Source: Elusimicrobiota bacterium (lineage in GTDB: Bacteria; Elusimicrobiota; Elusimicrobia; UBA1565; UBA9628). Taken from it: a stretch of DNA of 64,000 nt. The DNA is taken from assembly GCA_016182905.1 (NCBI GenBank), contig JACPFR010000044.1, positions 59,000 through 122,999 of the forward strand, read 5' to 3'. This document shows, piece by piece, positions 1 to 64,000 of the stretch (positions within the stretch are counted from its first letter, which is position 1; the number at the start of each line of letters is the position of its first letter). The notes below the pieces were generated by a model. That model saw only the letters and a program-made list of their open reading frames with translations. It was not told the DNA's origin and searched no databases. The position numbers and the translations under genes were made by a program.

Positions 1-1332
1 AACGGGAGTTCTGTCGCTCTTGTCGACCTCCACCGTCTCGCCACCGAGACGGTGGACGTCGAAGGCTTTGGCGAAATCGTTCTTCACCGCATCGACTCCG
101 AAGTTCAAGATCGGACTTCCCAACTTCGCGGAATCACGTGGTGGGTGAAGGGGCGCATGGTGGGCGATCCCTCCTGGGAAGGCCTGGATGGTGAGGGCAA
201 CTACCTCGACGGCCGCACTACGCTCGCCAAGCGGTTCAGCTTCGTGGTCGAGGCGGACATCCTGAAGGACTCTGTGAAGGCTGACTGGGTGGCCTTCCGG
301 GCATCTCCGAAGGTCGAGGCGGTCCGCGAGGCGGTCCACACGCGCATCATCCATGCCCTGAACCTGGTTCAGGCCGAGAACAGGCGCGAGCGCAAGCGTG
401 CGACGCTCGCCCAACACCGCCAGCTCCTGGGCGAGTTGTCCATCACCTCGAAGCGCTACGTCGGGCAATTCATCGACGAGCTTCAGGAGAAATGTCCAAC
501 CATTTCGGAGAAGGATTTAGCCCGGACTGTCGAAATCTACGCGAAGATGGAACAGACCACCTCGGGCTACGACCTTTTGGGCCAGTTGGCTGCGTGTTCG
601 CCTGAGGACATCGACAAGTGGAACGGACTCATGAAGCAGTGGTCCGCGGGACACGCAGAGATTGTCCTTAACGAACTCGAGCGCCGCCTCAAGCTGATCG
701 CCAAGCTCCAGGATCTCGTTGAGACGGTGAAGACGGACGAGCTTCACGATCTCCAACCCTTGTTCGAGCGCGGGCTGTGGATGTTCGGCCCGGAATACGA
801 GGCGGTCGACTTCCACTCCAATCGAGGCCTGGCGACCATCGTCCGGGAATCCCTCGGAGGTACCACCAAGAACGTCGGTCGCGGCCGCCCTGATTTTGTG
901 GCTCTCCCGGAACGATCTATTGGCGTCTACGCGGCCGCCTCGTTTGGGCAAGACGGAGAGGTTTCAGGCGTCCGGAAGATCTTGATCGTTGAGTTGAAGA
1001 AAGGTGGCTTCGACTTGAAGCAGGGTGAGGTCGATCAGGCAAAGCGCTACGCCAAGGCGCTCCGCAAGGCCGGTGACGTGACTGCCGGGACCGTCATCAG
1101 CGCCATCGTTTTGGGCGCTACGATGGAAGCTGATCTGGACCCGGAGAAGATCGGCGATGCCACGTTCATCGAGCCCATGCTCTACCGTACGTTGCTCACC
1201 AGAGCTCACCAGCGCACCTTCAACCTTCAAAAGCGCCTGGAGGCTTCGGGTGCCAAGAGGCCTGTAGACACCGACGTCGAGTCGGTTCTCGAAGAAAAGG
1301 AGCTGCCCCTCAAAGACTCTGTTCGGGCCTAA
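1..1332 (+). CDS. 5'-truncated protein with C-terminal PD-(D/E)xK-like nuclease motif (possible defence nuclease, Shedu/DUF4263-like?)
   Basis: Frame 1 is open from base 1, so the gene continues upstream of the window. C-terminal GRPDFVAL...QDGEVSGVRKILIVELKKG fits a D-x13-E-x-K restriction-endonuclease-like motif. The gene sits beside the AbiE pair and a tRNA. Confidence 0.55.
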   Translation, partial: NGSSVALVDLHRLATETVDVEGFGEIVLHRIDSEVQDRTSQLRGITWWVKGRMVGDPSWEGLDGEGNYLDGRTTLAKRFSFVVEADILKDSVKADWVAFRASPKVEAVREAVHTRIIHALNLVQAENRRERKRATLAQHRQLLGELSITSKRYVGQFIDELQEKCPTISEKDLARTVEIYAKMEQTTSGYDLLGQLAACSPEDIDKWNGLMKQWSAGHAEIVLNELERRLKLIAKLQDLVETVKTDELHDLQPLFERGLWMFGPEYEAVDFHSNRGLATIVRESLGGTTKNVGRGRPDFVALPERSIGVYAAASFGQDGEVSGVRKILIVELKKGGFDLKQGEVDQAKRYAKALRKAGDVTAGTVISAIVLGATMEADLDPEKIGDATFIEPMLYRTLLTRAHQRTFNLQKRLEASGAKRPVDTDVESVLEEKELPLKDSVRA

Positions 1333-1344
1333 CTTCCTTGTCCG

Positions 1345-1368
1345 TCGGGAAAACAACTCATTCCCGAC
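1345..1368 (+). other. Stem-loop (GTCGGGAA / TTCCCGAC) 13 nt after the stop of the first gene; no U-tract
   Basis: 8-bp perfect stem with 8-nt loop seen directly in the sequence. It is not followed by a T-run, so its function as an intrinsic terminator is uncertain. Confidence 0.25.
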
Positions 1369-1453
1369 AGGCCAGATCGCGCAGCCGTTCTTGACGGAGC
1401 CGATCGGTCAGAATTCCAGGGATTGCAGACCGAATCGGATCGAAACAAAAGGC

Positions 1454-1514
1454 TTGACATAATCATTGTCCAGATCAATAATACCTATAGATAGTTTTAT
1501 ATATAGGTATTATT
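1454..1514 (+). promoter_or_regulatory. Promoter (TTGACA-17-AATAAT) overlapping a 13-bp perfect inverted repeat AATAATACCTATA-N12-TATAGGTATTATT; candidate AbiEi autoregulatory operator
   Basis: TTGACA at 1454-1459 and AATAAT at 1477-1482. Inverted-repeat arms at 1477-1489 and 1502-1514 end 4 nt before the abiEi ATG. AbiEi proteins are known to autorepress via inverted repeats in their promoter. Confidence 0.6.
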
Positions 1515-1518
1515 ATCC

Positions 1519-2121
1519 ATGCCCCGAGAATTCACCCGCCAACTCGACATCTTCAAAGCACACCGCGGCGGACTTCATTCGTCCGAAGCCATGCGCCTGG
1601 GAATCCATCCCAGGGCTCTTTATGCCATGCGCGACGCCGGGCTCATTGAAAGGCTCGGCCGCGGACTCTACCGATTCGCAAAAGCTCCCCCGCTCTCAAA
1701 TCCCGATCTGGTCACGGTTGCCCTCAGGGTCCCCAAAGGCATCGTCTGCCTGATCTCCGCGCTCTCCTTCCACGACATCACGACTCAGGTTCCGCATGCG
1801 GTCCATATCGCCCTGCCCTTCGGCACGGAGCGGCCGCGGCTCGATTCCCCTCCTACGCGTTTCTCTTGGTTCAAAGAGCCCGCCTATGGCAGCGGCGCCG
1901 AGACGCACAAGATCGACGGCGTCCACATCCGCGTCTACTCACCGGAGAAGACGGTGGCCGACTGCTTCAAGTTCCGCAACAAGATCGGCCTCGATGTGGC
2001 GCTCGAGGCACTGAAGCTGTGCCTCAAGAAGAAGCGCTCCAAGCCGGATGAACTGCTGAAGTACGCCCGCATCTGCCGCGTCGAGAAAGTCATGCGCCCC
2101 TACCTCGAGGCCCTGCTGTGA
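1519..2121 (+). CDS. abiEi: AbiEi-type antitoxin / transcriptional regulator of a type IV toxin-antitoxin (abortive infection) system
   Basis: 200-aa protein with AbiEi_4-like N-terminal wHTH region (HSSEAMRLGIHPRALYAMRDAGLIERLGRGLYRF). It overlaps the downstream nucleotidyltransferase gene by 4 bp. Confidence 0.8.
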   Translation: MPREFTRQLDIFKAHRGGLHSSEAMRLGIHPRALYAMRDAGLIERLGRGLYRFAKAPPLSNPDLVTVALRVPKGIVCLISALSFHDITTQVPHAVHIALPFGTERPRLDSPPTRFSWFKEPAYGSGAETHKIDGVHIRVYSPEKTVADCFKFRNKIGLDVALEALKLCLKKKRSKPDELLKYARICRVEKVMRPYLEALL

Positions 2122-3029
2122 AAAAACCGCTCAAGAACGTTGCCGCGTCAGTCCGGCAAAAACTCGCCAACCTCGCAAAAGAATCGAAGCGCCCGTTCGC
2201 CGAAATCCTTCAGTACTATGCGATGGAGCGGTTCCTTTATCGGCTCAGCCGGTCGGAATACAAGGATCGCCTCGTGCTCAAGGGCGCGCTGATGTTCGTC
2301 GCCTGGGGCACCCCGCGCTCGCGCGCCACCAAGGATATAGACCTCCTGGCGCGGACGGAAAATTCGATCGCGAATTTGGTGAAAGTCATCCAAGACATCT
2401 GCCGCATCGAAATCGAAACGGACGGAATCGTATTCGATCCGGCGCTCGTGAAGGGCGAGAAGATCAAAGAGGACGTGGATTATGAGGGCGTCCGGCTTCT
2501 ATTCCAGGGGAAGCTGGAACAAGCCCGTATTCATATGCAGATCGACGTCGGCTTCGGCGACAGCGTGACTCCGGCGCCGGCCGCGATCGACTACCCCGTG
2601 ATCCTCGATCTGCCCGCGCCGAAGCTCAAGGGCTACCCGCCGGAGACGGTGGTCGCGGAGAAGTTCGAGGCCATGGTCAAGCTCGGCATGATCAACACCC
2701 GAATGAAGGACTTCTATGATCTTTGGCTGCTGAGTCGTCAGTTCGACTTCGACGGCGAAACGCTGGCCGAGGCGATCCGGACGACCTTCGCGCACCGCGG
2801 CACGACTCTCACGCCAACGCCCACGGCGTTCACGTCCGCGTTCCACGAGGAGAAGCAGCCGCAATGGCGCGCGTTCCTTTCGCGCACGGGCCTCACCGGC
2901 GCGCCGGAGTCGCTCAAGGAGACTATCGCTCCCATCAAAGAATTCCTCATCCCAATCGCTGAGGCAGGCATGGTGGACCGAAAATTCTCCATGCGCTGGG
3001 CGACGCTGGGACCGTGGAAAGCCAAATGA
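2118..3029 (+). CDS. abiEii: AbiEii-type toxin, nucleotidyltransferase (DUF1814)
   Basis: 303 aa. N-terminal nucleotidyltransferase-fold motifs (GALMFVAWGTPRSRATKDIDLL). ATGA/GTGA start-stop overlap with abiEi. Confidence 0.8.
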   Translation: MKKPLKNVAASVRQKLANLAKESKRPFAEILQYYAMERFLYRLSRSEYKDRLVLKGALMFVAWGTPRSRATKDIDLLARTENSIANLVKVIQDICRIEIETDGIVFDPALVKGEKIKEDVDYEGVRLLFQGKLEQARIHMQIDVGFGDSVTPAPAAIDYPVILDLPAPKLKGYPPETVVAEKFEAMVKLGMINTRMKDFYDLWLLSRQFDFDGETLAEAIRTTFAHRGTTLTPTPTAFTSAFHEEKQPQWRAFLSRTGLTGAPESLKETIAPIKEFLIPIAEAGMVDRKFSMRWATLGPWKAK

Positions 3030-3063
3030 CATCCGGTCTCCCGGACTGGCCTACACGTCGATA

Positions 3064-3093
3064 TTGCGAACAACGCGCTAAAACTGGCATAAT
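3064..3093 (+). promoter_or_regulatory. Sigma70-like promoter TTGCGA-18-CATAAT upstream of tRNA-Phe
   Basis: Hexamers at 3064-3069 and 3088-3093. Followed by a 10-bp direct repeat ATCTCGACAA x2 (3121-3142) before the tRNA. Confidence 0.3.
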
Positions 3094-3211
3094 CGCCCGT
3101 CGGCATCCGATTTCCGTTTCATCTCGACAAGGATCTCGACAAAAATTCGGCGGAAGAGGCCCGATTCGGGTCGTGACGGGTCGAAATTCTGCTGAGATTT
3201 TTTATAGATTC

Positions 3212-3286
3212 GGCGGGGTAGCTCAGTGGTAGAGCACCGGTCTGAAAAACCGGGTGTCGACAGTTCGATCCTGTCCCCCGCCACCA
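3212..3286 (+). tRNA. tRNA-Phe: tRNA-Phe (anticodon GAA), CCA encoded
   Basis: GGCGGGG acceptor stem pairing with CCCCGCC. D-arm TAGCTCAGTGGTAGAGC. Anticodon loop CTGAAAA with GAA at positions 34-36. T-arm GTTCGATCC. 3' CCA present. Confidence 0.9.
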
Positions 3287-3290
3287 TTTT

Positions 3291-3725
3291 TTGAAGCGCG
3301 CTATTCCCATCGCCGTCGTCGCGGTCCTCGCGTCCTGGGCGCTCGCCCAGACCGCCGCGGCTCCCGTCGTGAGATCCGCCTCGCAGGTCGACTGGAAAGC
3401 CTCGGGCAGCCTCCCGCCCGGCGCCGAGTACCACCTGATCTACGAGGACCCCAAGACGCACGCGGTGCAGACGTTGGTGCGCTTTCCCCGGGGCTACGCC
3501 CTGTCCCCGCACTCGCATACCGCCGACGAGACCATCCTCGTGCTGAAAGGCAAGCTCGTCATCGAGCTCGCGGGGAAGAAGGAGACCTTGACCGCCGGCG
3601 CCTACGCGATGCTCCCCGGCGGCACGGTCTTCTCCCTTAAGGCTGCCGGCTTCGGCGGCGCGGACTTCCTCGCCGCCTTCAACGGGCCCTTCGACATGAA
3701 GGCCGCCCCCGCCTCCTCCAACTAG
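3291..3725 (+). CDS. Secreted cupin-domain protein
   Basis: TTG start 4 nt after the tRNA. Signal peptide MKRAIPIAVVAVLASWALAQ. Cupin motifs (LVRFPRGYALSPHSHTADETILVLKGKL ... AYAMLPGG). Confidence 0.6.
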   Translation: MKRAIPIAVVAVLASWALAQTAAAPVVRSASQVDWKASGSLPPGAEYHLIYEDPKTHAVQTLVRFPRGYALSPHSHTADETILVLKGKLVIELAGKKETLTAGAYAMLPGGTVFSLKAAGFGGADFLAAFNGPFDMKAAPASSN

Positions 3726-4639
3726 AGACGGAAGGGGATCGCCTTCGGAAGGACCTCGAACACGACGGGCGCCGTCCCGTCCGCGTCCCCGTCGATGTTG
3801 AGCGGCAGGGGCTCCTCGGAGTGTATCTCGACGCGGCGCGCGCGCCGCAGGACGACGCCGGGACGGCCGGCGTGTCCGCCCGAATACGCCCGGGGCAGCA
3901 GCGACATCAGCTCCGGACGCGTCATGTCGCCGATCGTGAGCAGGTCGAGCAGCCCGTCCTCCGCGTCCGCCTGCGGGGCGAGCCTCATGCCCCCGCCGAA
4001 GGTGCTCGTGTTGGCCGCGGCCACGAGGTGGTAGCGCGCCGCCGGCTCCGCGACGCCGTCGACCGTGAGGCGCATGCTCCGCGCCTTCGCCGTCGCCACG
4101 GACAGCACGCCCTCGACGAGATAGGTCAAGGTGCCGCCGAGGAACTTACCGCGCGCGGCCACGGACAGCGCCACGTCGCCGGGCAGCCCGAGCGCCGCGA
4201 CGTTGAGGAAGTGCCGGGAGCGCGGCGCGCCGTCCGCCGCGCGGAAGGTCGCGCGCCCCGCGTCGAGGCGCCGGCGCTTGCCCTCGGCGAAAGCCTTGGC
4301 CCATGCCTCGGGCTCTCGCGGCACGCCCATGTGATTGGCGAAGTCGCAGCCCGACCCGGCGGGGAAGGTCGCGAGGACCGTGTTGCGGCGCACATGCTCG
4401 GGCACCGCGAGGAAGCCGTCGACGACCTCGCCGAGGGTGCCGTCGCCGCCGACCGCGACGATGAGCTCCATGCCGTCCGCCGTCGCCTGCCGCGTCAGCT
4501 CCCGCCCGTGCCCCGGCTTCTCGGTGCGCGCCAGCTCCAGGTCCGGGAAAAGGTCCTTGGCGAGCGCGCGGGCCCTGTCCCAGCGCCCCCCCGCCCGCCC
4601 GTGCCCCGCCGCCGGATTGACTATGAACAGCGTTCTCAT
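3722..4639 (-). CDS. Diacylglycerol-kinase catalytic-domain family lipid kinase (YegS/BmrU-like)
   Basis: MRTLFIVNPAAGHGRA ... IVAVGGDGTLGEVVDG is the DAGK_cat signature. 305 aa. Confidence 0.8.
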   Translation of the reverse strand: MRTLFIVNPAAGHGRAGGRWDRARALAKDLFPDLELARTEKPGHGRELTRQATADGMELIVAVGGDGTLGEVVDGFLAVPEHVRRNTVLATFPAGSGCDFANHMGVPREPEAWAKAFAEGKRRRLDAGRATFRAADGAPRSRHFLNVAALGLPGDVALSVAARGKFLGGTLTYLVEGVLSVATAKARSMRLTVDGVAEPAARYHLVAAANTSTFGGGMRLAPQADAEDGLLDLLTIGDMTRPELMSLLPRAYSGGHAGRPGVVLRRARRVEIHSEEPLPLNIDGDADGTAPVVFEVLPKAIPFRL

Positions 4640-4771
4640 CGTTGCCGGTTATTTTACGATGTTTGAGTCAGGGGGGCGGCGGGATGATGTCCGGAGGGGC
4701 TTGGGGTTGACGCGGCCATCTCGCCGCCCCTCCCCGCGCCGACAAAGTGGAAATAACGGTAAGACTGACAC

Positions 4772-4815
4772 CAAAAAAGAACCGCCCCGACCGGGAGGGG
4801 TACCGGTCGGGGCGG
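4772..4815 (-). terminator. Rho-independent terminator downstream of subtilisin gene 1
   Basis: On the minus strand a 13-bp perfect stem CCGCCCCGACCGG / CCGGTCGGGGCGG with an 8-nt loop is followed by TTCTTTTTTGG. Confidence 0.7.
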
Positions 4816-4832
4816 GAAACGGGGCGGGAGGC

Positions 4833-6113
<1,281 letters not shown>

Positions 6114-6182
6114 TTTGTTCTCCCCTTAGCTCCGTTGAGGGGACCCGGAGCGGGTCTTTCGTCTGCGCCTATTATGGGCGGA

Positions 6183-6290
6183 AGGCCTACTTCCGCCCTG
6201 AGGCATAAGGCCTAGCACCGTCTAGGCCTAAAGGCCTATGCCCTAGGTCCTACGTCTCGAACGCGTAGGCCCTCTTCCTGGGTCCTAACG
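6183..6290. repeat. Array of short AGGCCTA / palindromic TAGGCCTA motifs (4 perfect, 3 degenerate copies) between the two S8 genes
   Basis: AGGCCTA at 6184, 6208, 6224 and 6232. Variants AGGTCCTA, TAGGCCC and GGTCCTA follow. The same motif recurs at 7569-7575 and 7607-7613, upstream of the second S8 gene. Confidence 0.6.
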
Positions 6291-7502
6291 AACGAGCTTG
6301 GCCGCGTCCACGACGCCGGCGCCCTGCTCGGACGCGGAAAGTCCGGGAACCTTGACGGCCGCGCGGCGCAGCGCCGCGCGGACGGCGGCTTCGCCGTGAG
6401 CGCCGCGGGCGACCGCGAGGGCGCCCAGGCCCGCCATGTGGGGCGTCGCCATCGACGTCCCCGCGTAGTTGTCGTAGCCGCCGCCGGGGACCGAGGACTT
6501 CACGTCCACGCCCGGCGCGATGAAGGCGACCTGATTGCCGCGGCTGGAGAATTTGGCGATCGTCTCGTTCGGGGCGAGCGCGGAGACCGTGATCGCCTCG
6601 GGATACGCGCCCGGGTAGTTGACCGAGCCGCCGTCGTTGCCCGCGGCCGCGAACACGGCCACGCCGCGCACCGTCGCGTACTTGAGGGCGGCGCGCATGA
6701 AGATCGTGCCCATCGGGGCGCCGAGGCTCATGTTGGCGACGTCCATCTTGTTGTTGCCGCACCAGATCAGGCCCTTGATGATGGAGGTGAGCCCGCCCGC
6801 CCCGTCCTTGTCGAGGACCTTGACCGCGTACAGGCGCGCCTTCGGGGCCACGCCGACGACGCCCTGGCCGTTGAGGACGCCCGCGATCGTGCCGGCGACG
6901 TGCGAGCCGTGAGCGTTGTCGTCCATCGGCGGCTTCTTCGGATCGAGCGCGTTGTAGCCTCCGGCGCAGTTGGCCTTGAGGTCGGGATGGCCGCAGTCGA
7001 TGCCGGTGTCGATGACCGCGACCTTCACGCCCTCGCCCTTCGTGACGGCCCAGGCGGCGGGAGCGTCGACCCGGGCGATGCCCCACGGGACCTCGGCGGC
7101 GTCCACGCCCGCCGGAAGCGGGAAGACGGGGCGCGCCGGCGGAGCGGCGACGGCGGGAAGGGCGGCGCGGACGGACTCATAAGAAGGAAAGGGCGCGTGG
7201 AAGACGGGGGCCTCGAGCAGCCAGTTCCTATATATGTCCTCCTGCACCTCGAGGACCTCGGGCATGGCGGCGGCCTTCTCGGCGAAGGCCGAGAACATCT
7301 TGGCCTCGGGGAGCAGGGCGACGAGCGCGCCGATCTCGGAGAGATCGTCGGCCTTGGTCGCGCCGAGCTCGCGCAGGGCGGCCTCGCGCTGGGCGGGGGT
7401 CGTGCCGTCCCTGAACGCGATCAGATAGCGCTTGGCGCCCGCGGCGGACGCGCACACCGGCAGCAGCACGGCGAGAATCGACAACGCGATCAGTTTTTTC
7501 AT
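6285..7502 (-). CDS. Secreted subtilisin-like serine protease (peptidase S8), paralog of 4833..6113
   Basis: Start placed at MKKLIALSILAVLL with AGGAGG ribosome-binding site. The longer 691-aa ORF is an upstream extension. Motifs VAVIDTGIDCGHPDL, HGSHVAGTIAG, GTSMATPHMAG. Confidence 0.88.
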   Translation of the reverse strand: MKKLIALSILAVLLPVCASAAGAKRYLIAFRDGTTPAQREAALRELGATKADDLSEIGALVALLPEAKMFSAFAEKAAAMPEVLEVQEDIYRNWLLEAPVFHAPFPSYESVRAALPAVAAPPARPVFPLPAGVDAAEVPWGIARVDAPAAWAVTKGEGVKVAVIDTGIDCGHPDLKANCAGGYNALDPKKPPMDDNAHGSHVAGTIAGVLNGQGVVGVAPKARLYAVKVLDKDGAGGLTSIIKGLIWCGNNKMDVANMSLGAPMGTIFMRAALKYATVRGVAVFAAAGNDGGSVNYPGAYPEAITVSALAPNETIAKFSSRGNQVAFIAPGVDVKSSVPGGGYDNYAGTSMATPHMAGLGALAVARGAHGEAAVRAALRRAAVKVPGLSASEQGAGVVDAAKLVR

Positions 7503-7629
7503 GACTCCTCTAAACGTCGTCTCAGAAGTACCGTCGACGATTCCGAATCTAGCATACTCCGGTCCGAAAGGCCTAGTCGAATTTGGGTCCAATAGGTCAC
7601 TATTTTTAGGCCCTCCGTCCCGGGCCGTA

Positions 7630-7658
7630 TTGACGCCGTCGCGGACGCGGTCTATACT
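7630..7658 (+). promoter_or_regulatory. Sigma70-like promoter TTGACG-17-TATACT ending 6 nt before the ATG at 7665 (predicted leaderless mRNA)
   Basis: Hexamers at 7630-7635 and 7653-7658. The ATG lies 7 nt downstream of the -10 element and no Shine-Dalgarno sequence is possible. Confidence 0.45.
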
Positions 7659-7664
7659 GACCTG

Positions 7665-8387
7665 ATGATCGAATACCTCGCCGCGCTCTCGCTCCTCGCC
7701 GTCGCCGCGCCCGCCCTCGCCCAGCCCGCCGCCGATCCGCCGCTCGTGGACGCCGTCAAGGCGGGAGACGCCGCGGGCCTGAAGGCGCGCCTCGCCGCGG
7801 GAGCGGACCTCGGGGCCAAGGACGCCCACGGCTGGACCGCGGTGATGTGGGCCGCGGGGCACGCCGACGGGGCGACGCTGAAGGCCTTGCTGGACGCGGG
7901 GGCGGACCCCGCGCCGAAGGACGAGCCCGGCTGGTCGGCGATCGTCGAGGCCGCGAAGGGCGGCAAGGCGGCGAACGTCGCCCTGCTCGCCGCGAAAGGC
8001 CTCGACTGCTCGGCCAAGGACTCCGCCGGGGTCCCCGCGCTCGCCTACGCGGCGGCGGTCTCGACGCCGGCCGTCTCGGCCCTGCTCGCGTGCAAGGCCA
8101 AGGTCGACGCGCGCGACTCGAACGGGCTCACGGCGCTGACCCGCGCCGCCCAGCTCGGCCGCGCCGCCGCGGCGGGCCGGCTCATCGCGGCCGGCGCCAA
8201 GGTCGACGCGAAGGACGCCCTCGGCTACACCGCCTTGATGTGGGCCGCCCACGGCGGCTGGACCGACACGGTGAAGACGCTCCTCGCGGCGAAGGCGGAT
8301 CCGAAGCTGAAGAGCGGCGACGGTCTGACGGCGCGGGAGCTCGCCCTCAAGCGCGGCCACGCCGCGGCCGCGGACCTCCTGGAATAG
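7665..8387 (+). CDS. Secreted ankyrin-repeat protein
   Basis: Signal peptide MIEYLAALSLLAVAAPALA. Roughly six ANK repeats (GWTAVMWAAGHADGATLKALLDAGADP, GYTALMWAAHGGWTDTVKTLLAAKADP and others). Confidence 0.8.
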   Translation: MIEYLAALSLLAVAAPALAQPAADPPLVDAVKAGDAAGLKARLAAGADLGAKDAHGWTAVMWAAGHADGATLKALLDAGADPAPKDEPGWSAIVEAAKGGKAANVALLAAKGLDCSAKDSAGVPALAYAAAVSTPAVSALLACKAKVDARDSNGLTALTRAAQLGRAAAAGRLIAAGAKVDAKDALGYTALMWAAHGGWTDTVKTLLAAKADPKLKSGDGLTARELALKRGHAAAADLLE

Positions 8388-8389
8388 CC

Positions 8390-9658
8390 GTGCGGGCGCC
8401 GCTCGCGGCCGCCGTCCTCGCCGCGGCCCTGTGCGCCGCCGCGCCGGCCGACGCGCCGCCCCCCTCGCTCGACGAGGCGACGGCGGCCTTCAAGACGGGA
8501 GAGCGCAAGAGGGCCCTCGAGCTCCTCGCCGCGGCCCGGCCCCGGGAGGGCGGCGCCGAGCGGCGCGAGCGCGCGGCCCTGCTGTACGCCGACCTCAAGG
8601 ACTACGCCGCCGCCGAGTCGATGATGAACGACCTGATCCGCGAGTCTCCCGGCGAGCCGCGCCTGCGCCTCTACCTCGCGACCATCGTCGCGCGGGCCGG
8701 CGACCGCGCCGCGACGCTGAAGGCCCTCGCCGAGGCGCGCCGGCTCGGCCCGACCGCCCTGGACCGCCAGCGCATGGCCTTCCTCCACCAGGACTTCAAG
8801 GACTACGCCCCGGCGCGGGAGCTGCTCGACGGGCTGATCGCGGAGTCCCCGCGGGACCTGAGCGTCCGGCTCGACCGAGCCTCGCTGGCGGCGCAGAGCG
8901 GCGAACGCGACGCGGGCCTCGCGCACCTCGCCGCCGCGAGCAGGCTGAAGCCGGGACCGGAGGAGCGCCGCCGCATGGCCGGGCTGTACCGCGACCTGGG
9001 CGAATCCGGCCGGGCGCGCGCGCTGCTCGACGGCCTCATCAAGGACTCGCCCGCGGACGGACGGCTGAGGTTCGAGGCCGCCGCGCTCGCCGAGCGCGCC
9101 GGAGACCGCGACGCGGCGCTCGCCGCCATGGCCGAGGCCCTGCGCGCGGGCCTCGACCCCGACGGCCGCCGCCGCGCCGCGCTTTTCTATCAAGGGCTGG
9201 GCGAGCACGGCGAGGCCCGCGCCGTCCTCGCGGGGCTCGTCAAGGACGCGCCGCGCGAGCCGGGGCCGAGGATCGAGCTCGCCGAGTTCGAGGCGCGCCG
9301 CGGCGCGCGCGCCGCGGCGCTCGAGGCGCTCGCGGCGGCGAAGGAGCTCGAGCCGGACCTCCAGGAGCGCCAGCACATGTCCTTGGTCTACGAGGAGTTG
9401 AAGGAGCACGAGACGGCGCGCCTCATGATCGACGCGCTGATCGCCGAGCAGCCCGAGGACCCGCAGCTCCGGCTCAATCGCGCCTACTTCGCGGCCGACG
9501 TCGGCGACCGAGCCGGGGCGCTCGCGTTCCTCGCCGAGACCCGCGAGCGCGCGCCCGATCCCGACGACCGGCGGCGCATCGCGACGCTGTACGAGCGCCT
9601 CGGCGAGCACGCGGCGGCGCGCGCCGCGCTCGACGGCGCTCCGGAAAAAAGCCGTTGA
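8390..9658 (+). CDS. Secreted TPR-repeat protein
   Basis: GTG start 2 nt after the ankyrin stop. Signal peptide VRAPLAAAVLAAALCAAAPADA. Repeated roughly 34-aa units (ALLYADLKDYAAAESMMNDLIRESPGEPRLRLY...). Confidence 0.7.
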   Translation: MRAPLAAAVLAAALCAAAPADAPPPSLDEATAAFKTGERKRALELLAAARPREGGAERRERAALLYADLKDYAAAESMMNDLIRESPGEPRLRLYLATIVARAGDRAATLKALAEARRLGPTALDRQRMAFLHQDFKDYAPARELLDGLIAESPRDLSVRLDRASLAAQSGERDAGLAHLAAASRLKPGPEERRRMAGLYRDLGESGRARALLDGLIKDSPADGRLRFEAAALAERAGDRDAALAAMAEALRAGLDPDGRRRAALFYQGLGEHGEARAVLAGLVKDAPREPGPRIELAEFEARRGARAAALEALAAAKELEPDLQERQHMSLVYEELKEHETARLMIDALIAEQPEDPQLRLNRAYFAADVGDRAGALAFLAETRERAPDPDDRRRIATLYERLGEHAAARAALDGAPEKSR

Positions 9659-9698
9659 CGAAAACGGGAGCCGGGGCTATACTGCGTTTGAGGACGAC

Positions 9699-9890
9699 AT
9701 GAAGAAAACACTGGCGAAGTCGGTCCGGCACCACAAGGTTTCCTCTCGGAAAGCGAAGGGCGGCAAGGCGCTTGAGTTCGAGCAGGGCTGGAACGAGCTC
9801 GAGGCGCAGCATGACCGCCTGAAGACCGATTGGATGAGCCTCGCGGTCCAGCTCGGGATCGGCGGATCCGATAAAGCGGCTTACGACTAG
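9699..9890 (+). CDS. Small hypothetical protein (63 aa)
   Basis: ATG with GAGGA 7 nt upstream. Codon usage is unlike the flanking spurious ORFs. No recognisable domain. Confidence 0.35.
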   Translation: MKKTLAKSVRHHKVSSRKAKGGKALEFEQGWNELEAQHDRLKTDWMSLAVQLGIGGSDKAAYD

Positions 9891-9898
9891 GACTGCGG

Positions 9899-11170
9899 CT
9901 AGTCCTCTTCGGAGTCGGCACGGCGCTTGAGGCGCACGGTCCGCTTGCGGACCCTGTGACCGAAACGCGCGACGAGGGACTCCGCGAGGGCCAGAAGCTC
10001 TCCCGTCCACCTGCGGGCCTTCAGCCCGTCCAGAAGCGCGTGCCCGTCCAGCCTCGCCACCTCCGCCCATAGCGGCGTCTTCCTCGCCTCGGCCTCGAGC
10101 TCCGCGTGCTTCTCGGCCTCCCCAGTCTTCGTCGGCAGGTGGATCTCCTCCTTGACCGTCACCGACGCCTGGGCGCGCTCGCCGGCGATCACGGCGAGCT
10201 TCTCGGCTTCGGCCAGGTCGGCGATCTCCTCCTCGACCCTTTCACGCTCGGCCTCGACCACCTTCAGCTCGTCCTTGAGCCGCTTGCGGCGGCCCTCGAT
10301 CTCGGCGTAGCGCGCGACGAGCTTCACGCCTCCGTCCTTCGCGCGCTCCTCCGGCGGCAGAGCCGCCACCCGATGCTCGTCCCGGAAGAGCGGGCACAGG
10401 TCGCGATACTCGCACCAATCGCACAAGGAGGACTGCCTCGTCGGGAACTCATGGTCGTGCTTGATCCTCGAGATCAGCTCGGACGCGTCGGCCAGGAGCT
10501 TCGCGCGCGCGGCGTCGTCGCGGATGGAGACCAAGGTCTTGCCGTGGCGCACGTAATGCCACTTGAGGCGGACCTCCTTCGTGTCGGGCCACTCGCGGCG
10601 CACGGCCAGCTCGTAGAGCGCGAGCTGCCAGTCCTCGTCGGCGTGCTGCTGGTTCGGCAGGGACTTGGCCGTCTTGTAGTCCACGATCTCGAAGGCGCCG
10701 TCCGGCGCCAGCGCGAGGCGGTCCACGAAGCCCTCGATGCGGTACTCGTGCCCGTCGACCGTGATCGGGAACCCGACTCGTTTTTCGACGGCCACCGTGC
10801 GGTCCGCGGAGAACGGCTGGTGGCCCTCGTAGTACAGCTGGACGCAGTCGCGCCCGACCTTCCTCCAGTCGTCCTTGGCGAAGCGCGCGTCCTTCTCCAC
10901 GACCGTCTCGTCCCAGCCGTCCGAGAACTCCCGCTCGTAGATCTCCTGGAGCTCCGGGAGCGACGGGACCTTCCCCCCGGTCACGAGCCCGTACAATTCC
11001 TCGAACGCCGAGTGCACCGCCACGCCGACCACGGTCTCCGGCGTCTTGCGCATCCGGGAGATCTTGTCGACGTAGCGGTACTGGTAGCGCCTCGGGCAGT
11101 TCTGATAGACCGAGAGCTTCGACGGCGAGAACTTGGAGGAACGGTCCTCCTCCAAGTGGGGCTGGTCCAT
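9899..11170 (-). CDS. PD-(D/E)xK nuclease family protein (RecB-family exonuclease / Cas4-like) with C-terminal Cys cluster and coiled-coil tail
   Basis: N-terminus SPSKLSVYQNCPRRYQYRYV. Nuclease core EIVDYKTAK. C-terminal CDWCEYRDLCP resembles the Cas4/AddB-type 4-Cys iron-sulfur module. Confidence 0.75.
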   Translation of the reverse strand: MDQPHLEEDRSSKFSPSKLSVYQNCPRRYQYRYVDKISRMRKTPETVVGVAVHSAFEELYGLVTGGKVPSLPELQEIYEREFSDGWDETVVEKDARFAKDDWRKVGRDCVQLYYEGHQPFSADRTVAVEKRVGFPITVDGHEYRIEGFVDRLALAPDGAFEIVDYKTAKSLPNQQHADEDWQLALYELAVRREWPDTKEVRLKWHYVRHGKTLVSIRDDAARAKLLADASELISRIKHDHEFPTRQSSLCDWCEYRDLCPLFRDEHRVAALPPEERAKDGGVKLVARYAEIEGRRKRLKDELKVVEAERERVEEEIADLAEAEKLAVIAGERAQASVTVKEEIHLPTKTGEAEKHAELEAEARKTPLWAEVARLDGHALLDGLKARRWTGELLALAESLVARFGHRVRKRTVRLKRRADSEED

Positions 11171-11174
11171 GGGC

Positions 11175-12410
11175 TTAGATCATCTCCAGCAGGGCGAAGT
11201 GCAGGTACTCCGTCTCCGGCATCGACAGCAGGATCGGATGGTCGAGCGCCTGGCCGCGCAAAGTCACGAAGCGCATCGGCCGCTCGGCCTTCGCCTGCGC
11301 GTTGCGCAGCATCAGCACGAAGTCCTCGCGCGAGACGTGATGCGAGCACGTCGCCGTGACGAGCAGGCCGCCCTTGGGCAGGGCGCGCATCGCCTGGGCG
11401 TTGAGCTTCGTGTACAGGCGCAGGGCCTGCGGCAGGTGCTTCTTGGCCGGCACGAGGCTCGGCGGGTCCAGCACGATCATGTCGGGCTTGAAGGGCTGCT
11501 GGCCGCGCGCGAACGACTCCAGCACCGTCTCCGCGTCGCCCTCGTCGGCCGACACGATCCCGTCCACGCCGTTGAACTTCGCGTTCTCCCGGGCGAGCTG
11601 CACCGCGGGGCCCGAGCTGTCGAGCGCGAGCACCGACTTCGCCCCGCCCTTGGCCGCGGCGATCGCGAAGCCGCCGGTGTAGCAGTACAGGTCGAGCACG
11701 CTGCGCCCCGAGAAGTAAGGCCGCAGGAAGGCGCGGTTCTCGCGCTGGTCGAAGTAGTGGCCGGTCTTCTGGCCCTCGCCGAGGGGCGCCGCGAAGCGCA
11801 GGCCGTTCTCCGTGATCGGAACGCGCTCGGGGACCGTGCCCGTCAAGGTCCGGCATTCGAGGGGAAGGCCCTCGAGGGCCCGCACCTTGTGGTCGTTCTT
11901 GAGGAAGATGCCCTTCGGCTTGACCAGCTCCTCGAGCGCGGCCTGGATCCACGGCATGCGGCGCTCGATGCCGGCGGACATCACCTGGAGCACGAGGTAC
12001 TGGCCGTAGCGGTCCACGACGAGACCGGGAAGCCCGTCCGACTCGCCGTAGCAGAGACGGTAGGACGTCTCGCCCGGCAGCGCCTTCTCCCGGTACGCGA
12101 TGGCCTCGGCCAGGCGCCGTCTGAAAAAGCCTTCGTCGATGATCTCTTTCGGGTCGCGGGTGATCACGCGGCCGCCGATGAGGCTGTTCGGGTTGTAGAA
12201 CGCCATGCCGAGCGAGGTCCCGCCGGCGGTCACGACGACGCCGAGGTCGCCCGGCACGGGAGGGTGGTCCGACAGGACCTCCTTGATCTCGTTGGAGAAG
12301 ATCCAGAGGTGCCCCGCCTTGACGCGCTTGTCGCGGTCCGGGTTGAGGATGATGCGCAGCGGCTTCTCGGCGACGGCGGCTTCGGGCGCGGCTTTGGCGG
12401 CGTCAGTCAT
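11175..12410 (-). CDS. Class I SAM-dependent 23S rRNA m5C methyltransferase (RlmI-like, PUA + methyltransferase domains)
   Basis: PUA-like N-terminus. SAM-binding motif VLDLYCYTGGFAIAAA and DPPS catalytic motif. 411 aa. Confidence 0.8.
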   Translation of the reverse strand: MTDAAKAAPEAAVAEKPLRIILNPDRDKRVKAGHLWIFSNEIKEVLSDHPPVPGDLGVVVTAGGTSLGMAFYNPNSLIGGRVITRDPKEIIDEGFFRRRLAEAIAYREKALPGETSYRLCYGESDGLPGLVVDRYGQYLVLQVMSAGIERRMPWIQAALEELVKPKGIFLKNDHKVRALEGLPLECRTLTGTVPERVPITENGLRFAAPLGEGQKTGHYFDQRENRAFLRPYFSGRSVLDLYCYTGGFAIAAAKGGAKSVLALDSSGPAVQLARENAKFNGVDGIVSADEGDAETVLESFARGQQPFKPDMIVLDPPSLVPAKKHLPQALRLYTKLNAQAMRALPKGGLLVTATCSHHVSREDFVLMLRNAQAKAERPMRFVTLRGQALDHPILLSMPETEYLHFALLEMI

Positions 12411-12546
12411 GGTGATTCTCCTTGCGTCAGGGTTCGGCTAAAGGCAGCCGCCCCTCTATTTTTTTACCACGAAGACACAAAGACGCGAAGGAAACGTCGT
12501 TCTTAGCGACTTGGCGTCTTGGTGGTTCGATTAACTGTACAAGAAA

Positions 12547-13857
12547 CTAGAGGCAGCCTCCCCGCTTGAGGATCTCGCGGGCGGAAGCGCCGTAGGGCTC
12601 GAGCGAGAAGCAGGCGTCGAGCTCCTTGGCGGACAGGCGCTTCGACACGTCGGGGTCGCCCGCCAGGTGCTCGCGCAGCGGGCGGCCGTCCTTCCAGGTC
12701 TTCATCGCGTTGCGCTGCACGAGGTCGTACGCCTCGAGGCGGCCGAGGCCGGCGTCGATGAGGCGCAGCAGGACCTTCTGCGAGAAGACGAGGCCGTTCA
12801 TCTTGTCGAGGTTGCGCTTCATGTTCTCCGGGAACACCTGCAGGCCGTCGAGCACCTGCTCGAGACGATGGAGCATGAAGTCGAGGGCGATGTGGGCGTC
12901 GGGGATGATCATGCGCTCGTTCGAGGAGTGCGAGATGTCCCGCTCGTGCCACAGCGCGCAGTTCTCCGTCACCGCCGACTCGTAGGTGCGGATCAGGCGC
13001 GCGAGGCCGCACAGGTTCTCGCACAGCACCGGGTTGCGCTTGTGGGGCATCGCGGAAGACCCCTTCTGCCCGTCGGAGAACGGCTCCTCGAGCTCGAGGA
13101 CCTCCGTCTTCTGCAGGTGCCGGATCTCGAGGGCGATGCGCTCGACGAAGCAGGCGGTCAGCACGAGCGAGTGGAAGTACTCGGCGTAGCGGTCGCGCGG
13201 CACGACCTGGGTCGAGACCGGCTCGGGGCGCAGGCCGAGCGCGTCGAGGACCTTCGCCTCGACCTCGGGCGAGAGCTGAGAGAACGCGCCGACGGCGCCG
13301 GAGACCTTCCCGTAGGCGATGAGCTCGCGCGCGGCGCGCAGCCGGCGCAGGCAGCGCAGGCCCTCGGCGTGCCAGCCGGCGACCTTGATGCCGAAGGTGA
13401 TGGGCTCGGCGTGGACGCCGTGGGTGCGGCCGACCATCCAGGTGCGCTCGTGCTTCTTGGCCAGGGCCTTCAGGCGCTTGAGTACGGCCTCGACGCCGGC
13501 GACGAGCAGGTCGGCCGAGTCGCGCAGCTGCAGCGCCATCGAGGTGTCGAGCACGTCGGAGGAGGTCATCCCGAAGTGCAGGTAGCGGTCGACCTTGGGA
13601 GCGGTCTTCTTCAGCTCGCCGGCGACGGCCGCGAGCATGCCGATGACCTCGTGGCCGGCGCTCGACTCCTTGCGGCGGGAGGCGTCGAGCAGGGACTTCT
13701 CGAGCAGCTTGCGCAAGGTCTTGAGCTCGGAGGCGGGCACGCCCTTCTCCGGGGCGATCGCCTTGAGCAGCTCCTCCTCGACGCGCAGCATCGCGCGCAG
13801 GCGGTTGTCGTCGGACCATATCTCGCCCATCGCGGGGCGGGTGTAGCGTGGGATCAT
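12547..13857 (-). CDS. purB: Adenylosuccinate lyase
   Basis: Start at MIPRYTRPAMGEIW with AGGAGG ribosome-binding site; the 772-aa ORF is an artefactual extension. Fumarate-lyase signature GSSAMPHKRNP. 436 aa. Confidence 0.9.
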   Translation of the reverse strand: MIPRYTRPAMGEIWSDDNRLRAMLRVEEELLKAIAPEKGVPASELKTLRKLLEKSLLDASRRKESSAGHEVIGMLAAVAGELKKTAPKVDRYLHFGMTSSDVLDTSMALQLRDSADLLVAGVEAVLKRLKALAKKHERTWMVGRTHGVHAEPITFGIKVAGWHAEGLRCLRRLRAARELIAYGKVSGAVGAFSQLSPEVEAKVLDALGLRPEPVSTQVVPRDRYAEYFHSLVLTACFVERIALEIRHLQKTEVLELEEPFSDGQKGSSAMPHKRNPVLCENLCGLARLIRTYESAVTENCALWHERDISHSSNERMIIPDAHIALDFMLHRLEQVLDGLQVFPENMKRNLDKMNGLVFSQKVLLRLIDAGLGRLEAYDLVQRNAMKTWKDGRPLREHLAGDPDVSKRLSAKELDACFSLEPYGASAREILKRGGCL

Positions 13858-15068
13858 GCGACCTCCTGTAGAACGAGACCTTCCTCGGCGCGGTCGAGGC
13901 TGCGTCCGAGGCGATGGAAGCCCCAGCCGGCCGCGCCCGCGAGCGCGCCCGCGGCCAGCCACGGCACGGGCGTCCAGCGTCCGCTGAAATGCTCGTAGCC
14001 GAGGCCGCCGAACAGCGGGCCGAGCGCCTGGCCGAGCGACTGCAGCAGGCCGTGAAAACCGAGATAGCGGCCCTTGAGCCCGGCCGGCGCGAGGTTGGCC
14101 GCGACCGATTCGACGCTCGGGGAGACGACGATCTCGCCGAGCGTCACGATCGCCATGCCGAGCGCGAGCGGCCACCAGCCGCGCGCGAAGCCGACCCAGG
14201 ACCAGCCGGCGAGGTAGAACAGGCAGCCCGCGGCGGCGGCCCGGGTGAGCGCGACCCGCTCGACGGCGCGCGTGGCCGCCCGCTGGAACAGGACGACGAG
14301 GGCTCCGTTGACCCCGAACAGGAAGCCGACCTCGGCCGTGGCGAGGCCCCCGTGGGCCGTCGCGTGCACCGACAGCGGCGCGACGAGCTGGGACATCGAG
14401 CAGGTCACGAGCAGGCTCAGGATCCCTAGCTCCAGGAAGCGCGGGTCGCGGGCCGCCGTCAGGCTCCCGCTCCAGGCGAAGCCCTCGCCGGAACGGGCCG
14501 CGGGCGCCGCGGGCACGAGGCCGAGGAGCAGCCCGACGCAGAGCAGGCACATCGCCGAGGTCGCCGCGAACATGAACGCGTACGAGTACCCCGCCATGAA
14601 GCCGCCGATCGCCGGGCCGACGGCCCACGCCGCGTTCTGAGCGACGCGCAGCGCGCCGTACGCGCGGGCGCGCCCTCCGGCCGGATGCTCGTGCGCGATC
14701 CACGCGCGCACCGCCGGGGAATAAAAATGACCGAGGAACGCGCCGAGGACGTGCACGGCGACGATGACGGCCACCGGCCATTCCCCGGCGACGCCCGCCG
14801 CCAGCAGCGCGGTGAACGCCGCCCGGGAGGCGACCGACAGGACCATCACGCGCTTGCAGCCCCACACGTCGGCGAGCTCCCCGCCGAGCGCCTGACCGAC
14901 CGCCGCCGCCGCGATCGCGCCGCTGACCGCGAGCCCGACGAGGCCCATCGGCATCCCCCGCTGCTCGTGGAAGTACAGGGTCAGGAACGGGAAGGACAGC
15001 GCGAAGCCCGCCACCAGGACGCCGTGGCAGAGGAGGAGGGCGTTCAGCGCGGTCTTCGGCTTGGTCAT
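13854..15068 (-). CDS. MFS transporter
   Basis: Start at MTKPKTALN. Twelve predicted transmembrane segments. 4-bp overlap with the purB start. Confidence 0.75.
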   Translation of the reverse strand: MTKPKTALNALLLCHGVLVAGFALSFPFLTLYFHEQRGMPMGLVGLAVSGAIAAAAVGQALGGELADVWGCKRVMVLSVASRAAFTALLAAGVAGEWPVAVIVAVHVLGAFLGHFYSPAVRAWIAHEHPAGGRARAYGALRVAQNAAWAVGPAIGGFMAGYSYAFMFAATSAMCLLCVGLLLGLVPAAPAARSGEGFAWSGSLTAARDPRFLELGILSLLVTCSMSQLVAPLSVHATAHGGLATAEVGFLFGVNGALVVLFQRAATRAVERVALTRAAAAGCLFYLAGWSWVGFARGWWPLALGMAIVTLGEIVVSPSVESVAANLAPAGLKGRYLGFHGLLQSLGQALGPLFGGLGYEHFSGRWTPVPWLAAGALAGAAGWGFHRLGRSLDRAEEGLVLQEVA

Positions 15069-15661
15069 TCGCCGTCGCTGCCGAGCTCGATCTCGCGCTT
15101 GGCCGTCGAGAGCGGGACGCCGGCCGCGCACTGCGGGCAGGTCTCGGGCGAGGCGGCCTCGAGCGGATAGCCGATCAGGCTGCGCACGGGCACGCCGAGG
15201 CACAGCGGCGCCTTCGAGCGGTCCACCATCGCGGCGACGCCGACGACGCGCGCGCCGTAGGCCTGGGCGAGCGCGACGACCTCGCCGTTCGAGCGGCCCG
15301 TCGTGAGGACGTCCACGACGACGAGCGCGCGCTCGCCGCGCTCCAGGCGGAAATCGCGGCGGAACGCCATCGTGCCGCCGACGCGCTCGGTGAAGATCGC
15401 GCGGCTCTTCTTGGCGCGGGCGACCTCCTGGCCGAGGACGACCGAGCTCATGCCCGTCGAGATCACGACGTCGACCGCGGCCAGGAACTTGGACGCGATC
15501 GCCTTGGCGACCTTCTGGGCGACGTGCGGATATTGGAGGACCAAAGCGGGCTGGAGGTAGACCGGGGTGTGGAGGCCCGACGCGAGCCGGAAGTGCCCGC
15601 TCGCCACCGCGCCGTGCTCCTGAAGCAGGCCCAGCACGTCCATCTTGTTCATTCGGCTCAT
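15065..15661 (-). CDS. Type I phosphoribosyltransferase, orotate phosphoribosyltransferase-like (PyrE-like)
   Basis: GHFRLASGLHTPVYLQ resembles the OPRTase loop. PRPP-binding motif ALVVVDVLTTGRS. Start chosen at MSRMNKM with GGAG ribosome-binding site. 198 aa. Confidence 0.7.
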   Translation of the reverse strand: MSRMNKMDVLGLLQEHGAVASGHFRLASGLHTPVYLQPALVLQYPHVAQKVAKAIASKFLAAVDVVISTGMSSVVLGQEVARAKKSRAIFTERVGGTMAFRRDFRLERGERALVVVDVLTTGRSNGEVVALAQAYGARVVGVAAMVDRSKAPLCLGVPVRSLIGYPLEAASPETCPQCAAGVPLSTAKREIELGSDGE

Positions 15662-15674
15662 CTCGTTCTCCTGG

Positions 15675-17909
15675 TCACAGAGTCTGCAGCTTCTCGATCG
15701 CGTCGAAGCGCTTCTTGCCCGAGGAGCGGCCTTCCTCGAGCTTCCGCTCGATTTCATCCACGGGGATTTTCTTAAAACGCGGCTCGAGCTCGGGCTTGTT
15801 GAGGTCGCCCTTCACGCGGAAGCCGATGGACGGGCGGCCGGCCTCGTCCACCCACCACTCGGGCAGGACGCCGTCGTACTTCGCCAGGCGCGTCAGGACG
15901 TTCATGTCCACCTGCTCGCGGGCGAAGTCGGCGGTACCCTCGGCGAACGCGGCGAGCTGCGGGGAGTCGACGTGGAAGTAGCGCGTCGTGGCGACGCCCT
16001 TGGTCAGGCCGTATTCGCTCTCGATCCTCTGGAAGTCGAGGGTCTTCGGGTAGGCGGTGGCCGTGCTGAAGATGGAGAACTTGTTCATCTTGTGCATGTA
16101 GATGAAAGGGAGGAAGATCACCCGCAGCAGCTTGTGGGAGTCCTGCACCGCCGGGATGTCCGCCACGCGCCCGGGGCCGAAGCGCACGCGGGCCTCGCCG
16201 CCGACCTTGTCGAGCGCGGGCGTCACGCCGCGGATCGACCAGAGCAGGTCGAGGTCCTTGCACCAGAAGTTCTCCTGCCTCACCTCGGTCACGCGCAGGT
16301 GGCCGGCGGTGTCCGGGAAGCCGCGCGGGATGACGTACTTGAAGGTGCTGACCCACGGCCGGGCCTGGCGGCGCTCCAGCTCCTGCGGCGACAGCGTGCG
16401 CGTCGAGATCGAGGCCGCGATGCCGGTCACGAGCTTCTGGGCGTCCTCCCACACGATCTTATCGAGGTTGCCGGAGATCAGGACCTCCTTCGGCGCGGAA
16501 AGGCGGTCCACGCGCCCCCTCAGGCGCAGGCGGGACTCTCCCCAGCGCAGCGCGAGGTTCTCGACGGTCAGGGTCTGCTTGGCCACCGACAGGGTGACGG
16601 CGATGTCGTCGAAGGCGTTGCCGTACGCGACGACCCGGCCCTTCGTGACCGAGGCCTTGACCGAGGCGAACTCGTCGGTGACGAACGCGTCCAGGTCGAG
16701 GATCTCGACGCGGCGGTCGCCCCAGTCCGCACCGAAGCCGCGCAGGCTGATCACGGCCTCCTTGAGCTGCAGGGCGCCGAGCTTGCCCTCGATGGTGCCG
16801 CTCAGGGCGGCCTTGCCGCGGGGATCTCGGGCGGCCCAGGACGGATGCCAGTCCTTGAGGTTCTCGAGCACCGCGTCCTTCGTCGCGATCCGGGCGCTCA
16901 GGGAGGCGGTGTCCGAGGTCAGGTCGAAGACGCCGCTCGCGTTCGCCGTGCCCGCGGGCGTCGCCACGGCGAGGCGCTCGACGTTCCAGATCGTCTGCGC
17001 GGACCAGTTCACGCGAGCGCTCACCTTCGTCGCGGGCAGGGACAGCTTGAGGTCGCGGCCGGTCCAGCGCGGCCAGCGCTCGGCCCCGAGGGCGGGCACG
17101 TCGGCCTCGATCTCGAAGACGGGGCGCTGGAAGCCGGCGACCGAGCCCGAGCCCGTGACCGTGACGCCGTCCGCCTCGGCCGTGAACCGGTGCGCGGTCG
17201 CCGTGGCGCTCGACCAGCGCAGGCCGGCGAGGTCCATGACGCCCTCGGCCGAGACGCTCGTCGTCAGCGTGCGCGTGCCGAACGTGACGGCGTTGACGAA
17301 GGACAGCTCGAGAGGGAAGGGCTGATCCTGGTCGAAGCTGTCGGCGCGCAGCGTGAGCCGCTCGAAGGAGATCTTCCGGCCCCGCTTGCGGTCGTCGAAC
17401 TTGAGGACGCCGTCGTTGACGATGGTCTCCGCCGCGGCGAGCGCCAGCGGCAGGGCGCCGCCGGGCGCGGCCTTCGTGGCCGTGAACAGGTCCGCGATGT
17501 CCCAGGTCCCGTCCGCCTCGCGCGTCAGGAAGATCTGGGGAGACTCCAGGCGCACCGCGTCGAACTCGAGGCGGCGGCGCAGCAGCGGGCGGAGCTTGAC
17601 GGTGACGAGCGCCGTGTCGCAGACGAGCTGGTCGCCCTCGGAGCCGGAGGCGCGGCGCACGCGCAGGCCCTTGATCTTCAGGCCGCGCGGGCTGAGGATC
17701 ATCTTCTCGATCGTGACCTCGCGGTGCAGCAGGGCCTGAAGCTGCGAGACGGCGATGGCGCGCGCCTCCTCCGGGCCGAACTTGTGCTGGGCGTAGATCC
17801 CGACGCCGGCGACGATCAGGACCAGGACGACGAAGGAGAGGCCGAAACCGCGGAGCACGGTCCGGAAGGCGGCGGCAAGGAGTCGAAGCGCCCCTTTAGG
17901 GCCTTCCAT
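15675..17909 (-). CDS. AsmA-family outer-membrane biogenesis protein (AsmA/TamB-like)
   Basis: N-terminal membrane anchor followed by a long beta-rich AsmA domain and AsmA_2-like C-terminus. 744 aa. Confidence 0.7.
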   Translation of the reverse strand: MEGPKGALRLLAAAFRTVLRGFGLSFVVLVLIVAGVGIYAQHKFGPEEARAIAVSQLQALLHREVTIEKMILSPRGLKIKGLRVRRASGSEGDQLVCDTALVTVKLRPLLRRRLEFDAVRLESPQIFLTREADGTWDIADLFTATKAAPGGALPLALAAAETIVNDGVLKFDDRKRGRKISFERLTLRADSFDQDQPFPLELSFVNAVTFGTRTLTTSVSAEGVMDLAGLRWSSATATAHRFTAEADGVTVTGSGSVAGFQRPVFEIEADVPALGAERWPRWTGRDLKLSLPATKVSARVNWSAQTIWNVERLAVATPAGTANASGVFDLTSDTASLSARIATKDAVLENLKDWHPSWAARDPRGKAALSGTIEGKLGALQLKEAVISLRGFGADWGDRRVEILDLDAFVTDEFASVKASVTKGRVVAYGNAFDDIAVTLSVAKQTLTVENLALRWGESRLRLRGRVDRLSAPKEVLISGNLDKIVWEDAQKLVTGIAASISTRTLSPQELERRQARPWVSTFKYVIPRGFPDTAGHLRVTEVRQENFWCKDLDLLWSIRGVTPALDKVGGEARVRFGPGRVADIPAVQDSHKLLRVIFLPFIYMHKMNKFSIFSTATAYPKTLDFQRIESEYGLTKGVATTRYFHVDSPQLAAFAEGTADFAREQVDMNVLTRLAKYDGVLPEWWVDEAGRPSIGFRVKGDLNKPELEPRFKKIPVDEIERKLEEGRSSGKKRFDAIEKLQTL

Positions 17910-17930
17910 GGAGCCTCATAAGGAATGATT

Positions 17931-19043
17931 TTACCTTATTAGGCTTTCGTACAGTTCGAGGAGGGCGGAGGCGCCGCGGTCCCAGGCGCAGGGGAGCGCG
18001 GCGGCGGGACCGGAAGCTCCGACGCGGGCGCGCTTTTCCGCGTCGGCGAAGGCGAGCATCGACGACTCGAGGGCCTCGCCGGAAGGGTCCGCGAGGACGG
18101 AGTCCCGGGCCTCCCCCTTCAGGAGCTCGGCGGCGCCGACCGAGGCGCCGGTGACCACGGGCAGGCCGCAGGCGAGGGCCTCGAGCACGCTCATGCCGAA
18201 CTCCTCCCACTTCGCGGGATGGACGTAGACGTCGAGCGCGTGGTAGAAGCGCCAGACCTCGGGGAGCGGGTCGCGGAAGACGACGCGATCCGCGACCCCA
18301 AGCTCGCGCGCGAGCGCGAGGTAAGGACCCGGGCGCGACTCCTTGCCGACGACCAAAGCGCGCGCCTCGGAGCGCCTCCGCGCGACGGCGGCGAAGGCGC
18401 GCAGGAAGGGCTTCAAGCCGCGCTTCTCGAAGTCCCCGGAGGTGACGAGGCCGTAGAGGAGCTCCCCGGGCTTCACCCCGAGCTCGGCGCGCGTCGCGGC
18501 GCCGAAGTCCGCGCGTCCTCCGGGATTGAAGCGGCACGAGTCGAACCCGGGATGGATCACCGTGATCTTCTCGGCGGGCACTCCGAAGCGGCGCGTCACG
18601 TCGTCCTTCATCAGGTTCGAGTTCGCGACGAGCGCGCGGAAGCGCCCCTGCGACAACTGGATCGAGTGCATGCGCCCCACGGCGTCGTCCTCGGGTAGAG
18701 GGCGTTTATGAAGGGATTCATGCGCGGCATGAACGCAGTTGTGCAGGCTCAGCACGTCCTGGTCGAGCAGGTCGCCGTGGCCGTGCACGAGATCGAATTT
18801 TTTCGTCATCCCCTCGGCCGCGGCCGCGAAGGCGCGCCGCTTCATCCACGAGCCCCAGGGCCAGGCCGGGACCCAGTGCGGGACCGCGCCGGCGTCGAGC
18901 AGCGCCTTCTTGTCGAGCTTCTCCGCGAAGACGTGCACCTCCCAATCCCCGCGGGAGAGGCGGCGCGCGTGCTCGACGATCATGCGCGCGGCGCCCGACA
19001 ATCCCTCGACCCGCCGTGCCGCCACGGCCAACCTCCTCTTCAC
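17931..19043 (-). CDS. Glycosyltransferase family 4 (WaaG/RfaG-like)
   Basis: N-terminal GLSGAARMIVEHARRLSRGDWEVHVF aligns with the WaaG GGxxRD region. C-terminal EX7E region EEFGMSVLEALACGLPVV. GTG start overlaps the upstream stop (GTGA). Confidence 0.8.
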   Translation of the reverse strand: MKRRLAVAARRVEGLSGAARMIVEHARRLSRGDWEVHVFAEKLDKKALLDAGAVPHWVPAWPWGSWMKRRAFAAAAEGMTKKFDLVHGHGDLLDQDVLSLHNCVHAAHESLHKRPLPEDDAVGRMHSIQLSQGRFRALVANSNLMKDDVTRRFGVPAEKITVIHPGFDSCRFNPGGRADFGAATRAELGVKPGELLYGLVTSGDFEKRGLKPFLRAFAAVARRRSEARALVVGKESRPGPYLALARELGVADRVVFRDPLPEVWRFYHALDVYVHPAKWEEFGMSVLEALACGLPVVTGASVGAAELLKGEARDSVLADPSGEALESSMLAFADAEKRARVGASGPAAALPCAWDRGASALLELYESLIR

Positions 19044-19633
19044 CGGACCCCCACGATGCGCAGGATCGTCGCGGAGGCGACCGGGATCCAGAGGTTGTCG
19101 TTGGACCAGGGAGTCGTCGGCAGGAGCTCGGCCAGCGCGCCCGCGAGGGCGGCCGCGAACGCGGCGCCCGGCCGGAGGCCGCAGGCGAGCGCCGCGGCGA
19201 AGCCGACCGCGAGGCCGGCGAGGCTCCCCTCGAGCGACTTCGCGCCGCCGAACAGCTTCGTGCGGCCGTACGCCTTGCCGACCAAAGCGCTCGCCGCGTC
19301 GCCGAGCGCCAGCTGCAGGATCGCCGCGCCGACGATCATCGGCTCGCCGCGCGCGATGAGCATGGCCGCCAGGCTCCCGGCCGTGGTGTGGAAGATGCCG
19401 CTGAAGTGCTTCCGCTCGGTCTCGCGGATCATGCCGTCGAAGAAGCCGACGAGCGCGCGCTCGATCGCGGGGACCTTCAGGCGCAGGGTCTCGATGAGGA
19501 GCACGACGGGCAGCCAGACGGCCATCATCCAGCCGACGCGGGGCCAGCCGACGAGATGGAACGCGCCGAGGTAGGCCAAGGACAGCATGTGGAAGGTCTT
19601 GCGGCCGAACTCCCGGCGGAGGTCGCTCGTCAT
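19040..19633 (-). CDS. CTP-dependent polyprenol/diacylglycerol kinase-like membrane protein (CTP_transf_1 / DUF92 / dolichol-kinase family)
   Basis: Start at MTSDLRREFGRK, with ATGA overlap onto the upstream stop. C-terminal GDAASALVGKAYGRTKLFGGAKSLEGSLAG matches the dolichol/phytol kinase signature. Confidence 0.6.
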   Translation of the reverse strand: MTSDLRREFGRKTFHMLSLAYLGAFHLVGWPRVGWMMAVWLPVVLLIETLRLKVPAIERALVGFFDGMIRETERKHFSGIFHTTAGSLAAMLIARGEPMIVGAAILQLALGDAASALVGKAYGRTKLFGGAKSLEGSLAGLAVGFAAALACGLRPGAAFAAALAGALAELLPTTPWSNDNLWIPVASATILRIVGVR

Positions 19634-20367
19634 GAGAACGCCGCCTTGCGCGCCGACTCGAACGCGGGCCGGCTCCACAGCCACGCCAGGCTCCAGAAGC
19701 GCTTCGTCAGGCCGCCCGCCTCGCGCAGGTTCGCCAGCAGGGTCACCGCGTCCGGGAAAAGCCCCTTGAGCAGGGCCATCAGCATGAGGGCGTTGGCGAT
19801 CGCGATCAAGGCGACGGAGAACAGCACGCCTCCGGCCGCGTCGAGGTCCGGCTGGCGAGTCTGGGTCAGGGAATCCCAGGTGAACAGGAGATGGGCGGCC
19901 AGCGCGCCGCCGAGGAGGAACAGGAACAAGGCCTCGCCTCCCGCGTCGGGCCGCAGCCAGAGGAGCATGCGGTAGGCCATGGCGACGGTCAGCGCATAAA
20001 ACGGCACGCAGTAGGGAGCGAGTGCTACGAACGCGCTCGAGTGCGACAGGTCGACGTGGCCTTCCTTCTCGCCGACGGAGATCGCGTACACGCTGCCGCC
20101 CGTGGCCCAGGCCGCCATCGCGTGGGTGAGCTCGTGGCCCAGGACGTAGCTCCAGCGCGCGCCGCGCGCGGCCCAGGCCGCGGGCCCGACCGGATCGACG
20201 AGCAGCCAGCGGCGGATCGCCCACAGCGCGAAGGCGAGGCCGAGGCCCGCCCCGAAGGGCGCGGCCGACGTGGAATGGACCGCGACGCCGGCGAGCGTCT
20301 TGGCCGACACCCAGAGCAGCGAGCCGGACAGCGGGAGGAGGAGGACGCCGATCAGCAGGCGCAGCAC
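19630..20367 (-). CDS. Polytopic membrane protein with intramembrane HExxH motif (putative M50/DUF3267-like zinc metallopeptidase)
   Basis: YVLGHELTHAMAAW is embedded between hydrophobic helices. 245 aa. Confidence 0.5.
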   Translation of the reverse strand: MLRLLIGVLLLPLSGSLLWVSAKTLAGVAVHSTSAAPFGAGLGLAFALWAIRRWLLVDPVGPAAWAARGARWSYVLGHELTHAMAAWATGGSVYAISVGEKEGHVDLSHSSAFVALAPYCVPFYALTVAMAYRMLLWLRPDAGGEALFLFLLGGALAAHLLFTWDSLTQTRQPDLDAAGGVLFSVALIAIANALMLMALLKGLFPDAVTLLANLREAGGLTKRFWSLAWLWSRPAFESARKAAFS

Positions 20368-20370
20368 CCT

Positions 20371-20835
20371 CTACTCCAGCATGTAGTCTTGGTAGGGGAT
20401 CTTGCGGGCGTCGAGCTCCTTCTTCCAGAGCTCGCGCGTCTCCGTCATCTTTCCCCGCGCGAGGACGCTCCAGCGGTTCTCGGGCGGGCTGAACAGCTCG
20501 GCGGCGGTCTGATACCAGACGTAGGCGTACTTGAGCGAGCTCTCGGCCACGGCCTGGTCCCGCTCGAAGCGCGCCAGCCCCGCCTTGCGCTCGTACGCCG
20601 CGCGGTCGAGCATGCCCTTGGCCAGCTCCCGCGACAGCTCGCCTTCGCGCGCCGCGAGCTCGGCGTCGAAGTGAGCCTTCTTGAGCTCGGGTCTGCGGCT
20701 CCACTCCATCCATTTCTCGCCCTCGAGATAGGCGGAGCGCGAGCGCAGGACCAGGTCGACGCGGGCCATGCCGTAGACGGCCGCGACGAGCGCCGCCGCG
20801 ATCAGGGCCGACCGGACCCAGGCCCGGCCGTTCAT
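20371..20835 (-). CDS. Hypothetical membrane-anchored protein
   Basis: One N-terminal transmembrane helix, then a charged helical region. 4-bp overlap with the upstream receiver-domain gene. Confidence 0.45.
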   Translation of the reverse strand: MNGRAWVRSALIAAALVAAVYGMARVDLVLRSRSAYLEGEKWMEWSRRPELKKAHFDAELAAREGELSRELAKGMLDRAAYERKAGLARFERDQAVAESSLKYAYVWYQTAAELFSPPENRWSVLARGKMTETRELWKKELDARKIPYQDYMLE

Positions 20836-21248
20836 GCCGCGTCGCCGGGCGGCGCGGTGCCCAGCAGGTTGTGCAGCGCCACGGTGAGCATCGCCGGGCG
20901 CACGGGCTTCTGAAGGAAGTCCTTCACGTTCGGCTCCTGGCGCACCATCTCGATGCTCTTGGCGTCCATCGCGCGGCCGGTGACGACGATGATCGGGATG
21001 TGGCCGAAGCCGCGGGACTGGAGCTCGCGCAGGGCCTCGTAGCCGCCCATGCTGGGCAGCATGAAGTCGAGCACGATCGCGTCGGGCTCGAGCGCGGCGA
21101 CCTTGGCCAGGGCCTCGATGCCGTCCTCCGCGCGCTCGGTGCGGAAGCCGGCCTTCTTGACGACGTGGTCCATCAGGTCGAGCAGGGACTCGTCGTCGTC
21201 GACGAGCAGGACGAGCTTGCTGGACGGCGCTCCGGCGGTATCGCTCAT
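20832..21248 (-). CDS. Single-domain response regulator (CheY-like receiver)
   Basis: LVLLVDDDESLLDL ... AIVLDFMLPSMGG ... IIVVTGRA. Receiver domain with phospho-acceptor Asp. 138 aa. Confidence 0.85.
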   Translation of the reverse strand: MSDTAGAPSSKLVLLVDDDESLLDLMDHVVKKAGFRTERAEDGIEALAKVAALEPDAIVLDFMLPSMGGYEALRELQSRGFGHIPIIVVTGRAMDAKSIEMVRQEPNVKDFLQKPVRPAMLTVALHNLLGTAPPGDAA

Positions 21249-21652
21249 GCGGCCTCCGGGGCTCGCGGCCTGAGGAGGCGCTCGAGCGTCGCGACGAGCA
21301 CGCTGGGCTTGAGCGGCTTCTCGAGGAAGTCCACGACGTTGGATTCCTGGCGGATCATCTCGGCGGTCGAGCGGTCGGTGTAGCGGCCGGTGATGATCAC
21401 GATCGGGATGAGGGAGAGGTCGCTTCCCTGCAGCTGGCGCAGGACCTCGAACCCGCCGTAGCGGGGCATCATCAGGTCGAGGAGGATCAGGTCGGGCTTG
21501 AGGCGCTCCGCCTTCTGCACGCCGTCCTCGCCGTCCACGGCGACCTCCGCGCGGAAGCCCTCCTTCTTGATCATGAAGGTCAGGAGGTCGCGCACGCCGT
21601 CGTCGTCGTCGATGATCAGGACGAGCTTCGCCTTTTCTTCGGGTTCGGCCAT
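21245..21652 (-). CDS. Single-domain response regulator (CheY-like receiver), paralog
   Basis: LVLIIDDDDGVRDL ... LILLDLMMPRYGG ... IVIITGRY. ATGA overlap with the downstream receiver-domain gene. 135 aa. Confidence 0.85.
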   Translation of the reverse strand: MAEPEEKAKLVLIIDDDDGVRDLLTFMIKKEGFRAEVAVDGEDGVQKAERLKPDLILLDLMMPRYGGFEVLRQLQGSDLSLIPIVIITGRYTDRSTAEMIRQESNVVDFLEKPLKPSVLVATLERLLRPRAPEAA

Positions 21653-21733
21653 GGCCTCATTTTACCGTATTTTTGCCGTCAGGATATGGCGCCGGAGGAG
21701 CGCCGGGGCTATACTCCCGCCGAGAGGTACCCC

Positions 21734-22720
21734 ATGCGCCGATCCCGCTCCTTCCTCGCCGCCGGCCTGTGCGTCTCCTTCCTCGTCCAGTCGACCGGCG
21801 CCGCCGACCTCGCGCCGGTCTTCGCGCGCGGGATGATGCTGCCTCCGCCCGGACGCATGGCCCCTCCGCCGAGGACCGCCCAGCCCGCGAAGCGCGCCGT
21901 GAAGCCCGCGCGGGAGCCCTGGCTCGTCTCCGCCGCCGTCGTGGCGCGCTGGGTCGAGGAGCGGCTGACCGCGGCCCTCGCCGCGCCCGCCGCCGTCGAG
22001 GAGACGGTCGCCCCCGAGGCGCTCGCGTCCTTCTCCGCCGCCGCGTCCGCCGAGCTCGTCTCCGTCGCGTCGCTCCCGAACCCCGAGCCTCCGGCCGACC
22101 GCATGCTCATCGCGATGGAGGGCCGCCGCGTCCTCGCCTCCGGGCTCGCGGCGCAGCTGGCCTCGATCCGCGAGTTCCGCGCCGACCTCAAGCCCCTGCG
22201 CCCGCGCTTCACCGGCGAGTGGGTGGGCCGCGGCGACGTCCGCGCGCGCGTCGACTACATGAACCCCTTCGGCGTCACGCAGGGCGAGGCCAAGGGCTTC
22301 CGCGTGAAGCTCTCCGACGGCTACGAGCGCCTGCTCCCGAGCCGCAGGCCCATCCCGGAGTCGCTGATGCGGGAGCTGCCGCTGTATTTCGCCGGGGACG
22401 CCGTGGACGTCGAGGTCCGCGTCCGCAACGACGGCGCGGCCGCCCTGACGGACCTGACGGTCGCCTCCGTGCAGGAGGCGCACACCGCCGACGGGGCGCC
22501 GGGCGCCCCGGTGGCGAAGCCCGTGACCAAGAGCGTCGCGACTTTGGCGCCCGGCGAGACCGCGATCCTGCGCTGGCGCATCAAGCTGTCCCCCGCCGGC
22601 CTCGACGCCGTGAACTTCGAGCAGACCCACCTGAAGGTGCTGGGCAAGGACCCCGCCGGCGGGGAGAAGGTCCTGCTCGACGAGACGCAGGCCGGGATCG
22701 TCGATCCGCCGGGCGAGTGA
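21734..22720 (+). CDS. Hypothetical secreted protein
   Basis: Start at MRRSRSFLAAGLCVSFLVQSTGAADL (signal peptide) with GAGAGG ribosome-binding site. Ala/Pro-rich N-terminal half and a beta-rich C-terminal half. Confidence 0.5.
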   Translation: MRRSRSFLAAGLCVSFLVQSTGAADLAPVFARGMMLPPPGRMAPPPRTAQPAKRAVKPAREPWLVSAAVVARWVEERLTAALAAPAAVEETVAPEALASFSAAASAELVSVASLPNPEPPADRMLIAMEGRRVLASGLAAQLASIREFRADLKPLRPRFTGEWVGRGDVRARVDYMNPFGVTQGEAKGFRVKLSDGYERLLPSRRPIPESLMRELPLYFAGDAVDVEVRVRNDGAAALTDLTVASVQEAHTADGAPGAPVAKPVTKSVATLAPGETAILRWRIKLSPAGLDAVNFEQTHLKVLGKDPAGGEKVLLDETQAGIVDPPGE

Positions 22721-22753
22721 TGAGCCGCGCCGGTTGTTCTATAATGGCCGCCC

Positions 22754-23146
22754 ATGGATCTCGATGAATTCCGCGGCCGCGTCGAGCGCATCGACAAGCT
22801 CGCCGCCTCCGGCGACGACCGCGCGCTGCTGTCCGAGCTGAACGGCCTCGCGGACTCCGACCTTCCCGACCTGGACCGCGCGCGCCTCCTTTGCCAGGCC
22901 GCGCAGGCCCACGAGCGCCTCGGCGAGGCGGACCGGGCGCTGGCCGCGTACGACCGCGCCGCGGCCCTCGAGACGCCGCACCGCCGCTTCCAGGCCGCCT
23001 TCCGCAAGTCCGACTACCTGATGCGCCTCGGCCGCAAGGACGAGTGCCGGGACATCCTGAAGTCCCTCCTGGAGCGCCCCGAGGCGACGCTCTCCGAGCG
23101 CCACTCCTTCGAAGCCCGGATCAAGCTCCTGCGCCGCGTCGCCTGA
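22754..23146 (+). CDS. Small TPR-like helical protein
   Basis: 130 aa. Helical repeats (RARLLCQAAQAHERLGEADRALAAYDRAAAL). Confidence 0.4.
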   Translation: MDLDEFRGRVERIDKLAASGDDRALLSELNGLADSDLPDLDRARLLCQAAQAHERLGEADRALAAYDRAAALETPHRRFQAAFRKSDYLMRLGRKDECRDILKSLLERPEATLSERHSFEARIKLLRRVA

Positions 23147-23149
23147 GCC

Positions 23150-23848
23150 TCAGCGCGGGGCGGTCTTCAGCGTCTTGTGCAGGGCCGAGACGAACTTGGC
23201 CATCTTGACCGGCTTGGCGACGAACTCGACGACGTTCGCCTCCGCGCGGATCATCTTGATCGTCGAGTCGTCGAGCGCGCTGCCGGTGACGATGAAGACC
23301 GGGATGCGCCCGGTCGCCCCGCCCTGGAGCGAGCGCAGGAACTCGTAGCCGCCCTGACCCGGCATCATGAGGTCGGTGATGATGAGGTCCGGCGTCTGGG
23401 ACTCGAGCTTCGCGCCGGCGTCGAGCCCATCGACCGCCGTGAGCACGCGGAAGCCCTGGAGGCTCGCGCTCATCTCGAGGAAGCTGCGCACGGTCTCGTC
23501 GTCGTCGACGACCAGGATCAGCTTGTCGCCCGGGGCCGCGAGAGCGGGCGCGGGATCGGCCACGGTCGTCTCCGCCGGCGCCGCCGGCAGCGGCGCGGCG
23601 GCCGGCGGAGCAACGGGCTTCTCCGCGCGCGGCGGGGCGGCGGTCAGGAAGATGCCGCTCGAGTCCGGGTCCAGCGCCTTCGCCAGGTCGGGGAAGCTCG
23701 CCGCCGCCTTCCACGCGTCCTGCGTGGTCGCGCCGGCCGGAAAGACCAAGGTCTCCCTCTTGAATCCCGGGCGCAGGGCCAGCTGCGCGGCCTCGAACGG
23801 ACCGACCGGCTTTCCCTCTTCATAGAGGTAGTACGGCATGGAGGTCAC
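23150..23848 (-). CDS. Response regulator with N-terminal GYF-like/DUF4339-like domain, Pro/Ala linker and C-terminal receiver domain
   Basis: N-terminus MPYYLYEEGKPVGPFEAAQL. Receiver domain LILVVDDDETVRSF ... LIITDLMMPGQGG ... VFIVTGSA. Third receiver paralog in 3 kb. Confidence 0.75.
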   Translation of the reverse strand: MTSMPYYLYEEGKPVGPFEAAQLALRPGFKRETLVFPAGATTQDAWKAAASFPDLAKALDPDSSGIFLTAAPPRAEKPVAPPAAAPLPAAPAETTVADPAPALAAPGDKLILVVDDDETVRSFLEMSASLQGFRVLTAVDGLDAGAKLESQTPDLIITDLMMPGQGGYEFLRSLQGGATGRIPVFIVTGSALDDSTIKMIRAEANVVEFVAKPVKMAKFVSALHKTLKTAPR

Positions 23849-23870
23849 CCCTGAAGCGCCCTAGAACGGG

Positions 23871-24155
23871 CTACTGCGCGACGGGCGCGGGCGCGGCGTC
23901 GGGAGCGGCCTCGGTCTTCTTCTCCTTGCGCTCCTCCTTGGCCTTGCGCCGCATGGCCTTCATCTTCTCCTTGTGGGCCCTGCGCTTCTCGTGCTGCTTC
24001 TCCTTGAAGGCCTGGCGATCCGCCTTCATCTCCTTCTTGAACTCCTGATGCTCGGCCTTGATCTCCGGGGGAGGGCCGCCGGCGGCGGGCTTGTCTTCGG
24101 CGCGGACGGGGACGATCAGGGTGAGCAGCAGGGCGGCGGACAGGATGGTTCTCAT
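23871..24155 (-). CDS. Small secreted Lys/Glu-rich periplasmic protein
   Basis: Start at MRTILSAALLLTLIVPVRA (signal peptide) with GGAG ribosome-binding site. Highly charged helical repeats. Confidence 0.5.
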   Translation of the reverse strand: MRTILSAALLLTLIVPVRAEDKPAAGGPPPEIKAEHQEFKKEMKADRQAFKEKQHEKRRAHKEKMKAMRRKAKEERKEKKTEAAPDAAPAPVAQ

Positions 24156-24208
24156 TTCGTTATCTCCATGGGTGCGGCGCTTTCGACTTGCTAGCATACC
24201 CCCTCAAA

Positions 24209-25099
24209 ATGAATCCCGCCAGTCCCCCCCGCCTCGTCCGCCTGCTGCTCGCCGGACTCGCCGCCGCCTCGACGTGCGCGTTCCTGGCCGCCCTCTGGGT
24301 GGTATGGCTGCCGGACGTCTCGCCGCTCAAGAAGAGCCCGCCCGCGACCACGGCCTACATCGAGCTGCGCAAGAAGCAGGCGAAGGCCAAGGGCCGCAAG
24401 CTCGACCTGCGCTGGACCTGGGTCCCTTCCGGGGCGATATCGGAGGACCTCAAAAGGGCCGTCGTGACCGCCGAGGACGACGAGTTCTGGCGCCACGACG
24501 GCGTCGACTGGGACGCGATCCGCGCCGCCTACGAGCGCAACCGCAAGGCGGGGCGTTTCGCCGCCGGCGGCAGCACGATCACGATGCAGCTCGCTCGCAA
24601 CCTCTATCTGTCGCCGAGCAAGAACCCCCTGCGCAAGGCCAAGGAGATCCTCATCGCGCGGCGCCTCGAGCGCGAGCTCGGCAAGCGGCGCGTCCTGGAG
24701 CTCTATCTCAACGTCGTCGAGTGGGGCAAGGGCGTGTTCGGCTGCGAGGCCGCGGCGCGCGTCTACTTCCAGAAATCCTGCGCCGACCTGTCGTACGAGG
24801 AAGCCGTCGCGATGGCCGTCGTCCTCCCCAATCCCCGCCGCTGGAGCCCCGCCAAGCGCGGCCCCTACGTGGAGCGCAACTCCGCGCGGATCATGGGCCG
24901 CATCGCCGCGGCGGACCGGGCGCGGGCCGCGGCGGCGGGAGAACCCCCGGCCGAGACCCCGGCCGGGGACGCGGCCGACGCCGCGGGACCGGACGCGACC
25001 GAGGATCCCGGCGAGGACGACGACGCGATCGTCGAGCCCGAGGTCTACAGCGGCTCGACGACGGTGAACTCCTCGACCGGCTCGGCGCTCGGCGAGTAG
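24209..25099 (+). CDS. mtgA: Monofunctional biosynthetic peptidoglycan transglycosylase (GT51)
   Basis: N-terminal transmembrane helix. GT51 motifs EDDEFWRHDGVDW, GGSTITMQLARN, RKAKEILIARRLE. Start could be TTG 24188 instead of ATG 24209. Confidence 0.85.
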   Translation: MNPASPPRLVRLLLAGLAAASTCAFLAALWVVWLPDVSPLKKSPPATTAYIELRKKQAKAKGRKLDLRWTWVPSGAISEDLKRAVVTAEDDEFWRHDGVDWDAIRAAYERNRKAGRFAAGGSTITMQLARNLYLSPSKNPLRKAKEILIARRLERELGKRRVLELYLNVVEWGKGVFGCEAAARVYFQKSCADLSYEEAVAMAVVLPNPRRWSPAKRGPYVERNSARIMGRIAAADRARAAAAGEPPAETPAGDAADAAGPDATEDPGEDDDAIVEPEVYSGSTTVNSSTGSALGE

Positions 25100-26640
25100 G
25101 GCAGGAAGCCGAAGCCGTTGGAGTAGAAGCCGGCCTCCCCGGTCCAGCCGCTGATGAGGCGCAGCGGGATCGGGCTGCCGACGCGGACCTCGCGCACGAC
25201 GGCCTTGAGGCTCCCCGCCGGCCTCAGGATGTTGGAGTTGACGCGGGGCACGATGACGGCGTCGCCGGGCCGGACCCCGGACCAGCCGCCCGCGGAGGCG
25301 TCGAGCACGGCTCCGCCGGCCTCCTCGACGTAGTGCTGCAGGCCCCAATGGCCGGCGCACCAGAGGCGCCCGCCCTTCGCCGCGCGCTCCGCGGCGGCCT
25401 CGCGGGCCATCGTCCGCTGAGCCCCGGCGTACTGAAAGTCGACGATGGACAGCAGCACGCTCAGGGCCGCGACCCCGGCGAGGCTGACCGCCTGCGCGAG
25501 GCGCAGACGCTTTTCGGGCCAGCGCGCCTCGAGCGCCTCCGCCAGCGAGAAGACCAGCGGCGGGATCAGGAACAGGACGAGCCGGGCGAGGATCGCCCAA
25601 TAAGCGAACAGCAGGAGGGCCGACACCGAGGCGGTCCACGCGGCCCACAGCCTCGCGCCGCGGCCCTCGGCGCGGAAGAGGGCCGACAGGGCGAGCAGGG
25701 CTCCGAAGGAGAACAGGACGCCGGCCGCGCGGTCGACGGGACGCACGAGCGGGGCGAGGTCGAACGCGGGCAGGAACAAGACGATCGCCGCGGCGGCGCA
25801 GGCGGCGACCAGGGCTTTCGACGGCCTCGCCAGCAGGGGCCAGAACGCGACGACGACGCCGCAGCCCCCGGTGAAGGACAGGAACGAGCGCAGCTTGTGG
25901 GACCAGGCGGACCAGTACATCCGCGACGCGTCCGCCGTCACGCCCGCCGCCGAATCCCACGCCCCGCTGCGGAGAAGGGCTCCCCCCAACAGCCAGCACG
26001 CCAGCGGCGCGGCCGCCAAGGCGAAGTATCCCGCCAGACGCCGAGGAGGAACGCGTCCCCACAGAAGGCACAACGCCGGCAGGGCGAGGAAGATCGCGTT
26101 GTATTTCGCCAGCAGCGCGGCGGCGAACAGCGCGGCCGAGGCCCACAGCCAGGCCGGCCGGTCCTCCTCCGCGCCGCGCGCGAGCGCGTAGAGGCTCGGG
26201 AAGGCGAAGCCCGCCATGACCTTCTCCGCCATCAGGTGGTTCATGTCGATCATGTAGGCGGGCGAGGCGACGACGATGAGCGCGGGCAGCAGCGGACGCT
26301 TCAGATAGCGCGCCGCCAGGAGGTAGAGCGCCAGGCTCGACGCCAGGTCGAAAGGCAGGAAGGCCAGGCGCATCGCCGTCTCGCCGCCCCCGGTGAGGCG
26401 CAGAGCCGCCGCCAGGAGGTAGGCCAGCAGCGGCGGCGTGTTGTTGATGCTCGACATCGGCACGGCGTCGCCGTACCAGTTGAACCGGAAGGCGAACGGG
26501 TGCAGGGGGTCGCGCAGTATCCGGCGCGCGATGGCGAGGAAGAAAGGCTCGTCGACGTGGAACGCCTTCCCCAGGAACGGGAAAAGCGCGAGCCCGGTGA
26601 AGGCGGCGACGATCAGGAGGTCCCGGCCGCGCCGCGTCAC
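25045..26640 (-). CDS. Membrane glycosyltransferase of the PMT/ArnT family (GT39/GT83-like)
   Basis: Polytopic membrane protein. Conserved N-terminal DEPFF-like loop (FHVDEPFFLAIARR). 531 aa. Convergent 55-nt overlap with the mtgA 3' end. Confidence 0.7.
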   Translation of the reverse strand: MTRRGRDLLIVAAFTGLALFPFLGKAFHVDEPFFLAIARRILRDPLHPFAFRFNWYGDAVPMSSINNTPPLLAYLLAAALRLTGGGETAMRLAFLPFDLASSLALYLLAARYLKRPLLPALIVVASPAYMIDMNHLMAEKVMAGFAFPSLYALARGAEEDRPAWLWASAALFAAALLAKYNAIFLALPALCLLWGRVPPRRLAGYFALAAAPLACWLLGGALLRSGAWDSAAGVTADASRMYWSAWSHKLRSFLSFTGGCGVVVAFWPLLARPSKALVAACAAAAIVLFLPAFDLAPLVRPVDRAAGVLFSFGALLALSALFRAEGRGARLWAAWTASVSALLLFAYWAILARLVLFLIPPLVFSLAEALEARWPEKRLRLAQAVSLAGVAALSVLLSIVDFQYAGAQRTMAREAAAERAAKGGRLWCAGHWGLQHYVEEAGGAVLDASAGGWSGVRPGDAVIVPRVNSNILRPAGSLKAVVREVRVGSPIPLRLISGWTGEAGFYSNGFGFLPYSPSAEPVEEFTVVEPL

Positions 26641-26644
26641 CGGA

Positions 26645-26881
26645 TCAGAGGCTCGTCGTGACCAAGGTCTCCGTGGCGGCGACGCCGTCCACCGAGCGGA
26701 TGCGGCTGACGATCAGGCTCGAGAGCTTGTCGACGGTGTCGGACTCCGCCGAGAGGACCATGTCCCAGCCGCCGAACACCATGTACACCTCGTTGACGCC
26801 CTCGATCGCCCGGATCGCGCGCACGGCCGTCTGCTCCTTGCCCGGCGTCAGCTTGCACAAGACGAAGGTCTTCATGCTCAT
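26645..26881 (-). CDS. Stand-alone Lrp/AsnC-type ligand-binding (RAM) domain protein
   Basis: 78 aa. AsnC_trans_reg-like region (VLCKLTPGKEQTAVRAIRAIEGVNEVYMVFGGWDMVL) with no helix-turn-helix. Confidence 0.6.
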   Translation of the reverse strand: MSMKTFVLCKLTPGKEQTAVRAIRAIEGVNEVYMVFGGWDMVLSAESDTVDKLSSLIVSRIRSVDGVAATETLVTTSL

Positions 26882-27480
26882 CTCCTAGTATTCCATTCGG
26901 CCGAACGGTAGCGTGATTCGAGTTCCAGACCTTTGGCGATCCATGACGGAAGAAGGTCGACCGAAGGTCGACCGAATTCGCGAGTGATCCCTTCGATGAT
27001 CGTCGCTTCGGGCACGCTGACCCGCAACGAGCCCTGATATAACCCTTTAACGCCTTTCTTACGCAAGGCCCCGCCTAAGATCTTCTTGTCGTCCGCGTCG
27101 ACGAGGTCGGCTTTTTCCGCCCGGGCGAAACAGCTGGCCGCGATCCCCGGCGCTTTGTCCTTGGGGCTCCACATCCCGTTGACGGTCCCGCGCGCCTTCA
27201 GGGCCTGATGGATCCCCCGGTGGATGTTCTTGTAGATCGTCTCCGGCGCGCACGTCCGGTCCCACGGGAACACGAGGCTGAAGGTGACGTCCCCGTCGTG
27301 ATGAACGATCCCCCCGCCCGTCGCCCGGCGCACGGGCGCTACGCCGGTCTTGCAGGCCGCCTTCGCGTCTTCATATCTCTGCGAGTAGCCGAACGTGCAG
27401 CCCTCGCCCTTCCACTCGTAGACGCGCAGGACGAGCGCGTCCGGCGGCGACTCGAGCAGCACGGCCTCGTCGAGAGCCAT
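26878..27480 (-). CDS. Lipoyl(octanoyl) transferase / BPL-LPL catalytic-domain protein (LipB-like)
   Basis: Start at MALDEAVLLESPPDALVLRVYEWK. Last gene of the gcv operon, consistent with lipoylation of GcvH. 200 aa. Confidence 0.65.
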   Translation of the reverse strand: MALDEAVLLESPPDALVLRVYEWKGEGCTFGYSQRYEDAKAACKTGVAPVRRATGGGIVHHDGDVTFSLVFPWDRTCAPETIYKNIHRGIHQALKARGTVNGMWSPKDKAPGIAASCFARAEKADLVDADDKKILGGALRKKGVKGLYQGSLRVSVPEATIIEGITREFGRPSVDLLPSWIAKGLELESRYRSAEWNTRR

Positions 27481-27512
27481 ATGGCCCGCCGCGTCGAGGA
27501 CGAGCCGGCGGC

Positions 27513-30330
<2,818 letters not shown>

Positions 30331-30344
<14 letters not shown>

Positions 30345-30732
30345 GCGCGGCCTCGGCTTTCAGGAACTCCTCGTACGCCGCCTCGGTCATGAGCTTCGCC
30401 GCCTCGTCGGGAGCGGACGCCTTGAGCTTGAACAGCCAGCCCTTGCCGAAGGCCTCGGCGTTGACGAGCGCGGGGTCCTTGACGACGTCCGCGTTCACCG
30501 CGGTGATCTCGCCGGAGACCGGGGCGTAGATGTCGAAGGCGGCCTTCACCGACTCGACGACGCAGCACGCCTCGCCCTGCTTGACCGTGCGGCCGACCTT
30601 CGGGGGTTCGACGAAGACCACGTCCGTGATCTCCTTCTGCGCGTGGTCGGAGATGCCCACCGTGCCCGCGTCGCCCTGCAGGTCCAGCCACTCGTGCGAC
30701 TTCATGTACATTAATTTCTTCGGATCGAGCAT
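30331..30732 (-). CDS. gcvH: Glycine cleavage system H protein
   Basis: HEWL ... VGISDHAQ ... lipoyl-lysine motif ESVKAA. 133 aa. Confidence 0.9.
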
Positions 30733-30735
30733 AAA

Positions 30736-31854
30736 TCAGGCCCCCTTCTTGAGGTTAGGTGAGATGTAAAACGGCGTTTTGACGATCTCCGCGGCGATGT
30801 CCCGTCCGTGAAGTACGACCGAGACTTTCGTTCCCGGCGGGAGGTCCGGTCTATCAAGGTACCCCGTCCCGATGCCCGCCTGCAGGCTCGGCGAGTACGT
30901 CGCCGAACAGAACTTCCCGATCTCCTTGCCGTCCAGCATGACCGAGGCGCCCGCGCGCGGCACGCCGCGCTCGAGCAGCTTCACGCCGGTGAGCTTCTTC
31001 TTGATGCCCTCCGCCTTCTGCTTGACCAAGGCGGCCTTGCCGATGAAGTCGCCCTTGTCCAGCTTCACGACCCAGCCGTAATTGGCCTCGAAGGTGCTGA
31101 GGTCGTCGTCGAGGTCCTGTCCGTACAGGAGGTAGCCCGCCTCGAGGCGGAGCACGTCGCGGGCGCCGAGGCCGCACGGCGCCGCGCCGAGCGAACGGCC
31201 CTGCGCGAGCAGGTCCTCCCAGACGCGGACGACGATCTCGCTGGGCACGATGAACTCGCAGCCGTCCTCGCCGGTGTAGCCGGTGCGGGTGATGAAGGAG
31301 GGCTGCCCGTACAGCTCGAGCTCAAGCGCGCCGAAGCGCGGCAGGGACGCCATCGCGGGGGCGATCATCGACGCGATCTCGGCCGCCTTCGGACCCTGGA
31401 CCGCGATCATGCCGTAGAGGTCGGACTTGTTCTCGAGCTTCACGTCGAAGCCCTTCGCGTGCTTCTGGAACCAGGCGAAGTCCTTGTCGGCCGTGGCCGC
31501 GTTGACGACGATCAGGTAGCGGTCCTTGGCGAGGCAGGAGACGATGACGTCGTCGACGACCCCGCCCTTCTCGTTGGGCAGGTGGGAGTAGATCGCCTTG
31601 CCCGGGCCGATGCGGGAGATGTCGTTGGCGTTGACCTTCTGAAGGAAGGCGAGCGCGCCGGGGCCCGTCGCGAACACCTGGCCCATGTGGGAGACGTCGA
31701 ACAGGCCGCAGCGGTGGCGCGCGGCCTCGTGCTCCTTCATGATCGATTCGTACTGGACCGGCAATTCCCACCCGTGGAAATCGACGATCTTACCGCCCAG
31801 GTTCTTGTGGCTTTCGTACAGCGCCGTGCGACGCGCGACAGCCGAGGTGGACAT
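30736..31854 (-). CDS. gcvT: Glycine cleavage system T protein (aminomethyltransferase)
   Basis: TALYESH ... VDFHGWELPVQY ... GLFDVSHMG. 372 aa. Confidence 0.9.
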   Translation of the reverse strand: MSTSAVARRTALYESHKNLGGKIVDFHGWELPVQYESIMKEHEAARHRCGLFDVSHMGQVFATGPGALAFLQKVNANDISRIGPGKAIYSHLPNEKGGVVDDVIVSCLAKDRYLIVVNAATADKDFAWFQKHAKGFDVKLENKSDLYGMIAVQGPKAAEIASMIAPAMASLPRFGALELELYGQPSFITRTGYTGEDGCEFIVPSEIVVRVWEDLLAQGRSLGAAPCGLGARDVLRLEAGYLLYGQDLDDDLSTFEANYGWVVKLDKGDFIGKAALVKQKAEGIKKKLTGVKLLERGVPRAGASVMLDGKEIGKFCSATYSPSLQAGIGTGYLDRPDLPPGTKVSVVLHGRDIAAEIVKTPFYISPNLKKGA

Positions 31855-31932
31855 ATGACTAAATTAGCATTTAGCAATAAGTCCGACAATGACCGCGGCC
31901 ACCGCCCGCGACGGCGCCGGATTCGCCGTTTT

Positions 31933-31946
31933 ATGACCATGGTCAT
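31933..31946. promoter_or_regulatory. 14-bp perfect palindrome ATGACCATGGTCAT in the divergent gcvT / 31999-gene intergenic region
   Basis: Seen directly in the sequence, centred on CCATGG. Lies in the gcvT 5' leader on the minus strand. No glycine riboswitch consensus was found here. Confidence 0.35.
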
Positions 31947-31998
31947 GGTCGAGGCGCGGGCAGGGCCTTCATACTAACGAGAAGCGAACAGGAGAACC

Positions 31999-33159
31999 AT
32001 GAACTCGAATCCCTCCGTTTCGGCCCCGGCGCGCGCGATCGGAAGCCTGCTGCTGGCGCTGGCGCCGTTCGCGCCGCCGGCGGCGGCCCAAAGCACGCGC
32101 CATTACGAGGCCGCCGACCCGAACGCGTCCGGCGAGGACGCGAAGGCGTCGCCGGCCCCTGCCGCCGCGGCGTCGCGTCCGGCCCGCTCGGCCCCTCGCG
32201 TCTTTCGCGTCGTCCGGCCCGGAGGCATCCACGCCGAGGCGAACGTGGAGAGTTCGGCCCCGGTCATGGGCGAAGTCGAAGCCGTCGTCGGAGCCGGCAT
32301 CGGTACCGGCGCGAAGGACAAGAGCCCCGGCGCCAATCCCGCGAGGCGCTACTGGGGCGGCTCGAACGGGGCCTCGACCGCTCCCGCGAAGCCGATCACG
32401 TCCTCCGGTCCCAGCGGCCCGGCGAAGCCGCCCAAACAAGGGATCCGCGTCGTCGACGACAAGAAGAACCCGATCGCCTCGGGCTCGTTCTTCGACACGC
32501 AGACCGTTTATTTCCAGATCTTCGGCTACGACGAGAAGGACACGTCCGTTTGCCTGGAGAGCCTGGTCATGAAGGGAGACCTATTAGGGGACTGCGCCGA
32601 TTTCGTGAAATTGCCCGACACGACTTACTCGATCAGCTACAACAACGGGAGATTCTCCTACGCCAACGGGATATGGGAAGCGAGGTACAAGAGCATCTAC
32701 TGGTACGACACGCTGCGCATCTCAGTGACCAACTCGAAGGGCGAGAAGTCGGTCAAAACGTTCCGTACCACCGGCTCGGAAACGCACCCCTCCGCGCTGG
32801 GCCGCCACTTCGTCGACGGCAAGGTCAAGAACTCGCCGTACAAGAGAGGGGAGATCGTCGAGGTCCATATTTTCGGATTCGACGAGAAGGACGCTTTTGT
32901 CTGCACGCAGATCCGCGACGACGCGACCCATGCCGACATCGCCGTCTGCTCTCCGTACGCCGATTTCAGCCGCTTCACGAAGCTGCCGGGCCAAAACTGG
33001 TCCTATCAAAACGGCGCTTGGGTCAAGAAATTCAACACCAACGACATGAGGCTGGATACGACCTATTACGTGCGCCTCAGGAACTCGAAGAACGCCGAGT
33101 ACGCGGACATGCTGCAGTTGATGAGCCACCCCCCCGGCTTCGTCGTGGGGCCGAACTAG
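31999..33159 (+). CDS. Secreted protein with two tandem copies of a roughly 70-aa Cys-containing domain; C-terminal half in a low-GC segment
   Basis: Signal peptide present. Internal repeat: FFDTQTVYFQIFGYDEKDTSVCLE...LPDTTYSISYNNG versus IVEVHIFGFDEKDAFVCTQI...LPGQNWSYQNGAW. GC falls to roughly 55% over 32450-33160. Confidence 0.55.
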   Translation: MNSNPSVSAPARAIGSLLLALAPFAPPAAAQSTRHYEAADPNASGEDAKASPAPAAAASRPARSAPRVFRVVRPGGIHAEANVESSAPVMGEVEAVVGAGIGTGAKDKSPGANPARRYWGGSNGASTAPAKPITSSGPSGPAKPPKQGIRVVDDKKNPIASGSFFDTQTVYFQIFGYDEKDTSVCLESLVMKGDLLGDCADFVKLPDTTYSISYNNGRFSYANGIWEARYKSIYWYDTLRISVTNSKGEKSVKTFRTTGSETHPSALGRHFVDGKVKNSPYKRGEIVEVHIFGFDEKDAFVCTQIRDDATHADIAVCSPYADFSRFTKLPGQNWSYQNGAWVKKFNTNDMRLDTTYYVRLRNSKNAEYADMLQLMSHPPGFVVGPN

Positions 33160-33194
33160 CCGCGGCGAGGGGACATGGGCCGGGTTCCGGCGGC

Positions 33195-33506
33195 CTAGGA
33201 CTTCGCGAGGACGTCGAGGAGCACGCGCGCCAGGCGGCGGCGCTCCACCATGTCGTTCCAGCGCAGCTCGGCGAAGCGCGCGCCGTCGTCGTCGTCATAG
33301 GCGTGGTGCACGAGGGCGGGGATGAGCAGGCGCTCGCCGCCCAGCTCGAACTGGACGAGGACGGTCTCCCCCTTCGCGAGGCGGGCCGCGGTGGACAGCT
33401 CCGCCCCTCCGGCCGTTATCTTAAGGAGACGGCCCCAGGAATCCTGGCGCGCGGAGGAGCCCGGGAAGCGGAGCAGCGCCGGAACGAGGTAAGGGGCCCG
33501 CGTCAT
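33195..33506 (-). CDS. Small PilZ-like domain protein (putative c-di-GMP binding)
   Basis: 103 aa. RQDSWGRLLKITAGGAEL resembles the PilZ (D/N)xSxxG region. The RxxxR motif is not canonical. Confidence 0.4.
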   Translation of the reverse strand: MTRAPYLVPALLRFPGSSARQDSWGRLLKITAGGAELSTAARLAKGETVLVQFELGGERLLIPALVHHAYDDDDGARFAELRWNDMVERRRLARVLLDVLAKS

Positions 33507-34654
33507 CGCGGCTCCTCTTTATGCCGGACCAGACGCGCCGGACCCCGCCCGTCCTTCGCCTCGCCGACGGTCCAGAACCGCGCGCCGTCCCAGGAGACGC
33601 CGGTCGGGATGAAGTCGCCCTCGGCGTATTCGGGGAGCGGGAGGCCGTCGATGGGCTCCTCGGGGCGCTCCAGGGCGTAGCGCACGAGGCGGCGGTCGGC
33701 GGCGTCGAGCGTCCAGAGCGAACGGCCGTCGAAGACCAGGCCGGCGGGCTTCGAGCCGCGCCACCTGTAGGTCGCGAGCACGCTGAGCTCGCGGTCGACG
33801 AGGTGCTTGCGCAGGACCTTGGCGCGGGCGTCGAGCGTCCAGAGATAGAGGCCGTCGAAGGCGAGGCCCGCGCAGTTCGGCGCGGCCTTCGCGTACCGGG
33901 CGAGCGGGGTCATCTTGTCGTCGCGCATGCGGCGGATGACGGTGCCGTCGGCGGAGACCGTCCACATCGCCTCGGCGGTGAAGGCCGCGGCCACGGGCGT
34001 GTCCGCGGTCAGGTGGCGGACGACCCGGACGGCGGTGTCGTCCGGCGAGAGCGCGTAGAAGGATTGGGTGAACCACTCGACGAGCCACAGCGACTTGCCG
34101 TCGAAGGCGAGCCCGGCCGGATGGCGGACCGGGAGCTCCCAGCGGTCGACGCGGGCCGCGGCGGCGGCGCGGTTGGCCTCGACGCGCTTGAGCGAGGCGA
34201 CGCCGAGCCCTGCGGCCAGGAACAGGCCGACGGCCAGCGCGTACCAGATCGGCGAGCGGCTCAGGGGCGCGGCGCTCGCGACCGAGACGGCCGTGCCCTG
34301 GAAGCGCAGGCCCTTGGAGACCGAGGCCTTGAGGTCCTCGGGCGTCCACGGCGGGGCCACGACCTCGGCGGCGCCCACGCGCATCAGCGCCACGGCGCGG
34401 CTCGCGTCGCGCACCTTCAGCGCCACGACCACGGGCATGAGCGGGAAGGCGCGGAGCAGCTCGCGCGTCAGGCTCTCGGCGTCGGCCCCGCCCCCGTCGA
34501 CGAGCAGGAAGGCCTTCGTCTTGCGCTCGCGCGCGAACTCGAGCGCCTCCTCGAGGCGGCCGGCGCCCTCGGTCCGGTGGCCGAGCTCGCCGAGCATGAG
34601 CCCGAGGAGCTCCCGGTCCGCGGCTTCCTTCGCCAGCAATCCGATGGCGGCCAT
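33503..34654 (-). CDS. Membrane protein with N-terminal degenerate receiver-like domain, one transmembrane helix and C-terminal beta-propeller-like repeats (FDGxxLW)
   Basis: Pseudo-receiver: FLLVDGGG ... VVVALKV. TM helix IWYALAVGLFLAAGLGV. Repeats GLAFDGKSLWLVEW / GLAFDGLYLWTLD / GLVFDGRSLWTLD / GVSWDGARFWTVG. Confidence 0.55.
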   Translation of the reverse strand: MAAIGLLAKEAADRELLGLMLGELGHRTEGAGRLEEALEFARERKTKAFLLVDGGGADAESLTRELLRAFPLMPVVVALKVRDASRAVALMRVGAAEVVAPPWTPEDLKASVSKGLRFQGTAVSVASAAPLSRSPIWYALAVGLFLAAGLGVASLKRVEANRAAAAARVDRWELPVRHPAGLAFDGKSLWLVEWFTQSFYALSPDDTAVRVVRHLTADTPVAAAFTAEAMWTVSADGTVIRRMRDDKMTPLARYAKAAPNCAGLAFDGLYLWTLDARAKVLRKHLVDRELSVLATYRWRGSKPAGLVFDGRSLWTLDAADRRLVRYALERPEEPIDGLPLPEYAEGDFIPTGVSWDGARFWTVGEAKDGRGPARLVRHKEEPR

Positions 34655-34655
34655 G

Positions 34656-35996
34656 TCAGTTCGGCGCGGGGATCAGCAGCGAGGCGCCCTCGGCGGGCAG
34701 CCCGCGCTCGACCTTCTCCCGGTTCGCGTCGTAGATCTTCTCCCACAGGTTGGGGTCGCCGTAGTACTCCTTGGCCATCGTGCGCAAGGTGTCCCCGGCC
34801 TTCACCACGTGGCGCTTCGGCCACGCCGGCGGCGCCGGCCGCGCGCGGACCTTGATCTCGACGGGCTTCGGCCGGCCCATGAGGCCGGCGGCCTTCTCGG
34901 CGGCGCGGTAGTCGAGCTCGTCGTTGCGCTTGAGCAGGGCGCGGTACTCGTCCTGCGCCTCGGCCACGCGCTTCTCGAGCACGCGCAGCTGGCTCTCCGC
35001 CGCGGCTTTGTTGGTCTCGGCCGTGCCGGCCTGCTGGGACATCGTCTTCTGCTTCTGCTCGAGGTTCGAGAGATCCGTGCGCAGGGTCTCCGCCTGCGCG
35101 GCGGCCTGGCCGACGAACTGGCCGGTGAAGGACGGGGCGCCGAAGCGGTAGCTGAAGGTGGCCTGATAGCCGCCGCCGGAGCGGTTGAGGCCCGCGGTCG
35201 GCAGGGACATCGCGATGTCCAGGATCATCGGCGAGAAGTTCAGGCCGAGGCCGAACGCGAAGGTGCTCACCCCGTCGAGGTTCAGCCCCTTGCCGCCGCG
35301 CACGCGCAGCAGGCCCTGATGGAAGGTCGCCTCGACGCCGGGATAGAACTCCGCCAGGCCGCCGCGCACGCGGAAGTCGCCGGCGAAAGTGAGGCGGCGG
35401 CCCCAGGCGTACGCCGTCGCGAGCGTGATCGCCGGGCGGGGATACGCCAAGGAGGTGACGAAATCGCTGAGCACGATGCCCGCCGAGAGGCCCATGTTCG
35501 TGCGCGCGATCGCGCCGACGTCGAACCCGAGGCCGAACTTGCCGCCGCTGCCCGCGTCGGAGTTGACGATCTTGGCGTTGGCGCCGATCTTGAGGGGCTT
35601 CGAGAACGGGATCTGGCGGACCCGGTACTCCTGACTGTAGTTGAAGATCAGCGAGTCGATGTCGCCGCCGTTGCGCTGGCGCTCGAGGTGGTAGGCGGCG
35701 CCGATCGTGGCGGTGTTGATCGGCTCGTAGGGGCGCATGTAGGCGCCGGTGGCGAAGGACAACGGCCCCCGCGGCGACAGCATCCGGCCGATGGTGCCCG
35801 CGCCCTGCGTGTACGGGGTGTTCGCCGAGCCGGCGGGGTTGTAAAAAAGGCCGAACGCGTCGTCGGCGATCGCCGAATACGCGGTTCCCATGCCCATCGC
35901 CCTCGCGCCCGGCAGTACGTCGTTGTAAGCGACGGCTCCGGCGTCCGGAGCGGCCAGCGCGAGGACGAGGAGGAGCGCCAAAGCCCTTCTCGTCAT
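34656..35996 (-). CDS. Outer-membrane beta-barrel protein (FadL/PorV-like N-terminal NPA motif) with coiled-coil linker and C-terminal LysM domain
   Basis: Signal peptide present. GMGTAYSAIADDAFGLFYNPAG. C-terminal LysM HVVKAGDTLRTMAKEYYGDPNLWEKIYDAN. Confidence 0.6.
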   Translation of the reverse strand: MTRRALALLLVLALAAPDAGAVAYNDVLPGARAMGMGTAYSAIADDAFGLFYNPAGSANTPYTQGAGTIGRMLSPRGPLSFATGAYMRPYEPINTATIGAAYHLERQRNGGDIDSLIFNYSQEYRVRQIPFSKPLKIGANAKIVNSDAGSGGKFGLGFDVGAIARTNMGLSAGIVLSDFVTSLAYPRPAITLATAYAWGRRLTFAGDFRVRGGLAEFYPGVEATFHQGLLRVRGGKGLNLDGVSTFAFGLGLNFSPMILDIAMSLPTAGLNRSGGGYQATFSYRFGAPSFTGQFVGQAAAQAETLRTDLSNLEQKQKTMSQQAGTAETNKAAAESQLRVLEKRVAEAQDEYRALLKRNDELDYRAAEKAAGLMGRPKPVEIKVRARPAPPAWPKRHVVKAGDTLRTMAKEYYGDPNLWEKIYDANREKVERGLPAEGASLLIPAPN

Positions 35997-36044
35997 CTTG
36001 CGGATTATAGCCGTTAGCCATTACGGAATTAAGTATTGGACGCC

Positions 36045-36073
36045 TTGACAGGACGGCCCGCCCACACCATAAT
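36045..36073 (+). promoter_or_regulatory. Sigma70-like promoter TTGACA-17-CATAAT ending 6 nt before the ATG at 36080 (predicted leaderless)
   Basis: Hexamers at 36045-36050 and 36068-36073. Confidence 0.45.
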
Positions 36074-36079
36074 GAAGAC

Positions 36080-37000
36080 ATGAGCGAGGAGCACCCGCAC
36101 AAGACGAGCCGGCTCGGCGTGATCCTGGTCTTCATCGCCGTCGGCGGCTCGGCCGTCGGGGTGGCGGGCTGGCACCTCATGTCCAACCGCAGCGCCGGCC
36201 TCGACACCTCCGGCTTCGACATGAGCGCCGCGCCGGACCCCGCCCAGTCCGCCGCGCCGCCTTCGTTCCCGGCGCCCGGCCCCGCCGATCCCGCGCCGGC
36301 CCAGCAGACCAGCCTGGGCATGGTCAAGGGGGACGCGGGCATGCGCGTCGCCGGCCCCGGCGCCTCGACGCCCAAGCCGGCGGGCGCCTCCGGCGCGACT
36401 CCGAACCCGACCGACCCGCGGCAGGCGGCGGCGCTGAACTTTAAGGAGGCCGCGCTCAAGAACGAGAAGATCGTGGCCGCCTTCGTCCGGCGCATGGAGA
36501 AGAAGCACACGTCCATCACGCAATACGGCCGGGACTGGGCCGCGTCCCCCGAGCTGCGCGCCCTGCGCGACGCGTATTGGAAGGACAGGGATCCCTTGAA
36601 GTTCGCCTACGGCCTGGCCAAGTCGAACGATTTCAGCAAGCTGGTGAAGAAATACGCGGGCGATCCCGGGATCCGCGACGCCCTGGTCACGGGCATCAAG
36701 GAGGCGCCTCCGAGCCTGACGGCCGCGATCGGCGGGGTCGCCCAGAACGACGGCGTCGCGAAGAGTCTCGTAAGCACCGTGATCAAGGCCGTCGGCCTTC
36801 CCGCGAGCCTGACCGGCTTCCTCGACGGGGGCGAAGCCAAGGCCGTCAACCGGGATCAGGTCATGTCCGACATCATGAACTCCGAGGACATGAAGAAGGC
36901 CATGAAGAACCAGCCCGCCGCCGTGCCGCTCGACGCGAAGGACGCCGAGAAGGCCCCGGAAGCGGCGCCCAACGGATTCCGCCCCCTCGGCGGACGCTGA
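36080..37000 (+). CDS. Hypothetical membrane-anchored periplasmic protein
   Basis: N-terminal transmembrane helix (LGVILVFIAVGGSAVGVAGW), Pro/Ala-rich linker, helical C-terminal domain. 306 aa. Confidence 0.5.
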   Translation: MSEEHPHKTSRLGVILVFIAVGGSAVGVAGWHLMSNRSAGLDTSGFDMSAAPDPAQSAAPPSFPAPGPADPAPAQQTSLGMVKGDAGMRVAGPGASTPKPAGASGATPNPTDPRQAAALNFKEAALKNEKIVAAFVRRMEKKHTSITQYGRDWAASPELRALRDAYWKDRDPLKFAYGLAKSNDFSKLVKKYAGDPGIRDALVTGIKEAPPSLTAAIGGVAQNDGVAKSLVSTVIKAVGLPASLTGFLDGGEAKAVNRDQVMSDIMNSEDMKKAMKNQPAAVPLDAKDAEKAPEAAPNGFRPLGGR

Positions 37001-37015
37001 CCCCGACCGGGAAAA

Positions 37016-37053
37016 GGAAGGCCCGCCCTCGCGATCGAGGGCGGGCCTTTTTC
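37016..37053. terminator. Bidirectional Rho-independent terminator between convergent genes
   Basis: Stem GGCCCGCCCTCG-cgat-CGAGGGCGGGCC, flanked by an A-run upstream and TTTTTC downstream. Confidence 0.7.
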
Positions 37054-37068
37054 ACGCGGAGACGAGGG

Positions 37069-37305
37069 TCAGTTGTTCCCGGTGGTCTTGAGCGTGGTCG
37101 CAGGTTTGGAGCTGCTCGACGACTCGGTGTCGCCGATGCACTGGTTCCCCACCCTGTGCGTGCCGGCGCCGCATTTGTAGGACATCGGCTGGGACAACGA
37201 GGTCGAGGAGGTTTCTTCCGGCTGCTGCGAACAGCCGCTGCAAGCGGCCGCGCCCAGCATCCCGAGGCTGAGGATCACGGCGAAGAGTCTGTGTAGATTT
37301 TTCAT
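37069..37305 (-). CDS. Small Cys-motif lipoprotein (78 aa)
   Basis: Lipobox LGAAAC. Motifs CSGC ... CGAGTHRVGNQCIG. Paralog of 37318..37491. Confidence 0.5.
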   Translation of the reverse strand: MKNLHRLFAVILSLGMLGAAACSGCSQQPEETSSTSLSQPMSYKCGAGTHRVGNQCIGDTESSSSSKPATTLKTTGNN

Positions 37306-37317
37306 AAGCCTCCGGGG

Positions 37318-37491
37318 TTATTTCACCTTCCCGACGCACTGAGTTCCCTGGGCGACCGTTCCCGGTCCGCAGGTGACCGGCGGAGCCGCGGTCTGCTTCG
37401 CCTCCTCCGCGGGCATGCAGCCGCTGCACCCGGATAGGGCCATGGCTCCGAAGGAGACCACGGCGAGAACGATCAACGATAGGCTCTTCAT
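37318..37491 (-). CDS. Small Cys-motif lipoprotein (57 aa)
   Basis: Start at MKSLSLIVLAVVSFGAMALSGC with GGGAGA ribosome-binding site. Motifs CSGC ... CGPGTVAQGTQCVG. A TTGACA-17-TACACT promoter lies on the minus strand at 37530-37558. Confidence 0.5.
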   Translation of the reverse strand: MKSLSLIVLAVVSFGAMALSGCSGCMPAEEAKQTAAPPVTCGPGTVAQGTQCVGKVK

Positions 37492-37585
37492 GTCGATTCT
37501 CCCAAAACGTGACGCCTGCGTATGAAGACAGTGTATGCCCGCCAAGATGGGCTGTCAAGGCTTGCAAGCCCTTTTAATCGTTTTT

Positions 37586-38509
37586 TTACCGCGCTAAAAG
37601 GGCTTCCTGGAGGCGCCGGGACACCGAGCCCGGCAGCCACACGAGATGCAGGATCGCCGTGTAATGCCCCAAGGGGAGCCAGACCTGGCGGGAGTCGGGG
37701 AAGGCCTCCTTGAGCCTCAAGGCGTTGGCCCTCGGGATGACCGTGTCCGAGTTCACGTTGATCAGGAGGGCCTTCTTGCCCGCGTTGGACGCCTTGTAGT
37801 CCAAGGGGTCGAGGCCGGTCCAGGCCGTCCGAAGATCCCCCGCCTGGAGGCCCATCTTCTTGACGAAAGGCCCGCTCAACGAGCCGTTGAGCGCGATGCC
37901 CGGGAAATCGGCCCCGCCCATCACGAACACGCCGGCCGCCGGCCGCGGGTCCACGGACCACGTCACCGAGCCCACGATGGCGCCGAGGCTGATGCCGAAC
38001 AGGGCCACCCGCTCAGGGTCCACCTCGGGCCGGGCGGCGAGCACGCCGAAGGCCCGCCGCGCGTCCGAGACCGACTGGCGGAAGTTCCGCGCGAGCTGGC
38101 CGGTCGTACGCGCGAGGAAGACCTGGCCGCTCGGCATGGACGGATGCGGCCGGCGGTGGAACTGCGTGGGCATCTCGATCCACATGACGACGAGGCCGTC
38201 CGAAACGAAGCGGTCCACGAAACGCGTCTCGATCCAGACGTTCGGCGCGGCCATCACGGGAAGGACCAGCACCGCCGCGCCGCTCTTCCGCTTCGCCGCG
38301 TCAGGCACGGACAGGTGCGCCCAGACCGTGTCGTTGGCCGGCCACGGGCTCTTCGCCGCCGACGGGAACTTGAGCAGGTAGTCGGTCCGGCCCGGCGCCG
38401 TGCTGACCTCGACGATCGAGATCTTGAAGTCCTTGCCCGGCGCCGCGAGGCCCGCGGCCCCGGCCGGCGCGGCCAGCAGCAGCGCGAGCGCGGCGGCGGT
38501 CCCCGTCAC
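37586..38509 (-). CDS. Secreted alpha/beta-hydrolase (dienelactone-hydrolase / S9-like esterase fold)
   Basis: GISLGA nucleophile elbow. A GTG start 2 nt after the upstream outer-membrane-protein stop was chosen; it could instead start up to 99 nt upstream (MGQVHGP...). Confidence 0.55.
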   Translation of the reverse strand: MTGTAAALALLLAAPAGAAGLAAPGKDFKISIVEVSTAPGRTDYLLKFPSAAKSPWPANDTVWAHLSVPDAAKRKSGAAVLVLPVMAAPNVWIETRFVDRFVSDGLVVMWIEMPTQFHRRPHPSMPSGQVFLARTTGQLARNFRQSVSDARRAFGVLAARPEVDPERVALFGISLGAIVGSVTWSVDPRPAAGVFVMGGADFPGIALNGSLSGPFVKKMGLQAGDLRTAWTGLDPLDYKASNAGKKALLINVNSDTVIPRANALRLKEAFPDSRQVWLPLGHYTAILHLVWLPGSVSRRLQEALLAR

Positions 38510-38511
38510 GG

Positions 38512-39957
38512 CTAGAACCCCATGACCAAGGAGAACGCGCCTTGGTAGATGTCGTTGAGGCCGAGGGAGGTCGCGCTGCGGACCGTGGACTTGCCCATGA
38601 CCCAATACGAGTACTCGAACTTCGCGGCGAAATGCTCGGCCAGCTGCCAATGGGCGCCGGCCGTGTATTTGCGGATCCGGCGCGTGACGAACGGCGCCGC
38701 GGCGCGGTAGGCCGTCATCGAGTCGAAGGTCGTGGTCCCGTCGTTGAAGTTCAAGAGGAAGTCCAGCAGCGGCCCGCGCCGGTACATCTCGTTGTAGACG
38801 AGCAGCCCGGTCAGGCGCCGGCCGTAGGGCGGACGGCGCATCAGCGGGAAGGAGGCCTGGATGAAGTAGCCGTAGAGATGCTCGACCTGGCGCGAATGGC
38901 TCCCGGTCGACAGGAGCACGGGCGACGACTCCGTGGAGGAGGGCGCGAGCATCGGCGTCAGGAAGTGGTTCTTGCTGTACATCACCTCCCCGGACAGGTT
39001 GATCCCGCGATAGTCGAAGGCCCAGTCCGCGCTCCACATCTCGTAGTTCAGGTACCCCTCGAGATCGTAGTTGCCGCCCATGCCGGACAGGCCGAGGTGC
39101 GTGCCCGTCAGGTCCGCGGCGCGCTCGGGCACCGGCCAGGGCAGGCGCAGGTCGCCGAGCCCGAACACGACGCGCCCTCCGAGGGACTTGGCGTTGTTGT
39201 TGTCGGCGAGGTTGTTGTTGTCGTGGCCGAAGTCCGGCGATACGCCTTCGGTGCCGGGACCGGGTATGCCCAGGTTCGACGGGTTCGGAAAGGTGCGCAG
39301 GCGGTTCTTCTGCTCGCCGACGCCGTTGACGACGAACAGAGTGGCCTCGCTGGGCACCAGCGGGTGGACCCGGACCGGATACCAGCTCCAGCGCAGGCCG
39401 ATGTCGCTGTAGCCGTAGCTGAGCGGCGGCCGCGGCGAGTTGGGACGCACGACGAGGTCGAGGCTGTCGGGCGACGCGTACAGGAGCGGCCGCGTCACCG
39501 CGAGATACTGGTCGGGACGGTACAGCTCGTTGTAGCGCCCGAACGGGACCATGAACTTGCCGAACTGGAACTTGATGCGGCGCACCTTGTCGTACTCCAC
39601 GTAGGCCTGGCTCAGGCGCGGCGCGCCCCGGCCCGCGGTCGGGAGGTTCCACTCGATGAGGACGGGAACGCCCTCGGTGACGGGGCCTTCGGCCCCGAAG
39701 TACATGTCCGCCAGGTAGACCTGGTTCTGGATCTGCGTCTCGAAGCCGGGTTCACGCGGGCCGACGTTGCGCCAATTAAGGGAAGCGGCGCCGAACAGCC
39801 TCACCTTGGCGAGCGTCTCCAGCGCGCGGGTCAGGCCCGGGCTGATCGCCGCCGGAGCGGAGACCGCCGTCTCCGCGCGGGCGGGCGCGGCGGAGGCCGT
39901 CAGCAGAAAGCCGAGGAAAATTTGACAAGAAATGGACGATGATGTACGATGGACCAC
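38512..39957 (-). CDS. Outer-membrane beta-barrel protein (porin-like), C-terminal Phe
   Basis: Predicted signal peptide from GTG 39957 (VHRTSSSISCQIFLGFLLTASAAPARA). Alternating amphipathic beta-strands. Ends ...AFSLVMGF. Confidence 0.5.
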   Translation of the reverse strand: MVHRTSSSISCQIFLGFLLTASAAPARAETAVSAPAAISPGLTRALETLAKVRLFGAASLNWRNVGPREPGFETQIQNQVYLADMYFGAEGPVTEGVPVLIEWNLPTAGRGAPRLSQAYVEYDKVRRIKFQFGKFMVPFGRYNELYRPDQYLAVTRPLLYASPDSLDLVVRPNSPRPPLSYGYSDIGLRWSWYPVRVHPLVPSEATLFVVNGVGEQKNRLRTFPNPSNLGIPGPGTEGVSPDFGHDNNNLADNNNAKSLGGRVVFGLGDLRLPWPVPERAADLTGTHLGLSGMGGNYDLEGYLNYEMWSADWAFDYRGINLSGEVMYSKNHFLTPMLAPSSTESSPVLLSTGSHSRQVEHLYGYFIQASFPLMRRPPYGRRLTGLLVYNEMYRRGPLLDFLLNFNDGTTTFDSMTAYRAAAPFVTRRIRKYTAGAHWQLAEHFAAKFEYSYWVMGKSTVRSATSLGLNDIYQGAFSLVMGF

Positions 39958-40016
39958 GCAGAATAAGTATAACGCGTTTTGCCGTGACGCGCCATGGAGG
40001 CGCAAGGGAGAATCAC

Positions 40017-40331
40017 ATGACTCATATCATCGTCGAAGGCTGTCTGGGCGAAGTGTACGCCGCGTGCGTCGACGTCTGCCCCGTCGAGTGCATCCACCCG
40101 GGAGACTACAAGGGCGAGAAGTTCATGATCATCAACCCCGAGGTCTGCATCGACTGCGGCGTCTGCCTCCCCGAGTGCCCGATCGGCGCGATCAAGGGCT
40201 CGGCCGACGAGGATCCCGCTTGGGCGAAAGTCAACGCCGAGCTCGCCCCGACCTTCAAGGACCACCCCAAGGTGACGCCCCGCGCCCCCAACGATCCTCC
40301 GCACAAGCCCGCCAACAAGCTCGTCAAGTAA
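40017..40331 (+). CDS. 2[4Fe-4S]-type ferredoxin
   Basis: CxxxxxCxxxCP and CxxCxxCxxxCP motifs (CLGEVYAACVDVCP, CIDCGVCLPECP). GGGAGA ribosome-binding site. 104 aa. Confidence 0.8.
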   Translation: MTHIIVEGCLGEVYAACVDVCPVECIHPGDYKGEKFMIINPEVCIDCGVCLPECPIGAIKGSADEDPAWAKVNAELAPTFKDHPKVTPRAPNDPPHKPANKLVK

Positions 40332-40332
40332 G

Positions 40333-42315
40333 TTGGCGTCGAATGAAAAAGCCGGGCGGCCGCTCTGGTCGCTCGGCTTTTTCATTATACTGTCCGCGTC
40401 CGCCGCTCACGCCATGAACCATAACGTCCTGCATCGCACGCCGCTCGACACCGCCGGGTCCCGCGCCGCGGGCCTCGAGCGTCTGCCTTTCGCCGAGGGC
40501 CTGTACCGCACCAAAGCCGCGACGGCCTCGCTCGAGTCGCGGGATCTCGAGGCCCCGTTCCCGTTCGACGACCTCGTGGGTTCCTTCGCAGCGGAGGTTC
40601 CCGCCGGGGGCGAGGCGGAGCTGAGCGTGAAGGTCCGCTTCGCGGACGGCTGGAGCGAGTGGTTCTCGCTCGGCAGCCTCCGCTCCGACGGCTGGAGCTC
40701 GCCCGCCGCCGTCCCCGCCGCCGCCGCCGTCGACGCGCCCGCGGCCGTGGACGTGGACACCCTCAAGCTCAAGAAGCCGGCCTCCGCGTTCCGCTACCGC
40801 GTGAAGCTCAAGGCCGGCAGGAAGCCGGTGCGCCTGCGCTCCGTCGCCGTCGCCGTGTCCGACGCGGAGGCCCCCGCCGCGCCGCCCGCGTTCGCGTCCG
40901 GGCCGTGGGTCCGCGACCTCGGCCTTTCCCCCCGCTCGCAGGGCGACGCGCAGGAGAAGTACAAGCACGACATCTGCTCGCCGACCTCGCTGGCGATGGT
41001 CCTCGAGCATTGGGGCCGGAAGCTCGACCTCGAGGCGGTCGCCCTCGCGGCGCAGGACCGCGGCTCCCAGCTGTTCGGGAACTGGCCCGCGAACGTCGCC
41101 TACGCCGGCTCGCTCGGCCTCGAAGGCCGCGTCGCGCGCCTCGAGTCGCTGGCCGACGTCGAGTCCGAGGTCGGGCACGGCCGCCCGGTGATCGTCAGCG
41201 TGACCTTCTCCGAGGGCGAGCTGCCGAACGCCCCGATCAAGAGGACGCGCGGCCACGTCATGGTCGTCGGCGGCTTCACCGCCGAGGGCGACGTCGTCGC
41301 CTACGACCCCGCGGGCAAAGGCAAGGAGGGCGTGCGCCGCGTCTACGCGCGGGCCGCGTTCCACAAGGTCTGGCGCGGGCGCAAGCGCGGTCTGGCCTAC
41401 CTGATCGGCCCCACCTTCCCCCGCGAGTTCACCGTGGGCGCGCCCGTCGCCGACCTGTGGACGAAGCCGGTCCGCCGCGCCGGCGTCAAGCTCGACGACG
41501 AGGCGCATCTCTCTCAGATCCTCTACGGCGAGGTCGTGACGGCCCTCGAGGCGAGAGGCGAGTGGGTCCGCGTGCGCGCCGAAGAGCAGGAGAGCTTCCT
41601 GCATTCCGGCGATTGGCAGGGCTACCCGGGCTGGATGAGGGCGGACGCCCTGGTGTCGGCGCCCCCGCCCAGGTCCGGGCCGATCGTCCGCGTGCGCCAG
41701 GCCCTGCTGCAGCGCGGCGACGACCTGCTGACGCTCTCCGTGGGCACTCGCCTGTCCTTCGTCTCGGACAGCGGCAGCGCGACCGTCGTGCGCCTCCTCG
41801 ACGGCTCGCTCGCCGAGATCCCGTCGGCATCTCTGTACGCCGCGCCCGCCGAGCCGACCGCCGCCTCGCGCGCCGAGATCATCCGCACCGCCGAGCTCTT
41901 CCTCGGCACCAGCTATTACTGGGGAGGCCGCTCCGGCGTCCAGCCGGACCCGAAGATCGGCGTGGACTGCTCCGGCCTCGTGAGCCTGGCCTACCGGATC
42001 CACGGCCGCGACGTCCCGCGCGACTCCCACGAGCAGAAGCTGCACGCCAAGCCGACGCGCAGCGCCGCGCTGCAGGCCGGGGACCTGATCTTCCTCACCG
42101 ACGACGAGACGAGCGAGCGCATCACCCACGTCATGATCTTCACCGGCGGCGACGGGCTCATCGAGAGCCGCAAGTCCTCGGGGCGCGTGCTGCGCACGAC
42201 CTTCCTCGAGCGCTTCGGCCAGCCCCTGACCGCCATCGAGTCCGGCGACGCGGTGAGCGACCTCTCGTTCCCCCGTCCCCGCCGGCGCCGGATCTTCTTC
42301 GGCTCGTATTTCTAG
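40333..42315 (+). CDS. Secreted peptidoglycan hydrolase with peptidase C39-like domain and C-terminal NlpC/P60 domain
   Basis: Signal peptide present. C39-like region HDICSPTSLAMVLEHWG. NlpC/P60 region GVDCSGLVSLAYRIHG ... HVMIFTG. 660 aa. Confidence 0.75.
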   Translation: MASNEKAGRPLWSLGFFIILSASAAHAMNHNVLHRTPLDTAGSRAAGLERLPFAEGLYRTKAATASLESRDLEAPFPFDDLVGSFAAEVPAGGEAELSVKVRFADGWSEWFSLGSLRSDGWSSPAAVPAAAAVDAPAAVDVDTLKLKKPASAFRYRVKLKAGRKPVRLRSVAVAVSDAEAPAAPPAFASGPWVRDLGLSPRSQGDAQEKYKHDICSPTSLAMVLEHWGRKLDLEAVALAAQDRGSQLFGNWPANVAYAGSLGLEGRVARLESLADVESEVGHGRPVIVSVTFSEGELPNAPIKRTRGHVMVVGGFTAEGDVVAYDPAGKGKEGVRRVYARAAFHKVWRGRKRGLAYLIGPTFPREFTVGAPVADLWTKPVRRAGVKLDDEAHLSQILYGEVVTALEARGEWVRVRAEEQESFLHSGDWQGYPGWMRADALVSAPPPRSGPIVRVRQALLQRGDDLLTLSVGTRLSFVSDSGSATVVRLLDGSLAEIPSASLYAAPAEPTAASRAEIIRTAELFLGTSYYWGGRSGVQPDPKIGVDCSGLVSLAYRIHGRDVPRDSHEQKLHAKPTRSAALQAGDLIFLTDDETSERITHVMIFTGGDGLIESRKSSGRVLRTTFLERFGQPLTAIESGDAVSDLSFPRPRRRRIFFGSYF

Positions 42316-43671
42316 ATGGCGAAAAAACCCCTGATCCACTTCGTCGGCATCGGGGGCGCGGGCATGAGCGCGCTGGCGCAGATCCACGCCATGGACGGCG
42401 GCCCGGCGACGGGCTCCGACCGGGACTTCGACCGCGGGCGGGGCGCGGGGCTGAAGGCCAAGCTCGAGGCCCTCGGCGTGAAGCTGTTCCCGCAGGACGG
42501 CAGCGCGCTCACCGATGGAACGGAGCTCGTGGTGCTGTCCACCGCCATCGAGGACTCCAACCCCGAGATCGCCGCGGCCAAGGCCCGCGGCGTGCCCCTG
42601 ATGCACCGCTCCGAGTTCCTGGCCCGCCACGTGTCGGAGATGCGCACCATCGCGGTCACCGGCACGAGCGGCAAGTCCACCGTCGTCGCGATGATCTTCG
42701 AGATCCTCGAGGCCGCCGGGCGCGGGCCGTCCGTCATCACCGGCGGCGCGCTGATCGCGCTTCAGAAGCGCGGGCTCACCGGCAACGCCTTCCGCGGGAA
42801 GTCGGACATCCTCGTCGTCGAGGCGGACGAGAGCGACGGCTCCTTGGTCAATTACAAGCCGGCCGTCGGCGTGTTCCTCAACCTGACCAAGGATCACCTG
42901 GAGGTCTCCGCCCTGCGCGAGATCCTCCTCAAGTTCCGGCTCCACGTCGCGACGGCGCTGGTCAACGGGGACGACGCCGCGCTGGCCGGCATCCGCGCCG
43001 ACGCCACGTTCGGCTTGTCGTCCGGCTCCGTTCACGCCGAAGGCCTCGAGCTCGAGGCCGCCGGCTCTCGGTTCCGCGTGAAGGACGTCTCATTCGAGCT
43101 TCCCGTCCCCGGCCGTCACAACGCCGAGAACGCGATCGCCGCGATCGCGGCGTGCGTCAACGAAGGCGTCTCGCTGGCCGACTGCGCCCGGGGATTGGCC
43201 GGCTTCCAGGGCGTGACGCGCCGCTTCCAGAGTCTCGGCTCCGCGCGCGGGGTGGAGGTCGTCGACGACTTCGCGCACAATCCGGCGAAGATCGCGGCGA
43301 CCCTCACCGCCGCCCGCCTGCGCGGCCGCCGGACCTTGGCCGTCTATCAGCCCCACGGCTTCGCGCCGACCCGCCATCTCAAGAACGAGCTCATCGCGGC
43401 CTTCGCCGAGGGCCTGCGCCCCGAGGACCGGCTTTGGCTGCCCGACATCTACTACGTCGGCGGCACGGCGAGCAAGGACATCTCCTCGAACGACGTCGTC
43501 GCCCCGCTGAAGGCCAAGGGCCTTCACGCCTTCCACGTGCCCGACCGCGCCGCCATCGCCGCCCTGATCGCCGCCGAGGCGAAAGAGGGAGACCTCGTCA
43601 TCGTCATGGGCGCGCGCGACCCCTCCCTGTCCGACTTCGCCCGCGAGGTCCTCGCGGCCTTGCGTCCCTGA
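42316..43671 (+). CDS. Mur ligase (UDP-N-acetylmuramate--L-alanine ligase MurC-like or murein-peptide ligase Mpl)
   Basis: IHFVGIGGAGMSALAQ ... VTGTSGKSTVVAM ... DESDGS ... HNAENA. Stand-alone rather than inside a dcw cluster, and next to a peptidoglycan hydrolase. Confidence 0.8.
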   Translation: MAKKPLIHFVGIGGAGMSALAQIHAMDGGPATGSDRDFDRGRGAGLKAKLEALGVKLFPQDGSALTDGTELVVLSTAIEDSNPEIAAAKARGVPLMHRSEFLARHVSEMRTIAVTGTSGKSTVVAMIFEILEAAGRGPSVITGGALIALQKRGLTGNAFRGKSDILVVEADESDGSLVNYKPAVGVFLNLTKDHLEVSALREILLKFRLHVATALVNGDDAALAGIRADATFGLSSGSVHAEGLELEAAGSRFRVKDVSFELPVPGRHNAENAIAAIAACVNEGVSLADCARGLAGFQGVTRRFQSLGSARGVEVVDDFAHNPAKIAATLTAARLRGRRTLAVYQPHGFAPTRHLKNELIAAFAEGLRPEDRLWLPDIYYVGGTASKDISSNDVVAPLKAKGLHAFHVPDRAAIAALIAAEAKEGDLVIVMGARDPSLSDFAREVLAALRP

Positions 43672-43723
43672 TCTCTCACGGATAATGCCGTAAAAACAAT
43701 CATTTATCCTCATTTCCGCGCCC

Positions 43724-43771
43724 TGTGGATATGTGGATAACTTTGTTAATTGTTATATTACTTATACATAT
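43724..43771 (+). promoter_or_regulatory. AT-rich regulatory region: tandem DnaA-box-like 9-mers TGTGGATAT / TGTGGATAA plus a promoter-like TTGTTA ... TATACA
   Basis: TGTGGATATGTGGATAA at 43724-43740 (reverse complement of the TTATCCACA consensus). A roughly 45% GC island lies about 110 nt upstream of the 43880 gene. Confidence 0.35.
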
Positions 43772-43879
43772 TTGTAACATGACAATTTAGGGCTCAGGCC
43801 GCGTCTGGGCCCTTCGGCCCCTCGCCCCGGGGGCACGCGGCCCCATGCGCCGGGCGGCGCCGGAGCCTATCCTTAGACC

Positions 43880-45421
43880 ATGAGGATCCAAGGTATCCTG
43901 ATGTCGGCGCTTCTCGCGATCTCGATCACCTCCCAGGCTCAGACGATCGTCCCCGATCCCGCCGTCATCGAAAGCCTCGGACTGACCGCCGCCGACGCCG
44001 GCTGGACCTACCGCGAGCCCGGCCGCGACGCCAAGGTCATCGCCGCGGAGGATTCCGCCAAGGTCGACGAGTTCCTGAAGACCGACGCCTCATCGAGCGC
44101 GAAGCTGGCGGCGTGGTGCCGAGAGCGCGGCGTCGAGCCCGAGAACGCGGTCGCCGCTCTGCTCGCCCCGCGTTCCTCATCCGGCCCCGCCGCCGTCCCC
44201 GCCGCGCATGACGACGCCGTCGCGGTCAAGGAAGCCGCCGAGCGCGGCCGGGCCCTGTCCGCTTCGCTGGGCTCCGCTCCCGATTTCGACGCGGCCGGCC
44301 ATCGCCCGCTCGACGCGACCTTGCGCTGGGGCTCGGCGCCCCGCGCCGAGGCGACGGGACGGAACCTGGAGACCCTGTACGGGCTCTACGGCCGCGGCAC
44401 GGACGCTCTCCTCGACAAGGCCGGCGCCGGCTCCGGCGGGACCGGCATGGCGGCCCGCATCGCCAAAGCGCCGCTGGACCTCGGCCTGGCCTGGACGACG
44501 ACCTTGGCCGGCCACGAGCTCGGACACTTCGAATCGGCCTGGCTGGCCGGCGCGAAGAACGTGTCCTGGGCCAAGGCCGACGGCCCCTACGCCTTCGGCC
44601 GCATCACCGAGGTCGCCTCCGAGGACTGGGCGCGGATGTCCGCCGCGGGACGCCAGGCCTTCAACGCGGGCGGCACGATGGCCACGCAGGCCGCCGCGGC
44701 CGCCCTGCGCTCCTCCCTGTTCGAGCGCGGAGAGGCCGACTGGACGCAGTGGCCGCTGATGTTCTTCCGCAAGGTCGACATGACCGCCTACGGCCTGACC
44801 GCCCCCAAGCCGTCGCAGGCCGGCGCCCTCGACGGAGCCAACGACATGACCAGCTACGCCCGCCTCTACGGCGAGCGCTCCGGCCGCGGCGGCGACGCGG
44901 TGCACGGCGACATCGTGCGCGGCGCGGTGTGGAACATGCTCGACCCGATGGGGCTTTACTCGGCCTATGGCTATCTCGGCCGCTACGTGATCGGCGGCGA
45001 GCGCACGCAGAAGGTCCCCGGCGTCGAGCTCTGCGGCCGGACCTGGATGGCGGGCACCGGCTTCTGGCTCTCCGAGGTCGGCGCGCGCTACTCCATGACG
45101 GTCCTCTCCCGCGGCAGGAAGGGCGATGTGATCGAGACGACCGTCTCGACCGGCGAAGGACAGCCGGCCGCGGCCGTGCGCTGGTCCGACGACGTCGGCG
45201 CCGGGATCCGCGCCCGGGTCGGCGTCGACGCCTGGAGCCAGCGCGAGGCGGCCGAGCAAGGGCCCAAGAGCTTCGGCGGCGCCCTCAGCGCCGGCGCGGA
45301 GAAGAAGTTCGGACGCGTCTCCGCCTTCGCCGAGGTCGGCCAGAAGACCACGGGCGCGATGCTCGGGCAATCCCACGGCGGCGGGACGTTCTACACCGCC
45401 GGCCTCTCGGGCAGCTTCTGA
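43880..45421 (+). CDS. Secreted HExxH-motif protein (putative zinc metallopeptidase of unassigned family)
   Basis: Signal peptide MRIQGILMSALLAISITSQAQ. LAGHELGHFESAWLAG. Gly-rich, C-terminal Phe. 513 aa. Confidence 0.5.
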   Translation: MRIQGILMSALLAISITSQAQTIVPDPAVIESLGLTAADAGWTYREPGRDAKVIAAEDSAKVDEFLKTDASSSAKLAAWCRERGVEPENAVAALLAPRSSSGPAAVPAAHDDAVAVKEAAERGRALSASLGSAPDFDAAGHRPLDATLRWGSAPRAEATGRNLETLYGLYGRGTDALLDKAGAGSGGTGMAARIAKAPLDLGLAWTTTLAGHELGHFESAWLAGAKNVSWAKADGPYAFGRITEVASEDWARMSAAGRQAFNAGGTMATQAAAAALRSSLFERGEADWTQWPLMFFRKVDMTAYGLTAPKPSQAGALDGANDMTSYARLYGERSGRGGDAVHGDIVRGAVWNMLDPMGLYSAYGYLGRYVIGGERTQKVPGVELCGRTWMAGTGFWLSEVGARYSMTVLSRGRKGDVIETTVSTGEGQPAAAVRWSDDVGAGIRARVGVDAWSQREAAEQGPKSFGGALSAGAEKKFGRVSAFAEVGQKTTGAMLGQSHGGGTFYTAGLSGSF

Positions 45422-47121
45422 TGCGGATCCGCGCGCTCCTCGCCGCGCTCCTGCTGGCCGCGCCCGCCTCGGCCCAGACGCGCGTCGCCGCGCCGGTCAC
45501 GAGCGTTCTTCCGCTTCGGATCGGCGTCGCGCCGATCCCGTCGCCGTCCGCTCCCGGCAGCCTCTCTCCGGCGCCGTCCCTGTCCGCGCCGCCGTCGCTG
45601 TCCGCCGTTCCGCTCGCCTCGCCTCTGATCGCTCCTTCCGCCATTCTGGCCGTCCGCCCCGCCGCCTACGCCCCTCTCCCGGTGAAAGTCGCGGCGCTCG
45701 ACGCCGGGATCTCGCGAGTCGTCGCCTCGCTCGCCGCCGACCCGGCCTCCGGCGCCGCCGCGCTGACCGCGGGCCGGGACATCGAAGCGCTGCTGACCGG
45801 CGCCGTCGTCTCCGCGCCGTCCGCGGCCGACGCGGCCGCCTCGCCGGAGGAGCTGGCCTTCGCCGTCGGCGCCTCGCAGGCGCTCGCCGCGCGCGCCGAC
45901 GACCTCGGCGCCGCGAAAGGCCTGAAGGCGCGGACCATGAGCGGCGCCGATTTCACGGGCATGCTCGACGAGGCCCGCGGCTCGGGAGCCCCCGCCCCGA
46001 CGCCCGCCGCCGCCGCGGCCGTCAAGGAGATCGAGGCGGCGGTCGTGCGCTTCGTCCGCGCCCTCGTCCCGGCGGACAAGCCGCTCGTCGAGAGCCTGAG
46101 CCGCGCGCTCGCCGTGTGGCAGGTCTTCGACCAGGAGATGTCCATCGCGGCGTCGAAGGGCACGCTCGGGGCGATCGTCGCCGACGCCGAGCTCTTCGCC
46201 TCGCAGGTCGAGGCTTCCGCGGCCGTACCGTCCGTCGAGCCCGCGCCGGCCGCCGCGCAGGCGACGCTCGCCCCGTCGACTCCGAAGGAAGTGCGCCCGG
46301 AGGACCCGAACGATTACGCCTCCGTGGCGGTCCCCGGCAGCATCTTCGGCTGGCAGCCGATCGAGAAGTCCCCCAACCACGGCTTTCCCCCGCTCGACGC
46401 GCTGATCCGCAAGGTCCTCGGCGAGAAGAAGAGCGCCTACGCGAAAGGCTTCGAGCTTCCCGGCGCCGCCGAGCGCGCGGACGCGAAGGTCTATTTCTAC
46501 GGCGAGCGCCACACCGACGGCGAGTTGATCAGCGCCAACATGAGGCGCCTCGTGTCGGACGCCCGCCCCGGGAAGCCGGTCATCGTCCTCGTCGAGGGCT
46601 ACACCGGCTGGGCCATGCGCGGCTGGCCGGCGCTCAAGTATCTCGCCGACCGCGGCCTCGACCCCGGCGCCCTGGCGGAGAAGGACATCCCGAGCGCCTT
46701 CGTCGAGGTGCGCGGCTGGGAGAACACCGTCCACTACGACGACTCCAAGCACCCGCTCCTGCAGCACCACATGGATCAGCTCGCGATGAACCACCTCGCG
46801 CACGGCGAGCTGCGCGGCTGGCGCTACTACCGGGAGATGGCGCGCGCGGCGCTGGCGGCCTGGCGCTCCTACCGCGAGCTGTGGCGGGCGGCCATCGTCG
46901 TGCGCAACGGCGACCTGAACGCCGCCGTCGCCAAGGCGGCGGCCGACGCGGACGCGTCCGGCGCGACGGTGCACGTCATCGCGGGCACCGACCACCTGAT
47001 GCAGAACCCGCGCCTGGTCGGCCTGCCGCTGATCGGACGCCCGTCCTTCCGCGAGACCTTGCGCGACGCCCTGGGCGGCCGCCCGTTCTGGGCCAGCCAG
47101 CCCCCCAACACTCAGGACTAG
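45421..47121 (+). CDS. Secreted protein with C-terminal ChaN/TIKI/EreA-superfamily domain
   Basis: Signal peptide and Pro/Ala/Ser-rich linker. KVYFYGERHTDGE ... PVIVLVEGYTGW resembles the ChaN GExH / E motifs. TGATG overlap with the upstream gene. Confidence 0.5.
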   Translation: MRIRALLAALLLAAPASAQTRVAAPVTSVLPLRIGVAPIPSPSAPGSLSPAPSLSAPPSLSAVPLASPLIAPSAILAVRPAAYAPLPVKVAALDAGISRVVASLAADPASGAAALTAGRDIEALLTGAVVSAPSAADAAASPEELAFAVGASQALAARADDLGAAKGLKARTMSGADFTGMLDEARGSGAPAPTPAAAAAVKEIEAAVVRFVRALVPADKPLVESLSRALAVWQVFDQEMSIAASKGTLGAIVADAELFASQVEASAAVPSVEPAPAAAQATLAPSTPKEVRPEDPNDYASVAVPGSIFGWQPIEKSPNHGFPPLDALIRKVLGEKKSAYAKGFELPGAAERADAKVYFYGERHTDGELISANMRRLVSDARPGKPVIVLVEGYTGWAMRGWPALKYLADRGLDPGALAEKDIPSAFVEVRGWENTVHYDDSKHPLLQHHMDQLAMNHLAHGELRGWRYYREMARAALAAWRSYRELWRAAIVVRNGDLNAAVAKAAADADASGATVHVIAGTDHLMQNPRLVGLPLIGRPSFRETLRDALGGRPFWASQPPNTQD

Positions 47122-47146
47122 ACGCAAAGTTGGTAGAATCCCGGCC

Positions 47147-48970
47147 ATGAAACGAGCGCTCGCGGCCGCGTTGCTCCTGGGCATGGCGCTGCCCGCCTAC
47201 GCCCGCACCAAGGCCCGGATCAAGGCCGAGACCCTCCCCGAGGAGCCCCGCCTCGCCGCGGCCGCGCCCCTGTATCCGGCGCGCTCGACCGAGCCGATCG
47301 TCTTCGTCTGGCCGACGGAGAACATGCCGCTCGCGGCCGAGAACGAGTTCATCTTCGGCTCGGTCTCCCCGGCGACCGCCCCGTTCACGATCAACGGCGT
47401 CACCGTCCCCGTCCACCGGGACGGAGGCTTCCTCGCGTTCCTGCCGATCGCGCCCGGCACCTTCACCTTCCGGGCCGAGCTGGCGCTCTCCTCGACGACG
47501 ACGGCGACGGCGGAGAGGCATATCCTCGTGCCCATGCCCGCGCAGCCCTTTCCCGGGAAGCTCGGCATCGATCCCGCCTCCCTGTCGCCCAGGGCCGACC
47601 TCGACCTGCGCGCCGGGGACTGGCTGACGGCGCGAATGAAGGGGACCCCCGGCAAGCCCGCGCGCTTCCGCGTGGGCAAGGGTCCCTGGCAGGAGATGCG
47701 CGGCTCCAACGCCGCGCTCGGGCTCTATGAAGGAACGCGGCAGATCGCGCTCGGCGAGGAGTTCGAGGCGGCGCCCGTCGTGTACGAGCTCGGGAAAGGC
47801 TGGTCGTCGGTCAAGCTCTCCGGCACGGCCCGCGTCTCGGCTTCGGCGCGCGATTCCCTGATCGCGACCGTGAAGACCAGCACCGCGGGCTTCGTCGCGG
47901 TCAAGACCGGCCCCGCCAACGGCTTCCTCTCCTTCCCGCTGGCCGGCACCCGGCTCACGGTGACCGGGCGCGAGAACAGCTCGCTGCGCGTGCGCCTGTC
48001 CGACTCCCTGTCCGGCTGGGTCGAGGCCAAGGACGTCGAGCTTTCCTCCGGCACGCCCCCCCGCGCGGTGACGGGCACGATCGGCGTCGCCAAGACCGCC
48101 CTCGGCGCGGCGGTGAAGATCGGCCTGTCGGAGAAGGCCGCCTTCGACGTCGAGCCCTCGGCCGGGCTCGACGCGCTGACGATCCGCCTCTACAACGCGG
48201 TCGGCCACACGAATTGGGCGGTCAACGAAGCCCCCGACCTCGTCTCGGAGGTCCGCTGGCGCCAAGAGGCCAGCGACGTCGTGGCCGTGACCATCCTGCT
48301 CAAGCCCGACGAGGTCCTGTGGGGCTGGTGGCCGTCCTACGAGGGGGGCGCCTTGCGCCTCGAGCTCCGCCGCGCCCCCAAGATATCGGATTACAAGCCG
48401 TTCTCTGGGATCACGATCATGCTCGATCCCGGGCACATGCCGTCGGCGACCGGCGCGACGGGCCCGCTCGGCACGCGCGAGATGGACGCGAACTACGCGA
48501 TCGCGGTCGCCGCGAAGGCGCGCCTGGAGCGGGCCGGCGCGTCCGTGCTGATGACGCGCAGCGACCCCCTTCACGAGGTCTCTCTCGTGGACCGGCCGAA
48601 GCAGGCCGTCGAGCGGGGCGCCGACCTCTTCGTGAGCCTGCACAACAACGCCCTGCCCGACGGCGAGAACCCGGCGGCCAAGCCGCGCGGCTTCACCGTC
48701 TTCTACTACCACCCGCAAAGCCTCGAGCTCGGCCGCGCCGTGCACGAGGCCTACCGCGGGCGGATCAAGCTGCCCGACGAAGGCCTGCGCTGGGGCAACC
48801 TGCTCGTCTCCCGTCAGAGCGCGATGCCGGCGATCCTCGTGGAGAACGCCTACATGATCCTCCCCGAACAGGAGGCCCTGCTCAACGACGCCGCGTTCCG
48901 CGACGAGCTCTCCCGGGCGCTGGTCGAGGGCCTCGAGCGGTTCTTGCGGAACGCGCGGAGGAAGCCATGA
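47147..48970 (+). CDS. N-acetylmuramoyl-L-alanine amidase (Amidase_3, AmiC-like) with N-terminal beta-rich domains
   Basis: Signal peptide present. GITIMLDPGH ... ANYAIAVAAKARLERAGASVLMTRSD ... DLFVSLHNNA. 607 aa. Confidence 0.85.
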   Translation: MKRALAAALLLGMALPAYARTKARIKAETLPEEPRLAAAAPLYPARSTEPIVFVWPTENMPLAAENEFIFGSVSPATAPFTINGVTVPVHRDGGFLAFLPIAPGTFTFRAELALSSTTTATAERHILVPMPAQPFPGKLGIDPASLSPRADLDLRAGDWLTARMKGTPGKPARFRVGKGPWQEMRGSNAALGLYEGTRQIALGEEFEAAPVVYELGKGWSSVKLSGTARVSASARDSLIATVKTSTAGFVAVKTGPANGFLSFPLAGTRLTVTGRENSSLRVRLSDSLSGWVEAKDVELSSGTPPRAVTGTIGVAKTALGAAVKIGLSEKAAFDVEPSAGLDALTIRLYNAVGHTNWAVNEAPDLVSEVRWRQEASDVVAVTILLKPDEVLWGWWPSYEGGALRLELRRAPKISDYKPFSGITIMLDPGHMPSATGATGPLGTREMDANYAIAVAAKARLERAGASVLMTRSDPLHEVSLVDRPKQAVERGADLFVSLHNNALPDGENPAAKPRGFTVFYYHPQSLELGRAVHEAYRGRIKLPDEGLRWGNLLVSRQSAMPAILVENAYMILPEQEALLNDAAFRDELSRALVEGLERFLRNARRKP

Positions 48971-49851
48971 TCACGCCCGGCGCCGGAGCCCTGCCCGCCC
49001 TCGTCGACATCCTTCATTTCCTGTCCGCGGCGAAGGAGGCCGAGGAGGACCAGGTCTGGGCCCGCGTCCTCGACAAGCTCTCCGCGTCGCTCGACTGCGA
49101 GGCCGCGACCTATTTCGTCTTCCTGCCCAAGCCGCAGCAGCTCATCGCGCGGGCGGCGCTCGGCGCCGCGGGACATCGCGTCGAGTCGCGGCGCGTCGAG
49201 TCGGGCAAGGGCCTGTGCGGCTGGGTCGCGAAATACCGCGAGCCCGTGCTGACCGTCGACGCCTACTCGGACCCGCGCTTCCTGAAGGACCTCGACGCGG
49301 AGACCGGCTTCAAGACGAGCCATGTCCTCGCCGTGCCGCTGCTCGACCGGATGGAGCTGATCGGCGTCTTCGAGCTCATCAACAAGCGCGGCGGGCCTTT
49401 TTCCGAGGCCGACCTGGCCTTCGTCCAGGCCGCCACCTCGGCTTGCGCGATCGCGCTGCGCGCGATCCGTTTAGAGTCGACGGTCGACAAGGTCACCGCC
49501 CACAACGCGTCCATACTCGAGAACCTCGGCGGCGGCTTCGTCGCGGTGGACATCCACGGCCGCGTGATGCTGTGCAACCCGGCCGCGAAGAGCATCCTCG
49601 GCCTCCCCGGCGACCTGCCGATGAACCAGCCGGTGGACGCGACCTTGCTCACGATCCCCGAGATGGCCGAGATCCTGATGGACACCTTGGTCAAGAAGGA
49701 GACGGTCAAGCGCCGGGACCTGCGCTGGAAGCACAAGGGCGAGAGCCGGACGCTCGGCTACTCGACCTTGCTCATCCAGGACCCGCACGGGCAGGTGGTC
49801 GGCGCGGGCGTCACCTTCCAGGACATCACCTCCTTCCAGAAGAAGGCATGA
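48967..49851 (+). CDS. GAF + PAS domain signalling protein (no output domain)
   Basis: ATGA overlap with the amidase. GAF region [25 protein letters not shown]-like C-terminus. 294 aa. Confidence 0.65.
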
Positions 49852-49885
49852 AGGCTCCCGGCTTCAGCCAAGTGTAAGTGAGACG

Positions 49886-50296
49886 ATGAAGGCCCACACC
49901 GAATACCTCTTCTTCGAGACCCCCGAGCGCCGGGCGCTCGTCAACATCACCGAGCGCCTCGCCGCGATCGTCGCGAAATCGAAGATACAGGAAGGGATGT
50001 GCCTCGTCTCCGCGATGCACATCACCGCCGGCATCTGGGTCAACGACGAGGAGCCCGGCCTCAAGCAGGACCTGATGGACTGGCTCGAGCGGCTCGCTCC
50101 CGTCGCGGACTACCGCCACCACCGGACCGGAGAGGACAACGGCGACGCCCATCTCAAGCGGACCTTGCTCGGCCACCAGGCGCTCCTGCCGGTCACCGAA
50201 GGCGCCCTCGACCTCGGCCCCTGGGAGCAGGTGTTCTACGCCGAGTTCGACGGCCGCCGCCGCAAGCGCGTCGTCGTCAAGGTGATGGGCGAGTGA
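49886..50296 (+). CDS. YjbQ/UPF0047 family protein (secondary thiamine-phosphate synthase-like)
   Basis: 136 aa. Conserved [10 protein letters not shown] ... [13 protein letters not shown]. Confidence 0.75.
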
Positions 50297-51117
50297 AGCC
50301 GGCGCTGCTCCTCTGGCCGCTGCTCGCCGCGGCGCTCCTCTACCTCGGCCTGCGCCGCTTCGAGCGGTCGATGACCTTCGTCCCCTCGCGCGAGATGCTC
50401 GCCCACCCCGGCACCGTCGGCCTCGCCTACGAGCCTTTGTTCCTGACCGCCTCCGACGGCGTGAAGCTCCGGGCCTGGTGGATCCCCGGCCCATCCGAGG
50501 ATTCCCCGGTCATGCTCTGCCTGCACGGCAACGGCGGCAACCTCTCGCACCGAACCGACAAGATGCGCCTGTTTCACGACGCGGGCGCCGCCCAGCTGTG
50601 GCTCGACTGGCGCGGCTACGGCGAGAGCGCCGGGACCCCGGACGAGCCGGGCCTGTACCGCGACGCGCTCGCCGGCTGGGCGTGGCTCAACGCGGTCAAG
50701 GCCGTCCCCGCTTCGCGCCTCGTGCTCTACGGCGAGTCGCTCGGCGGCGCCCCGGCCATCGAGCTCGCCTCGCGCGTGCCCGCCGCCGGCCTGATCGTCG
50801 ACAGCTCGTTCACCTCGGCCGCCGACATGGCCCGGCACATCCTGCCCCGCTTCCCGGTCCGCCTCCTCAGCGCGCGCTTCGACAACCTCGCCCGCCTGCC
50901 GCGCGTGACGATCCCGACGCTCTTCCTGCACAGCCCGCAGGACGACATCATCCCCTACGCGATGGCCCTGAAGAACCTGGGCGCCTCCGGCTCGGCGAAG
51001 AAGCGCCTCGTCGACCTCAAGGGCTCCCACAACGAGGGCTTCCTCGACTCGGGGCCGACCTACCCGAAGGCGATCCGGGAATTCCTGGCGTCGCTGCCGG
51101 CGGAACCTAGGAAATAG
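50293..51117 (+). CDS. Alpha/beta-hydrolase (S33/S9-like serine hydrolase) with N-terminal membrane anchor
   Basis: GTGA overlap with the upstream gene. LCLHGNGGN ... GESLGG nucleophile elbow. Confidence 0.7.
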
Positions 51118-52000
51118 CCGTTCCCTCCCCCAGAATCCGCCGCCGCTCCGAATCGTTATGCGCCCTGCACAACAGCCGAAGATTTCCTATCTCGTCCGTG
51201 CCTCCGAGCGCGCGCGGCTTCACATGGTCCACCTCCAGGGACCTTCGTGCCAAGCACCTGACTCCCGTCGTTCCAATGTAGGCGCACCGCGCGCCGTCGC
51301 GCGCCCAAACGGAGCGGCGCACTCTTGCCGGGAGGGAGCTCCCGCCCTTAACGGGCGATAGGCGGCCCGGCAGTCCCTTTTCCGGATCGTGACGCGCCAG
51401 ATAATCCCGGGCTATCTCCAGAAGGATCTCGTCGATGGCTCCGCTCGGACATTTATGCCCCAGCAGTTGACGGGCTCGATCTATCGCCTCGCGAAGGGCC
51501 AGGGGACCTCGGAAACTGAAATCGACCCGCAGGACTGGAGCGCCATCCGTCCCCGACCCCGAAGCGACCGCGACGACACGGACCGAGCTCCTCCTTTCCG
51601 GTTCAGGCCGCAAGGGCGCGAGCATCTCGTCTATTTGCCGGGCGGATTTCCCCTCCGCCCGGGAGATGATCTCCGGGGCGTCCGGACGATGAACGAAGGG
51701 CGCTATCTTCGAAACGGCCGACAAAGACAGCTGACCGTCGGCCAGCGCTGAGAGCAGCTCGGGACGGGAGACCGTCGCCCGCGCGGCGTGGATCCTCCGA
51801 TATGATTCATCCTCGCTGAGCTTCAAGCGTCGGATGCAAAAGTCGAACGTGGAAGAATAGCCCCATTCTTCGGGAAGCTTCCGCCTGTCGGCTTCGCCGA
51901 GCCAGGACAGAAAGGAATGGAGGCGCTCGCGCTCCTCTTCCACGAAGCGATCGAGCCTCGCCAGCAGTTCCTCGCTCGACAACGACCTCGGGTCATCCAT
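51107..52000 (-). CDS. DUF222 + HNH endonuclease domain protein, in a roughly 62% GC patch
   Basis: C-terminal HNH motif EVDHVKPRALGGTDEIGNLRLLCRAHN. N-terminal DUF222-like region. Local GC is clearly below the surrounding 70-72%. Confidence 0.75.
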   Translation of the reverse strand: MDDPRSLSSEELLARLDRFVEEERERLHSFLSWLGEADRRKLPEEWGYSSTFDFCIRRLKLSEDESYRRIHAARATVSRPELLSALADGQLSLSAVSKIAPFVHRPDAPEIISRAEGKSARQIDEMLAPLRPEPERRSSVRVVAVASGSGTDGAPVLRVDFSFRGPLALREAIDRARQLLGHKCPSGAIDEILLEIARDYLARHDPEKGLPGRLSPVKGGSSLPARVRRSVWARDGARCAYIGTTGVRCLARRSLEVDHVKPRALGGTDEIGNLRLLCRAHNDSERRRILGEGTAIS

Positions 52001-52100
52001 ACTATCAGACGATCGAGGTGCCTAAAAAGTTGCATCACCCGGCATACTTGGCACGTACCAAGTTTGCGGATATCTTTTCGGACTATCCGGCTCGCGAGCG

Positions 52101-52745
52101 TTATTCCAGATCGACGCCGCGCTGGGGGCAGTCGGGGCGCAGGAGGCAGGCGGCGCATTGCGGGTTGGCGGCCTTGCACACGCGCCGGCCGTGCCAGATC
52201 ACCGCGTGGGACCAGAACCTCCAATCCTTGCGCGGGACGAGGGCGTTCAGGTCGCGCTCGACCTTGACCGGGTCCTCCTCGTCGGTGAGGCCGAAGCGGT
52301 AGGCGAGGCGCTTCATGTGCGTGTCGACGACGACGCCCTCGGGCTTGCCGTAGATCTCGCCGAGGACGACGTTGGCGGTCTTGCGCGCCACGCCGCGCAG
52401 GGCGAGCAGGCCCTCCATCGTGTCGGGGACCTTGCCGCCGTGCTCGTCGCGGATGGCCCGCGCGGTCTCGATGATCGCCCGCGCCTTCATCCGGTAGAAG
52501 CCGCACGAGCGCACGATCGCCTCGAGCTCGGCGGGCTCAGCCTTGGCGTAGTCGTCGACGGTCTTGTAGCGCTTGAACAAGACCTTCGTCGTCGCGTTGA
52601 CGCGGACGTCGGTGCACTGGGCGGACAGGATGACCGCGAAGACGAGCTCGTGCGGCGTCTTGTAGTCGAGCTCGCAGTGCGCCTCCGGATAGAGCTTGCG
52701 CAGGCCCTTGAGCAGCTTGAGGACGCGCTCGGTCTTGACGCTCAC
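52101..52745 (-). CDS. nth: Endonuclease III (DNA glycosylase/AP lyase) with 4Fe-4S cluster
   Basis: HhH-GPD motif LLALRGVARKTANVV. C-terminal Cx6Cx2Cx5C motif CKAANPQCAACLLRPDC. Confidence 0.9.
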   Translation of the reverse strand: MSVKTERVLKLLKGLRKLYPEAHCELDYKTPHELVFAVILSAQCTDVRVNATTKVLFKRYKTVDDYAKAEPAELEAIVRSCGFYRMKARAIIETARAIRDEHGGKVPDTMEGLLALRGVARKTANVVLGEIYGKPEGVVVDTHMKRLAYRFGLTDEEDPVKVERDLNALVPRKDWRFWSHAVIWHGRRVCKAANPQCAACLLRPDCPQRGVDLE

Positions 52746-54481
52746 CGCTTCTCGATCGGGTAGTAGTAGATCCCGAGGTTCACGGGGTTGTCGACGAAGC
52801 CCTTCACCCAGCCCCGCACGCCGTAGACCCCGGCGGGATGCACGGTGAAGATCGCCGGCGCCTCGTCGAAGCCCTTGGCCAGGATCTTCTTGTACAGCGC
52901 CGCGCGCTTGGCGGGCGACGACTCAGCCGCGGCCTTCTCTATCATAACGTCGAGCTCGGGGTTCGCGTAACCCTGGGCCGACGGGTAGCGCCCCTGCGAG
53001 TGGTAGAAGGCGTAGATGAAGTTGTGCGCGTCGGGATAGTCGGCGAGCCAGCCGCGGGCGAACAGCGGCATGAGCCGCCGCTGGGCCTTGTCCAGGAAGC
53101 TCGCCCAGTCCACGCCGCGCAGGTCGACGCGGAACTTCGGGTTCAGCTTCTCTACGTTCTTCTTGAGGATCTGCGCCGCCGCCTCGCGGTTCTCGGAGCC
53201 GGTGTTGTAGGTGAGGGTGAAGCGGAAGCCCTTGTCCCAGACCTTGCCGCCCCAGGCCTTGCGCAGATGCGCCTCGGCCTTCTTCAGGTCGTAGGCGTAG
53301 CGCGGCTGCTTCGCGTCATAGCCGGGGACGCTCGGCGGGATAGGCCCGAAGGCGCGGGCGGCGGTCCCCTTGAAGGTGTCGCGCATGATCGCGTCGTAGT
53401 CGAAGGCGTAGGAGAAGCCGCGGCGCACGTCGGCGTCGGCGAAGAAGTCCGGCGGGACGCCCTCGCCGTCGAGCTTGCCGGAGCCGATGTCGGGATTGGC
53501 GACCGGGTTGATCCTGACCGTGAAGAACAGCGCCGGGTCGGTCTGCAGGCGGAGCAGGCCGTCGAGCAGGACGGCGCCGGGGATGCCCGCCACCTGCGAC
53601 GCGTACGGGCGCGGGGTCTCGATGAGGTCGGCGTCGCCGGCCTGGAGCATGAGCTTGCGCGTGTTGAGCTCGGGGACGGCCTTGATCAGCACCTGCTTGA
53701 GCTTCGCCGGGCCGCGGAAGTACGCGTCGTGACGCGCCAGCAGCACGTACCGGGCGGTCTTGTCCCAGCGGACGAGCTTGAAGGGCCCCGCGCCGTTCAT
53801 GTGCTCGTGGAAGTAAGACTTCTCCTTGGGCGGATCGTTGAAATCCTTCCAGGTCGCGGCCGTCCCGTCCCAGTCTCCGTGAGCGACCGCCCAGGGCTTG
53901 GACATAATATATGACCATCTGGCCATGATCCCGAGGAAGGGCCCGAAGGGCCGCGGCAAGGAGATCACCACGTCGTTGCCGTTGACGACAATCGCTTTCT
54001 CCAGAGCGGCGTAATCCAACGTGATCGTTCCGGACGAGTTTCGCGTCGAAGGCACGCCCGCGATCGGCTCGAGCAAAAGCGCCGAGGGCCCCCCCGCGCG
54101 ATCCGTGATCATGAACCGCAGGAGCGAGTAGCGCACGTCCTCGGGGGTGACCTCGGAGCCGTCGTGGAACCGGACGCCCTTGCGGATCGGGAAGCGATAG
54201 GTCCGTCCATCCGGGGAGATCAGCTTGTTCTTGAGGGAAGGGACCTTCTCCGCGATGCGCGGCTCGTATTCGGACAGCGAGGAGCCCTTGAACGCGATCA
54301 GCGTCTCGTAGACGTTCTGGATCACCGACTGGCTCGACCCGTCGTACGGATAGGCCGGATCGAGGCCGGCGGCCTCCCCGATCTCGAGGTTGGTGAAGGT
54401 GTCCGGGTTCTTGACCGGCTCGGCGGAGGCGGCGACGGCGGCCAGCAGGAGGGCGGTGATCATGGGGCCAAGATAGCGCAT
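52742..54481 (-). CDS. ABC transporter substrate-binding protein, family 5 (peptide/nickel type)
   Basis: Start at MRYLGPMITALLLAAVAASA. SBP_bac_5 architecture. 579 aa. Confidence 0.8.
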   Translation of the reverse strand: MRYLGPMITALLLAAVAASAEPVKNPDTFTNLEIGEAAGLDPAYPYDGSSQSVIQNVYETLIAFKGSSLSEYEPRIAEKVPSLKNKLISPDGRTYRFPIRKGVRFHDGSEVTPEDVRYSLLRFMITDRAGGPSALLLEPIAGVPSTRNSSGTITLDYAALEKAIVVNGNDVVISLPRPFGPFLGIMARWSYIMSKPWAVAHGDWDGTAATWKDFNDPPKEKSYFHEHMNGAGPFKLVRWDKTARYVLLARHDAYFRGPAKLKQVLIKAVPELNTRKLMLQAGDADLIETPRPYASQVAGIPGAVLLDGLLRLQTDPALFFTVRINPVANPDIGSGKLDGEGVPPDFFADADVRRGFSYAFDYDAIMRDTFKGTAARAFGPIPPSVPGYDAKQPRYAYDLKKAEAHLRKAWGGKVWDKGFRFTLTYNTGSENREAAAQILKKNVEKLNPKFRVDLRGVDWASFLDKAQRRLMPLFARGWLADYPDAHNFIYAFYHSQGRYPSAQGYANPELDVMIEKAAAESSPAKRAALYKKILAKGFDEAPAIFTVHPAGVYGVRGWVKGFVDNPVNLGIYYYPIEKR

Positions 54482-54600
54482 CGCGCGAGCCGTGTAAAGC
54501 GCGCGAGGACGGATACCGCGCCTCCAACTTAAATTCACACGGCCCGCATGGCGCCGCCCCGCCCCCCAGGCTATCATCTGCCGATCCCACGGAGGAAGAG

Positions 54601-55473
54601 ATGAACAAGAGACTCAATCAGCCGGTCCAGGCCGCGCGGCTCTGCCGGGAGCTGGGCCTGACCTTGATCGGCCCCGACAGGGAGATACTGGCGGTGGGCG
54701 GCCTCGACTCGCTCGAGGAGCATTCTCTGGCCTTCGTGAGGGACCGCGCTCCCGGGGCGGGCTCGACCGGCACGGTGTTCGCGACCGCGCCCCTGCCCAT
54801 GCAGGGCCTGACCGTGATCCAGTCCCTGAAGCCGCGGCTCGACTTCATCCGCGCGCAGCATATCCTCCGGAAATCGCCCGGATTCCTGGAGGATTCCACT
54901 CCGCCCGACATCCACCCGACCGTCCAGGTCGGGCGCGGGGCGGTGATCGAGAACGGGGTGAGGATCGGCGAAGGCACCTGCATCGGCAGCGGCGTCGTCA
55001 TCAAGTCCGGCACCGTGATCGGCCGGCATTGCGAGATCAAATCGGGGGCGATCGTCGGCGAGGCCGGCTTCGGGTTCGAGCGCGACGAGGAAGGCCGCCC
55101 GATCAAGATGATCCAGATGGGCGGCCTGCGCATCGGCGATCACGTCGAGATCGGCAGCGTCAACACGGTGTGCCGCGGCGCGCTCGGCGACACGGTCATC
55201 GAGGATTACGTGAAGACCGACGACCACGTCCACATCGGCCACAACTGCCGCATCGGGTCGGGGACGATGATCACGGCCTGCGCGGAGATCAGCGGCTCGG
55301 TCACGATCGGGAAGAACGCCTGGCTCGCCCCGAACTGCTCGATCATGCAGAAGGTCACCATCGGCGACGGCTGCTTCATCGGCATCGGAGCCGTCGTGCT
55401 GCGCAGCGTCGAAGCCGGGGCCAAGATGTTCGGCAACCCCGCCATGCGGATCGTCGTCCCATCCGGCGCGTGA
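54601..55473 (+). CDS. LpxD-like hexapeptide-repeat N-acyltransferase paralog (UDP-3-O-acylglucosamine N-acyltransferase family)
   Basis: LpxD-type N-terminal domain (LTLIGPDREILAVGGLDSLEEHSLAFV). Left-handed beta-helix repeats and catalytic His region DDHVHIGHNCRIG. Lacks the C-terminal helical extension. Not in an lpxA/fabZ context. Confidence 0.7.
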   Translation: MNKRLNQPVQAARLCRELGLTLIGPDREILAVGGLDSLEEHSLAFVRDRAPGAGSTGTVFATAPLPMQGLTVIQSLKPRLDFIRAQHILRKSPGFLEDSTPPDIHPTVQVGRGAVIENGVRIGEGTCIGSGVVIKSGTVIGRHCEIKSGAIVGEAGFGFERDEEGRPIKMIQMGGLRIGDHVEIGSVNTVCRGALGDTVIEDYVKTDDHVHIGHNCRIGSGTMITACAEISGSVTIGKNAWLAPNCSIMQKVTIGDGCFIGIGAVVLRSVEAGAKMFGNPAMRIVVPSGA

Positions 55474-56234
55474 GGCGGCGGCCGGCGCTCGGCCCGAACG
55501 AGGCTCACGTCTGGCTCGTCGCGGACGAGGCGATCGAGGCCCGTCCCGGCCTTCTCGCGGAGTACCGCCGCCTGCTCTCGCCGGACGAGGAGCGGCGGCT
55601 GCGGCGGCTGAGCCATGACCGGGCGCGGCGCGAATATCTGACCGCCCGCGCCCTGTGCCGCACCGTCCTTTCGCGGTACGCCGACGTCGACCCCGGGGAT
55701 TGGCGCTTCGCCCGGAACGAGCACGGGCGGCCGGAGGTCTCCGGGCCGCGAGGCCGCGGGCGCCTGCGCTTCAATCTGTCGGGAACGAGAGGCCTGACCG
55801 CGTGCGCGGTGACCTGGGAGCTCGACGCCGGGGTCGACGTCGAGGCCCTGAGGACGGTCGGGGCCGCCGACGGGCTCGCGGACCGCTTCTTTTCCCCGCT
55901 GGAGGCGCGCGTCCTCAGGGACCTGCCTCCCGCCCGCCGGCGGGAGCGCTTCCTCGAATACTGGACGCTCAAGGAATCCTACATCAAGGCCACGGGCAAG
56001 GGGCTCTCGATCCCGCTCGACCGCTTCTCGTTCCATCTCGACGAGGGGCCGGGCATCCGGATCTCGTTCGCCCCCGGGATCGAGGACTCGCCGCGGCGAT
56101 GGCAGTTCGCCCTCCTGAGGCCGACGGACGGCCACGTCCTGGCCTTGGGAGTGCGGCGCTCCAGCGGAGCCGAGGTAGCGGTCACGTCGCGAGAGACCGT
56201 GCCGCTTCGTGACGCCGGCGCCGCGCCGCGCTGA
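55470..56234 (+). CDS. Sfp/EntD-type 4'-phosphopantetheinyl transferase
   Basis: GTGA overlap with the upstream gene. GVDVE and WTLKESYIKATGKGLS motifs. The FNLSG motif variant lacks the usual His. Confidence 0.8.
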   Translation: MRRRPALGPNEAHVWLVADEAIEARPGLLAEYRRLLSPDEERRLRRLSHDRARREYLTARALCRTVLSRYADVDPGDWRFARNEHGRPEVSGPRGRGRLRFNLSGTRGLTACAVTWELDAGVDVEALRTVGAADGLADRFFSPLEARVLRDLPPARRRERFLEYWTLKESYIKATGKGLSIPLDRFSFHLDEGPGIRISFAPGIEDSPRRWQFALLRPTDGHVLALGVRRSSGAEVAVTSRETVPLRDAGAAPR

Positions 56235-57084
56235 CCGGCCGCGCCGGCGGGGCGGAAAGGGCGCGGATCGCCTCCTCGGGAGACTTGAAATGGTCCAAGA
56301 GGGCGTGCAGCCAGCGCTCGATGCCGAACGCGACGCAGCCCGTGTAGGCGGGCTTGCCGTCGGCGGTCGTTATGCGGCAGCGGTCTCCGAAGAAGTTCCG
56401 GTGGAAATTCATCGAGCCGAACGCCAGCGATCCCCCGTAGACGAACTCCTCCTTCGTCGGGAACAGGGCCTGCATCGAGGCCCTCGGGTTCGCGGGCTGG
56501 AAGAAGGGGTCGGTGGCGGCCTTGATCTCGAACGGCAGACCGAGCCCGCGGAGGAACCCCTGGATCATGCCCTTGAACGAAAGGAGGTGCTCCTGGACAG
56601 CGTCCATGGGGCCGACGCAGACGATCTCGCGCATCGAGAAGCCCCAGAGCCGCGACAAGCCGGCGTATTCCGTCTCGTTGCGGAAGCAGCTCGCGATCGT
56701 CGTGACGTACGCCGGCGCGTCGAGGCGCGTGTCCTGCAGGTGCAGATAGACGTTGTAGCAGGCGGCCGAGGGGAGGACGTGCGCGCTCGACGTCATGTGC
56801 TCCGCCGCGATCTCCTCGACGCCGGCTTTGAGCGCGTACTCCGCCTCGAGCTTCGACGCGGCGATCCTGGAGACGGACGCCGCCAGGTGCGGGAAATTCT
56901 TGAAGTAATCGAAGCGGCTCAGGTCCTTGACGCGCATCAGCGGGGGGAACAGCATCGGAGCCGCCCGGCGCGTCCGCGCCCACTCCAGGAACCGCCGGTC
57001 CAACATCGTACGGATGCGGACCATCTCGGGACCCAACGTCGCCAGCCCCTGCTCGACGCTATACGCTGACTTGAGTCCTCTCAT
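56182..57084 (-). CDS. Amino acid:[carrier protein] ligase (truncated class II aaRS / atypical SerRS-like catalytic core, no tRNA-binding domain)
   Basis: Class II motif 2 CFRNETEYAG...REIV and motif 3 GCVAFGIERW. Candidate zinc-ligand Cys residues. About 300 aa with no N-terminal coiled coil. Lies immediately downstream of the carrier-protein gene. Confidence 0.7.
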   Translation of the reverse strand: MRGLKSAYSVEQGLATLGPEMVRIRTMLDRRFLEWARTRRAAPMLFPPLMRVKDLSRFDYFKNFPHLAASVSRIAASKLEAEYALKAGVEEIAAEHMTSSAHVLPSAACYNVYLHLQDTRLDAPAYVTTIASCFRNETEYAGLSRLWGFSMREIVCVGPMDAVQEHLLSFKGMIQGFLRGLGLPFEIKAATDPFFQPANPRASMQALFPTKEEFVYGGSLAFGSMNFHRNFFGDRCRITTADGKPAYTGCVAFGIERWLHALLDHFKSPEEAIRALSAPPARPVSAARRRRHEAARSLAT

Positions 57085-57328
57085 TTTTCCCCTCCTCCAG
57101 GATGTTGGTCCGGATCAGCCGCAAGGTGCGCAGCGAATTCGCGGCCGACCCGGCCGCCAGCGGGATCCGCCTGCCGGTGAGCTCTTCCATGAAATAGACG
57201 AAGTTGATGAACGTGACCGAATCCAGGATCCGGTTGTCGATCAAGTCGGTGTCCAGATCGATCTCCTTGACGTCAGGCCTCTCCCGCAGCAGCCACTTCT
57301 TGACCTCTCCGATCCGTTCGTCGTCCAT
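57059..57328 (-). CDS. Dedicated acyl/peptidyl carrier protein (89 aa)
   Basis: Phosphopantetheine attachment motif LDSV (Ser36) in helix II. GGAGGA ribosome-binding site. 26-nt overlap with the ligase gene. Confidence 0.7.
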   Translation of the reverse strand: MDDERIGEVKKWLLRERPDVKEIDLDTDLIDNRILDSVTFINFVYFMEELTGRRIPLAAGSAANSLRTLRLIRTNILEEGKNERTQVSV

Positions 57329-57340
57329 GTGTCCTCCTTC

Positions 57341-58204
57341 CTAATGCAACGCGTCGAGCCGCTCGACCATGCCGTAGGTCCGCAAGAAGGCGAGGGACCG
57401 GGAGAGGAGTATCCCGTGCTGCTTCCGCCGTCCGGGCTGCCGGAGCAGCTCCCGACGGAACCCGTAGGCGTCCCGGATCCCCGCGTCCGCGTACATCTGC
57501 GGGTTGTAGAACGACTGGAGGGTGAAGGAGACGTACTCCTTGAGCTGGCCGCGGAAGACCGCCTCTTCCTCGGGGCCCAAGCGGCCGAGCAGCGCGTGAA
57601 GGTGCCGGGCGATCTGCCGGCCGGCGGCGATGTGCCTCGATTCGTCGGCGTGGTGCGCCGCGTTCAGGGCGCGGACGATCGGGGGCAGCCGCGCGTCCCC
57701 GCTCATCCGGATGTTGAAATGATCCCCGATCTCCTCGAATATGAGGATGCGCAGGAACACCAGGAAGAGGTCGAGCTCGGGGCGGATGTCGTCCTCCGAG
57801 ACGCTGACCGTCGAATCGGGATAGATCTTGCCGTACCGCCGGCAGAATTCCGAGAAGAACCACATGTGGTGGTTCTCTTCAGCGATGAACCGGTGGAAGA
57901 AATCGGAAGGGACCTCGAAGCCGCCCGTGTGGATGTGCCGGCTGATCACCATGATCAGCTCGCGCTCGCCGTGAAGGGTCAGGCTGAAGAAATTCAGGAG
58001 CGCGCGCCGGCTGAGCGCCTTCAGGGTCCGCTCGTCGAGGACGTCCATCAGCGGCGTGCCGTGGACGGACATGAGCTCCGGCGGCATCAGCCATTCGTCC
58101 TCGCCGATGCTTCCCGGCCATGCGAAGCGGCGGCGAGGATCGCAGTCGCGCTCGATCGAGCTCGCCGTCAGCTTCTCCAGAACCGCCGCGTAGGCCTCGC
58201 TCAT
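57341..58204 (-). CDS. Ferritin-like di-iron oxygenase of the AurF/CmlI (arylamine N-oxygenase) family
   Basis: Two ExxH motifs plus an extra His (EENHH, EEIGDH, HADESRH). 287 aa. First gene of the operon with the carrier protein and ligase. Confidence 0.6.
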   Translation of the reverse strand: MSEAYAAVLEKLTASSIERDCDPRRRFAWPGSIGEDEWLMPPELMSVHGTPLMDVLDERTLKALSRRALLNFFSLTLHGERELIMVISRHIHTGGFEVPSDFFHRFIAEENHHMWFFSEFCRRYGKIYPDSTVSVSEDDIRPELDLFLVFLRILIFEEIGDHFNIRMSGDARLPPIVRALNAAHHADESRHIAAGRQIARHLHALLGRLGPEEEAVFRGQLKEYVSFTLQSFYNPQMYADAGIRDAYGFRRELLRQPGRRKQHGILLSRSLAFLRTYGMVERLDALH

Positions 58205-58390
58205 GACCCCTCCTCCGACTCGCGCGCCTGAGCGGTAGTGTAGTCCGGCGCGGCCGGGAATCCCATTCGCGCTGTGTCATGATTTTATATGCGCCGGCTT
58301 CAAACCGCCAGAGATTACAGGCCGCCGCCTCATCGGATTGTTTGACCTAAATCAACTAACGACCCTCGATGCCGTGATAGAATCGGGCTT

Positions 58391-59121
58391 ATGGAAGCCA
58401 ACTGCGCCTCGAAGCGTTCGTGCCGGTTATTCGAGTTCCTCGAGTCCTCGATCGGCAAAAAAATCATGGTCGCCGCGGCGGGGATACTCCTGTGCGGCTT
58501 CCTCGTCACCCACCTCGCCGGGAACCTGCTGATGTTCGCCGGCGGCTCGGCCTTCGACCGTTACGCCGAGGCGCTGGAGCACAACCCGCTGCTTCCGATC
58601 GCCGAGCTCGGCCTCGCGGCGCTGTTCCTCCTTCACATAGTCCTCTCCATCCGGGCCACGCTCGCCAACCGGGCCGCCCGCCCCGAGGGCTACCAGGTCT
58701 ATAAGGGAAAGGGCGCGCGCACGCCCGGCTCGCGCACGATGGCGATCACGGGGCTGCTCATCCTCGCCTTCGTCATCGTCCACGTCGCGACCTTCAAGTA
58801 CGACGTCGGCGGCCTGAAGGGCCAGATCGCGGGACAGGAGGAAAGCCTTTTCTCCCACGTGGTCGGCTGGTTCGCCAATCCCTGGTACTCGATCTTCTAC
58901 GTCGTCGCGGTCGGCGGGGTGGGACTGCACCTGTCCCACGGCGTGCAGAGCGCCCTGCAGACCTTCGGCGTGAATCACCCCCGCTACACGCCGGCGCTGA
59001 AGAAGCTCGGCCTGGCGTTCGCCTTCCTGATCTTCGCGGGCTTCGCGTCTTTGCCCGTTTATTTCGGCTTTATCCACAAGACCGCGGACGCCTGCTGCGC
59101 GCAGGTCGAAGGAGGCTCCAA

Positions 59122-59125
<4 letters not shown>
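58391..59125 (+). CDS. sdhC: Succinate dehydrogenase / fumarate reductase cytochrome b subunit (single 5-helix type)
   Basis: [16 protein letters not shown]. Conserved heme-ligand His residues in transmembrane helices. Confidence 0.8.
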
Positions 59126-61035
<1,910 letters not shown>

Positions 61036-61036
61036 C

Positions 61037-61783
61037 ATGAACATCACTCTGAAGGTCTGGCGCCAGAAGAACGCCTCCGAGCCCGGCGCGCTCGTCCAGT
61101 ACGACGTCAAGGGGATCGTCCCCGAGATGTCCTTCCTCGAGATGCTCGACACCCTCAACGAGCAGCTGCTGGCCAAGGGCGAGGACCCCCTCGCCTTCGA
61201 CAGCGACTGCCGCGAGGGCATCTGCGGCATGTGCGACCTCATCATCGACGGCCAGGCGCACGGGCCCGACAAGGGTGCCACGACCTGCCAGCTCCACATG
61301 CGCAGATATAAGGACGGCGACGTCGTCACGGTGGAGCCCTTCCGCTCGAAGGCCTTCCCCATCGTCAAGGACCTCGTCGTCGACCGCTCCGCCTTCGACC
61401 GCATCCAGGCCGCCGGCGGCTTCGTCTCCATCAACACCGGCAACGCGGTGGACGGGAACAACATCCTGATCCCGCACGACAAGGCCGAGAAGGCCATGGA
61501 CGCCGCCGCCTGCATCGGCTGCGGAGCATGCGTGGCCGCCTGCCCGAACGCCTCGGCGATGCTGTTCGTCGCGGCCAAGGTCAGCCAGTACGCGCTGCTG
61601 CCCCAGGGCCAGCCCGAGCGCGAGAAGCGCGTGCTCGCGATGCGCGAGGCGATGGACGCCGAGGGCTTCGGCCACTGCACGAACGAGTACGAGTGCGAGG
61701 CCGCCTGCCCGAAGGAGATCAAGATCAGCAATATCGCGCGGCTGAACCGAGAGTTCCTGCGCGCGACATTGGTTTCCGAATAA
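61037..61783 (+). CDS. sdhB: Succinate dehydrogenase / fumarate reductase iron-sulfur subunit
   Basis: 2Fe-2S motif CREGICGMC and 4Fe-4S motifs [12 protein letters not shown] / CEAACP. Confidence 0.9.
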
Positions 61784-61795
61784 ACGTCGACACGA

Positions 61796-62164
61796 GTGCT
61801 CTTAAACGAGGATTTCGGGGTCACGCAGGCCAAACTCGAAGACCTTAAGGCTCGTATTCTTCGTCTAAAGATCGACCTCCGCCTCGTCGAGGAGTCGTTC
61901 TCGCGCGGCGGAGGCAAGGGCGGTCAGAAGGTCAACAAGACCTCCAACCGGGTCCAGCTGTGCTATCCTCCGCACGATATCCGCGTGGCCTGCCAGCGCG
62001 AGCGAAAGCGCAGCCTCAACCGCTTCCTCGCCCTGCGCGAGCTCGTGGACCGGATCGAGATGAAGACCTCCCCCGAGACCTCCGCGCGCCTGCACGAGAT
62101 GGAGCGCCTGCGCCGCCGCAAGGCCCGCGCCCGCGCGCGCTCGGCGGAGAAGCACGCCGCATGA
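61796..62164 (+). CDS. ArfB/YaeJ-like peptidyl-tRNA hydrolase (RF-1 domain, GGQ motif)
   Basis: SRGGGKGGQKVNKTSNRVQL with basic C-terminal tail. GTG start. 122 aa. Confidence 0.7.
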   Translation: MLLNEDFGVTQAKLEDLKARILRLKIDLRLVEESFSRGGGKGGQKVNKTSNRVQLCYPPHDIRVACQRERKRSLNRFLALRELVDRIEMKTSPETSARLHEMERLRRRKARARARSAEKHAA

Positions 62165-63618
62165 CCCGCGCTCTCGCCGTCGCGATGCTTCTCATCGCGC
62201 TCGCCGCCCCGGCGCGCGCCCAGCGCCCCCCGGTCGAGCGCACCGACGCCGCCGCGCGGGAACTCGCCGCCGACGTGAAGGCCTCCCCGACGACGCCGGA
62301 CAACATAAAGGAACGCATGGACCGGCTCATGCATTTCGCGATGGCCAGCGGCCGGCCCCAGCGCTATCTGAGCAGGGAGAAGGCCCATGCCGTCCAGAAG
62401 GTCGCCGTCGCGGGCCGGTTCCGGGACGCCGCGAAGATGGTCGATCAGCTTTATCTCGAAGCCGCTGCGGCGAGCGAGCGCGAGCCGGAGCCGCCTGAGC
62501 CGCCGATGGACCAGCCGTTCGGCGAGCGCCCGATCGTGGGCCCTGGCCACGACACCCCGGTCATGCTCTCCCAGCTGCCCCAGGCCCGCCCCATCGAGTC
62601 GGCGCCGGCCGCGGCCGCCCCGCCCGCGCTGCTGGCCGCCCCCGCCGAGCCGCTCCCGGCCGTCGAGACCCCCGCGCCGGAGGCGAGGCCGCGCCCCCGC
62701 CGCCTCCTCCTGCTCGGGTCTGCGCTGTTCGCGCTCGCGGGCGCGCTGATCGCCTTCGCGGCCTGGAAGGCCCGCCCCAAGGCGGAGAGCGCCGAGCCGA
62801 GGCAGTCGCTGACCGACAAGTACGCCCTCGGCCCCCTGATCACCGCCGGCGGCATGGGCGAGGTCTACGAGGGACAGGACCTCACCTTGGGACGGAAGGT
62901 GGCGCTGAAGAGGATGCTGCCGGACCTGAAGCTCGACGCCGCCCTGCGCATGCAGTTCCTCAACGAGGCGAAGACCGTCGCGAGGCTCACCCACCCCTAC
63001 ATCGTCCAGATCCACGACTGCATGGAGAACGGCGAGGACGTCTACCTCGTCTTCGAGTTCGTCAAAGGCCGGACTTTGGCCCAGGTCCTGACCGAGAAGC
63101 CGCGCCTGCCCCTCAAGGAATGCTTGAAGATCTTCTCCTACGTCTGCCCGGCCATCGAGCACGCGCACAAGAACCACGTCCTTCACCGCGACCTCAAGCC
63201 CGCCAACATCATGATCGACGACAACGGCATCGCGCGCGTCATGGATTTCGGCATCGCGCTGGAGTCCACGCGCACGGCCGCGAGCGTCGGGCCCGGCCAC
63301 CTCGACGCCTCGGGGACCCTGCGCTACATGCCGCCGGAGCAGCACTACGGCAAGAGCGTACGCGCCTCGGACGTCTACGCGATGGGCGTCTGCCTCTACG
63401 AGATGACGACCGGGACTTTGCCCTTCGCCGCGGGCGGCGTCGAGGAGCTCATCGAGCAGAAGCGCGCCCGCCGCTTCCCGGCGCCGAGCTACTTGGTCCC
63501 GGGCCTTCCCCGGGAGCTCGACCTCTTCGTGACCTCGGTCCTGGCCCCGGACCCGCAGCAGCGGATGGGCAGCGCGCTGGAGTTCCTCGAGCTCCTCGAG
63601 GGGGTCGCCGCCGCGTGA
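62161..63618 (+). CDS. Transmembrane Hanks-type Ser/Thr protein kinase with N-terminal secreted sensor region
   Basis: ATGA overlap with the ArfB-like gene. Signal peptide and transmembrane helix. Kinase motifs GGMGEVY, VALK, HRDLKPANIM, DFG, RYMPPE. Confidence 0.85.
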   Translation: MTRALAVAMLLIALAAPARAQRPPVERTDAAARELAADVKASPTTPDNIKERMDRLMHFAMASGRPQRYLSREKAHAVQKVAVAGRFRDAAKMVDQLYLEAAAASEREPEPPEPPMDQPFGERPIVGPGHDTPVMLSQLPQARPIESAPAAAAPPALLAAPAEPLPAVETPAPEARPRPRRLLLLGSALFALAGALIAFAAWKARPKAESAEPRQSLTDKYALGPLITAGGMGEVYEGQDLTLGRKVALKRMLPDLKLDAALRMQFLNEAKTVARLTHPYIVQIHDCMENGEDVYLVFEFVKGRTLAQVLTEKPRLPLKECLKIFSYVCPAIEHAHKNHVLHRDLKPANIMIDDNGIARVMDFGIALESTRTAASVGPGHLDASGTLRYMPPEQHYGKSVRASDVYAMGVCLYEMTTGTLPFAAGGVEELIEQKRARRFPAPSYLVPGLPRELDLFVTSVLAPDPQQRMGSALEFLELLEGVAAA

Positions 63619-64000
63619 AGTACTTCACGCCCGAGGAGGCCGACGCCCTCATCCCTGAGTTGGAGAGGATATTCTCGGCCGTGGCCGGCCTCGCCGCCAC
63701 GGCCGAGCTGAAGGCCGCGAGCCTGCGCAAGCGCCAGCTGAGCGGCGACGCCGACGAGGCCGGATCGGCCATCGAGCGGTCCCAACTCCAGTTCCTCGCC
63801 TCGGGCATCAACGACTGGATGCAGAAGATCGTGGAGCTCGGCGCCCTGCCCAAGGGCGTGGAGCCGGCCCTCGTGGACTTCCCCTCGAAGGTCGACGGGC
63901 GCGAGGCCTACCTGTGCTGGAAGCTCGGCGAGAAGAAGGTCTCGCACTACCACCCGGTCAACGAAGGGTTCTCCACGCGCAAGCCGCTCCCCAAGCGCCG
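63615..64000 (+). CDS. DUF2203-like conserved hypothetical protein (3'-truncated by the window end)
   Basis: GTGA overlap with the kinase stop. VKYFTPEEADALIPELERIF ... The ORF runs off the end of the window. Confidence 0.5.
   Translation, partial: MKYFTPEEADALIPELERIFSAVAGLAATAELKAASLRKRQLSGDADEAGSAIERSQLQFLASGINDWMQKIVELGALPKGVEPALVDFPSKVDGREAYLCWKLGEKKVSHYHPVNEGFSTRKPLPKR

Follow-up and report, generated by a model that had tools for sequence, protein, structure and literature searches.

A GHKL ATPase-nuclease gene and an AbiE module at the edge of a small foreign-looking islet beside tRNA-Phe in an Elusimicrobia genome

The left end (positions 1..3290) of a 64-kb window of Elusimicrobia DNA, the window being the whole stretch that was analysed, contains the 3' part of a gene for a protein that combines a GHKL ATPase domain with a PD-(D/E)xK nuclease domain, followed by an abiEi-abiEii pair and a tRNA-Phe gene (Table 1). 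Frame 1 is open from base 1 up to the stop codon at 1330-1332 and, therefore, the first gene continues beyond the left edge of the window. A preliminary description of this DNA had placed the start of the gene beyond the window, and this is indeed the case: the complete protein (MBI2387041.1, 637 aa, 100% identical) is encoded on a public contig from an Elusimicrobia MAG, the window lacks the first 194 codons, and the truncation is due to the window edge only. Contig L001 overlaps the window over 3239 nt with 0 mismatches, window position 1 corresponding to L001 position 3194. With its 637 aa, the protein is not especially large, contrary to the same description.

Table 1. Features at the left end of the window
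Feature	Position	Strand	Basis
3' part of the 637-aa GHKL ATPase / PD-(D/E)xK nuclease gene (residues 195-637 and stop)	1..1332	+	open frame; identical full-length protein
End of the GHKL-associated middle (transducer-like) beta region (residues ~195-300) and helical linker (residues ~300-435)	1..720	+	AlphaFold model secondary structure
C-terminal restriction-endonuclease-fold nuclease domain (residues ~436-608)	724..1242	+	conserved catalytic signature
Catalytic candidates	E441 739-741; D492 of RPD 892-894; E525 991-993; K527 997-999; Q540 1036-1038; Y544 1048-1050		
Putative abiE promoter TTGACA-17-AATAAT	1454-1482	+	promoter scan, 11/12 positions matching
17-nt inverted repeat, overlapping the putative abiE promoter	1477-1493 / 1498-1514	+	94% complementary
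abiEi, antitoxin / transcriptional repressor, 200 aa	1519..2121	+	PF13338 AbiEi_4 E 2.2e-10; PADLOC AbiEi E 2.7e-74, full length; PDB 6y8q/9hlo_A E 1.7e-6, residues 9-197
abiEii, DUF1814 nucleotidyltransferase toxin, 303 aa	2118..3029	+	PF08843 E 2e-46; PADLOC AbiEii E 4.2e-112; PDB 9hlo_B E 2.9e-26
tRNA-Phe (GAA), right-hand border of the low-GC islet	3212..3286	+	ARAGORN; Rfam RF00005, 73 bits

The N-terminus of the complete protein matches HATPase_c_3 (PF13589) over residues 29-140 (E 2.5e-17) and is a GHKL ATPase domain of the MutL/Hsp90/MORC type that retains the full set of ATP-binding motifs. The residues E33, N37, D40, D62, G64, G66, G106, G109 and G111 are conserved in 60-61 of 61 relatives, with the motif-I glutamate, E33, present in 60 and both N37 and D40 in all 61. 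Comparison of the whole structural model using Foldseek yielded matches to Hsp90/TRAP1, the MORC4 ATPase and MutL LN40 over 350-480 columns; the alignments to MutL LN40 (351 columns, target-normalised TM 0.47) and to MORC4 (379 columns, TM 0.39) both continue beyond the GHKL domain.

The C-terminal domain had been described as a PD-(D/E)xK nuclease with a D-x13-E-x-K motif located in the peptide QDGEVSGVRKILIVELKKG, which corresponds to residues 511-529 of the full protein. The assignment to this class of nucleases is upheld, and so is the E-x-K portion of the motif, which is near-invariant (E525-L-K527, the lysine being present in 60 of the 61 relatives), but the aspartate originally chosen, D512, is an aspartate in only 15 of 61 diverse relatives, and the spacing is 12 residues, not 13. 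The signature that is actually conserved consists of E441, R490-P491-D492, E525-x-K527 and Q540-xxx-Y544, each found in 59-60 of the 61 relatives. An E-x-K by itself would be unremarkable by chance, whereas its near-invariance across phyla, together with the RPD and QxxxY motifs, is not. The domain thus has both the conserved catalytic aspartate and the (D/E)xK motif that are expected of a PD-(D/E)xK nuclease, and all the catalytic residues are intact in the window's protein. Among Pfam families, it comes closest to the Shedu C-terminal domain (PF14082, DUF4263/SduA_C, gathering score 27 bits), although below threshold only. This is the family matched by the largest number of relatives (7 of 27, all below the gathering score; best 20.5 bits, E 5.8e-4); the matches span profile positions 3-83, that is, the E/PD/ExK/Q..Y core, and the family is also matched by a plasmid homologue with 26% identity. 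The window's own nuclease domain has no match in Pfam, PADLOC or NCBIfam, and PF14082 does not detect it at E <= 1 with the whole protein or at E <= 10 with the domain, so that assignment to Shedu by this profile at the gathering score fails. A Foldseek search of the PDB with the nuclease domain produced nothing significant; the RPD492 segment of the model is of low confidence.

The AbiE pair, also recognised in the preliminary description, proved to be a complete, canonical module, as indicated by its Pfam, PADLOC and PDB matches, sequence motifs, gene overlap and promoter repeat. The start of abiEii overlaps the stop of abiEi by 4 nt (2118-2121). The profile and PDB alignments of AbiEi cover an N-terminal wHTH and a C-terminal neutralisation domain, and the AbiEii translation contains the nucleotidyltransferase motifs I-IV (LKGA-x15-DID, QIDVGFGD, EKFEAMVKLG and KDFYD), in agreement with the alignment to 9hlo_B; the motif definitions set out in PMC3985639 include hG[G/S/A]x15DhD, motif III and +DxxD. 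The module resembles the AbiE systems of S. agalactiae and Lactococcus (PMC3985639; PDB 6Y8Q, 9HLO) in being bicistronic with a 4-nt overlap and a promoter inverted repeat, and in combining a wHTH antitoxin with a DUF1814 nucleotidyltransferase toxin that carries motifs I-IV with the x15 spacing. In sequence, however, it is only distantly related to the solved AbiE proteins (E 1.7e-6 for AbiEi), and motif I contains G-A in place of the G-G of S. agalactiae, a replacement that is tolerated, the G50A variant of the latter being still toxic (PMC3985639). In S. agalactiae and M. tuberculosis, inverted repeats are described (PMC7319586), whereas a single 17-nt inverted repeat is present here; by analogy with the autoregulation by AbiEi via promoter inverted repeats (PMC7319586; PMC3985639), this repeat is likely to be the operator to which AbiEi binds.

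At its left end, the window takes in the edge of a small, foreign-looking islet beside tRNA-Phe, and the defence patch suggested previously is real but fairly ordinary. The islet has a GC content of ~60% compared to ~70% for the genome; within the window, GC is ~0.50-0.65 before position 3212 and rises to 0.67-0.75 beyond it, so that the jump coincides with tRNA-Phe, and contig L001 remains at 0.54-0.63 along its whole length. At the far end of the islet, there is a tRNA-Phe remnant that comprises 30 nt of the tRNA 5' half (positions 8-37) and the 9-nt acceptor 3' strand; this is a decayed tRNA copy rather than a 3' att repeat. The proposal that the tRNA gene marks an island border is thus borne out by a sharp compositional break and by the distal remnant, but not by the expected mobility features: no integrase gene was detected within the 6.4 kb of islet sequence examined, and a classic att-type direct repeat of the tRNA 3' end was not found at the distal border. 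Because of these two negative results, the border is drawn from composition and the tRNA remnant only. For neither of the two upstream islet genes was a defence function recognisable. Taken together, positions 1..3290 probably represent the right half of a horizontally acquired islet of ~6.4 kb that borders on tRNA-Phe and harbours two independent defence modules.

By architecture and motifs, the window's gene appears to belong to known kinds, namely, paraMORC3 or GHKL-Shedu-like (type I-D) proteins. The paraMORC3 proteins combine a GHKL domain, an S5 domain and a restriction-endonuclease-fold domain with an E-D-ExK signature, and the nuclease-bearing members are mostly stand-alone (Iyer, Abhiman & Aravind 2008, PMC2292703). 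The protein described here would fit this class: the ATP-binding motifs of its GHKL domain are intact, a middle domain follows, and the C-terminal domain has the restriction-endonuclease fold with E-D-ExK. The sporadic, laterally mobile distribution, mostly stand-alone but sometimes with SNF2 helicases and methylases, is also shared; however, paraMORC3 has been described mainly from Proteobacteria and Bacteroidetes, whereas the present clade is best represented in Acidobacteriota, Planctomycetota and Verrucomicrobiota and extends to archaea. The GHKL-type Shedu protein VcSduA of Vibrio cholerae (A1552VC_00276), validated in 2025, protects against T1-like phages in a non-abortive manner, and the E27A and K557A substitutions abolish the protection (PMC12137116). 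Compared by description, VcSduA is likewise a single polypeptide of ~600-650 aa in which a clamp-like middle region joins a GHKL ATPase at the N-terminus to a PD-(D/E)xK nuclease at the C-terminus; it is encoded as a single-gene system in variable genomic islands. Its motif-I glutamate (E27) and nuclease lysine (K557) have counterparts in E33 and K527, which, by analogy, would be essential as well. The two differ in that the nuclease domain of VcSduA is reported as a DUF4263 match, whereas the window's protein has no Pfam DUF4263 match and its relatives only sub-threshold ones, as well as in host (a proteobacterium as opposed to an Elusimicrobia MAG); moreover, phage protection was demonstrated for VcSduA whereas the window's protein is known from sequence. 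The canonical Shedu protein SduA (B. cereus, 8TI8/8TI9; E. coli, 8PS4) is also a single-gene defence protein with a PD-(D/E)xK nuclease following a regulatory N-terminal region, but this region is sPC4/Whirly-like rather than GHKL, and the identity in the nuclease domain is only 14-17%, with 32 residues between D492 and E525 in the present protein.

Beyond this locus, the profile of the C-terminal domain retrieved 616 clusters (at 50% identity), and the full-length members share a single architecture of about 630-660 aa. The 79 loci that were compared come from Elusimicrobia, Acidobacteriota, Planctomycetota, Verrucomicrobiota, Bacteroidota, Cyanobacteria, Chloroflexota, Deinococcus, Proteobacteria and archaea, in a patchy distribution that includes plasmids. 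Clustering of the neighbours in these loci revealed no universally conserved one and no family present in more than 14 loci, so the gene has no obligatory partner; among the frequent neighbours are DrmD-like or DrmMI-like genes and type I/III restriction-modification (R-M) genes. In 12 of the 79 loci, the homologue has the same orientation as a DrmD-like helicase gene (PADLOC E = 0) and/or a gene for a DrmMI-like or Eco57I/MmeI-type methyltransferase, with gaps of <300 bp and often with overlaps, and in ~5 more loci, DrmD-like/DrmMI-like or Eco57I/MmeI-type genes lie within roughly 6 kb. Membership in DISARM class 1 was rejected for the locus described here, DrmD and DrmMI being absent from the window (tblastn of the 64 kb) and from L001.

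The analysis establishes which genes and domains are present, the conserved residues, the fold, the composition of the islet and the genomic context. From these, we infer an anti-phage function for both modules, and their enzymatic activities, trigger and DNA target can be envisaged along the following lines. By analogy with VcSduA and the B. cereus Shedu, the GHKL-nuclease would form dimers via its GHKL domains, the C-terminal nuclease with its predicted active site E441/D492/E525/K527 would be gated by the binding and hydrolysis of ATP in the GHKL/middle clamp, and this nuclease would cleave invading DNA directly, without killing the host. In the second module, AbiEi would repress the operon at the promoter inverted repeat and neutralise AbiEii; upon infection, this control would be lost and the AbiEii nucleotidyltransferase would halt growth (abortive infection), and the pair would also stabilise the islet.

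This last role leads to the view that the AbiE pair is mainly an addiction module that retains the islet and not a phage defence system. AbiE systems have been found to stabilise mobile elements besides providing phage resistance (PMC3985639), the pair is located at the edge of a small foreign islet, and in Pelagivirga and on a plasmid of Tritonibacter, the homologous GHKL gene is flanked by AbiE pairs of an unrelated subfamily. One role does not preclude the other, however, and nothing in the sequence separates them; given that AbiE first came to light as an abortive-infection system and that the module adjoins another defence-type gene, we consider a predominantly stabilising function somewhat unlikely. 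A tighter connection, in which the GHKL-nuclease and AbiE form one coupled three-gene system, might be suggested by their adjacency or proximity in three separate lineages, with the order GHKL-AbiEi-AbiEii here, AbiEi-AbiEii-GHKL with gaps of ~50 bp in Rhodobacterales (L059 and L084) and a distance of ~1.7 kb in L010. Yet defence islands very often contain AbiE, and the two would be expected to meet by chance; the pairing occurs in only 3 of ~80 loci, the gene order varies between lineages, the AbiE pairs come from unrelated subfamilies (24% identity over 110 residues), and the units in the window are set apart by a spacer of 186 bp that has a putative promoter of its own, all of which makes such coupling very improbable.

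With two independent modules still the favoured reading, the GHKL-nuclease itself could alternatively serve as the restriction subunit or motor accessory in a larger system resembling R-M, together with an SNF2 helicase of the DrmD type and a methyltransferase of the DrmMI type or of type IIG, in which case the orphan copy would be inactive or would use unlinked partners. The loci with DrmD-like or DrmMI-like neighbours speak for this possibility, as does the prediction that paraMORCs act within R-M operons (Iyer 2008, PMC2292703). Nevertheless, ~80% of the loci lack such partners, as does the entire window, the nuclease-bearing paraMORC3 proteins are mostly stand-alone, VcSduA functions as a single gene, and every catalytic residue is intact in the present protein, so we regard the subunit role as improbable. 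Even less can be said for a housekeeping enzyme of DNA repair, either MutL-like or NucS/RecB-like: although the GHKL domain resembles that of MutL, and the automatic UniRef name of a homologue is 'DNA mismatch repair protein', the gene is sporadic across phyla, plasmids included, resides in a low-GC islet, lacks the MutL C-terminal dimerisation/endonuclease domain as well as a MutS context, and its homologues are found next to R-M and defence genes. With an N-terminal GHKL ATPase of the paraMORC3 or type I-D Shedu kind and a patchy family that often adjoins R-M or DISARM-type genes, a repair function is extremely unlikely, and the defence interpretation previously set against a RecB-family housekeeping enzyme stands.

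For the window itself, the analysis amounts to the routine annotation of a small defence islet next to a tRNA gene. More broadly, the GHKL-ATPase/nuclease class (paraMORC3, type I-D Shedu-like) is extended to Elusimicrobia and a large set of soil and water phyla. PADLOC 2.0, the Pfam gathering thresholds and NCBIfam miss this clade and, therefore, its genes currently carry no annotation beyond 'ATP-binding protein' or 'DNA mismatch repair protein'. A bolder and rather doubtful proposal is that the clade, with at least 616 clusters at 50% identity, is a separate, uncatalogued branch of ATP-gated defence nucleases, with about one in six loci, those within DrmD-DrmMI operons, forming an undescribed DISARM-like/R-M hybrid with a GHKL-nuclease effector, and with the stand-alone copies, such as the one in the window, as a methylation-independent derivative. 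The recurrence of the GHKL-nuclease gene in DrmD/DrmMI operons provides a testable link between Shedu-type nucleases and DISARM/R-M.

The low-GC segment to the left of tRNA-Phe is a small defence islet that carries an AbiE module and a gene for a Shedu-like (paraMORC3-type) ATP-gated nuclease; the preliminary description, which had placed a defence patch beside this tRNA gene, was right in substance, the AbiE module being complete and accompanied by a nuclease gene. Both modules belong to known kinds, and all functional statements made here derive from homology and from published work on relatives. The GC content is ~0.58-0.60 over positions 1-3000 versus ~0.70 across most of the remaining window, and the change is located, at 300-nt resolution, at the tRNA-Phe gene, the sole RNA family found in an Rfam scan of positions 1-4000. 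Because frame 1 of the plus strand is open from base 1, the first gene extends past the left edge of the window.

Features of the islet, of its extension on the Logan contig L001 and of loci with homologues of the GHKL-nuclease gene (other L numbers); plain positions are those of the window
Feature	Position	Strand	Evidence or remark
GHKL-nuclease gene, 3' part	1-1332	+	Open frame 1, stop 1330-1332
AT-rich spacer, 186 bp	Between GHKL-nuclease gene and abiEi		ORF reading
Putative abiE promoter	1454-1482		TTGACA-17-AATAAT
Inverted repeat, 17 nt	1477-1493 / 1498-1514		94% complementary
AbiEi ORF, 200 codons	1519-2121		Pfam, PADLOC, solved structure
AbiEii ORF, 303 codons	2118-3029		Pfam, PADLOC, solved structure
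tRNA-Phe(GAA)	3212-3286		182 bp after AbiEii ORF; Rfam, 73 bits
253-aa protein gene	L001 291-1052	-	No Pfam family
464-aa protein gene	L001 1060-2454	-	No Pfam family; long coiled-coil, predicted membrane helices
Apparent operons with helicase and/or methyltransferase	L038 6756-16188; L020 9863-19285; L047 9959-18507
Same, remaining loci	L006, L011, L019, L044, L046, L049, L050, L057, L069
AbiE pair and GHKL-nuclease, Tritonibacter plasmid NZ_CP136706.1	L084 4149-7911
AbiE pair and GHKL-nuclease, Pelagivirga	L059 2801-6608
AbiE pair near GHKL-nuclease, Verrucomicrobia MAG	L010 9959-15134

The 443-residue fragment encoded in the window, used as a protein query, retrieved a 100%-identical protein of 637 amino acids from an Elusimicrobia MAG (MBI2387041.1, 'ATP-binding protein'; residue numbers here refer to it) and more than 860 further homologues, nearly all of 630-690 amino acids. 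The complete gene is present on L001, a public contig that overlaps the window over 3239 nt with 0 mismatches and in whose alignment codon 195 falls on window base 1; the gene is thus cut by the window edge and is not a pseudogene, which bears out the earlier suggestion that the gene starts outside the window. The fragment had no match in Pfam, PADLOC or NCBIfam, and the GHKL domain is detectable only with the full-length protein. The N-terminal region, which lies outside the window, is a GHKL ATPase (PF13589 HATPase_c_3, E 2.5e-17) with profile matches to Hsp90/GRP94 and MutL/PMS2, and the Bergerat-fold residues E33, N37, D40, D62-x-G64-x-G66 and G106/G109/G111 are conserved in 60-61 of 61 diverse relatives. 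It is followed by a helical linker (residues ~300-435). The AlphaFold model of the whole protein (pLDDT 75.5) resembles Hsp90/TRAP1, MORC4 and MutL-LN40 across 350-480 columns in Foldseek; since Hsp90, MORC and MutL dominate this comparison, it is uninformative on the nuclease domain.

In the C-terminal domain, alignments of 29 and 61 sequences both revealed conservation of E441, R490-P491-D492, E525-L-K527, Q540 and Y544, positions that correspond, by sequence, to an E-D-ExK pattern followed by a Q...Y element. The latter is characteristic of RecB-like proteins within the restriction-endonuclease fold. The preliminary description had proposed a D-x13-E-x-K motif, in which the E-x-K was correctly recognized, given that E525-L-K527 is among the conserved positions. 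The proposed catalytic aspartate, D512, is ruled out by conservation, being Asp in only 15 of the 61 relatives; it sits 12 residues ahead of E525, at odds with the x13 spacing, and is placed in a beta-hairpin turn in the predicted model. When the modelled nuclease domain was compared with known structures, the values were 8.2 for FokI, 7.8 and 7.7 for R.BspD6I and N.BspD6I, 7.1 for both NucS and EcoT38I, 6.5 for both MspJI and the B. cereus Shedu nuclease domain (8ti9), 6.3 for Upx, 5.8 for B. cereus Shedu (8ti8) and 5.1 for E. coli SduA (8ps4), which supports a nuclease fold for the model but does not prove a specific kinship with Shedu. A search of PDB sequences with the C-terminal profile yielded a sole, spurious match (Niban), and the nuclease domain from the window itself had no match in Pfam. 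In a set of 27 diverse relatives, by contrast, PF14082 (SduA_C, the Shedu domain) was the Pfam family matched most often, in 7 cases, with matches that span the catalytic core and of which the best (E 5.8e-4) reached 20.5 bits versus a cut-off of 27; a Caballeronia plasmid homologue with 26% identity likewise matched PF14082 (E 1.1e-3). We read the nuclease domain as remotely homologous to DUF4263 without qualifying as a formal member, and present-day profile libraries overlook this clade.

In paraMORC3, the GHKL and S5 domains are joined to a C-terminal restriction-endonuclease-fold domain with an E-D-ExK signature related to RecB nucleases; the distribution is sporadic, and the members with the nuclease are mostly stand-alone genes (Iyer, Abhiman and Aravind 2008, PMC2292703). 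GHKL-fused DUF4263 proteins have been assigned to type 1D Shedu (Gu et al., 10.1101/2023.08.10.552793). One of these, VcSduA of pandemic Vibrio cholerae, for which an entwined dimer is predicted, was reported in 2025 to protect against T1-like phages irrespective of MOI, a sign that defence is direct and not abortive, and protection was lost in the E27A (ATPase) and K557A (nuclease) mutants (PMC12137116). Compared by description rather than by sequence alignment, VcSduA has the same architecture as the protein analyzed here, with E33 and K527 as the equivalent residues.

A profile of the C-terminal domain, searched against 1.84 billion cluster representatives, retrieved 616 proteins at E <= 1e-3, 234 of them at E <= 1e-30, and in every full-length match, the domain occupied residues ~430-640 of a protein of ~630-660 amino acids; judged by these sequences, the family is of a single coherent architecture and modest abundance. 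The 79 loci with homologues found in a genome scan come from Elusimicrobia, Acidobacteriota, Planctomycetota, Verrucomicrobiota, Bacteroidota, Cyanobacteria, Chloroflexota, Deinococcus, Proteobacteria and methanogenic archaea; plasmids of Rhizobium, Agrobacterium, Azospirillum and Tritonibacter carry homologues with 37-39% identity, annotated solely as 'ATP-binding protein'. When ORFs were called across all loci and the neighbours clustered, no neighbour family was shared by over 14 loci; the gene is thus essentially stand-alone. In 12 of the 79 loci, the gene shares its strand with, and is within 300 bp of (often overlapping), a DrmD-like SNF2 helicase of ~1050 amino acids, which matches both the DrmD and the DrmA profiles of PADLOC (E = 0 for each), and/or an Eco57I/MmeI-type methyltransferase of 1100-1500 amino acids, which matches DrmMI or type IIG profiles. 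The gene order is variable, and no additional conserved DISARM partner (DrmA/B/C) emerged in these loci from neighbour clustering, the sole criterion used. This recurrent arrangement, which seems worth keeping in view, may represent a DISARM-like or restriction-modification (R-M) variant that employs the GHKL-nuclease. Elsewhere, the neighbourhood includes R-M genes of type I or III, an AAA_13 ATPase or RhuM, and tRNA genes occur within 10 kb in ~10 of 60 loci. The alternative that the large gene is a housekeeping repair enzyme does not agree with this distribution and with the R-M, DrmD- and DrmMI-type neighbours: the gene behaves as a mobile defence gene.

Two individual loci deserve mention. 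In L010 (2557-9955), the GHKL-nuclease gene begins 4 bp past the gene for an 869-aa AAA_13/SMC-like ATPase, which is preceded by a 1371-aa protein without a clear family, and a RhuM-family gene follows the nuclease; conceivably, this is another multi-gene defence context. The S. agalactiae conjugative plasmid CP138365.1 encodes, at L082 6064-7809, a distantly related GHKL protein (23% identity) whose C-terminus weakly resembles NucS_C/HSDR_N; on one side of its gene lies an R-M pair of the HaeIII family and on the other a further cytosine methyltransferase, matching the R-M-embedded context described for paraMORC in 2008.

The AbiE-type pair recognized in the preliminary description is real and complete. 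AbiEi matches PF13338 AbiEi_4 (E 2.2e-10), the full length of the AbiEi profiles of PADLOC (E 2.7e-74) and the solved structures of S. agalactiae AbiEi (6y8q, 9hlo_A; E 1.7e-6), and AbiEii matches PF08843 (E 2e-46), the AbiEii profiles (E 4.2e-112) and 9hlo_B (E 2.9e-26). All motifs found to be essential by Dy et al. (PMC3985639) are readable in the AbiEii translation: motif I/II is L-K-G-A-x15-D-I-D, in which the x15 spacing is precisely that of the S. agalactiae protein and the AbiE family and the second motif-I position is an alanine, a residue tolerated there (PMC3985639), and motif IV is K-D-F-Y-D. The AbiEii start and the AbiEi stop share 4 nt, an overlap identical to that in S. agalactiae AbiE. 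The putative promoter is near-consensus (11/12 positions) and is overlapped by the inverted repeat; AbiEi autoregulates via operators of this kind (PMC3985639, PMC7319586), and the repeat is a candidate operator that AbiEi would bind.

An AbiE pair also lies directly upstream of a homologous GHKL-nuclease in two Rhodobacterales replicons (L084 and L059) and ~1.7 kb downstream of one in L010. A functional AbiE-GHKL-nuclease system is nevertheless unlikely, since these AbiE pairs come from subfamilies that are unrelated (24% identity across 110 residues), the genes are ordered differently and the combination is confined to ~3 of 80 loci; their juxtaposition is probably a matter of co-residence in defence islands.

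The far end of the islet is seen on L001 (6432 bp, GC 0.54-0.63), where two opposite-strand genes are followed by the GHKL-nuclease gene and the AbiE pair. These two genes were considered as further defence genes but left unassigned, with no Pfam match and only weak coiled-coil matches to JetC/LmuB in PADLOC (E ~1e-4). The contig opens, ~3.2 kb before window base 1, with 30 nt that coincide exactly with tRNA-Phe positions 8-37; 11 unrelated bases and the 9-nt 3' acceptor strand CCCCCGCCA come next, all within L001 positions 1-60. ARAGORN called no tRNA in this stretch, which is a decayed copy of tRNA-Phe in direct orientation relative to the intact gene, so that the low-GC segment is bracketed by the remnant and the intact gene. 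The GC change agrees with the earlier proposal of tRNA-Phe as an island border, but no integrase is encoded on the L001 islet, and the repeat corresponds to the 5' half of the tRNA rather than to its 3' end, the usual att repeat, and so differs from the pattern classically seen with integrase-borne islands. The left-junction 39-mer was not found in JGI metagenomes. This odd remnant is worth recording all the same.

To the right of the islet, translations indicate two tandem paralogous genes for secreted subtilisin-like (S8) proteases (4833-6113 and ~6285-7500, both on the minus strand), each encoding a signal peptide and the motifs GHGSHVAGTIA and GTSMA(A/T)PH, and beyond them a gene with ankyrin repeats (7665-8387) and another, long one of TPR-like type. 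The GC content is 0.63-0.66, versus ~0.70, at ~27000-33000 and 57000-58000, and a second tRNA gene, tRNA-Ser, is located at 42502-42588 on the minus strand.

Follow-up and report, generated by a model that had tools for sequence, protein, structure and literature searches.

Short palindromic boxes at conserved positions upstream of two tandem S8 peptidase genes in Elusimicrobiota: a putative operator array

Two neighbouring genes for secreted S8 peptidases in an Elusimicrobiota MAG are both preceded by copies of a short palindrome. Does this sequence represent a regulatory site that is common to the two genes, or is it an extragenic repeat without relation to them? A preliminary description of this DNA had proposed a shared transcription-factor binding array and had named a REP-like element as the alternative. 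The analysis covers the complete 64-kb stretch of DNA (referred to as the window, ~69% G+C) and a set of related loci. In their source records, the S8 proteins of the window are assigned to Elusimicrobiota MAGs. Two Logan assemblies hold loci that are identical to that of the window.

Organization of the locus

The two peptidases share 47% of their residues. Their genes are separated by a spacer of 171 bp (6114-6284), and the region 7503-7664 lies between gene 2 and a divergently oriented ankyrin-repeat gene (7665-8387), beyond which a TPR gene and an ORF of 63 aa are located. This order, with the ankyrin-repeat gene pointing away from gene 2 and gene 1 following gene 2, is kept in most related loci. 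The spacer had been described as being upstream of gene 1, which is correct, but as both genes are on the minus strand it is also located immediately downstream of gene 2.

4833..6113, minus strand: S8 gene 1, 426 aa, GTG start, signal peptide, Peptidase_S8 domain (Pfam PF00082, E = 1e-58)
6285..7502, minus strand: S8 gene 2, 405 aa, signal peptide, Peptidase_S8 domain; TAG stop codon at 6285-6287
7630..7658, plus strand: divergent sigma-70 promoter TTGACG-17-TATACT of the ankyrin-TPR operon, found by promoter scan; the same type is conserved in relatives

The box array upstream of gene 1

The window has 11 copies of the heptamer AGGCCTA where 2.8 are expected, and none of 100 shuffled sequences reached this number. 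Plus-strand copies start at 6183, 6208, 6224 and 6232 in the spacer and at 7569 upstream of gene 2; the remaining five copies are singletons, all of them outside the called non-coding segments. When TAGG and CCTA are counted in a sliding window of 171 bp, the spacer has 11 occurrences and the runner-up site in the 64 kb has 4. The four spacer copies that had been reported are thus present, all within 56 bp (6183-6238), and so are the degenerate copies (6165-6171, 6244-6252, 6266-6272 and 6281-6287), the first of which reads GCGCCTA on the plus strand. Two copies had been taken for the perfect 8-bp palindrome. This holds for only one of the four, TAGGCCTA at 6223-6230. The other three are AAGGCCTA, or TAGGCCTT when the coding strand is read. 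In the direction of transcription of gene 1, the following elements could be annotated:

6281..6287, minus strand: box overlapping the gene 2 stop codon, TAGGACC (plus strand GGTCCTA), from the spacer alignment
6266..6272, minus strand: upstream box GGGCCTA (plus strand TAGGCCC); GGGCCYA is conserved in relatives
6244..6252, minus strand: box 0, 9-bp variant TAGGACCTA (plus strand TAGGTCCTA); (R)AGGRCCTA in 15/17 loci
6231..6238, minus strand: box 1, coding-strand sequence TAGGCCTT, directly joined to box 2; TAGGNCNT in 17/17 aligned loci
6223..6230, minus strand: box 2, TAGGCCTA, from sequence and alignment
6207..6214, minus strand: box 3, TAGGCCTT, 8 bp past box 2, third part of the box-box-N8-box module
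6196..6206, minus strand: inter-box block ATGCCTCAGGG (YCATG in most relatives) with invariant C.CA.G columns; probably a weak -35 region, judged from its distance of ~17 bp to the -10 hexamer
6182..6189, minus strand: box 4, TAGGCCTT here and TGGGCCTT in most relatives, within the -35/-10 spacer and 5 bp before the -10 hexamer
6171..6176, minus strand: predicted -10 hexamer of gene 1, CATAAT in 12/17 loci and CATACT, TATATT or CACAAT at the same alignment column in the others

Chance or compositional clustering of the boxes is excluded by the shuffles and by the simulations described below. Two further explanations regard the boxes as a cluster of methylation sites or as recognition elements of an alternative sigma factor. 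AGGCCT is a palindrome of the type recognized by type II restriction-modification systems, which would fit the former, but conserved box variants (TGGGCCT, TAGGTCT, TAGACCT) do not contain it, and the 34 AGGCCT sites in the window exceed the ~22 expected from base composition. Methylation or restriction avoidance is rejected because of these variants and because the site is not depleted. A sigma factor would account for the fixed distance of box 4 from the -10 hexamer at gene 1, but box-to--10 distances vary when gene 1, gene 2 and the targets in locus L020 (see below) are compared. We regard this group of explanations, taken together, as very improbable.

Conservation in related genomes

A genome scan with the gene 1 protein resulted in 18 Elusimicrobiota loci, and three more distant ones (L024-L026) were retrieved individually. 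Boxes were found at matching positions in ~20 related genomes with 61-98% protein identity. The alignment of the gene 1 upstream region comprises 17 loci, down to ~62% protein identity, which are orthologous and hence are not independent samples. Its most conserved columns are the boxes, which occur in a fixed order: boxes 1 and 2 abutting each other, a gap of 8 bp, box 3, the block GCCTCA(T/G)G, box 4, another 5 bp, and CATAAT. Box 3 and box 4 are spaced by 25 bp. The mean identity is 0.89 for the box and -10 columns and 0.73 for the inter-box columns, a comparison that is partly circular because the boxes were defined after the alignment had been inspected.

The four aligned box positions provide 68 instances with the consensus T-R-G-G-C-C-T-W (T 100%, R, G 100%, G 91%, C 82%, C 100%, T 78%, W), T1, G3 and C6 being the letters that never vary. 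There is also a 9-bp variant, TAGGNCCTA. Of the three distant loci (61-64% identity), L024 and L025 share this layout of the gene 1 upstream region, and L026, which is more diverged, is devoid of the three-box module.

Boxes and promoter upstream of gene 2

The two motif copies that had been reported upstream of gene 2 were both found, AAGGCCTA at 7568-7575, which includes AGGCCTA, and TAGGCCC at 7607-7613. They are part of a longer series of elements:

7593..7613, minus strand: distal boxes GACCTAT and GGGCCTA, followed by the A-tract GGGCCTAAAAATA; GGGCCTAAAAA is conserved
7584..7591, minus strand: box TGGACCCA (plus strand TGGGTCCA), 8 bp upstream of TAGGCCTT, completing a CCYA-N8-TAGGCCTT module
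7560..7575, minus strand: abutting boxes TAGGCCTT (7568-7575) and TCGGACCG (7560-7567, plus strand CGGTCCGA), from the gene 2 upstream alignment
7546..7554, minus strand: predicted extended -10 element of gene 2, TGCTAGATT; ATGCTAGA shows little or no variation among 16 loci

On the plus strand, the distal boxes read TAGGTCA (7593-7599) and TAGGCCC (7607-7613), and the nearest box is 17 bp away from the -35 element of the divergent ankyrin-TPR promoter. The consensus of the 16 aligned loci consists of GGGCCTAAAAA, TRGRCCYA, aattcgac, TAGGCCTT directly joined to TCGGACC, and nnn(T/C)ATGCTAGA(T/A)T; the block TAGGCCTTTCGGACC is conserved. As TGn is followed by TAnnnT at a conserved place, the predicted promoter has the characteristics of an extended -10 promoter of the sigma-70 type. 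Under this reading, TAGGCCTT at 7568-7575 would be in the -35 position and TCGGACCG in the spacer. Locus L017 has TTGACTAGGCCTTTTAGACCTG at the place of the abutting boxes, and its -35 sequence is TTGACT.

That the motif is common to both paralogues had been claimed from the window. Window counts alone do not support this, as the gene 2 upstream region, with 3 TAGG/CCTA occurrences per 171 bp, does not stand out from the background of the window. The claim stands on the CCYA-N8-TAGGCCTT module and on conservation across species.

Specificity and occurrence elsewhere

A genome-wide intergenic-versus-coding count had been proposed, and a motif distributed uniformly or found at many unrelated intergenic sites would have spoken against a binding array. 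We counted TAGGCC/GGCCTA in ~388 kb comprising the window and related loci. Upstream of S8 genes there are 14.8 occurrences per kb, compared to 0.50 per kb in other non-coding DNA and 0.33 per kb in coding DNA. With a ~30-fold higher density before S8 genes than in the remaining non-coding DNA, the core motif is, in the sequences counted, concentrated at S8 promoters and neither uniform nor dispersed.

The architecture is more specific still. The box-box-N8-box module has 23 matches in 401 kb, one per locus, where 0.05 are expected according to Markov simulations. Of the 22 high-G+C Elusimicrobiota sequences that were scanned, 19 have it, as do L093 and L139. Every match in the high-G+C loci is upstream of an S8 gene. 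The exception is L139, a contig with 52% G+C that had been included on account of its motif. For CCYA-N8-TAGGCCTT, there are 19 matches in related loci, including both promoters of the window, and every one of them is at an S8 promoter.

These results bear on the view that the boxes are REP- or MITE-like extragenic palindromes without a locus-specific function. It is true that we deal with a short G+C-rich palindrome with several copies in one intergenic region, as is typical for REP elements, and that another palindrome with AGGCCTA, GGTGTCAGGCCTAACG..., occurs in L004, L008 and L015. However, the motif is absent from all remaining non-coding segments of the window (~20), the enrichment at S8 promoters is 30-fold, and orthologous position and fixed architecture are conserved. 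REP elements are dispersed imperfect palindromes of 20-40 nt that form stem-loops, typically at gene 3′ ends, while the boxes are undispersed 8-bp units at promoters, and the three-box module is limited to S8 promoters in the high-G+C loci. For the sequences covered here, the REP-like alternative of the preliminary description was abandoned on these grounds, and we consider any explanation of this kind extremely improbable.

Clusters of at least four loose boxes are restricted to the promoters of gene 1 and gene 2, save for L020, where the S8 protein is more distant (52% identity). There, clusters are found at the S8 promoter and at two further promoters. Both additional genes encode proteins with a signal peptide, one being a secreted repeat protein of 301 aa and the other an ORF that begins with MKNKLMASLLLLLP. 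In L139, a box-box-N8-box-box arrangement precedes the gene for a signal-peptide protein of 825 aa, and in L093 the same layout precedes an S8 gene. The double-box/N8 clusters before signal-peptide genes other than S8 are at these positions:

L020, 6376-6490
L020, 18760-18885
L139, 8640-8700

A Pfam search assigned no family to the 301-aa protein or to the 825-aa protein, and no homologues of the 301-aa protein were detected at E <= 1e-10. The clusters hint at a wider regulon of secreted proteins. A metagenome scan for GGCCTA-N8-TAGGCCTT yielded at least 120 loci, almost all of which are chance matches in unrelated organisms (G+C 0.27-0.72). Among the matches listed, only L093 and L139 are informative, and the scan was of no use for delimiting the regulon.

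The leader of gene 1 and a possible role of the spacer RNA

Downstream of the -10 hexamer, at a distance of ~7 bp, a conserved leader AGAC..AAGACC follows. A hairpin precedes the ribosome binding site:

6129-6151, minus strand: gene 1 leader hairpin GCTCCG...CGGAGC with loop CCCCUC, within the leader 6120..6151, from the alignment
6120-6127, minus strand: Shine-Dalgarno sequence of gene 1, AAGGGGAG, just downstream of the leader hairpin

As RNA, the hairpin reads GCUCCG-GGUCCCCUCAA-CGGAGC. It is conserved, yet it is missing in L008, L011, L017 and L019. Because the loop sequence CCCCU is complementary to the Shine-Dalgarno sequence AAGGGGAG, the leader hairpin could control translation. Another hairpin, formed by GGCGGAAG and CTTCCGCC around box 4, was dropped as a general feature since it is conserved only inside the clade of the window.

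Might the boxes themselves act at the RNA level? According to this explanation, gene 2 and gene 1 would be transcribed as a bicistronic mRNA, and the UAGGCCU repeats would form hairpins or protein sites that control processing, stability or translation of gene 1. No terminator was found in the spacer, and L017 has a promoter of the gene 2 type upstream of the gene 1 array, so that the array may be transcribed and there is room for such a role, to which the complementarity of the loop CCCCUC to the Shine-Dalgarno sequence would add. The spacer RNA also folds better than shuffled sequences (z = -2.4), but this is due to the palindromes and would be so for any set of palindromes. Structural covariation is nearly nil: for the 17 orthologous spacers, RNAalifold returned a covariation term of 0.12 kcal/mol with helices only between the palindromic boxes, and the changes within boxes (TAGGAC, TGGGCC, TAGACC, TAGGTC) are mostly uncompensated. 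An Rfam scan of 5900-7900 had no match at E <= 1. Moreover, the same boxes occur upstream of the gene 2 -10 element and hence in DNA that is not transcribed there, and palindromy fits sites in duplex DNA. We therefore regard an RNA element as unlikely. As the boxes are palindromic, are present in non-transcribed DNA upstream of the gene 2 -10 element and keep their positions relative to the -10 elements, a duplex DNA site for a symmetric protein is favoured.

A proposed operator array

From the observed motif, architecture, conservation and specificity we infer the promoter assignments, the binding of a protein, its cooperativity and the sign of regulation. It seems fairly probable to us that the boxes form a cooperative operator array for a putative dimeric DNA-binding protein which probably represses both S8 genes. 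The shared transcription-factor binding array suggested previously has turned out to be the best-supported explanation, given positional conservation, palindromy, promoter overlap and the ~30-fold enrichment.

The boxes would be double-stranded DNA operator sites for a sequence-specific, probably dimeric, candidate regulator. At gene 1, the abutting pair, the 8-bp gap and the third box would constitute the module, with a fourth box placed between the weak -35 region and CATAAT. At gene 2, the CCYA-N8-TAGGCCTT module would set boxes over the -35 position and over the spacer of the extended -10 promoter TGCTAGATT. Occupancy of the boxes would most likely block RNA polymerase, which would result in joint repression of the two secreted proteases and in their co-induction once the repressor is released. 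The divergent ankyrin/TPR promoter might be affected as well by the distal boxes.

Alternatively, the boxes may be activator sites that bring RNA polymerase to two promoters of low intrinsic strength. The -35 region of gene 1 is indeed poor, a box occupies the -35 position of gene 2, neither S8 promoter passed a strict sigma-70 consensus scan, and the distal boxes are at roughly -50 to -85. However, box 4 at gene 1 and TCGGACCG at gene 2 are inside the -35/-10 spacer, a position typical for repressor sites, and an extended -10 promoter such as that of gene 2 does not need a -35 element. Activation is rather doubtful in our opinion. Because boxes are located within the core promoter, in the -35/-10 spacer, at both genes, repression by occlusion is the likelier mode of action for the proposed operator array.

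To our knowledge, nothing has been reported experimentally on transcriptional regulation in the high-G+C uncultured Elusimicrobiota from groundwater and soil. The locus provides a defined cis-element with a consensus, an architecture, a promoter context and several targets, all of which encode secreted proteins. This element may be used for regulon reconstruction across MAGs and for a search for the regulator, be it through phylogenetic co-occurrence or with heterologous binding assays. As the proposed mechanism is a familiar one, the element is of value for annotation and as a starting point for studies of regulation in an uncultured phylum rather than for new concepts.

Comparison with known systems

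Cooperative operators over promoters are a familiar design of bacterial switches, of which the array may be a lineage-specific case. A literature search for the string TAGGCCTA retrieved only primers and oligonucleotides and no known binding site. The closest resemblance in layout is to the 'metbox' operators of Escherichia coli, which have the consensus AGACGTCT, control methionine genes and are bound by MetJ, a ribbon-helix-helix repressor. Both systems have abutting tandem 8-bp palindromes in an 8-bp register (here TAGGCCTT and TAGGCCTA at 6223-6238), at least two boxes over promoters, and degenerate boxes interspersed. They differ in sequence (TRGGCCTW instead of AGACGTCT), in their targets, which are secreted proteases here, and in register, which is broken by the 25-bp spacing of boxes 3 and 4; no gene for MetJ or another ribbon-helix-helix protein was found in the locus. 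As the sequence differs and no cognate protein is known, we consider the likeness to MetJ a functional analogy and not membership.

CtsR operators, found upstream of clp protease genes in Firmicutes, are direct heptad repeats of GGTCAAA. Like the boxes, they are short repeated motifs over the -35/-10 region of protease genes and serve coordinated repression, as is proposed here. In contrast to the array described, they are direct heptad repeats, their proteases are cytoplasmic and the phylum is a different one. Cooperative reading, again as proposed here, of arrays with very short units in mixed orientation is also known from the heptad arrays of Omega (pSM19035) and the hexamer arrays of Fur. 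These differ from the boxes in unit length and sequence, and belong to plasmid or iron regulons.

A candidate regulator in the neighbourhood

No recognizable transcription-factor gene was found in the conserved neighbourhood, within +/-10 kb of the locus. The only conserved neighbour of the S8 genes that lacks an explanation is the 63-aa protein:

9699-9890, plus strand: 63-aa ORF, MKKTLAKS...GWNELEAQHDRLKTDWMSLAVQLGIGG..., with its own consensus promoter TTGACG-17-TATACT

This protein is encoded divergently from the S8 genes in 17/17 loci whose flanks are long enough to tell, and likewise in L024-L026. Its gene directly adjoins the array in L013, L017 and L019. Homologues are confined to Elusimicrobiota, and searches of Pfam, NCBIfam and PDB gave no match. 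A structure model predicts a disordered basic N-terminal tail and one confident helix of ~30 residues (23-52) with an L/F/W heptad pattern (F27/L34/L41/L48). The basic tail is poorly conserved and is outside of the predicted helix. As the invariant residues are distributed over all helix faces and several of them are acidic, the helix looks more like a partner-binding than a DNA-reading element. That the 63-aa protein is the box-binding regulator, as a minimal bZIP-like factor, is a long shot. If it were, a minimal bacterial factor of this type would read palindromes of 8 and 9 bp and control a small regulon of secreted proteins.

Other features of the analysed loci

The different palindrome with AGGCCTA mentioned above has the form GGTGTCAGGCCTAACGTTA...TAACGTTAGGCCTGACACC. 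Its sites are L004 4755-4835, L008 ~1450-1480 and L015 ~11395-11420, and in L008 and L015 it is positioned right after the terminator-like hairpin of gene 1.

Directly downstream of gene 1, the window codes for a stand-alone Cupin_7 protein (ChrR-like cupin, 3291-3725, plus strand) and for a lipid kinase of the YegS/DAGK type (3722-4639, minus strand). The pair is found at the equivalent place in L024 and L025, in the latter with a few genes in between, and is missing in L026.

An origin of replication near 40-44 kb was considered and rejected, as the flanking genes code for a Mur ligase and a C39/NlpC-P60 peptidase and not for DnaA.

At the start of the window (1-3300), G+C drops to 0.58-0.60 compared to ~0.70 elsewhere. 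This stretch is upstream of a tRNA-Phe gene (3212-3286) and may represent an island or an integrated element beside the tRNA gene. Within it, an AT-rich palindrome, aataatacctatagatag...tatataggtattatt, is located near 1470-1510.

Follow-up and report, generated by a model that had tools for sequence, protein, structure and literature searches.

A candidate lipid-alcohol kinase paired with an M50B-like membrane protein among envelope genes of Elusimicrobiota

The window analyzed here is a stretch of 64,000 nucleotides from an Elusimicrobiota bacterium, and it carries a co-directional string of closely packed genes on its minus strand (Table 1). RR1 is the first gene of this string and overlaps RR2 by 4 nt. 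RR2 overlaps the P154 gene by another 4 nt, and a spacing of 3 nt separates P154 from the gene for an HExxH membrane protein. The HExxH gene and the gene for a kinase-like protein, KIN, share an ATGA at 19633-19630 that holds the TGA stop of the former and the ATG of the latter. Similarly, a GTGA at 19043-19040 joins the TGA stop of KIN to a GTG start for the GT4 glycosyltransferase gene. The AsmA gene starts 21 nt past the GT4 stop, with a GAGG located 5 nt 5' of its ATG. The three overlapping genes, and the AsmA gene that follows them, are present as the preliminary description of this locus had reported. The GTGA overlap uses one of two plausible GT4 starts. One public gene call begins at GTG 19025, which lies 15 nt past the KIN stop, is preceded at 6 nt by AGGAGG, and yields a protein of 364 aa. 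With either start, the gap between KIN and GT4 is at most 15 nt.

Table 1. Genes of the co-directional string in the window, in order of transcription
Feature	Coordinates	Strand	Length	Evidence
RR1, stand-alone response-regulator receiver domain	21245..21652	-	135 aa	PF00072 7.1e-24
RR2, second stand-alone receiver domain	20832..21248	-	138 aa	PF00072 2.5e-22
P154, single N-terminal hydrophobic helix	20371..20835	-	154 aa	Hydropathy
HExxH membrane protein, divergent M50B-like	19630..20367	-	245 aa	Alignment, homologues' PF13398 matches
KIN, kinase-like polytopic membrane protein	19040..19633	-	197 aa	Motif, profile, fold
GT4 glycosyltransferase, WaaG-like	17931..19043	-	370 aa	PF13439, PF00534, PF13692
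AsmA/DUF748-family protein	15675..17909	-	744 aa	PF05359, PF05170, N-terminal anchor

Tight packing continues beyond the AsmA gene. In a near-identical contig (L044), the pyrE/MFS and MFS/purB gene pairs each overlap by 4 nt. When the packing of these last three genes is read from that contig, ten genes are equally tight: RR1-RR2-P154-HExxH-KIN-GT4-AsmA-pyrE-MFS-purB. The translational overlaps between HExxH, KIN, and GT4 are not distinctive within this string. All ten genes are probably co-transcribed, as judged from their spacing and orientation; a scan for promoters and terminators returned counts that match shuffle expectation and does not define a transcription unit. A PMT_2 gene is located 5.4 kb upstream, also in the window, and no paralogue of CdsA or KIN was found when the window was searched for one.

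KIN contains an N-terminal motif (E8-x2-R11-K12-x2-H15), a CTP motif (D112-x2-S-x3-G119-x3-G123-x7-AKSLEG136; residues 112-136 read DAASALVGKAYGRTKLFGGAKSLEG), and a C-terminal motif (E169...D179-N180-x2-I-P184). The CTP-binding motif of dolichol kinases is DxxAxxxGxxxGx8KKTxEG (PMC13586052). KIN retains its Asp, both Gly residues, the Lys, the Glu, and the final Gly, and deviates by having Ser in place of Ala and a spacer of 7 residues rather than 8. Ala occupies this position in at least 90% of KIN relatives, and a relaxed regular expression for the motif matches 60 of 82 relatives. In the yeast diacylglycerol kinase Dgk1, residues R76 and D177 are essential (PMC3486869, PMC2459266). R11 and D112 of KIN are invariant in 82 diverse relatives and are 101 residues apart, the same distance that separates the Dgk1 residues; judged by spacing and motif, these positions may be equivalent. 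To this extent, the loss of conserved catalytic residues that would have counted against the preliminary description is not observed. Mutagenesis data reportedly exist for K77 and G184 of Dgk1 as well.

KIN itself has no Pfam match even at E<=10, none in NCBIfam, and nothing significant among PDB sequences. Its relatives are more informative. A profile search for the family recovers 4926 representatives, and 16 of 82 sampled relatives match PF01148 (CTP_transf_1), with a best value of 5e-06. The family profile detects TmCdsA at E=0.013 and aligns by hhalign to E. coli CdsA with 91% probability (E=8.9e-07), a match restricted to the shared CTP-motif region (about 60 residues; CdsA residues 143-209). 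KIN is also structurally similar to solved CdsA or CarS, which is evidence for a CdsA/CarS superfamily fold that does not tell a kinase from a cytidylyltransferase; no solved kinase of the KIN family exists. The C-terminal PROSITE signature of CdsA, which we take to be K-D-x-G-x2-[LIF]-P-G-H-G-G-x-x-D-R-x-D, includes an HGGxxDR element that is absent from the 197-aa KIN. Two further motifs, E...DN..IP near the C-terminus and E..RK..H near the N-terminus, recur throughout the family and are presumably typical of the kinase branch. JGI and NCBI pipelines annotate KIN homologues as dolichol kinase, phytol kinase, or diacylglycerol/polyprenol kinase family proteins. A further profile search, seeded with a diverse alignment (A3), found hardly anything outside Elusimicrobia and brought in no distant relatives that carry a name.

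Taken together, profile, motif, and fold place KIN on the kinase side of the CTP-dependent CdsA/CarS/dolichol-kinase superfamily, in an assignment that is transitive through matches made by its relatives. The kinase chemistry and substrate of KIN are inferred. The preliminary description had named both the dolichol-kinase family and DUF92 for this protein. The former label agrees with all three types of evidence, and the latter (DUF92/TMEM19) does not hold, as PF01940 is matched neither by KIN nor by any of the 82 relatives.

The HExxH protein has a single such motif (HELTH, residues 78-82), which is invariant in 21 homologues and lies in a predicted helix spanning residues 62-88. Its AF2 model has a pLDDT of 88.6. 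Residues H78, E79, H82, H104, D106, D174, and G179-G180 are invariant in the 21-homologue alignment. The zinc motif is thereby accompanied by conserved Asp residues, one of which may serve as the distal acidic ligand. There is no significant direct match to this protein in Pfam, NCBIfam, or PDB sequences: PF13398 gives E=0.2 and 11.8 bits where the cut-off is 26. However, 19 of the 21 homologues match PF13398 at E<=0.1, with a best value of 7.1e-07. Comparison of the model with solved folds yields no specific match and no similarity to the site-2 protease fold, and in an hhalign comparison with E. coli RseP the alignment is confined to the motif. The protein is thus best described as a divergent M50B-like putative intramembrane metallo-hydrolase, by way of its homologues.

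P154 is predicted from hydropathy to have a hydrophobic helix at approximately residues 5-30 followed by a charged soluble part. It has no match in Pfam, NCBIfam, or the PDB, and similarity to sigma or anti-sigma factors was sought and not found. The translation of RR1 shows the acidic pocket, phospho-acceptor Asp, Thr, and Lys of a receiver domain. The four-gene model proposed earlier for this locus assigned no role to the HExxH partner, P154, or the response regulators.

The GT4 protein matches PF13439 (2.9e-17) and PF00534 (4.7e-23), and also PF13692. Its best solved relatives are the WaaG proteins of P. aeruginosa (3.4e-18) and E. coli (3.2e-13). Its domains and closest characterized relative therefore justify the WaaG-like label that it first received, as far as sequence can assign one. 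No NCBIfam equivalog threshold is reached, and no transmembrane segment is evident by hydropathy. PimB' is also found among its PDB matches, along with a sub-threshold match to GlcNAc-phosphatidylglycerol synthase. WaaG-like and GT9 enzymes use lipid A-core as their acceptor, not polyprenyl or diacylglycerol phosphate, and no hand-off of substrate from KIN to GT4 is implied. Assignment of the next gene to the AsmA family is borne out by matches to PF05359 (62.3 bits; cut-off 50) and PF05170 (35.9 bits; cut-off 29.8). Its product also has a weak YhdP C-terminal match and, by hydropathy, a lone hydrophobic segment at residues 12-45.

The HExxH gene is found directly upstream of KIN in all 40 informative genome loci and in 29 of 64 informative metagenome loci. 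In each of the 29 metagenome pairs, the two genes share a strand and are 3-81 nt apart; GC content ranges from 0.31 to 0.72, and all 29 fall within one neighbor-joining clade. The members of this clade that carry a name belong to Elusimicrobiota. Among them are Endomicrobiia and Ca. Endomicrobium trichonymphae, an endosymbiont of termite protists that has kept the pair in its reduced genome. HExxH-KIN fusion proteins were sought as 'Rosetta-stone' evidence, and none were found. Most related loci also have two response regulators ahead of the pair, and in the majority of Elusimicrobia loci P154 is the gene immediately before HExxH. P154 is absent from three loci (L011, L015, and L021) and is undetectable beside the HExxH-KIN pair in many Endomicrobia-type loci. 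In one low-GC locus (L074), P154 adjoins KIN without an HExxH gene.

The genes downstream of KIN are more variable. Of the 36 Elusimicrobia genome loci that are informative, 25 have GT4 adjacent to KIN; an asparagine-synthase gene separates the two in four, a GT9 gene replaces GT4 in three, and four lack it. All inserts between KIN and AsmA in related genomes are glycan-related (GT4, GT9, or AsnB-like plus GT4). In two high-GC loci that are more distant (L045 and L051), AsmA is the gene directly after KIN. Neither GT4 nor AsmA adjoins KIN in those Endomicrobia-type loci that were scanned for neighbors, and the expectation that all four genes would co-occur across genomes is not borne out. Wherever AsmA follows KIN, pyrE and purB also follow, and this synteny is therefore a lineage-wide gene order rather than the signature of a pathway. 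The HExxH-KIN pair is the deeply conserved part of the locus, and GT4 and AsmA are lineage-specific neighbors within a closely packed, operon-like string of housekeeping character. A link to polyprenyl phosphate gains some support from distant loci, in which the genes after KIN encode polysaccharide deacetylases and an ArnT-like PMT_2 protein, and from the PMT_2 gene that lies upstream in the window.

These observations are best explained if KIN is a lipid-alcohol kinase that has an M50B-like partner and resides among envelope genes, rather than being part of a dedicated glycolipid export module. We assign this reading a probability of roughly 45%. The HExxH-KIN pair would form the conserved functional unit, and P154 and two stand-alone response regulators usually lie ahead of it. 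KIN would most likely use CTP to phosphorylate a lipid alcohol of the membrane (either diacylglycerol or a polyprenol, for example undecaprenol), and its product would be regenerated polyprenyl phosphate or phosphatidate for envelope assembly. The HExxH protein would be a divergent M50B-type intramembrane zinc hydrolase acting with KIN or on KIN; its role might be to free the lipid alcohol or to process either P154 or KIN. GT4 would be an LPS-core-type glycosyltransferase and AsmA an envelope-spanning lipid-transport protein. Both may be envelope-biogenesis neighbors that entered or stayed in one Elusimicrobia lineage, and not obligatory steps after KIN. Physical or functional coupling within the HExxH-KIN pair is presumed, and within one phylum such adjacency could reflect inheritance of gene order. 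Glycan genes have repeatedly been inserted at exactly the junction of KIN and AsmA, which may indicate that GT4 and AsmA are more closely coupled to the pair than this reading allows.

The dedicated pathway proposed in the preliminary description would have KIN phosphorylate polyprenol or diacylglycerol, GT4 glycosylate that lipid or one derived from it, and AsmA deliver the product to the outer membrane. The evidence supports this proposal in part. Tight packing in the window, the KIN-GT4-AsmA adjacency in 25 of the 36 loci of the close clade, the loci where AsmA directly follows KIN, and the glycan-related nature of every insert all speak for it, as does the existence of GT4 enzymes that glycosylate lipids, for which the PimB' and sub-threshold synthase matches are precedents. 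However, the four genes do not stay together as a unit: seven loci lack GT4 or have another gene in its place, four have it displaced, and the scanned Endomicrobia-type loci have KIN with neither GT4 nor AsmA. Packing spans ten genes, and because packing and local synteny also take in pyrE and purB, which are equally conserved in the string, they cannot be read as a pathway. The acceptor of the WaaG relative and of the GT9 heptosyltransferase-like substitute is lipid A-core, not a KIN product, and the invariably linked HExxH protein is left unexplained. We consider a dedicated pathway unlikely.

It is similarly improbable that KIN is a small CdsA/CarS-like cytidylyltransferase that makes a CDP-lipid, with HExxH-KIN as a divergent counterpart of the cdsA-rseP neighborhood, which is widespread in clusters for envelope biogenesis. 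Fusions with CDP-alcohol phosphatidyltransferase, PLD, or HD domains occur among close relatives of the KIN domain. In seven of ten multi-domain relatives examined, the KIN domain is C-terminal to a CDP-alcohol phosphatidyltransferase (six identified by Pfam and one read from a truncated N-terminus), and one more has a PLD fusion. Such architectures, expected of a CDP-lipid supplier, would fit a CDP-lipid synthase as well as a kinase. The UniRef name of an Endomicrobium homologue is phosphatidate cytidylyltransferase, and in E. coli the gene directly after cdsA is rseP, which encodes an M50 protease, with bamA-skp-lpxD next in order. Against this stand the missing HGGxxDR, the confinement of CdsA alignments to the CTP motif, the family-wide motifs presumed to mark the kinase branch, KO-based annotation as dolichol or phytol kinase, the reversed gene order, and the lack of homology between the HExxH protein and RseP beyond the motif. 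A signaling module, in which the M50B-like protease cleaves single-pass P154 by regulated intramembrane proteolysis under the control of two response regulators and KIN, GT4, and AsmA are downstream genes or regulated targets, seems quite unlikely. It would account for the M50B affinity of the HExxH homologues, the position of P154 immediately upstream, the two canonical receiver domains that head the string, and an RR-RR-P154-HExxH order kept in most loci. But HExxH-KIN adjacency is better conserved than that of P154 and HExxH, P154 can accompany KIN alone, and neither sigma/anti-sigma similarity nor, among annotated neighbors, a histidine kinase is found.

A more speculative extension of the kinase reading, to which we give little weight, is that the HExxH-KIN pair, accompanied by P154 and two orphan response regulators, is an unrecognized Elusimicrobiota-wide two-protein membrane machine, whose M50B-type metallo-hydrolase and CTP-dependent lipid kinase work on the same lipid. 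The hydrolase might free a lipid-carrier alcohol for the kinase to re-phosphorylate, or the pair might make a phylum-specific phospholipid. If true, a dolichol-kinase-like protein from bacteria other than cyanobacteria would have an assigned function for the first time, and an M50B protein would gain a role that is lipid-linked or does not involve proteolysis. Should KIN indeed be a kinase, it would be a CTP-dependent enzyme for polyprenol or diacylglycerol in bacteria, from a branch with thousands of uncharacterized relatives; to our knowledge, characterized enzymes of this type are essentially eukaryotic or cyanobacterial. Strict pairing of KIN with an M50B-like gene throughout the phylum offers a lead that can be tested for two families whose functions are unknown. 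With regard to the four-gene pathway, the result is mainly cautionary.

Among known systems, KIN most resembles the dolichol kinase Sec59/DOLK, the phytol kinase VTE5, and Dgk1 (PF01148 kinase branch, COG0170). Like these proteins, it is polytopic and has the motif DxxAxxxGxxxG...K[ST]xEG, and its invariant Arg-Lys pair and Asp are spaced as R76 and D177 of Dgk1 are. KIN is about the size of the catalytic domain alone of CTP-dependent lipid-alcohol kinases, and it differs from them in lacking a direct Pfam match, in a spacer before K-S-x-E-G that is one residue shorter, and in its Ser for Ala. Characterized lipid-alcohol kinases are not known to be paired with M50B proteins, whereas KIN always is. 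We know of no dolichol pathway in Elusimicrobiota, a non-photosynthetic bacterial phylum. CdsA (PDB 4Q2E) and CarS (PDB 5GUF) have the CTP-motif region in common with KIN, and CarS is of similar size, but the C-terminal CdsA signature is missing and the terminal motifs of KIN appear to be those of the kinase branch.

With the site-2-protease-type intramembrane metalloproteases SpoIVFB and RseP and with PF13398 proteins, the HExxH protein shares its motif in a membrane-associated helix that precedes a β-hairpin, as well as the conserved distal Asp of site-2 proteases in a Pro-Asp-Leu-Asp...Gly-Gly segment. It falls below the PF13398 threshold and has no PDZ or CBS domains. GT4 has the same two-domain Pfam architecture as WaaG (RfaG), the LPS core α-1,3-glucosyltransferase, and a comparable length (370 versus 370-374 aa). 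The family of the GT9 heptosyltransferase-like proteins that fill its slot in three related genomes is another associated with LPS core. However, the WaaG match lies mainly in the C-terminal domain (residues 148-343), scores are far below every NCBIfam equivalog cut-off, and the gene is not in a waa-type cluster. The AsmA protein shares its N-terminal anchor and Pfam domains with AsmA, YhdP, TamB, and YdbH, which are proposed inter-membrane phospholipid transporters. At 744 aa, it is shorter than YhdP or TamB, and pyrE and purB are conserved beside it to the same degree as KIN.

The closest parallel in gene arrangement is the E. coli cluster uppS-cdsA-rseP-bamA-skp-lpxD-fabZ-lpxA-lpxB. The order of its cdsA-rseP pair is reversed relative to HExxH-KIN, and neither protein is orthologous, with similarity at the level of motifs. 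The relationship is one of analogy, not membership: in both arrangements, a PF01148-superfamily enzyme is encoded beside an M50-type HExxH protein, and in E. coli the two are followed by outer-membrane and LPS genes.

The four genes that a preliminary description read as a possible glycolipid synthesis and export module encode an M50B-like membrane protein (HExxH), a kinase-like membrane protein (KIN), a WaaG-like glycosyltransferase (GT4) and an AsmA/DUF748-family protein (AsmA). The ORF list and the sequence agree with the gene features, overlaps and spacing reported for them. HExxH and KIN share an ATGA overlap, KIN and GT4 share a GTGA overlap, and AsmA starts 21 nt past the end of GT4, with a GAGG five bases 5' of its ATG. 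One public gene call starts GT4 at GTG 19025, six bases past an AGGAGG, so the GTGA overlap belongs to only one of two plausible starts. Exact protein matches (HYV14_13790 and HYV14_13795) come from a groundwater Elusimicrobia metagenome-assembled genome (MAG).

These genes sit midway along a string of ten co-directional genes, RR1-RR2-P154-HExxH-KIN-GT4-AsmA-pyrE-MFS-purB, in which RR1 and RR2 are stand-alone response regulators and P154 is a 154-aa single-pass membrane protein. Its members are joined by 4-nt overlaps or gaps of at most 21 nt, unrelated housekeeping genes pyrE and purB included, and the order is kept across many Elusimicrobia MAGs. Tight packing is not peculiar to the flagged genes: 4-nt overlaps also occur at RR1/RR2 and RR2/P154 and, on a near-identical contig, at pyrE/MFS and MFS/purB, and P154 and HExxH are 3 nt apart. 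A scan for consensus promoters and terminators was uninformative. The neighbourhood is a housekeeping mosaic of glycine cleavage genes, lipoate ligase, PMT_2, monofunctional transglycosylase, pyrE, purB, an RNA methyltransferase and a PD-(D/E)XK nuclease, and the annotated neighbours include no histidine kinase. Several upstream genes are syntenic as well, including two divergently transcribed genes beside RR1 and, 4.5-5.4 kb from the cluster, the PMT_2 and transglycosylase genes. The window has a G+C content of approximately 70%; values of 0.59-0.64 occur at 1-4000 and 28001-30000, with about 0.70 elsewhere.

Features of the window and of homologous loci (L numbers)
Feature	Coordinates	Strand	Source or remark
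HExxH, 245 aa	19630-20367	-	ORF list and sequence
KIN, 197 aa	19040-19633	-	ORF list and sequence
GT4, 370 aa	17931-19043	-	ORF list and sequence
AsmA, 744 aa	15675-17909	-	ORF list and sequence
Ten-gene string	12503-21652	-	
344-aa protein	21686-22720	+	no Pfam match
TPR-like protein, 130 aa	22754-23146	+	
Third response regulator, 232 aa	23150-23848	-	N-terminal GYF_2, C-terminal receiver domain; syntenic upstream of cluster
Monofunctional peptidoglycan transglycosylase	24188-25099	+	
ArnT/PMT_2-type GT-C glycosyltransferase	25045-26640	-	
GT9 gene after KIN	L015:8567-9568		Elusimicrobia genome
GT9 gene after KIN	L018:8597-9595		Elusimicrobia genome
GT9 gene after KIN	L025:3624-4586		Elusimicrobia genome
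KIN-AsmA stretch	L033:8502-9922		no convincing plus-strand ORF

When one genome per species was scanned, 41 KIN loci were obtained, all from Elusimicrobia, and the window proteins were mapped onto them. HExxH lies directly 5' of KIN in every one of the 40 with upstream sequence, and RR1, RR2 and P154 precede the pair in most. What follows KIN varies. GT4 adjoins it in 25 of 36 informative loci. In four more (L035, L036, L038 and L041), KIN and GT4 are separated by ~1.9 kb carrying a glutamine-dependent asparagine-synthase-family gene of ~640 aa; such genes often occur in clusters for polysaccharides and O antigens. Three loci carry a GT9 heptosyltransferase-like gene in place of GT4, a replacement that is non-orthologous but again of an LPS-core-type family. 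KIN is directly followed by AsmA in three others, and the remaining locus (L033) has a 1.4-kb gap in which no plus-strand gene was recognised and where a gene that is degraded or on the minus strand may lie. Because pyrE and purB follow AsmA almost everywhere, much of this synteny is lineage-wide gene order.

A metagenome scan seeded with more distant KIN relatives gave 80 loci, in which HExxH was sought with an HMM of its family. Of the 64 informative loci, 29 have HExxH immediately 5' of KIN, on the same strand and 3-81 nt away, and the G+C content of these 29 ranges from 0.31 to 0.72. All of them fall inside one of two major KIN clades in a neighbour-joining tree; named members of this clade, found by exact look-ups, belong to Elusimicrobiota, Endomicrobiales, Endomicrobiaceae and Ca. 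Endomicrobium trichonymphae. Downstream of KIN, the low-GC loci carry polysaccharide deacetylases, ABC-transporter components, an ArnT-like PMT_2 glycosyltransferase, TPR proteins and housekeeping genes. None of these scanned loci has GT4 or AsmA after KIN, and neither gene is present on a further metagenome contig (L002). Deacetylase genes (PF01522) recur one to three genes after KIN at loci of low or mid GC (L052, L055, L060, L061, L069 and L102), of which L052, L060 and L061 are placed in Endomicrobia by named KIN relatives. PMT_2 genes lie one to two genes downstream in distant loci L069 and L102, the latter after two deacetylase copies. Ranked by conservation, the phylum-wide HExxH-KIN pair comes first, followed by RR-RR-P154 in most lineages, AsmA-pyrE-purB in high-GC lineages, and lastly the KIN-AsmA slot with its variable glycan enzyme.

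KIN itself matches nothing in Pfam, NCBIfam or PDB sequences, even at permissive thresholds, and indirect tests of its family were needed. With a profile of 20 homologues, 4926 relatives were recovered from 1.84 billion cluster representatives. Among 82 sampled, 16 match PF01148, to which CdsA, dolichol kinase, phytol kinase and Dgk1 belong. None matches DUF92, and the DUF92 half of the earlier family label is wrong. The 82-sequence profile finds Thermotoga CdsA (E=0.013), and hhalign pairs it with E. coli CdsA (probability 91%, E=8.9e-07) only over the shared CTP-motif region, CdsA residues 143-209. Together, these matches make membership of KIN in the CTP-dependent intramembrane enzyme superfamily well supported.

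Within this superfamily, several features favour the kinase branch. The CTP site of dolichol kinase is defined by the motif DxxAxxxGxxxGx8KKTxEG (PMC13586052). The KIN version, D112-AA-S-ALV-G119-KAY-G123-RTKLFGG-AKSLEG136, differs in a spacer one residue shorter and in Ser replacing Ala. R11 and D112 are invariant in 82/82 relatives, and the expected catalytic residues do not appear to be missing from KIN. The 101 residues between them equal the spacing of R76 and D177 in yeast Dgk1, whose CTP-dependent diacylglycerol kinase activity is lost when these residues are mutated (PMC3486869, PMC2459266). KIN does not carry the C-terminal signature specific to CdsA, and JGI and NCBI pipelines label homologues as dolichol kinase, phytol kinase or diacylglycerol/polyprenol kinase family. 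Kinase chemistry is a prediction from sequence.

The partner protein contains one HExxH motif, an invariant HELTH at residues 78-82, and further invariant residues H104, D106, D174 and G179-G180. The window protein reaches only E=0.2 against PF13398 (Peptidase_M50B-like); 19 of 21 homologues match this family, at best with 7.1e-07. Its confident model (pLDDT 88.6) has no specific counterpart among solved structures, and hhalign aligns E. coli RseP over the motif alone. The description that suits it best is a putative intramembrane metallo-hydrolase of a divergent, M50B-like kind. In many low-GC, Endomicrobia-type loci (for example L054, L061, L068, L069 and L102), the profile match of the homologue begins only near position 70 (70-230), and both helices at the N terminus of the window protein appear to be missing from it. 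The other two family calls hold. GT4 is a bona fide GT4 family member by Pfam, and its closest solved relatives are the LPS-core glucosyltransferases WaaG of P. aeruginosa and E. coli. AsmA exceeds Pfam thresholds for both DUF748 and AsmA and has a single N-terminal anchor.

We favour, with a probability of roughly 0.45, a reading in which KIN would use CTP to phosphorylate a membrane lipid alcohol and would operate together with the HExxH protein, and in which LPS-core-type GT4 and AsmA would be its envelope-biogenesis neighbours. AsmA-family proteins are proposed to function in inter-membrane lipid transport. The dedicated pathway originally proposed, with KIN, GT4 and AsmA as successive steps, seems unlikely: the variable GT4 slot and the low-GC loci do not support a fixed four-gene pathway, and the functional tie between KIN and the M50B-like protein, which the comparisons support, is left unexplained. 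The general theme of that proposal, an envelope glycolipid, keeps some residual support, because only glycan-related genes ever fill the KIN-AsmA slot, and we regard the proposal as partly supported rather than refuted.

KIN might instead be a small CdsA/CarS-like cytidylyltransferase, with HExxH-KIN echoing the cdsA-rseP-bamA-lpxD neighbourhood that we confirmed in the E. coli K-12 annotation. Fusions lend this some weight. In six of ten multi-domain relatives, Pfam places the KIN domain C-terminal to a CDP-alcohol phosphatidyltransferase, a seventh is our own reading of a truncated N-terminus, and one more carries a PLD domain. Fusions with one or the other partner are seen in P0256, P0261, P0275, P0279, P0288, P0353, P0249 and P0255; an HD_4 domain is sometimes present in the phosphatidyltransferase fusions as well. 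Such proteins suggest a link between the wider family and phospholipid head-group metabolism, and they would also suit a CDP-lipid synthase, pointing away from a kinase. The E. coli parallel, however, has reversed gene order and similarity at the motif level only, and we regard the cytidylyltransferase reading as improbable. More doubtful still is regulated intramembrane proteolysis, with P154, a single-pass protein, cleaved by HExxH under the control of the response regulators; the greater conservation of HExxH-KIN relative to P154-HExxH weakens this reading.

For a KIN kinase, two substrates are plausible. The Dgk1 parallel and the phospholipid-enzyme fusions favour diacylglycerol. The recurrent deacetylase and PMT_2 neighbours in Endomicrobia, together with the window's own PMT_2 gene 5.4 kb upstream, somewhat favour a polyprenol, since modules of this sort, as known from the Arn, Lgm and Flm systems of lipid A modification, use polyprenyl-phosphate sugars. 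Each gene is a member of a known superfamily, two of them divergent; the new elements are a HExxH-KIN pairing that spans the phylum and, among dolichol-kinase-like proteins, a bacterial branch that is very large and uncharacterised. To specialists in bacterial lipid carriers this offers a useful lead rather than a surprising system, and the deacetylase and PMT_2 genes near KIN are reminiscent of ArnD/ArnT-type modules for amino-sugar modification of lipid A.

Follow-up and report, generated by a model that had tools for sequence, protein, structure and literature searches.

Three receivers of one subfamily form two separate signalling elements in 3 kb of Elusimicrobiota DNA

Three receiver genes crowded into 3 kb, with no kinase gene beside them, raise the question of whether they form a single signalling unit and through which partners they might act. 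We examined these genes in the window, i.e., the whole 64,000-nucleotide stretch of Elusimicrobiota DNA that was analysed. A previous reading of its letters (the sequence-only reading) had grouped the three as output-less receivers and suggested a possible role as phosphate sinks or connectors, in a network of the chemotaxis-like or Hanks-kinase crosstalk kind. We found that these 3 kb instead hold two separate signalling elements, a receiver pair and a receiver fused to a GYF_2-type domain, both built from one Elusimicrobiota-specific receiver subfamily.

Three paralogous receivers

The receiver genes and their domains are as follows.

21245-21652, minus strand: REC2, a 135-aa single-domain response regulator, first gene of its operon (Pfam Response_reg)
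20832-21248, minus strand: REC1, a 138-aa single-domain response regulator with a 4-bp overlap with the REC2 stop (Pfam Response_reg)
23150-23839, minus strand: GYF-linker-REC3, 229 aa, a GYF_2-type domain followed by a Pro/Ala linker and a receiver
23150-23524, minus strand: receiver domain of REC3, aa 106-229 plus the stop codon (Response_reg)

All three open reading frames had a GC3 of 0.94-0.96, as in real genes of this DNA, and their products exceeded the gathering score of Response_reg (PF00072; 30.2 bits) in Pfam, with E values in the range of 1e-20 to 1e-24: 79.6 bits for REC1 (E 2.5e-22), 84.6 bits for REC2 (E 7.1e-24), and 72.8 bits for REC3 (E 3.2e-20). REC3 probably starts with the ATG at 23839 (MPYY..., 229 aa), as called on contigs identical over the region, and not with the GTG at 23848. 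The receivers are ~45% (45-47%) identical to one another but only 21-30% identical to the OmpR-type receiver of a different Elusimicrobiota contig; hence, the paralogy that had been proposed is real and not a generic similarity of receiver domains. The C-terminal block described as shared is indeed common to the three, except that REC3 reads IKM where (I/A)EM had been given. Identities amounted to 41-52% between the three orthologous groups, 54-76% within them, and 20-30% to an OmpR-type receiver of the phylum, and REC2 orthologues that are 71-100% identical occur in many Elusimicrobiota contigs. In the tree, REC1 and REC2 are sisters, each with its own orthologous group, and the lone REC of Ca. 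Obscuribacterium branches at the base; the REC2-REC1 pair is the product of a tandem duplication. The subfamily has been seen so far in Elusimicrobiota only, and the relatives of all proteins studied here come from uncultured organisms.

The phospho-acceptor Asp is kept in all three, as had been noted, and so is the remainder of the DD/D/T/K catalytic quintet: D17/D18 (acid pocket), D61 (acceptor), T90, and K114 in REC1; D15/D16, D59, T88, and K112 in REC2; and D112/D113, D156, T185, and K209 in REC3. Alignments showed the quintet to be conserved across the orthologues of each. The three are canonical receivers with an intact active site, which are presumably phosphorylated. We rejected a pseudo-receiver or aspartate-less receiver, as the acceptor Asp and the other catalytic residues are all present and conserved, and likewise an OmpR/PhoB-type transcription factor, as REC1 and REC2 end after the receiver without a Trans_reg_C domain. 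The NCBIfam models of PhoB and MtrA matched REC1 and REC2 in the receiver part only and far under cut-off, no named-family NCBIfam model reached its cut-off, and the solved structures closest to REC2 were the receivers of MtrA, PhoP, YycF, and RR468 (E ~1e-19).

REC1 and REC2 resemble CheY, DivK, Spo0F, CpdR, MrrA, and T. maritima RR468 in consisting of a receiver only, with a complete DD/D/T/K set and Phe as the aromatic switch residue at K-3. Like such stand-alone regulators, they would be expected to signal by protein-protein contact, and control of a protease by a single-domain regulator has a precedent in CpdR. They differ from the regulators just named in lacking a che, Hpt, or kinase context, in belonging to a subfamily found only in Elusimicrobiota, and in their conserved partners, two membrane proteins of which one is single-pass and the other M50B-like. 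We found no description of receivers paired with proteins of these two kinds.

The receiver pair and its membrane partners

REC2-REC1 comes first in an operon that is conserved in Elusimicrobiota, with the gene order REC(s), p154, p245, p197, GT4, AsmA-like, and that we read as a cell-envelope operon. In the window, the genes that follow the pair are these.

20371-20835, minus strand: p154, a single transmembrane helix at the N-terminus plus a conserved helical domain carrying the motifs ESSLKYAYVWYQTAAELFSPPE and PYQDYMLE
19630-20367, minus strand: p245, a polytopic membrane protein with HExxH, divergent Peptidase_M50B-like (site-2-protease-like)
19040-19633, minus strand: p197, a conserved hydrophobic, probably membrane protein
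17931-19025, minus strand: GT4 glycosyltransferase, with Glyco_transf_4 and Glycos_transf_1 on the identical gene in locus L006
15675-17909, minus strand: AsmA/DUF748-like protein, the last conserved operon gene (Pfam DUF748 62.3 bits, AsmA 35.9 bits)

The complete order REC-REC-p154-p245-p197-GT4-AsmA was present in six independent loci (L001, L008, L009, L010, L089, and L090). Upon inspecting metagenomes, we found p154 directly upstream of p245 in 8/8 close p245 relatives, and one or two RECs directly upstream in 5/5 close p154-p245 loci with enough upstream DNA, while among distant M50B-like relatives p154 lay upstream in 0/72 and a REC occurred within 2 kb in 1/72. The co-occurrence of REC, p154, and p245 is thus strict. 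No family match was obtained for p154 or p197 in Pfam and NCBIfam, and the GT4 gene of the window gave weak, below-cut-off matches to GT4-type glycosyltransferase models in NCBIfam.

Gene adjacency reports co-inheritance and is silent on which operon product the receivers act upon. As the entire seven-gene operon is kept in all six loci, REC1 and REC2 might regulate its function via p197, GT4, the AsmA-like protein, or the whole pathway, rather than via p154/p245. In Ca. Obscuribacterium (L014), however, only REC-p171-p241, the equivalent of REC-p154-p245, stay together, and the next gene is YdjM-like instead of p197, GT4, or AsmA. We accordingly consider control through the other products unlikely. 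Because this locus retains only these genes, p154 and p245 are the most persistent partners of the receivers, and REC, p154, and p245 are the core that lasts over the largest evolutionary distance, with p154 conserved from the window to Ca. Obscuribacterium.

In p245, the HExxH residues (H78, E79, and H82) are invariant in 25 orthologues together with E100, H104, and D106, and HExxH falls in a predicted helix spanning residues 62-88 (AF2 model, pLDDT 79.7). The window copy scored 11.8 bits (E 0.2) against Peptidase_M50B (PF13398), for which Pfam sets a gathering score of 26 bits; the same profile was matched by 23/25 orthologues at E<=0.1 (best 7.1e-7) and by 10/10 remote relatives tested, 3/10 of them at or above the gathering score. 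Fold searches returned nothing significant (Foldseek E>0.3), the highest-probability matches, themselves non-significant, being SpoIVFB and M. jannaschii S2P. The residue pattern and the family-level profile matches suggest that p245 is a divergent member of the M50/M50B site-2-protease superfamily that may act as a protease. In regulated intramembrane proteolysis, an M50 site-2 protease works alongside small membrane partners (SpoIVFB with BofA/SpoIVFA; RseP with RseA). Like such proteases, p245 is polytopic and combines HExxH with conserved acidic/His residues, and the single-pass p154, encoded beside it, could be its substrate or inhibitor. It differs from these systems in the weakness of the similarity, with the window copy below the Pfam threshold, and in lacking PDZ or CBS domains, while the operon lacks an adjacent sigma or anti-sigma gene. 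To our knowledge, control by stand-alone receivers is not a feature of M50 site-2-protease systems. Were the conserved domain of p154 periplasmic, it could not contact a cytoplasmic receiver.

A receiver with a GYF_2-type domain

Upstream of its receiver, REC3 carries two further regions.

23672-23839, minus strand: GYF_2-type domain of REC3, aa 1-56 (GYF_2 profile, family-level matches, and AF2)
23525-23671, minus strand: aa 57-105 of REC3, a linker rich in Pro/Ala that contains the conserved short motif GIFLTAAPPR

The GYF/DUF4339-like domain and Pro/Ala linker of the sequence-only reading were borne out. The N-terminus of REC3 matched the full 50-position profile of GYF_2 (PF14237, formerly DUF4339) with 22.0 bits (E 1.4e-4), under the gathering score of 25.8; 18/28 GYF-REC3 orthologues matched GYF_2 at E<=0.01 (best 1.1e-6), and AF2 modeled the domain at a pLDDT of 85-88. 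Across the family, the linker measures 33-87 aa and averages 59% Pro+Ala; in REC3, its AF2 pLDDT of 44-56 predicts disorder, and the motif GIFLTAAPPR of the window protein reads EITLTMPPPK in other clades. The GYF_2 domain is a probable effector or adaptor; hence, REC3 is not output-less.

GYF-REC3 also leads a separate existence. Orthologues that are 52-62% identical occur in L002, L004, L005, and L011 in unrelated contexts, without a REC pair or kinase; the gene lies beside the REC pair in the window's own clade only and is absent from the neighbourhood of the pair in L008, L089, and L090. As an independent orphan regulator, GYF-REC3 has so far turned up in Elusimicrobiota alone, and its gene contexts vary. 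As the REC pair belongs to a conserved operon and GYF-REC3 is an independent gene, the three receivers do not form one unit.

The top PDB match of the REC3 GYF-domain profile was 7z3c_A, the GYF domain of GltJ/AgmX, a weak match (E 0.16) aligned end to end. In Myxococcus xanthus gliding motility, GltJ is arranged as ZnR-linker-GYF-TM and AglZ as receiver, proline-rich sequence, and coiled coil, and the GYF domain of GltJ binds the proline-rich sequence of AglZ (PMC11135422). REC3 shares with GltJ a bacterial GYF_2-type domain at the N-terminus, and whereas in GltJ/AglZ the GYF domain binds a proline-rich sequence adjoining a receiver across two proteins, REC3 has the GYF domain, proline-rich linker, and receiver in one chain. 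It differs in being one soluble 229-aa protein without zinc ribbon, transmembrane region, or coiled coil, and we saw no MglA or Agl-Glt context around it. By analogy with GltJ-AglZ, the GYF_2 domain of REC3 would be an effector that probably binds a proline-rich segment, which could belong to another protein or to its own Pro/Ala linker, the latter giving self-inhibition or head-to-tail assembly, and phosphorylation of the receiver would switch this binding. It is solely by this analogy that intramolecular binding may be proposed; in the AF2 model of REC3, the linker was not docked with confidence onto the GYF domain (linker pLDDT 44-56, pTM 0.53). Regulators of the PatA/PixG type (PATAN-REC) likewise place an interaction domain ahead of the receiver, and are typically found in pilus or phototaxis gene clusters. 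REC3 follows the same order, the reverse of that in classical regulators, with a small protein-binding domain first and the receiver last, its output presumably being partner binding and not DNA binding, but it carries GYF_2 instead of PATAN and has no link to a pilus or phototaxis cluster.

Kinases, neighbours, and likely wiring

The surroundings of the receivers include the following features.

21653-21733, no strand: 81-bp intergenic region between the divergent REC2 and sec328, a presumed promoter region read from sequence
21734-22720, plus strand: sec328, a secreted 328-aa protein, divergent from REC2, with a signal-peptide-like N-terminus judged from sequence
22754-23146, plus strand: TPR130, a 130-aa TPR protein convergent with GYF-REC3 (TPR_8 26.1 bits)
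48967-49851, strand not given: GAF+PAS protein without a kinase domain
61960-63618, strand not given: Ser/Thr kinase (Pkinase), 38 kb from the receivers

The secreted and TPR proteins between the receivers, the kinase-less GAF-PAS protein, and the Ser/Thr kinase are all present, in agreement with what had been read from the letters. The C-terminal domain of sec328 is weakly DUF7507-like (E 0.0013), and a homologous or equivalent gene lies upstream of the REC pair in L001, L009, L010, L089, and L090 but not in L008. A sigma-70 consensus scan of the 81-bp intergenic region found nothing. The absence of a histidine kinase also held: among the ~55 window ORFs screened with Pfam, none contained HisKA or HATPase_c, and none contained Response_reg beyond REC1, REC2, and REC3. 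The receivers of the window are not part of a classical two-component pair with the kinase gene next to the regulator. In the DNA immediately left of the window, a single HATPase-type gene occurs, and it encodes a HATPase_c_3 protein beside AbiEi/AbiEii. No histidine kinase is listed in the neighbourhoods of L001, L089, and L090. In L008, a HAMP-HisKA-HATPase kinase lies directly upstream on the same strand together with an OmpR-type regulator, and in L014 a kinase is found 2.7 kb upstream; the "orphan" status is therefore not universal.

Stand-alone receivers with a canonical active site could serve as Spo0F-like phosphorelay intermediates without a target of their own, handing on the phosphoryl groups of a hybrid or orphan kinase, via an Hpt protein, to a final DNA-binding regulator, and two tandem copies could serve two inputs. 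Yet the window yielded neither an Hpt nor a kinase gene, the Pfam-annotated conserved neighbourhood lists none, the partners that are conserved are membrane proteins and not Hpt proteins, and REC3 has an interaction domain of its own, which renders a relay quite improbable.

Single-domain regulators serve as sinks in some chemotaxis systems, and the receivers, being single-domain or effector-poor, with an intact active site and without a linked kinase, might likewise draw off the phosphoryl groups of a kinase that they share, CheA-type or other. We found no support for the chemotaxis-like network, however: the window ORFs screened include neither a che gene nor an MCP, the Pfam-annotated related loci list none, and the CheY model of NCBIfam scored 42.9 bits on REC3 against a cut-off of 189 and was not among the best 25 matches for REC1 or REC2. 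The strict p154-p245 linkage, moreover, points to a dedicated target. At D+2/T+2, REC1 has M63/R92, REC2 M61/R90, and REC3 M158/S187; Met/Arg, the combination in both REC1 and REC2, has been associated with slow autodephosphorylation (PMC8510515), which fits a sink poorly. We consider sinks or connectors very unlikely.

A Pkinase protein does lie in the same window, yet crosstalk with a Hanks-type Ser/Thr kinase, or receivers that work as phosphorylation-independent pseudo-receivers, have almost no chance of being correct: the kinase is 38 kb off, the Pfam-annotated REC-pair loci (L001, L008, L089, and L090) list no Pkinase at up to 10 kb from the looked-up gene, and all five catalytic residues for Asp phosphorylation are conserved across orthologues.

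Overall, we lean towards a joint reading in which the REC pair acts on the p154/p245 membrane module, while GYF-REC3 is a separate orphan regulator with switched GYF binding. REC1 and REC2 would be phosphorylated by a histidine kinase encoded elsewhere and, without binding DNA, would act by protein-protein contact on p154/p245, most likely gating the putative metalloprotease activity of p245. Through this module, the receiver pair may influence the assembly of envelope lipids or glycolipids.

Three receivers of one subfamily

The three receiver proteins picked out in the sequence-only reading proved real, and the observation goes beyond chance. REC1 and REC2 (single-domain receivers) and REC3 (a receiver with an N-terminal GYF_2 domain and a Pro/Ala linker) all scored far over the Pfam Response_reg threshold and retained the acid pocket, the Thr, the Lys and, as that reading had claimed, the acceptor Asp. 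Their pairwise identity was ~45-47%, compared to 21-30% with an OmpR-type receiver of another Elusimicrobiota contig. The C-terminal block reported for them is likewise common to all three, except that REC3 has IKM at the one position where I/A-E-M had been given. No further receivers were found by Pfam among the ~55 window ORFs screened.

Gene order in this stretch (window G+C ~70%) was obtained from a codon-position GC filter combined with the ORF list, and the same boundaries had been called on two contigs whose sequence is identical here, including the start of the 229-aa REC3 at MPYY. Proteins of the window matched those of MAGs labelled Elusimicrobia or Elusimicrobiota, and NCBI proteins 100% identical to REC2 and p245 exist (p245 locus tag HYV14_13795). 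Scanning 15-25 kb for promoters and terminators gave no signal exceeding the shuffled expectation.

Genes at the receiver locus
15675-17909, minus strand: AsmA/DUF748-like protein
17931-19025, minus strand: GT4 glycosyltransferase
19040-19633, minus strand: p197, hydrophobic protein
19630-20367, minus strand: p245, polytopic HExxH protein
20371-20835, minus strand: p154, single-pass membrane protein
20832-21248, minus strand: REC1
21245-21652, minus strand: REC2
gap between REC2 and sec328: 81 bp
21734-22720, plus strand: sec328, secreted protein
22754-23146, plus strand: TPR130, TPR protein
23150-23839, minus strand: GYF-REC3
23871-24155, minus strand: p94, small, low-complexity secreted protein rich in Lys/Glu (EHQEFKKEMKADRQAFKEKQHEKRRAHKEKMKAMRRKAKEERKEKK)

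Beyond p94 lie a transglycosylase gene (plus strand) and then a PMT_2 protein gene (minus strand). Within the window's clade (L006, L009, L010), p94 keeps its place between GYF-REC3 and the gene for the transglycosylase.

In a neighbour-joining tree built from the receivers of the window and the related loci, REC1, REC2 and REC3 each formed one clade with a within-clade identity of 54-76%; by sequence, one subfamily divides into three orthologous groups. REC1 and REC2 are sister groups, consistent with a tandem duplication. Next comes the REC3 clade, one member of which (in L012) stands alone without a GYF domain, and the basal position is taken by the single receiver of Ca. Obscuribacterium magneticum (L014). 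NCBIfam assigned none of the three to a named regulator family, and the nearest solved structures were those of ordinary receivers (MtrA, PhoP, YycF and RR468). REC1 and REC2 thus share the receiver family and the functional class of single-domain regulators while falling into no named subfamily. In both, D+2/T+2 are Met/Arg and T+1 is Gly; in REC3, D+2/T+2 are Met/Ser. The Met/Arg pair is associated with slow autodephosphorylation (PMC8510515). The residues of REC1 and REC2 suggest a long-lived signal rather than a phosphate sink, and the idea of a chemotaxis-type sink was not supported.

Several genes elsewhere in the window deserve a brief description. At its left edge, where the sequence could be extended by 3.2 kb, the ORF cut by the boundary continues into a 637-aa HATPase_c_3 (MORC-like) protein, which together with an AbiEi antitoxin (1519-2121) and an AbiEii toxin (2118-3029) forms a defence-island-like trio (window 52-3029; L091 1-6432). 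We rejected this protein as a sensor kinase, as it is a defence-type ATPase beside AbiEi/AbiEii. For the gene at the right edge, no record was found. The first 4 kb have a G+C of 0.59-0.63, well under the ~0.70 of the window, suggesting horizontal acquisition. On the minus strand, two genes for subtilases (Peptidase_S8; 4833-6113 and 6285-about 7600) adjoin a plus-strand gene for an ankyrin-repeat protein (7665-8387; Ank_2 E 2.8e-24), a repeat type that is uncommon among free-living bacteria. An HNH endonuclease gene (51107-52000, minus strand), whose product has an N-terminus that is weakly DUF222-like, under threshold, is flanked by an alpha/beta hydrolase gene and a gene that by appearance encodes an endonuclease III-like protein (52101-52745); it is possibly a mobile or selfish element. 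An AurF-like diiron N-oxygenase gene (57341-58204, minus strand) lies near that of a 300-aa protein with only a class II aminoacyl-tRNA synthetase core (tRNA-synt_2b; 56182-57084, minus strand), with an 89-aa ORF between them (57059-57328); the two may act as a pair in small-molecule biosynthesis. Several long ORFs (300-690 aa) matched nothing in Pfam at E<=0.001 (8431-9702, 12503-13819, 31999-33159, 33503-34654, 36080-37000, 37586-40005 and 43880-47184). Some of them overlap on opposite strands, indicating that not all are real genes; at 37586-40005 and 43880-47184, either strand may be the coding one.

The receiver pair and its membrane partners

The order REC-REC-p154-p245-p197-GT4-AsmA recurred in L001 (the complete genome CP096137.1), L008, L009, L010, L089 and L090. 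The much more distant Elusimicrobiota locus L014 has a single receiver gene ahead of homologues of p154 and p245, beyond which the genes are unrelated; hence, the persistent core consists of REC, p154 and p245. Upon scanning metagenomes with a p245 alignment, we found p154 directly upstream of p245 in all 8 close relatives (>=160 bits), and one or two receivers upstream in all five of those with enough upstream DNA. Among the 72 distant relatives (70-130 bits), by contrast, p154 was never upstream and a receiver lay within 2 kb only once, indicating that the link to REC and p154 is specific to this p245 subfamily and not a general M50B-like trait.

We regard p245 as a divergent M50B-like putative metalloprotease on the basis of its invariant residues, the profile matches of its orthologues and relatives, and its AF2 model. 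The HExxH motif (H78, E79, H82) is invariant, as are E100, H104 and D106. While the window copy barely touched Peptidase_M50B (E 0.2), 23 of 25 orthologues matched it at E<=0.1 (best 7.1e-7). A profile search of 1.84 billion representatives returned 1115 relatives at E<=0.001, and all 10 of those sampled matched Peptidase_M50B, 3 at or over the gathering score and 4 also touching Peptidase_M50. AF2 models it as an all-helical membrane protein in which a small beta hairpin follows the HExxH helix. Its protease activity is putative, and the protease assignment is weak. Its partner p154, in which a single hydrophobic helix at the N-terminus precedes a strongly conserved helical domain, matched no family in Pfam or NCBIfam.

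The receivers retain canonical chemistry, their partners are conserved, and, apart from L008 and L014, no kinase is linked to them, as judged by scanning the window ORFs with Pfam and, for the related loci, by precomputed Pfam lists. In agreement with the sequence-only reading, HisKA and HATPase_c were absent from the ~55 window ORFs screened with Pfam, and the GAF+PAS protein at 48967-49851 has no kinase domain. The Ser/Thr kinase that it had noticed is present (61960-63618); the proposed crosstalk with such Hanks-type kinases was not supported. In L008, a HAMP-HisKA-HATPase_c kinase and an OmpR-type regulator (7859-9960) immediately precede REC2 on the same strand across a 40-bp gap, a position taken by the divergent secreted sec328 in the window's lineage. 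In L014, the stretch upstream of REC-p154-p245 on the same strand (1-3741) contains genes for a fragment of a histidine kinase (HATPase_c E 3e-19), a protein of 396 aa that matched nothing in Pfam, a PilZ protein and a membrane protein of 203 aa, as well as an ORF resembling, by eye, aspartate decarboxylase (PanD). Through these genes, the module may receive c-di-GMP-linked input in the L014 lineage. A phmmer search that took the L008 kinase as query and covered six-frame ORFs from the window and L001-L016 missed the L014 fragment that Pfam found and was not relied upon for the kinase-free statement. As the two upstream kinases are dissimilar to each other by phmmer, no conserved kinase candidate emerges.

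A separate GYF-linked receiver

Orthologues of GYF-REC3 at 52-94% identity were numerous, and all source names given were Elusimicrobia or Elusimicrobiota. A GTDB genome scan with search patterns from the receiver part gave, among the matches listed, mostly generic receivers (<=43% identity), while the listed matches to the full-length GYF-REC alignment all came from Elusimicrobiota. Orthologues at 52-62% identity occurred in unrelated contexts, with REC pair and kinase absent nearby (L002, L004, L005, L011), and no conserved gene lay downstream of GYF-REC3 in distant lineages, the neighbours in L002 and L004 being unrelated. Conversely, L008, L089 and L090 carry the REC operon without GYF-REC3, and the two are neighbours in the window's clade alone (L001, L009, L010 and identical contigs). 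This independent occurrence in both directions makes the presence of three receivers within 3 kb a lineage-specific juxtaposition. Judged by gene context, GYF-REC3 is a gene separate from the REC pair module, and the two are probably unrelated in function. In place of a single network of three output-less receivers, as originally read, we propose a duplicated pair with a membrane-protease-like envelope module and a separate GYF-receiver orphan.

The GYF/DUF4339-like fusion of the third receiver holds for the family (GYF_2 at E<=0.01 in 18 of 28 orthologues), with the window copy just under threshold. Residues 1-58 form a small alpha/beta domain in a confident AF2 model, and the top PDB match of the N-terminal profile was the GYF domain of Myxococcus GltJ (7z3c_A), end-to-end but weak (E 0.16). 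The linker, predicted by AF2 to be disordered, spans 33-87 aa across the family with a mean of 59% Pro+Ala, and contains a short conserved motif (GIFLTAAPPR in the window, EITLTMPPPK elsewhere).

The GltJ GYF domain binds a proline-rich sequence of AglZ that comes after the AglZ receiver domain, and bacterial GYF proteins are mostly membrane-associated (PMC11135422). Set beside the GltJ-AglZ pair, which it resembles in its parts, REC3 combines GYF domain, proline-rich segment and receiver in one soluble chain; it also resembles reversed-order regulators, with the interaction domain first and the receiver last. Full-text literature searches found no paper with DUF4339 together with 'response regulator', and for PF14237 two papers, both of them plant studies. 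The only bacterial GYF domain that we found characterised is the membrane-anchored one of GltJ (2024).

Possible signalling roles

Single-domain response regulators are common, and their targets are mostly not known. For the pair, we envisage that an unlinked kinase would phosphorylate REC1/REC2, which would act by contact on p154/p245 and thereby influence how the GT4 and AsmA-like proteins encoded downstream assemble the envelope. For REC3, phosphorylation would switch the binding of the GYF domain to a proline-rich ligand. The full proposal, that stand-alone receivers gate the site-2-protease-like p245 together with p154 and that GYF-linker-REC3 is a self-contained phospho-switch pairing a GYF domain with its own proline-rich ligand, is a speculative one that we consider rather unlikely to hold as a whole. 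If true, gating of p245 would connect two-component signalling directly to regulated intramembrane proteolysis and so to the control of envelope assembly, and the REC3 switch would be a one-chain counterpart of the GltJ-AglZ interaction.

These findings concern uncultured bacteria within a familiar signalling framework and leave the general picture of two-component signalling unaffected. As the only characterised bacterial GYF domain found is membrane-anchored, the compact, soluble GYF_2-linker-receiver would offer a convenient test of phospho-controlled binding between GYF domains and proline-rich sequences. Overall, the orphan REC pair gains a concrete, testable candidate target, p154 and an M50B-like putative metalloprotease, co-inherited with it in an envelope-assembly operon.
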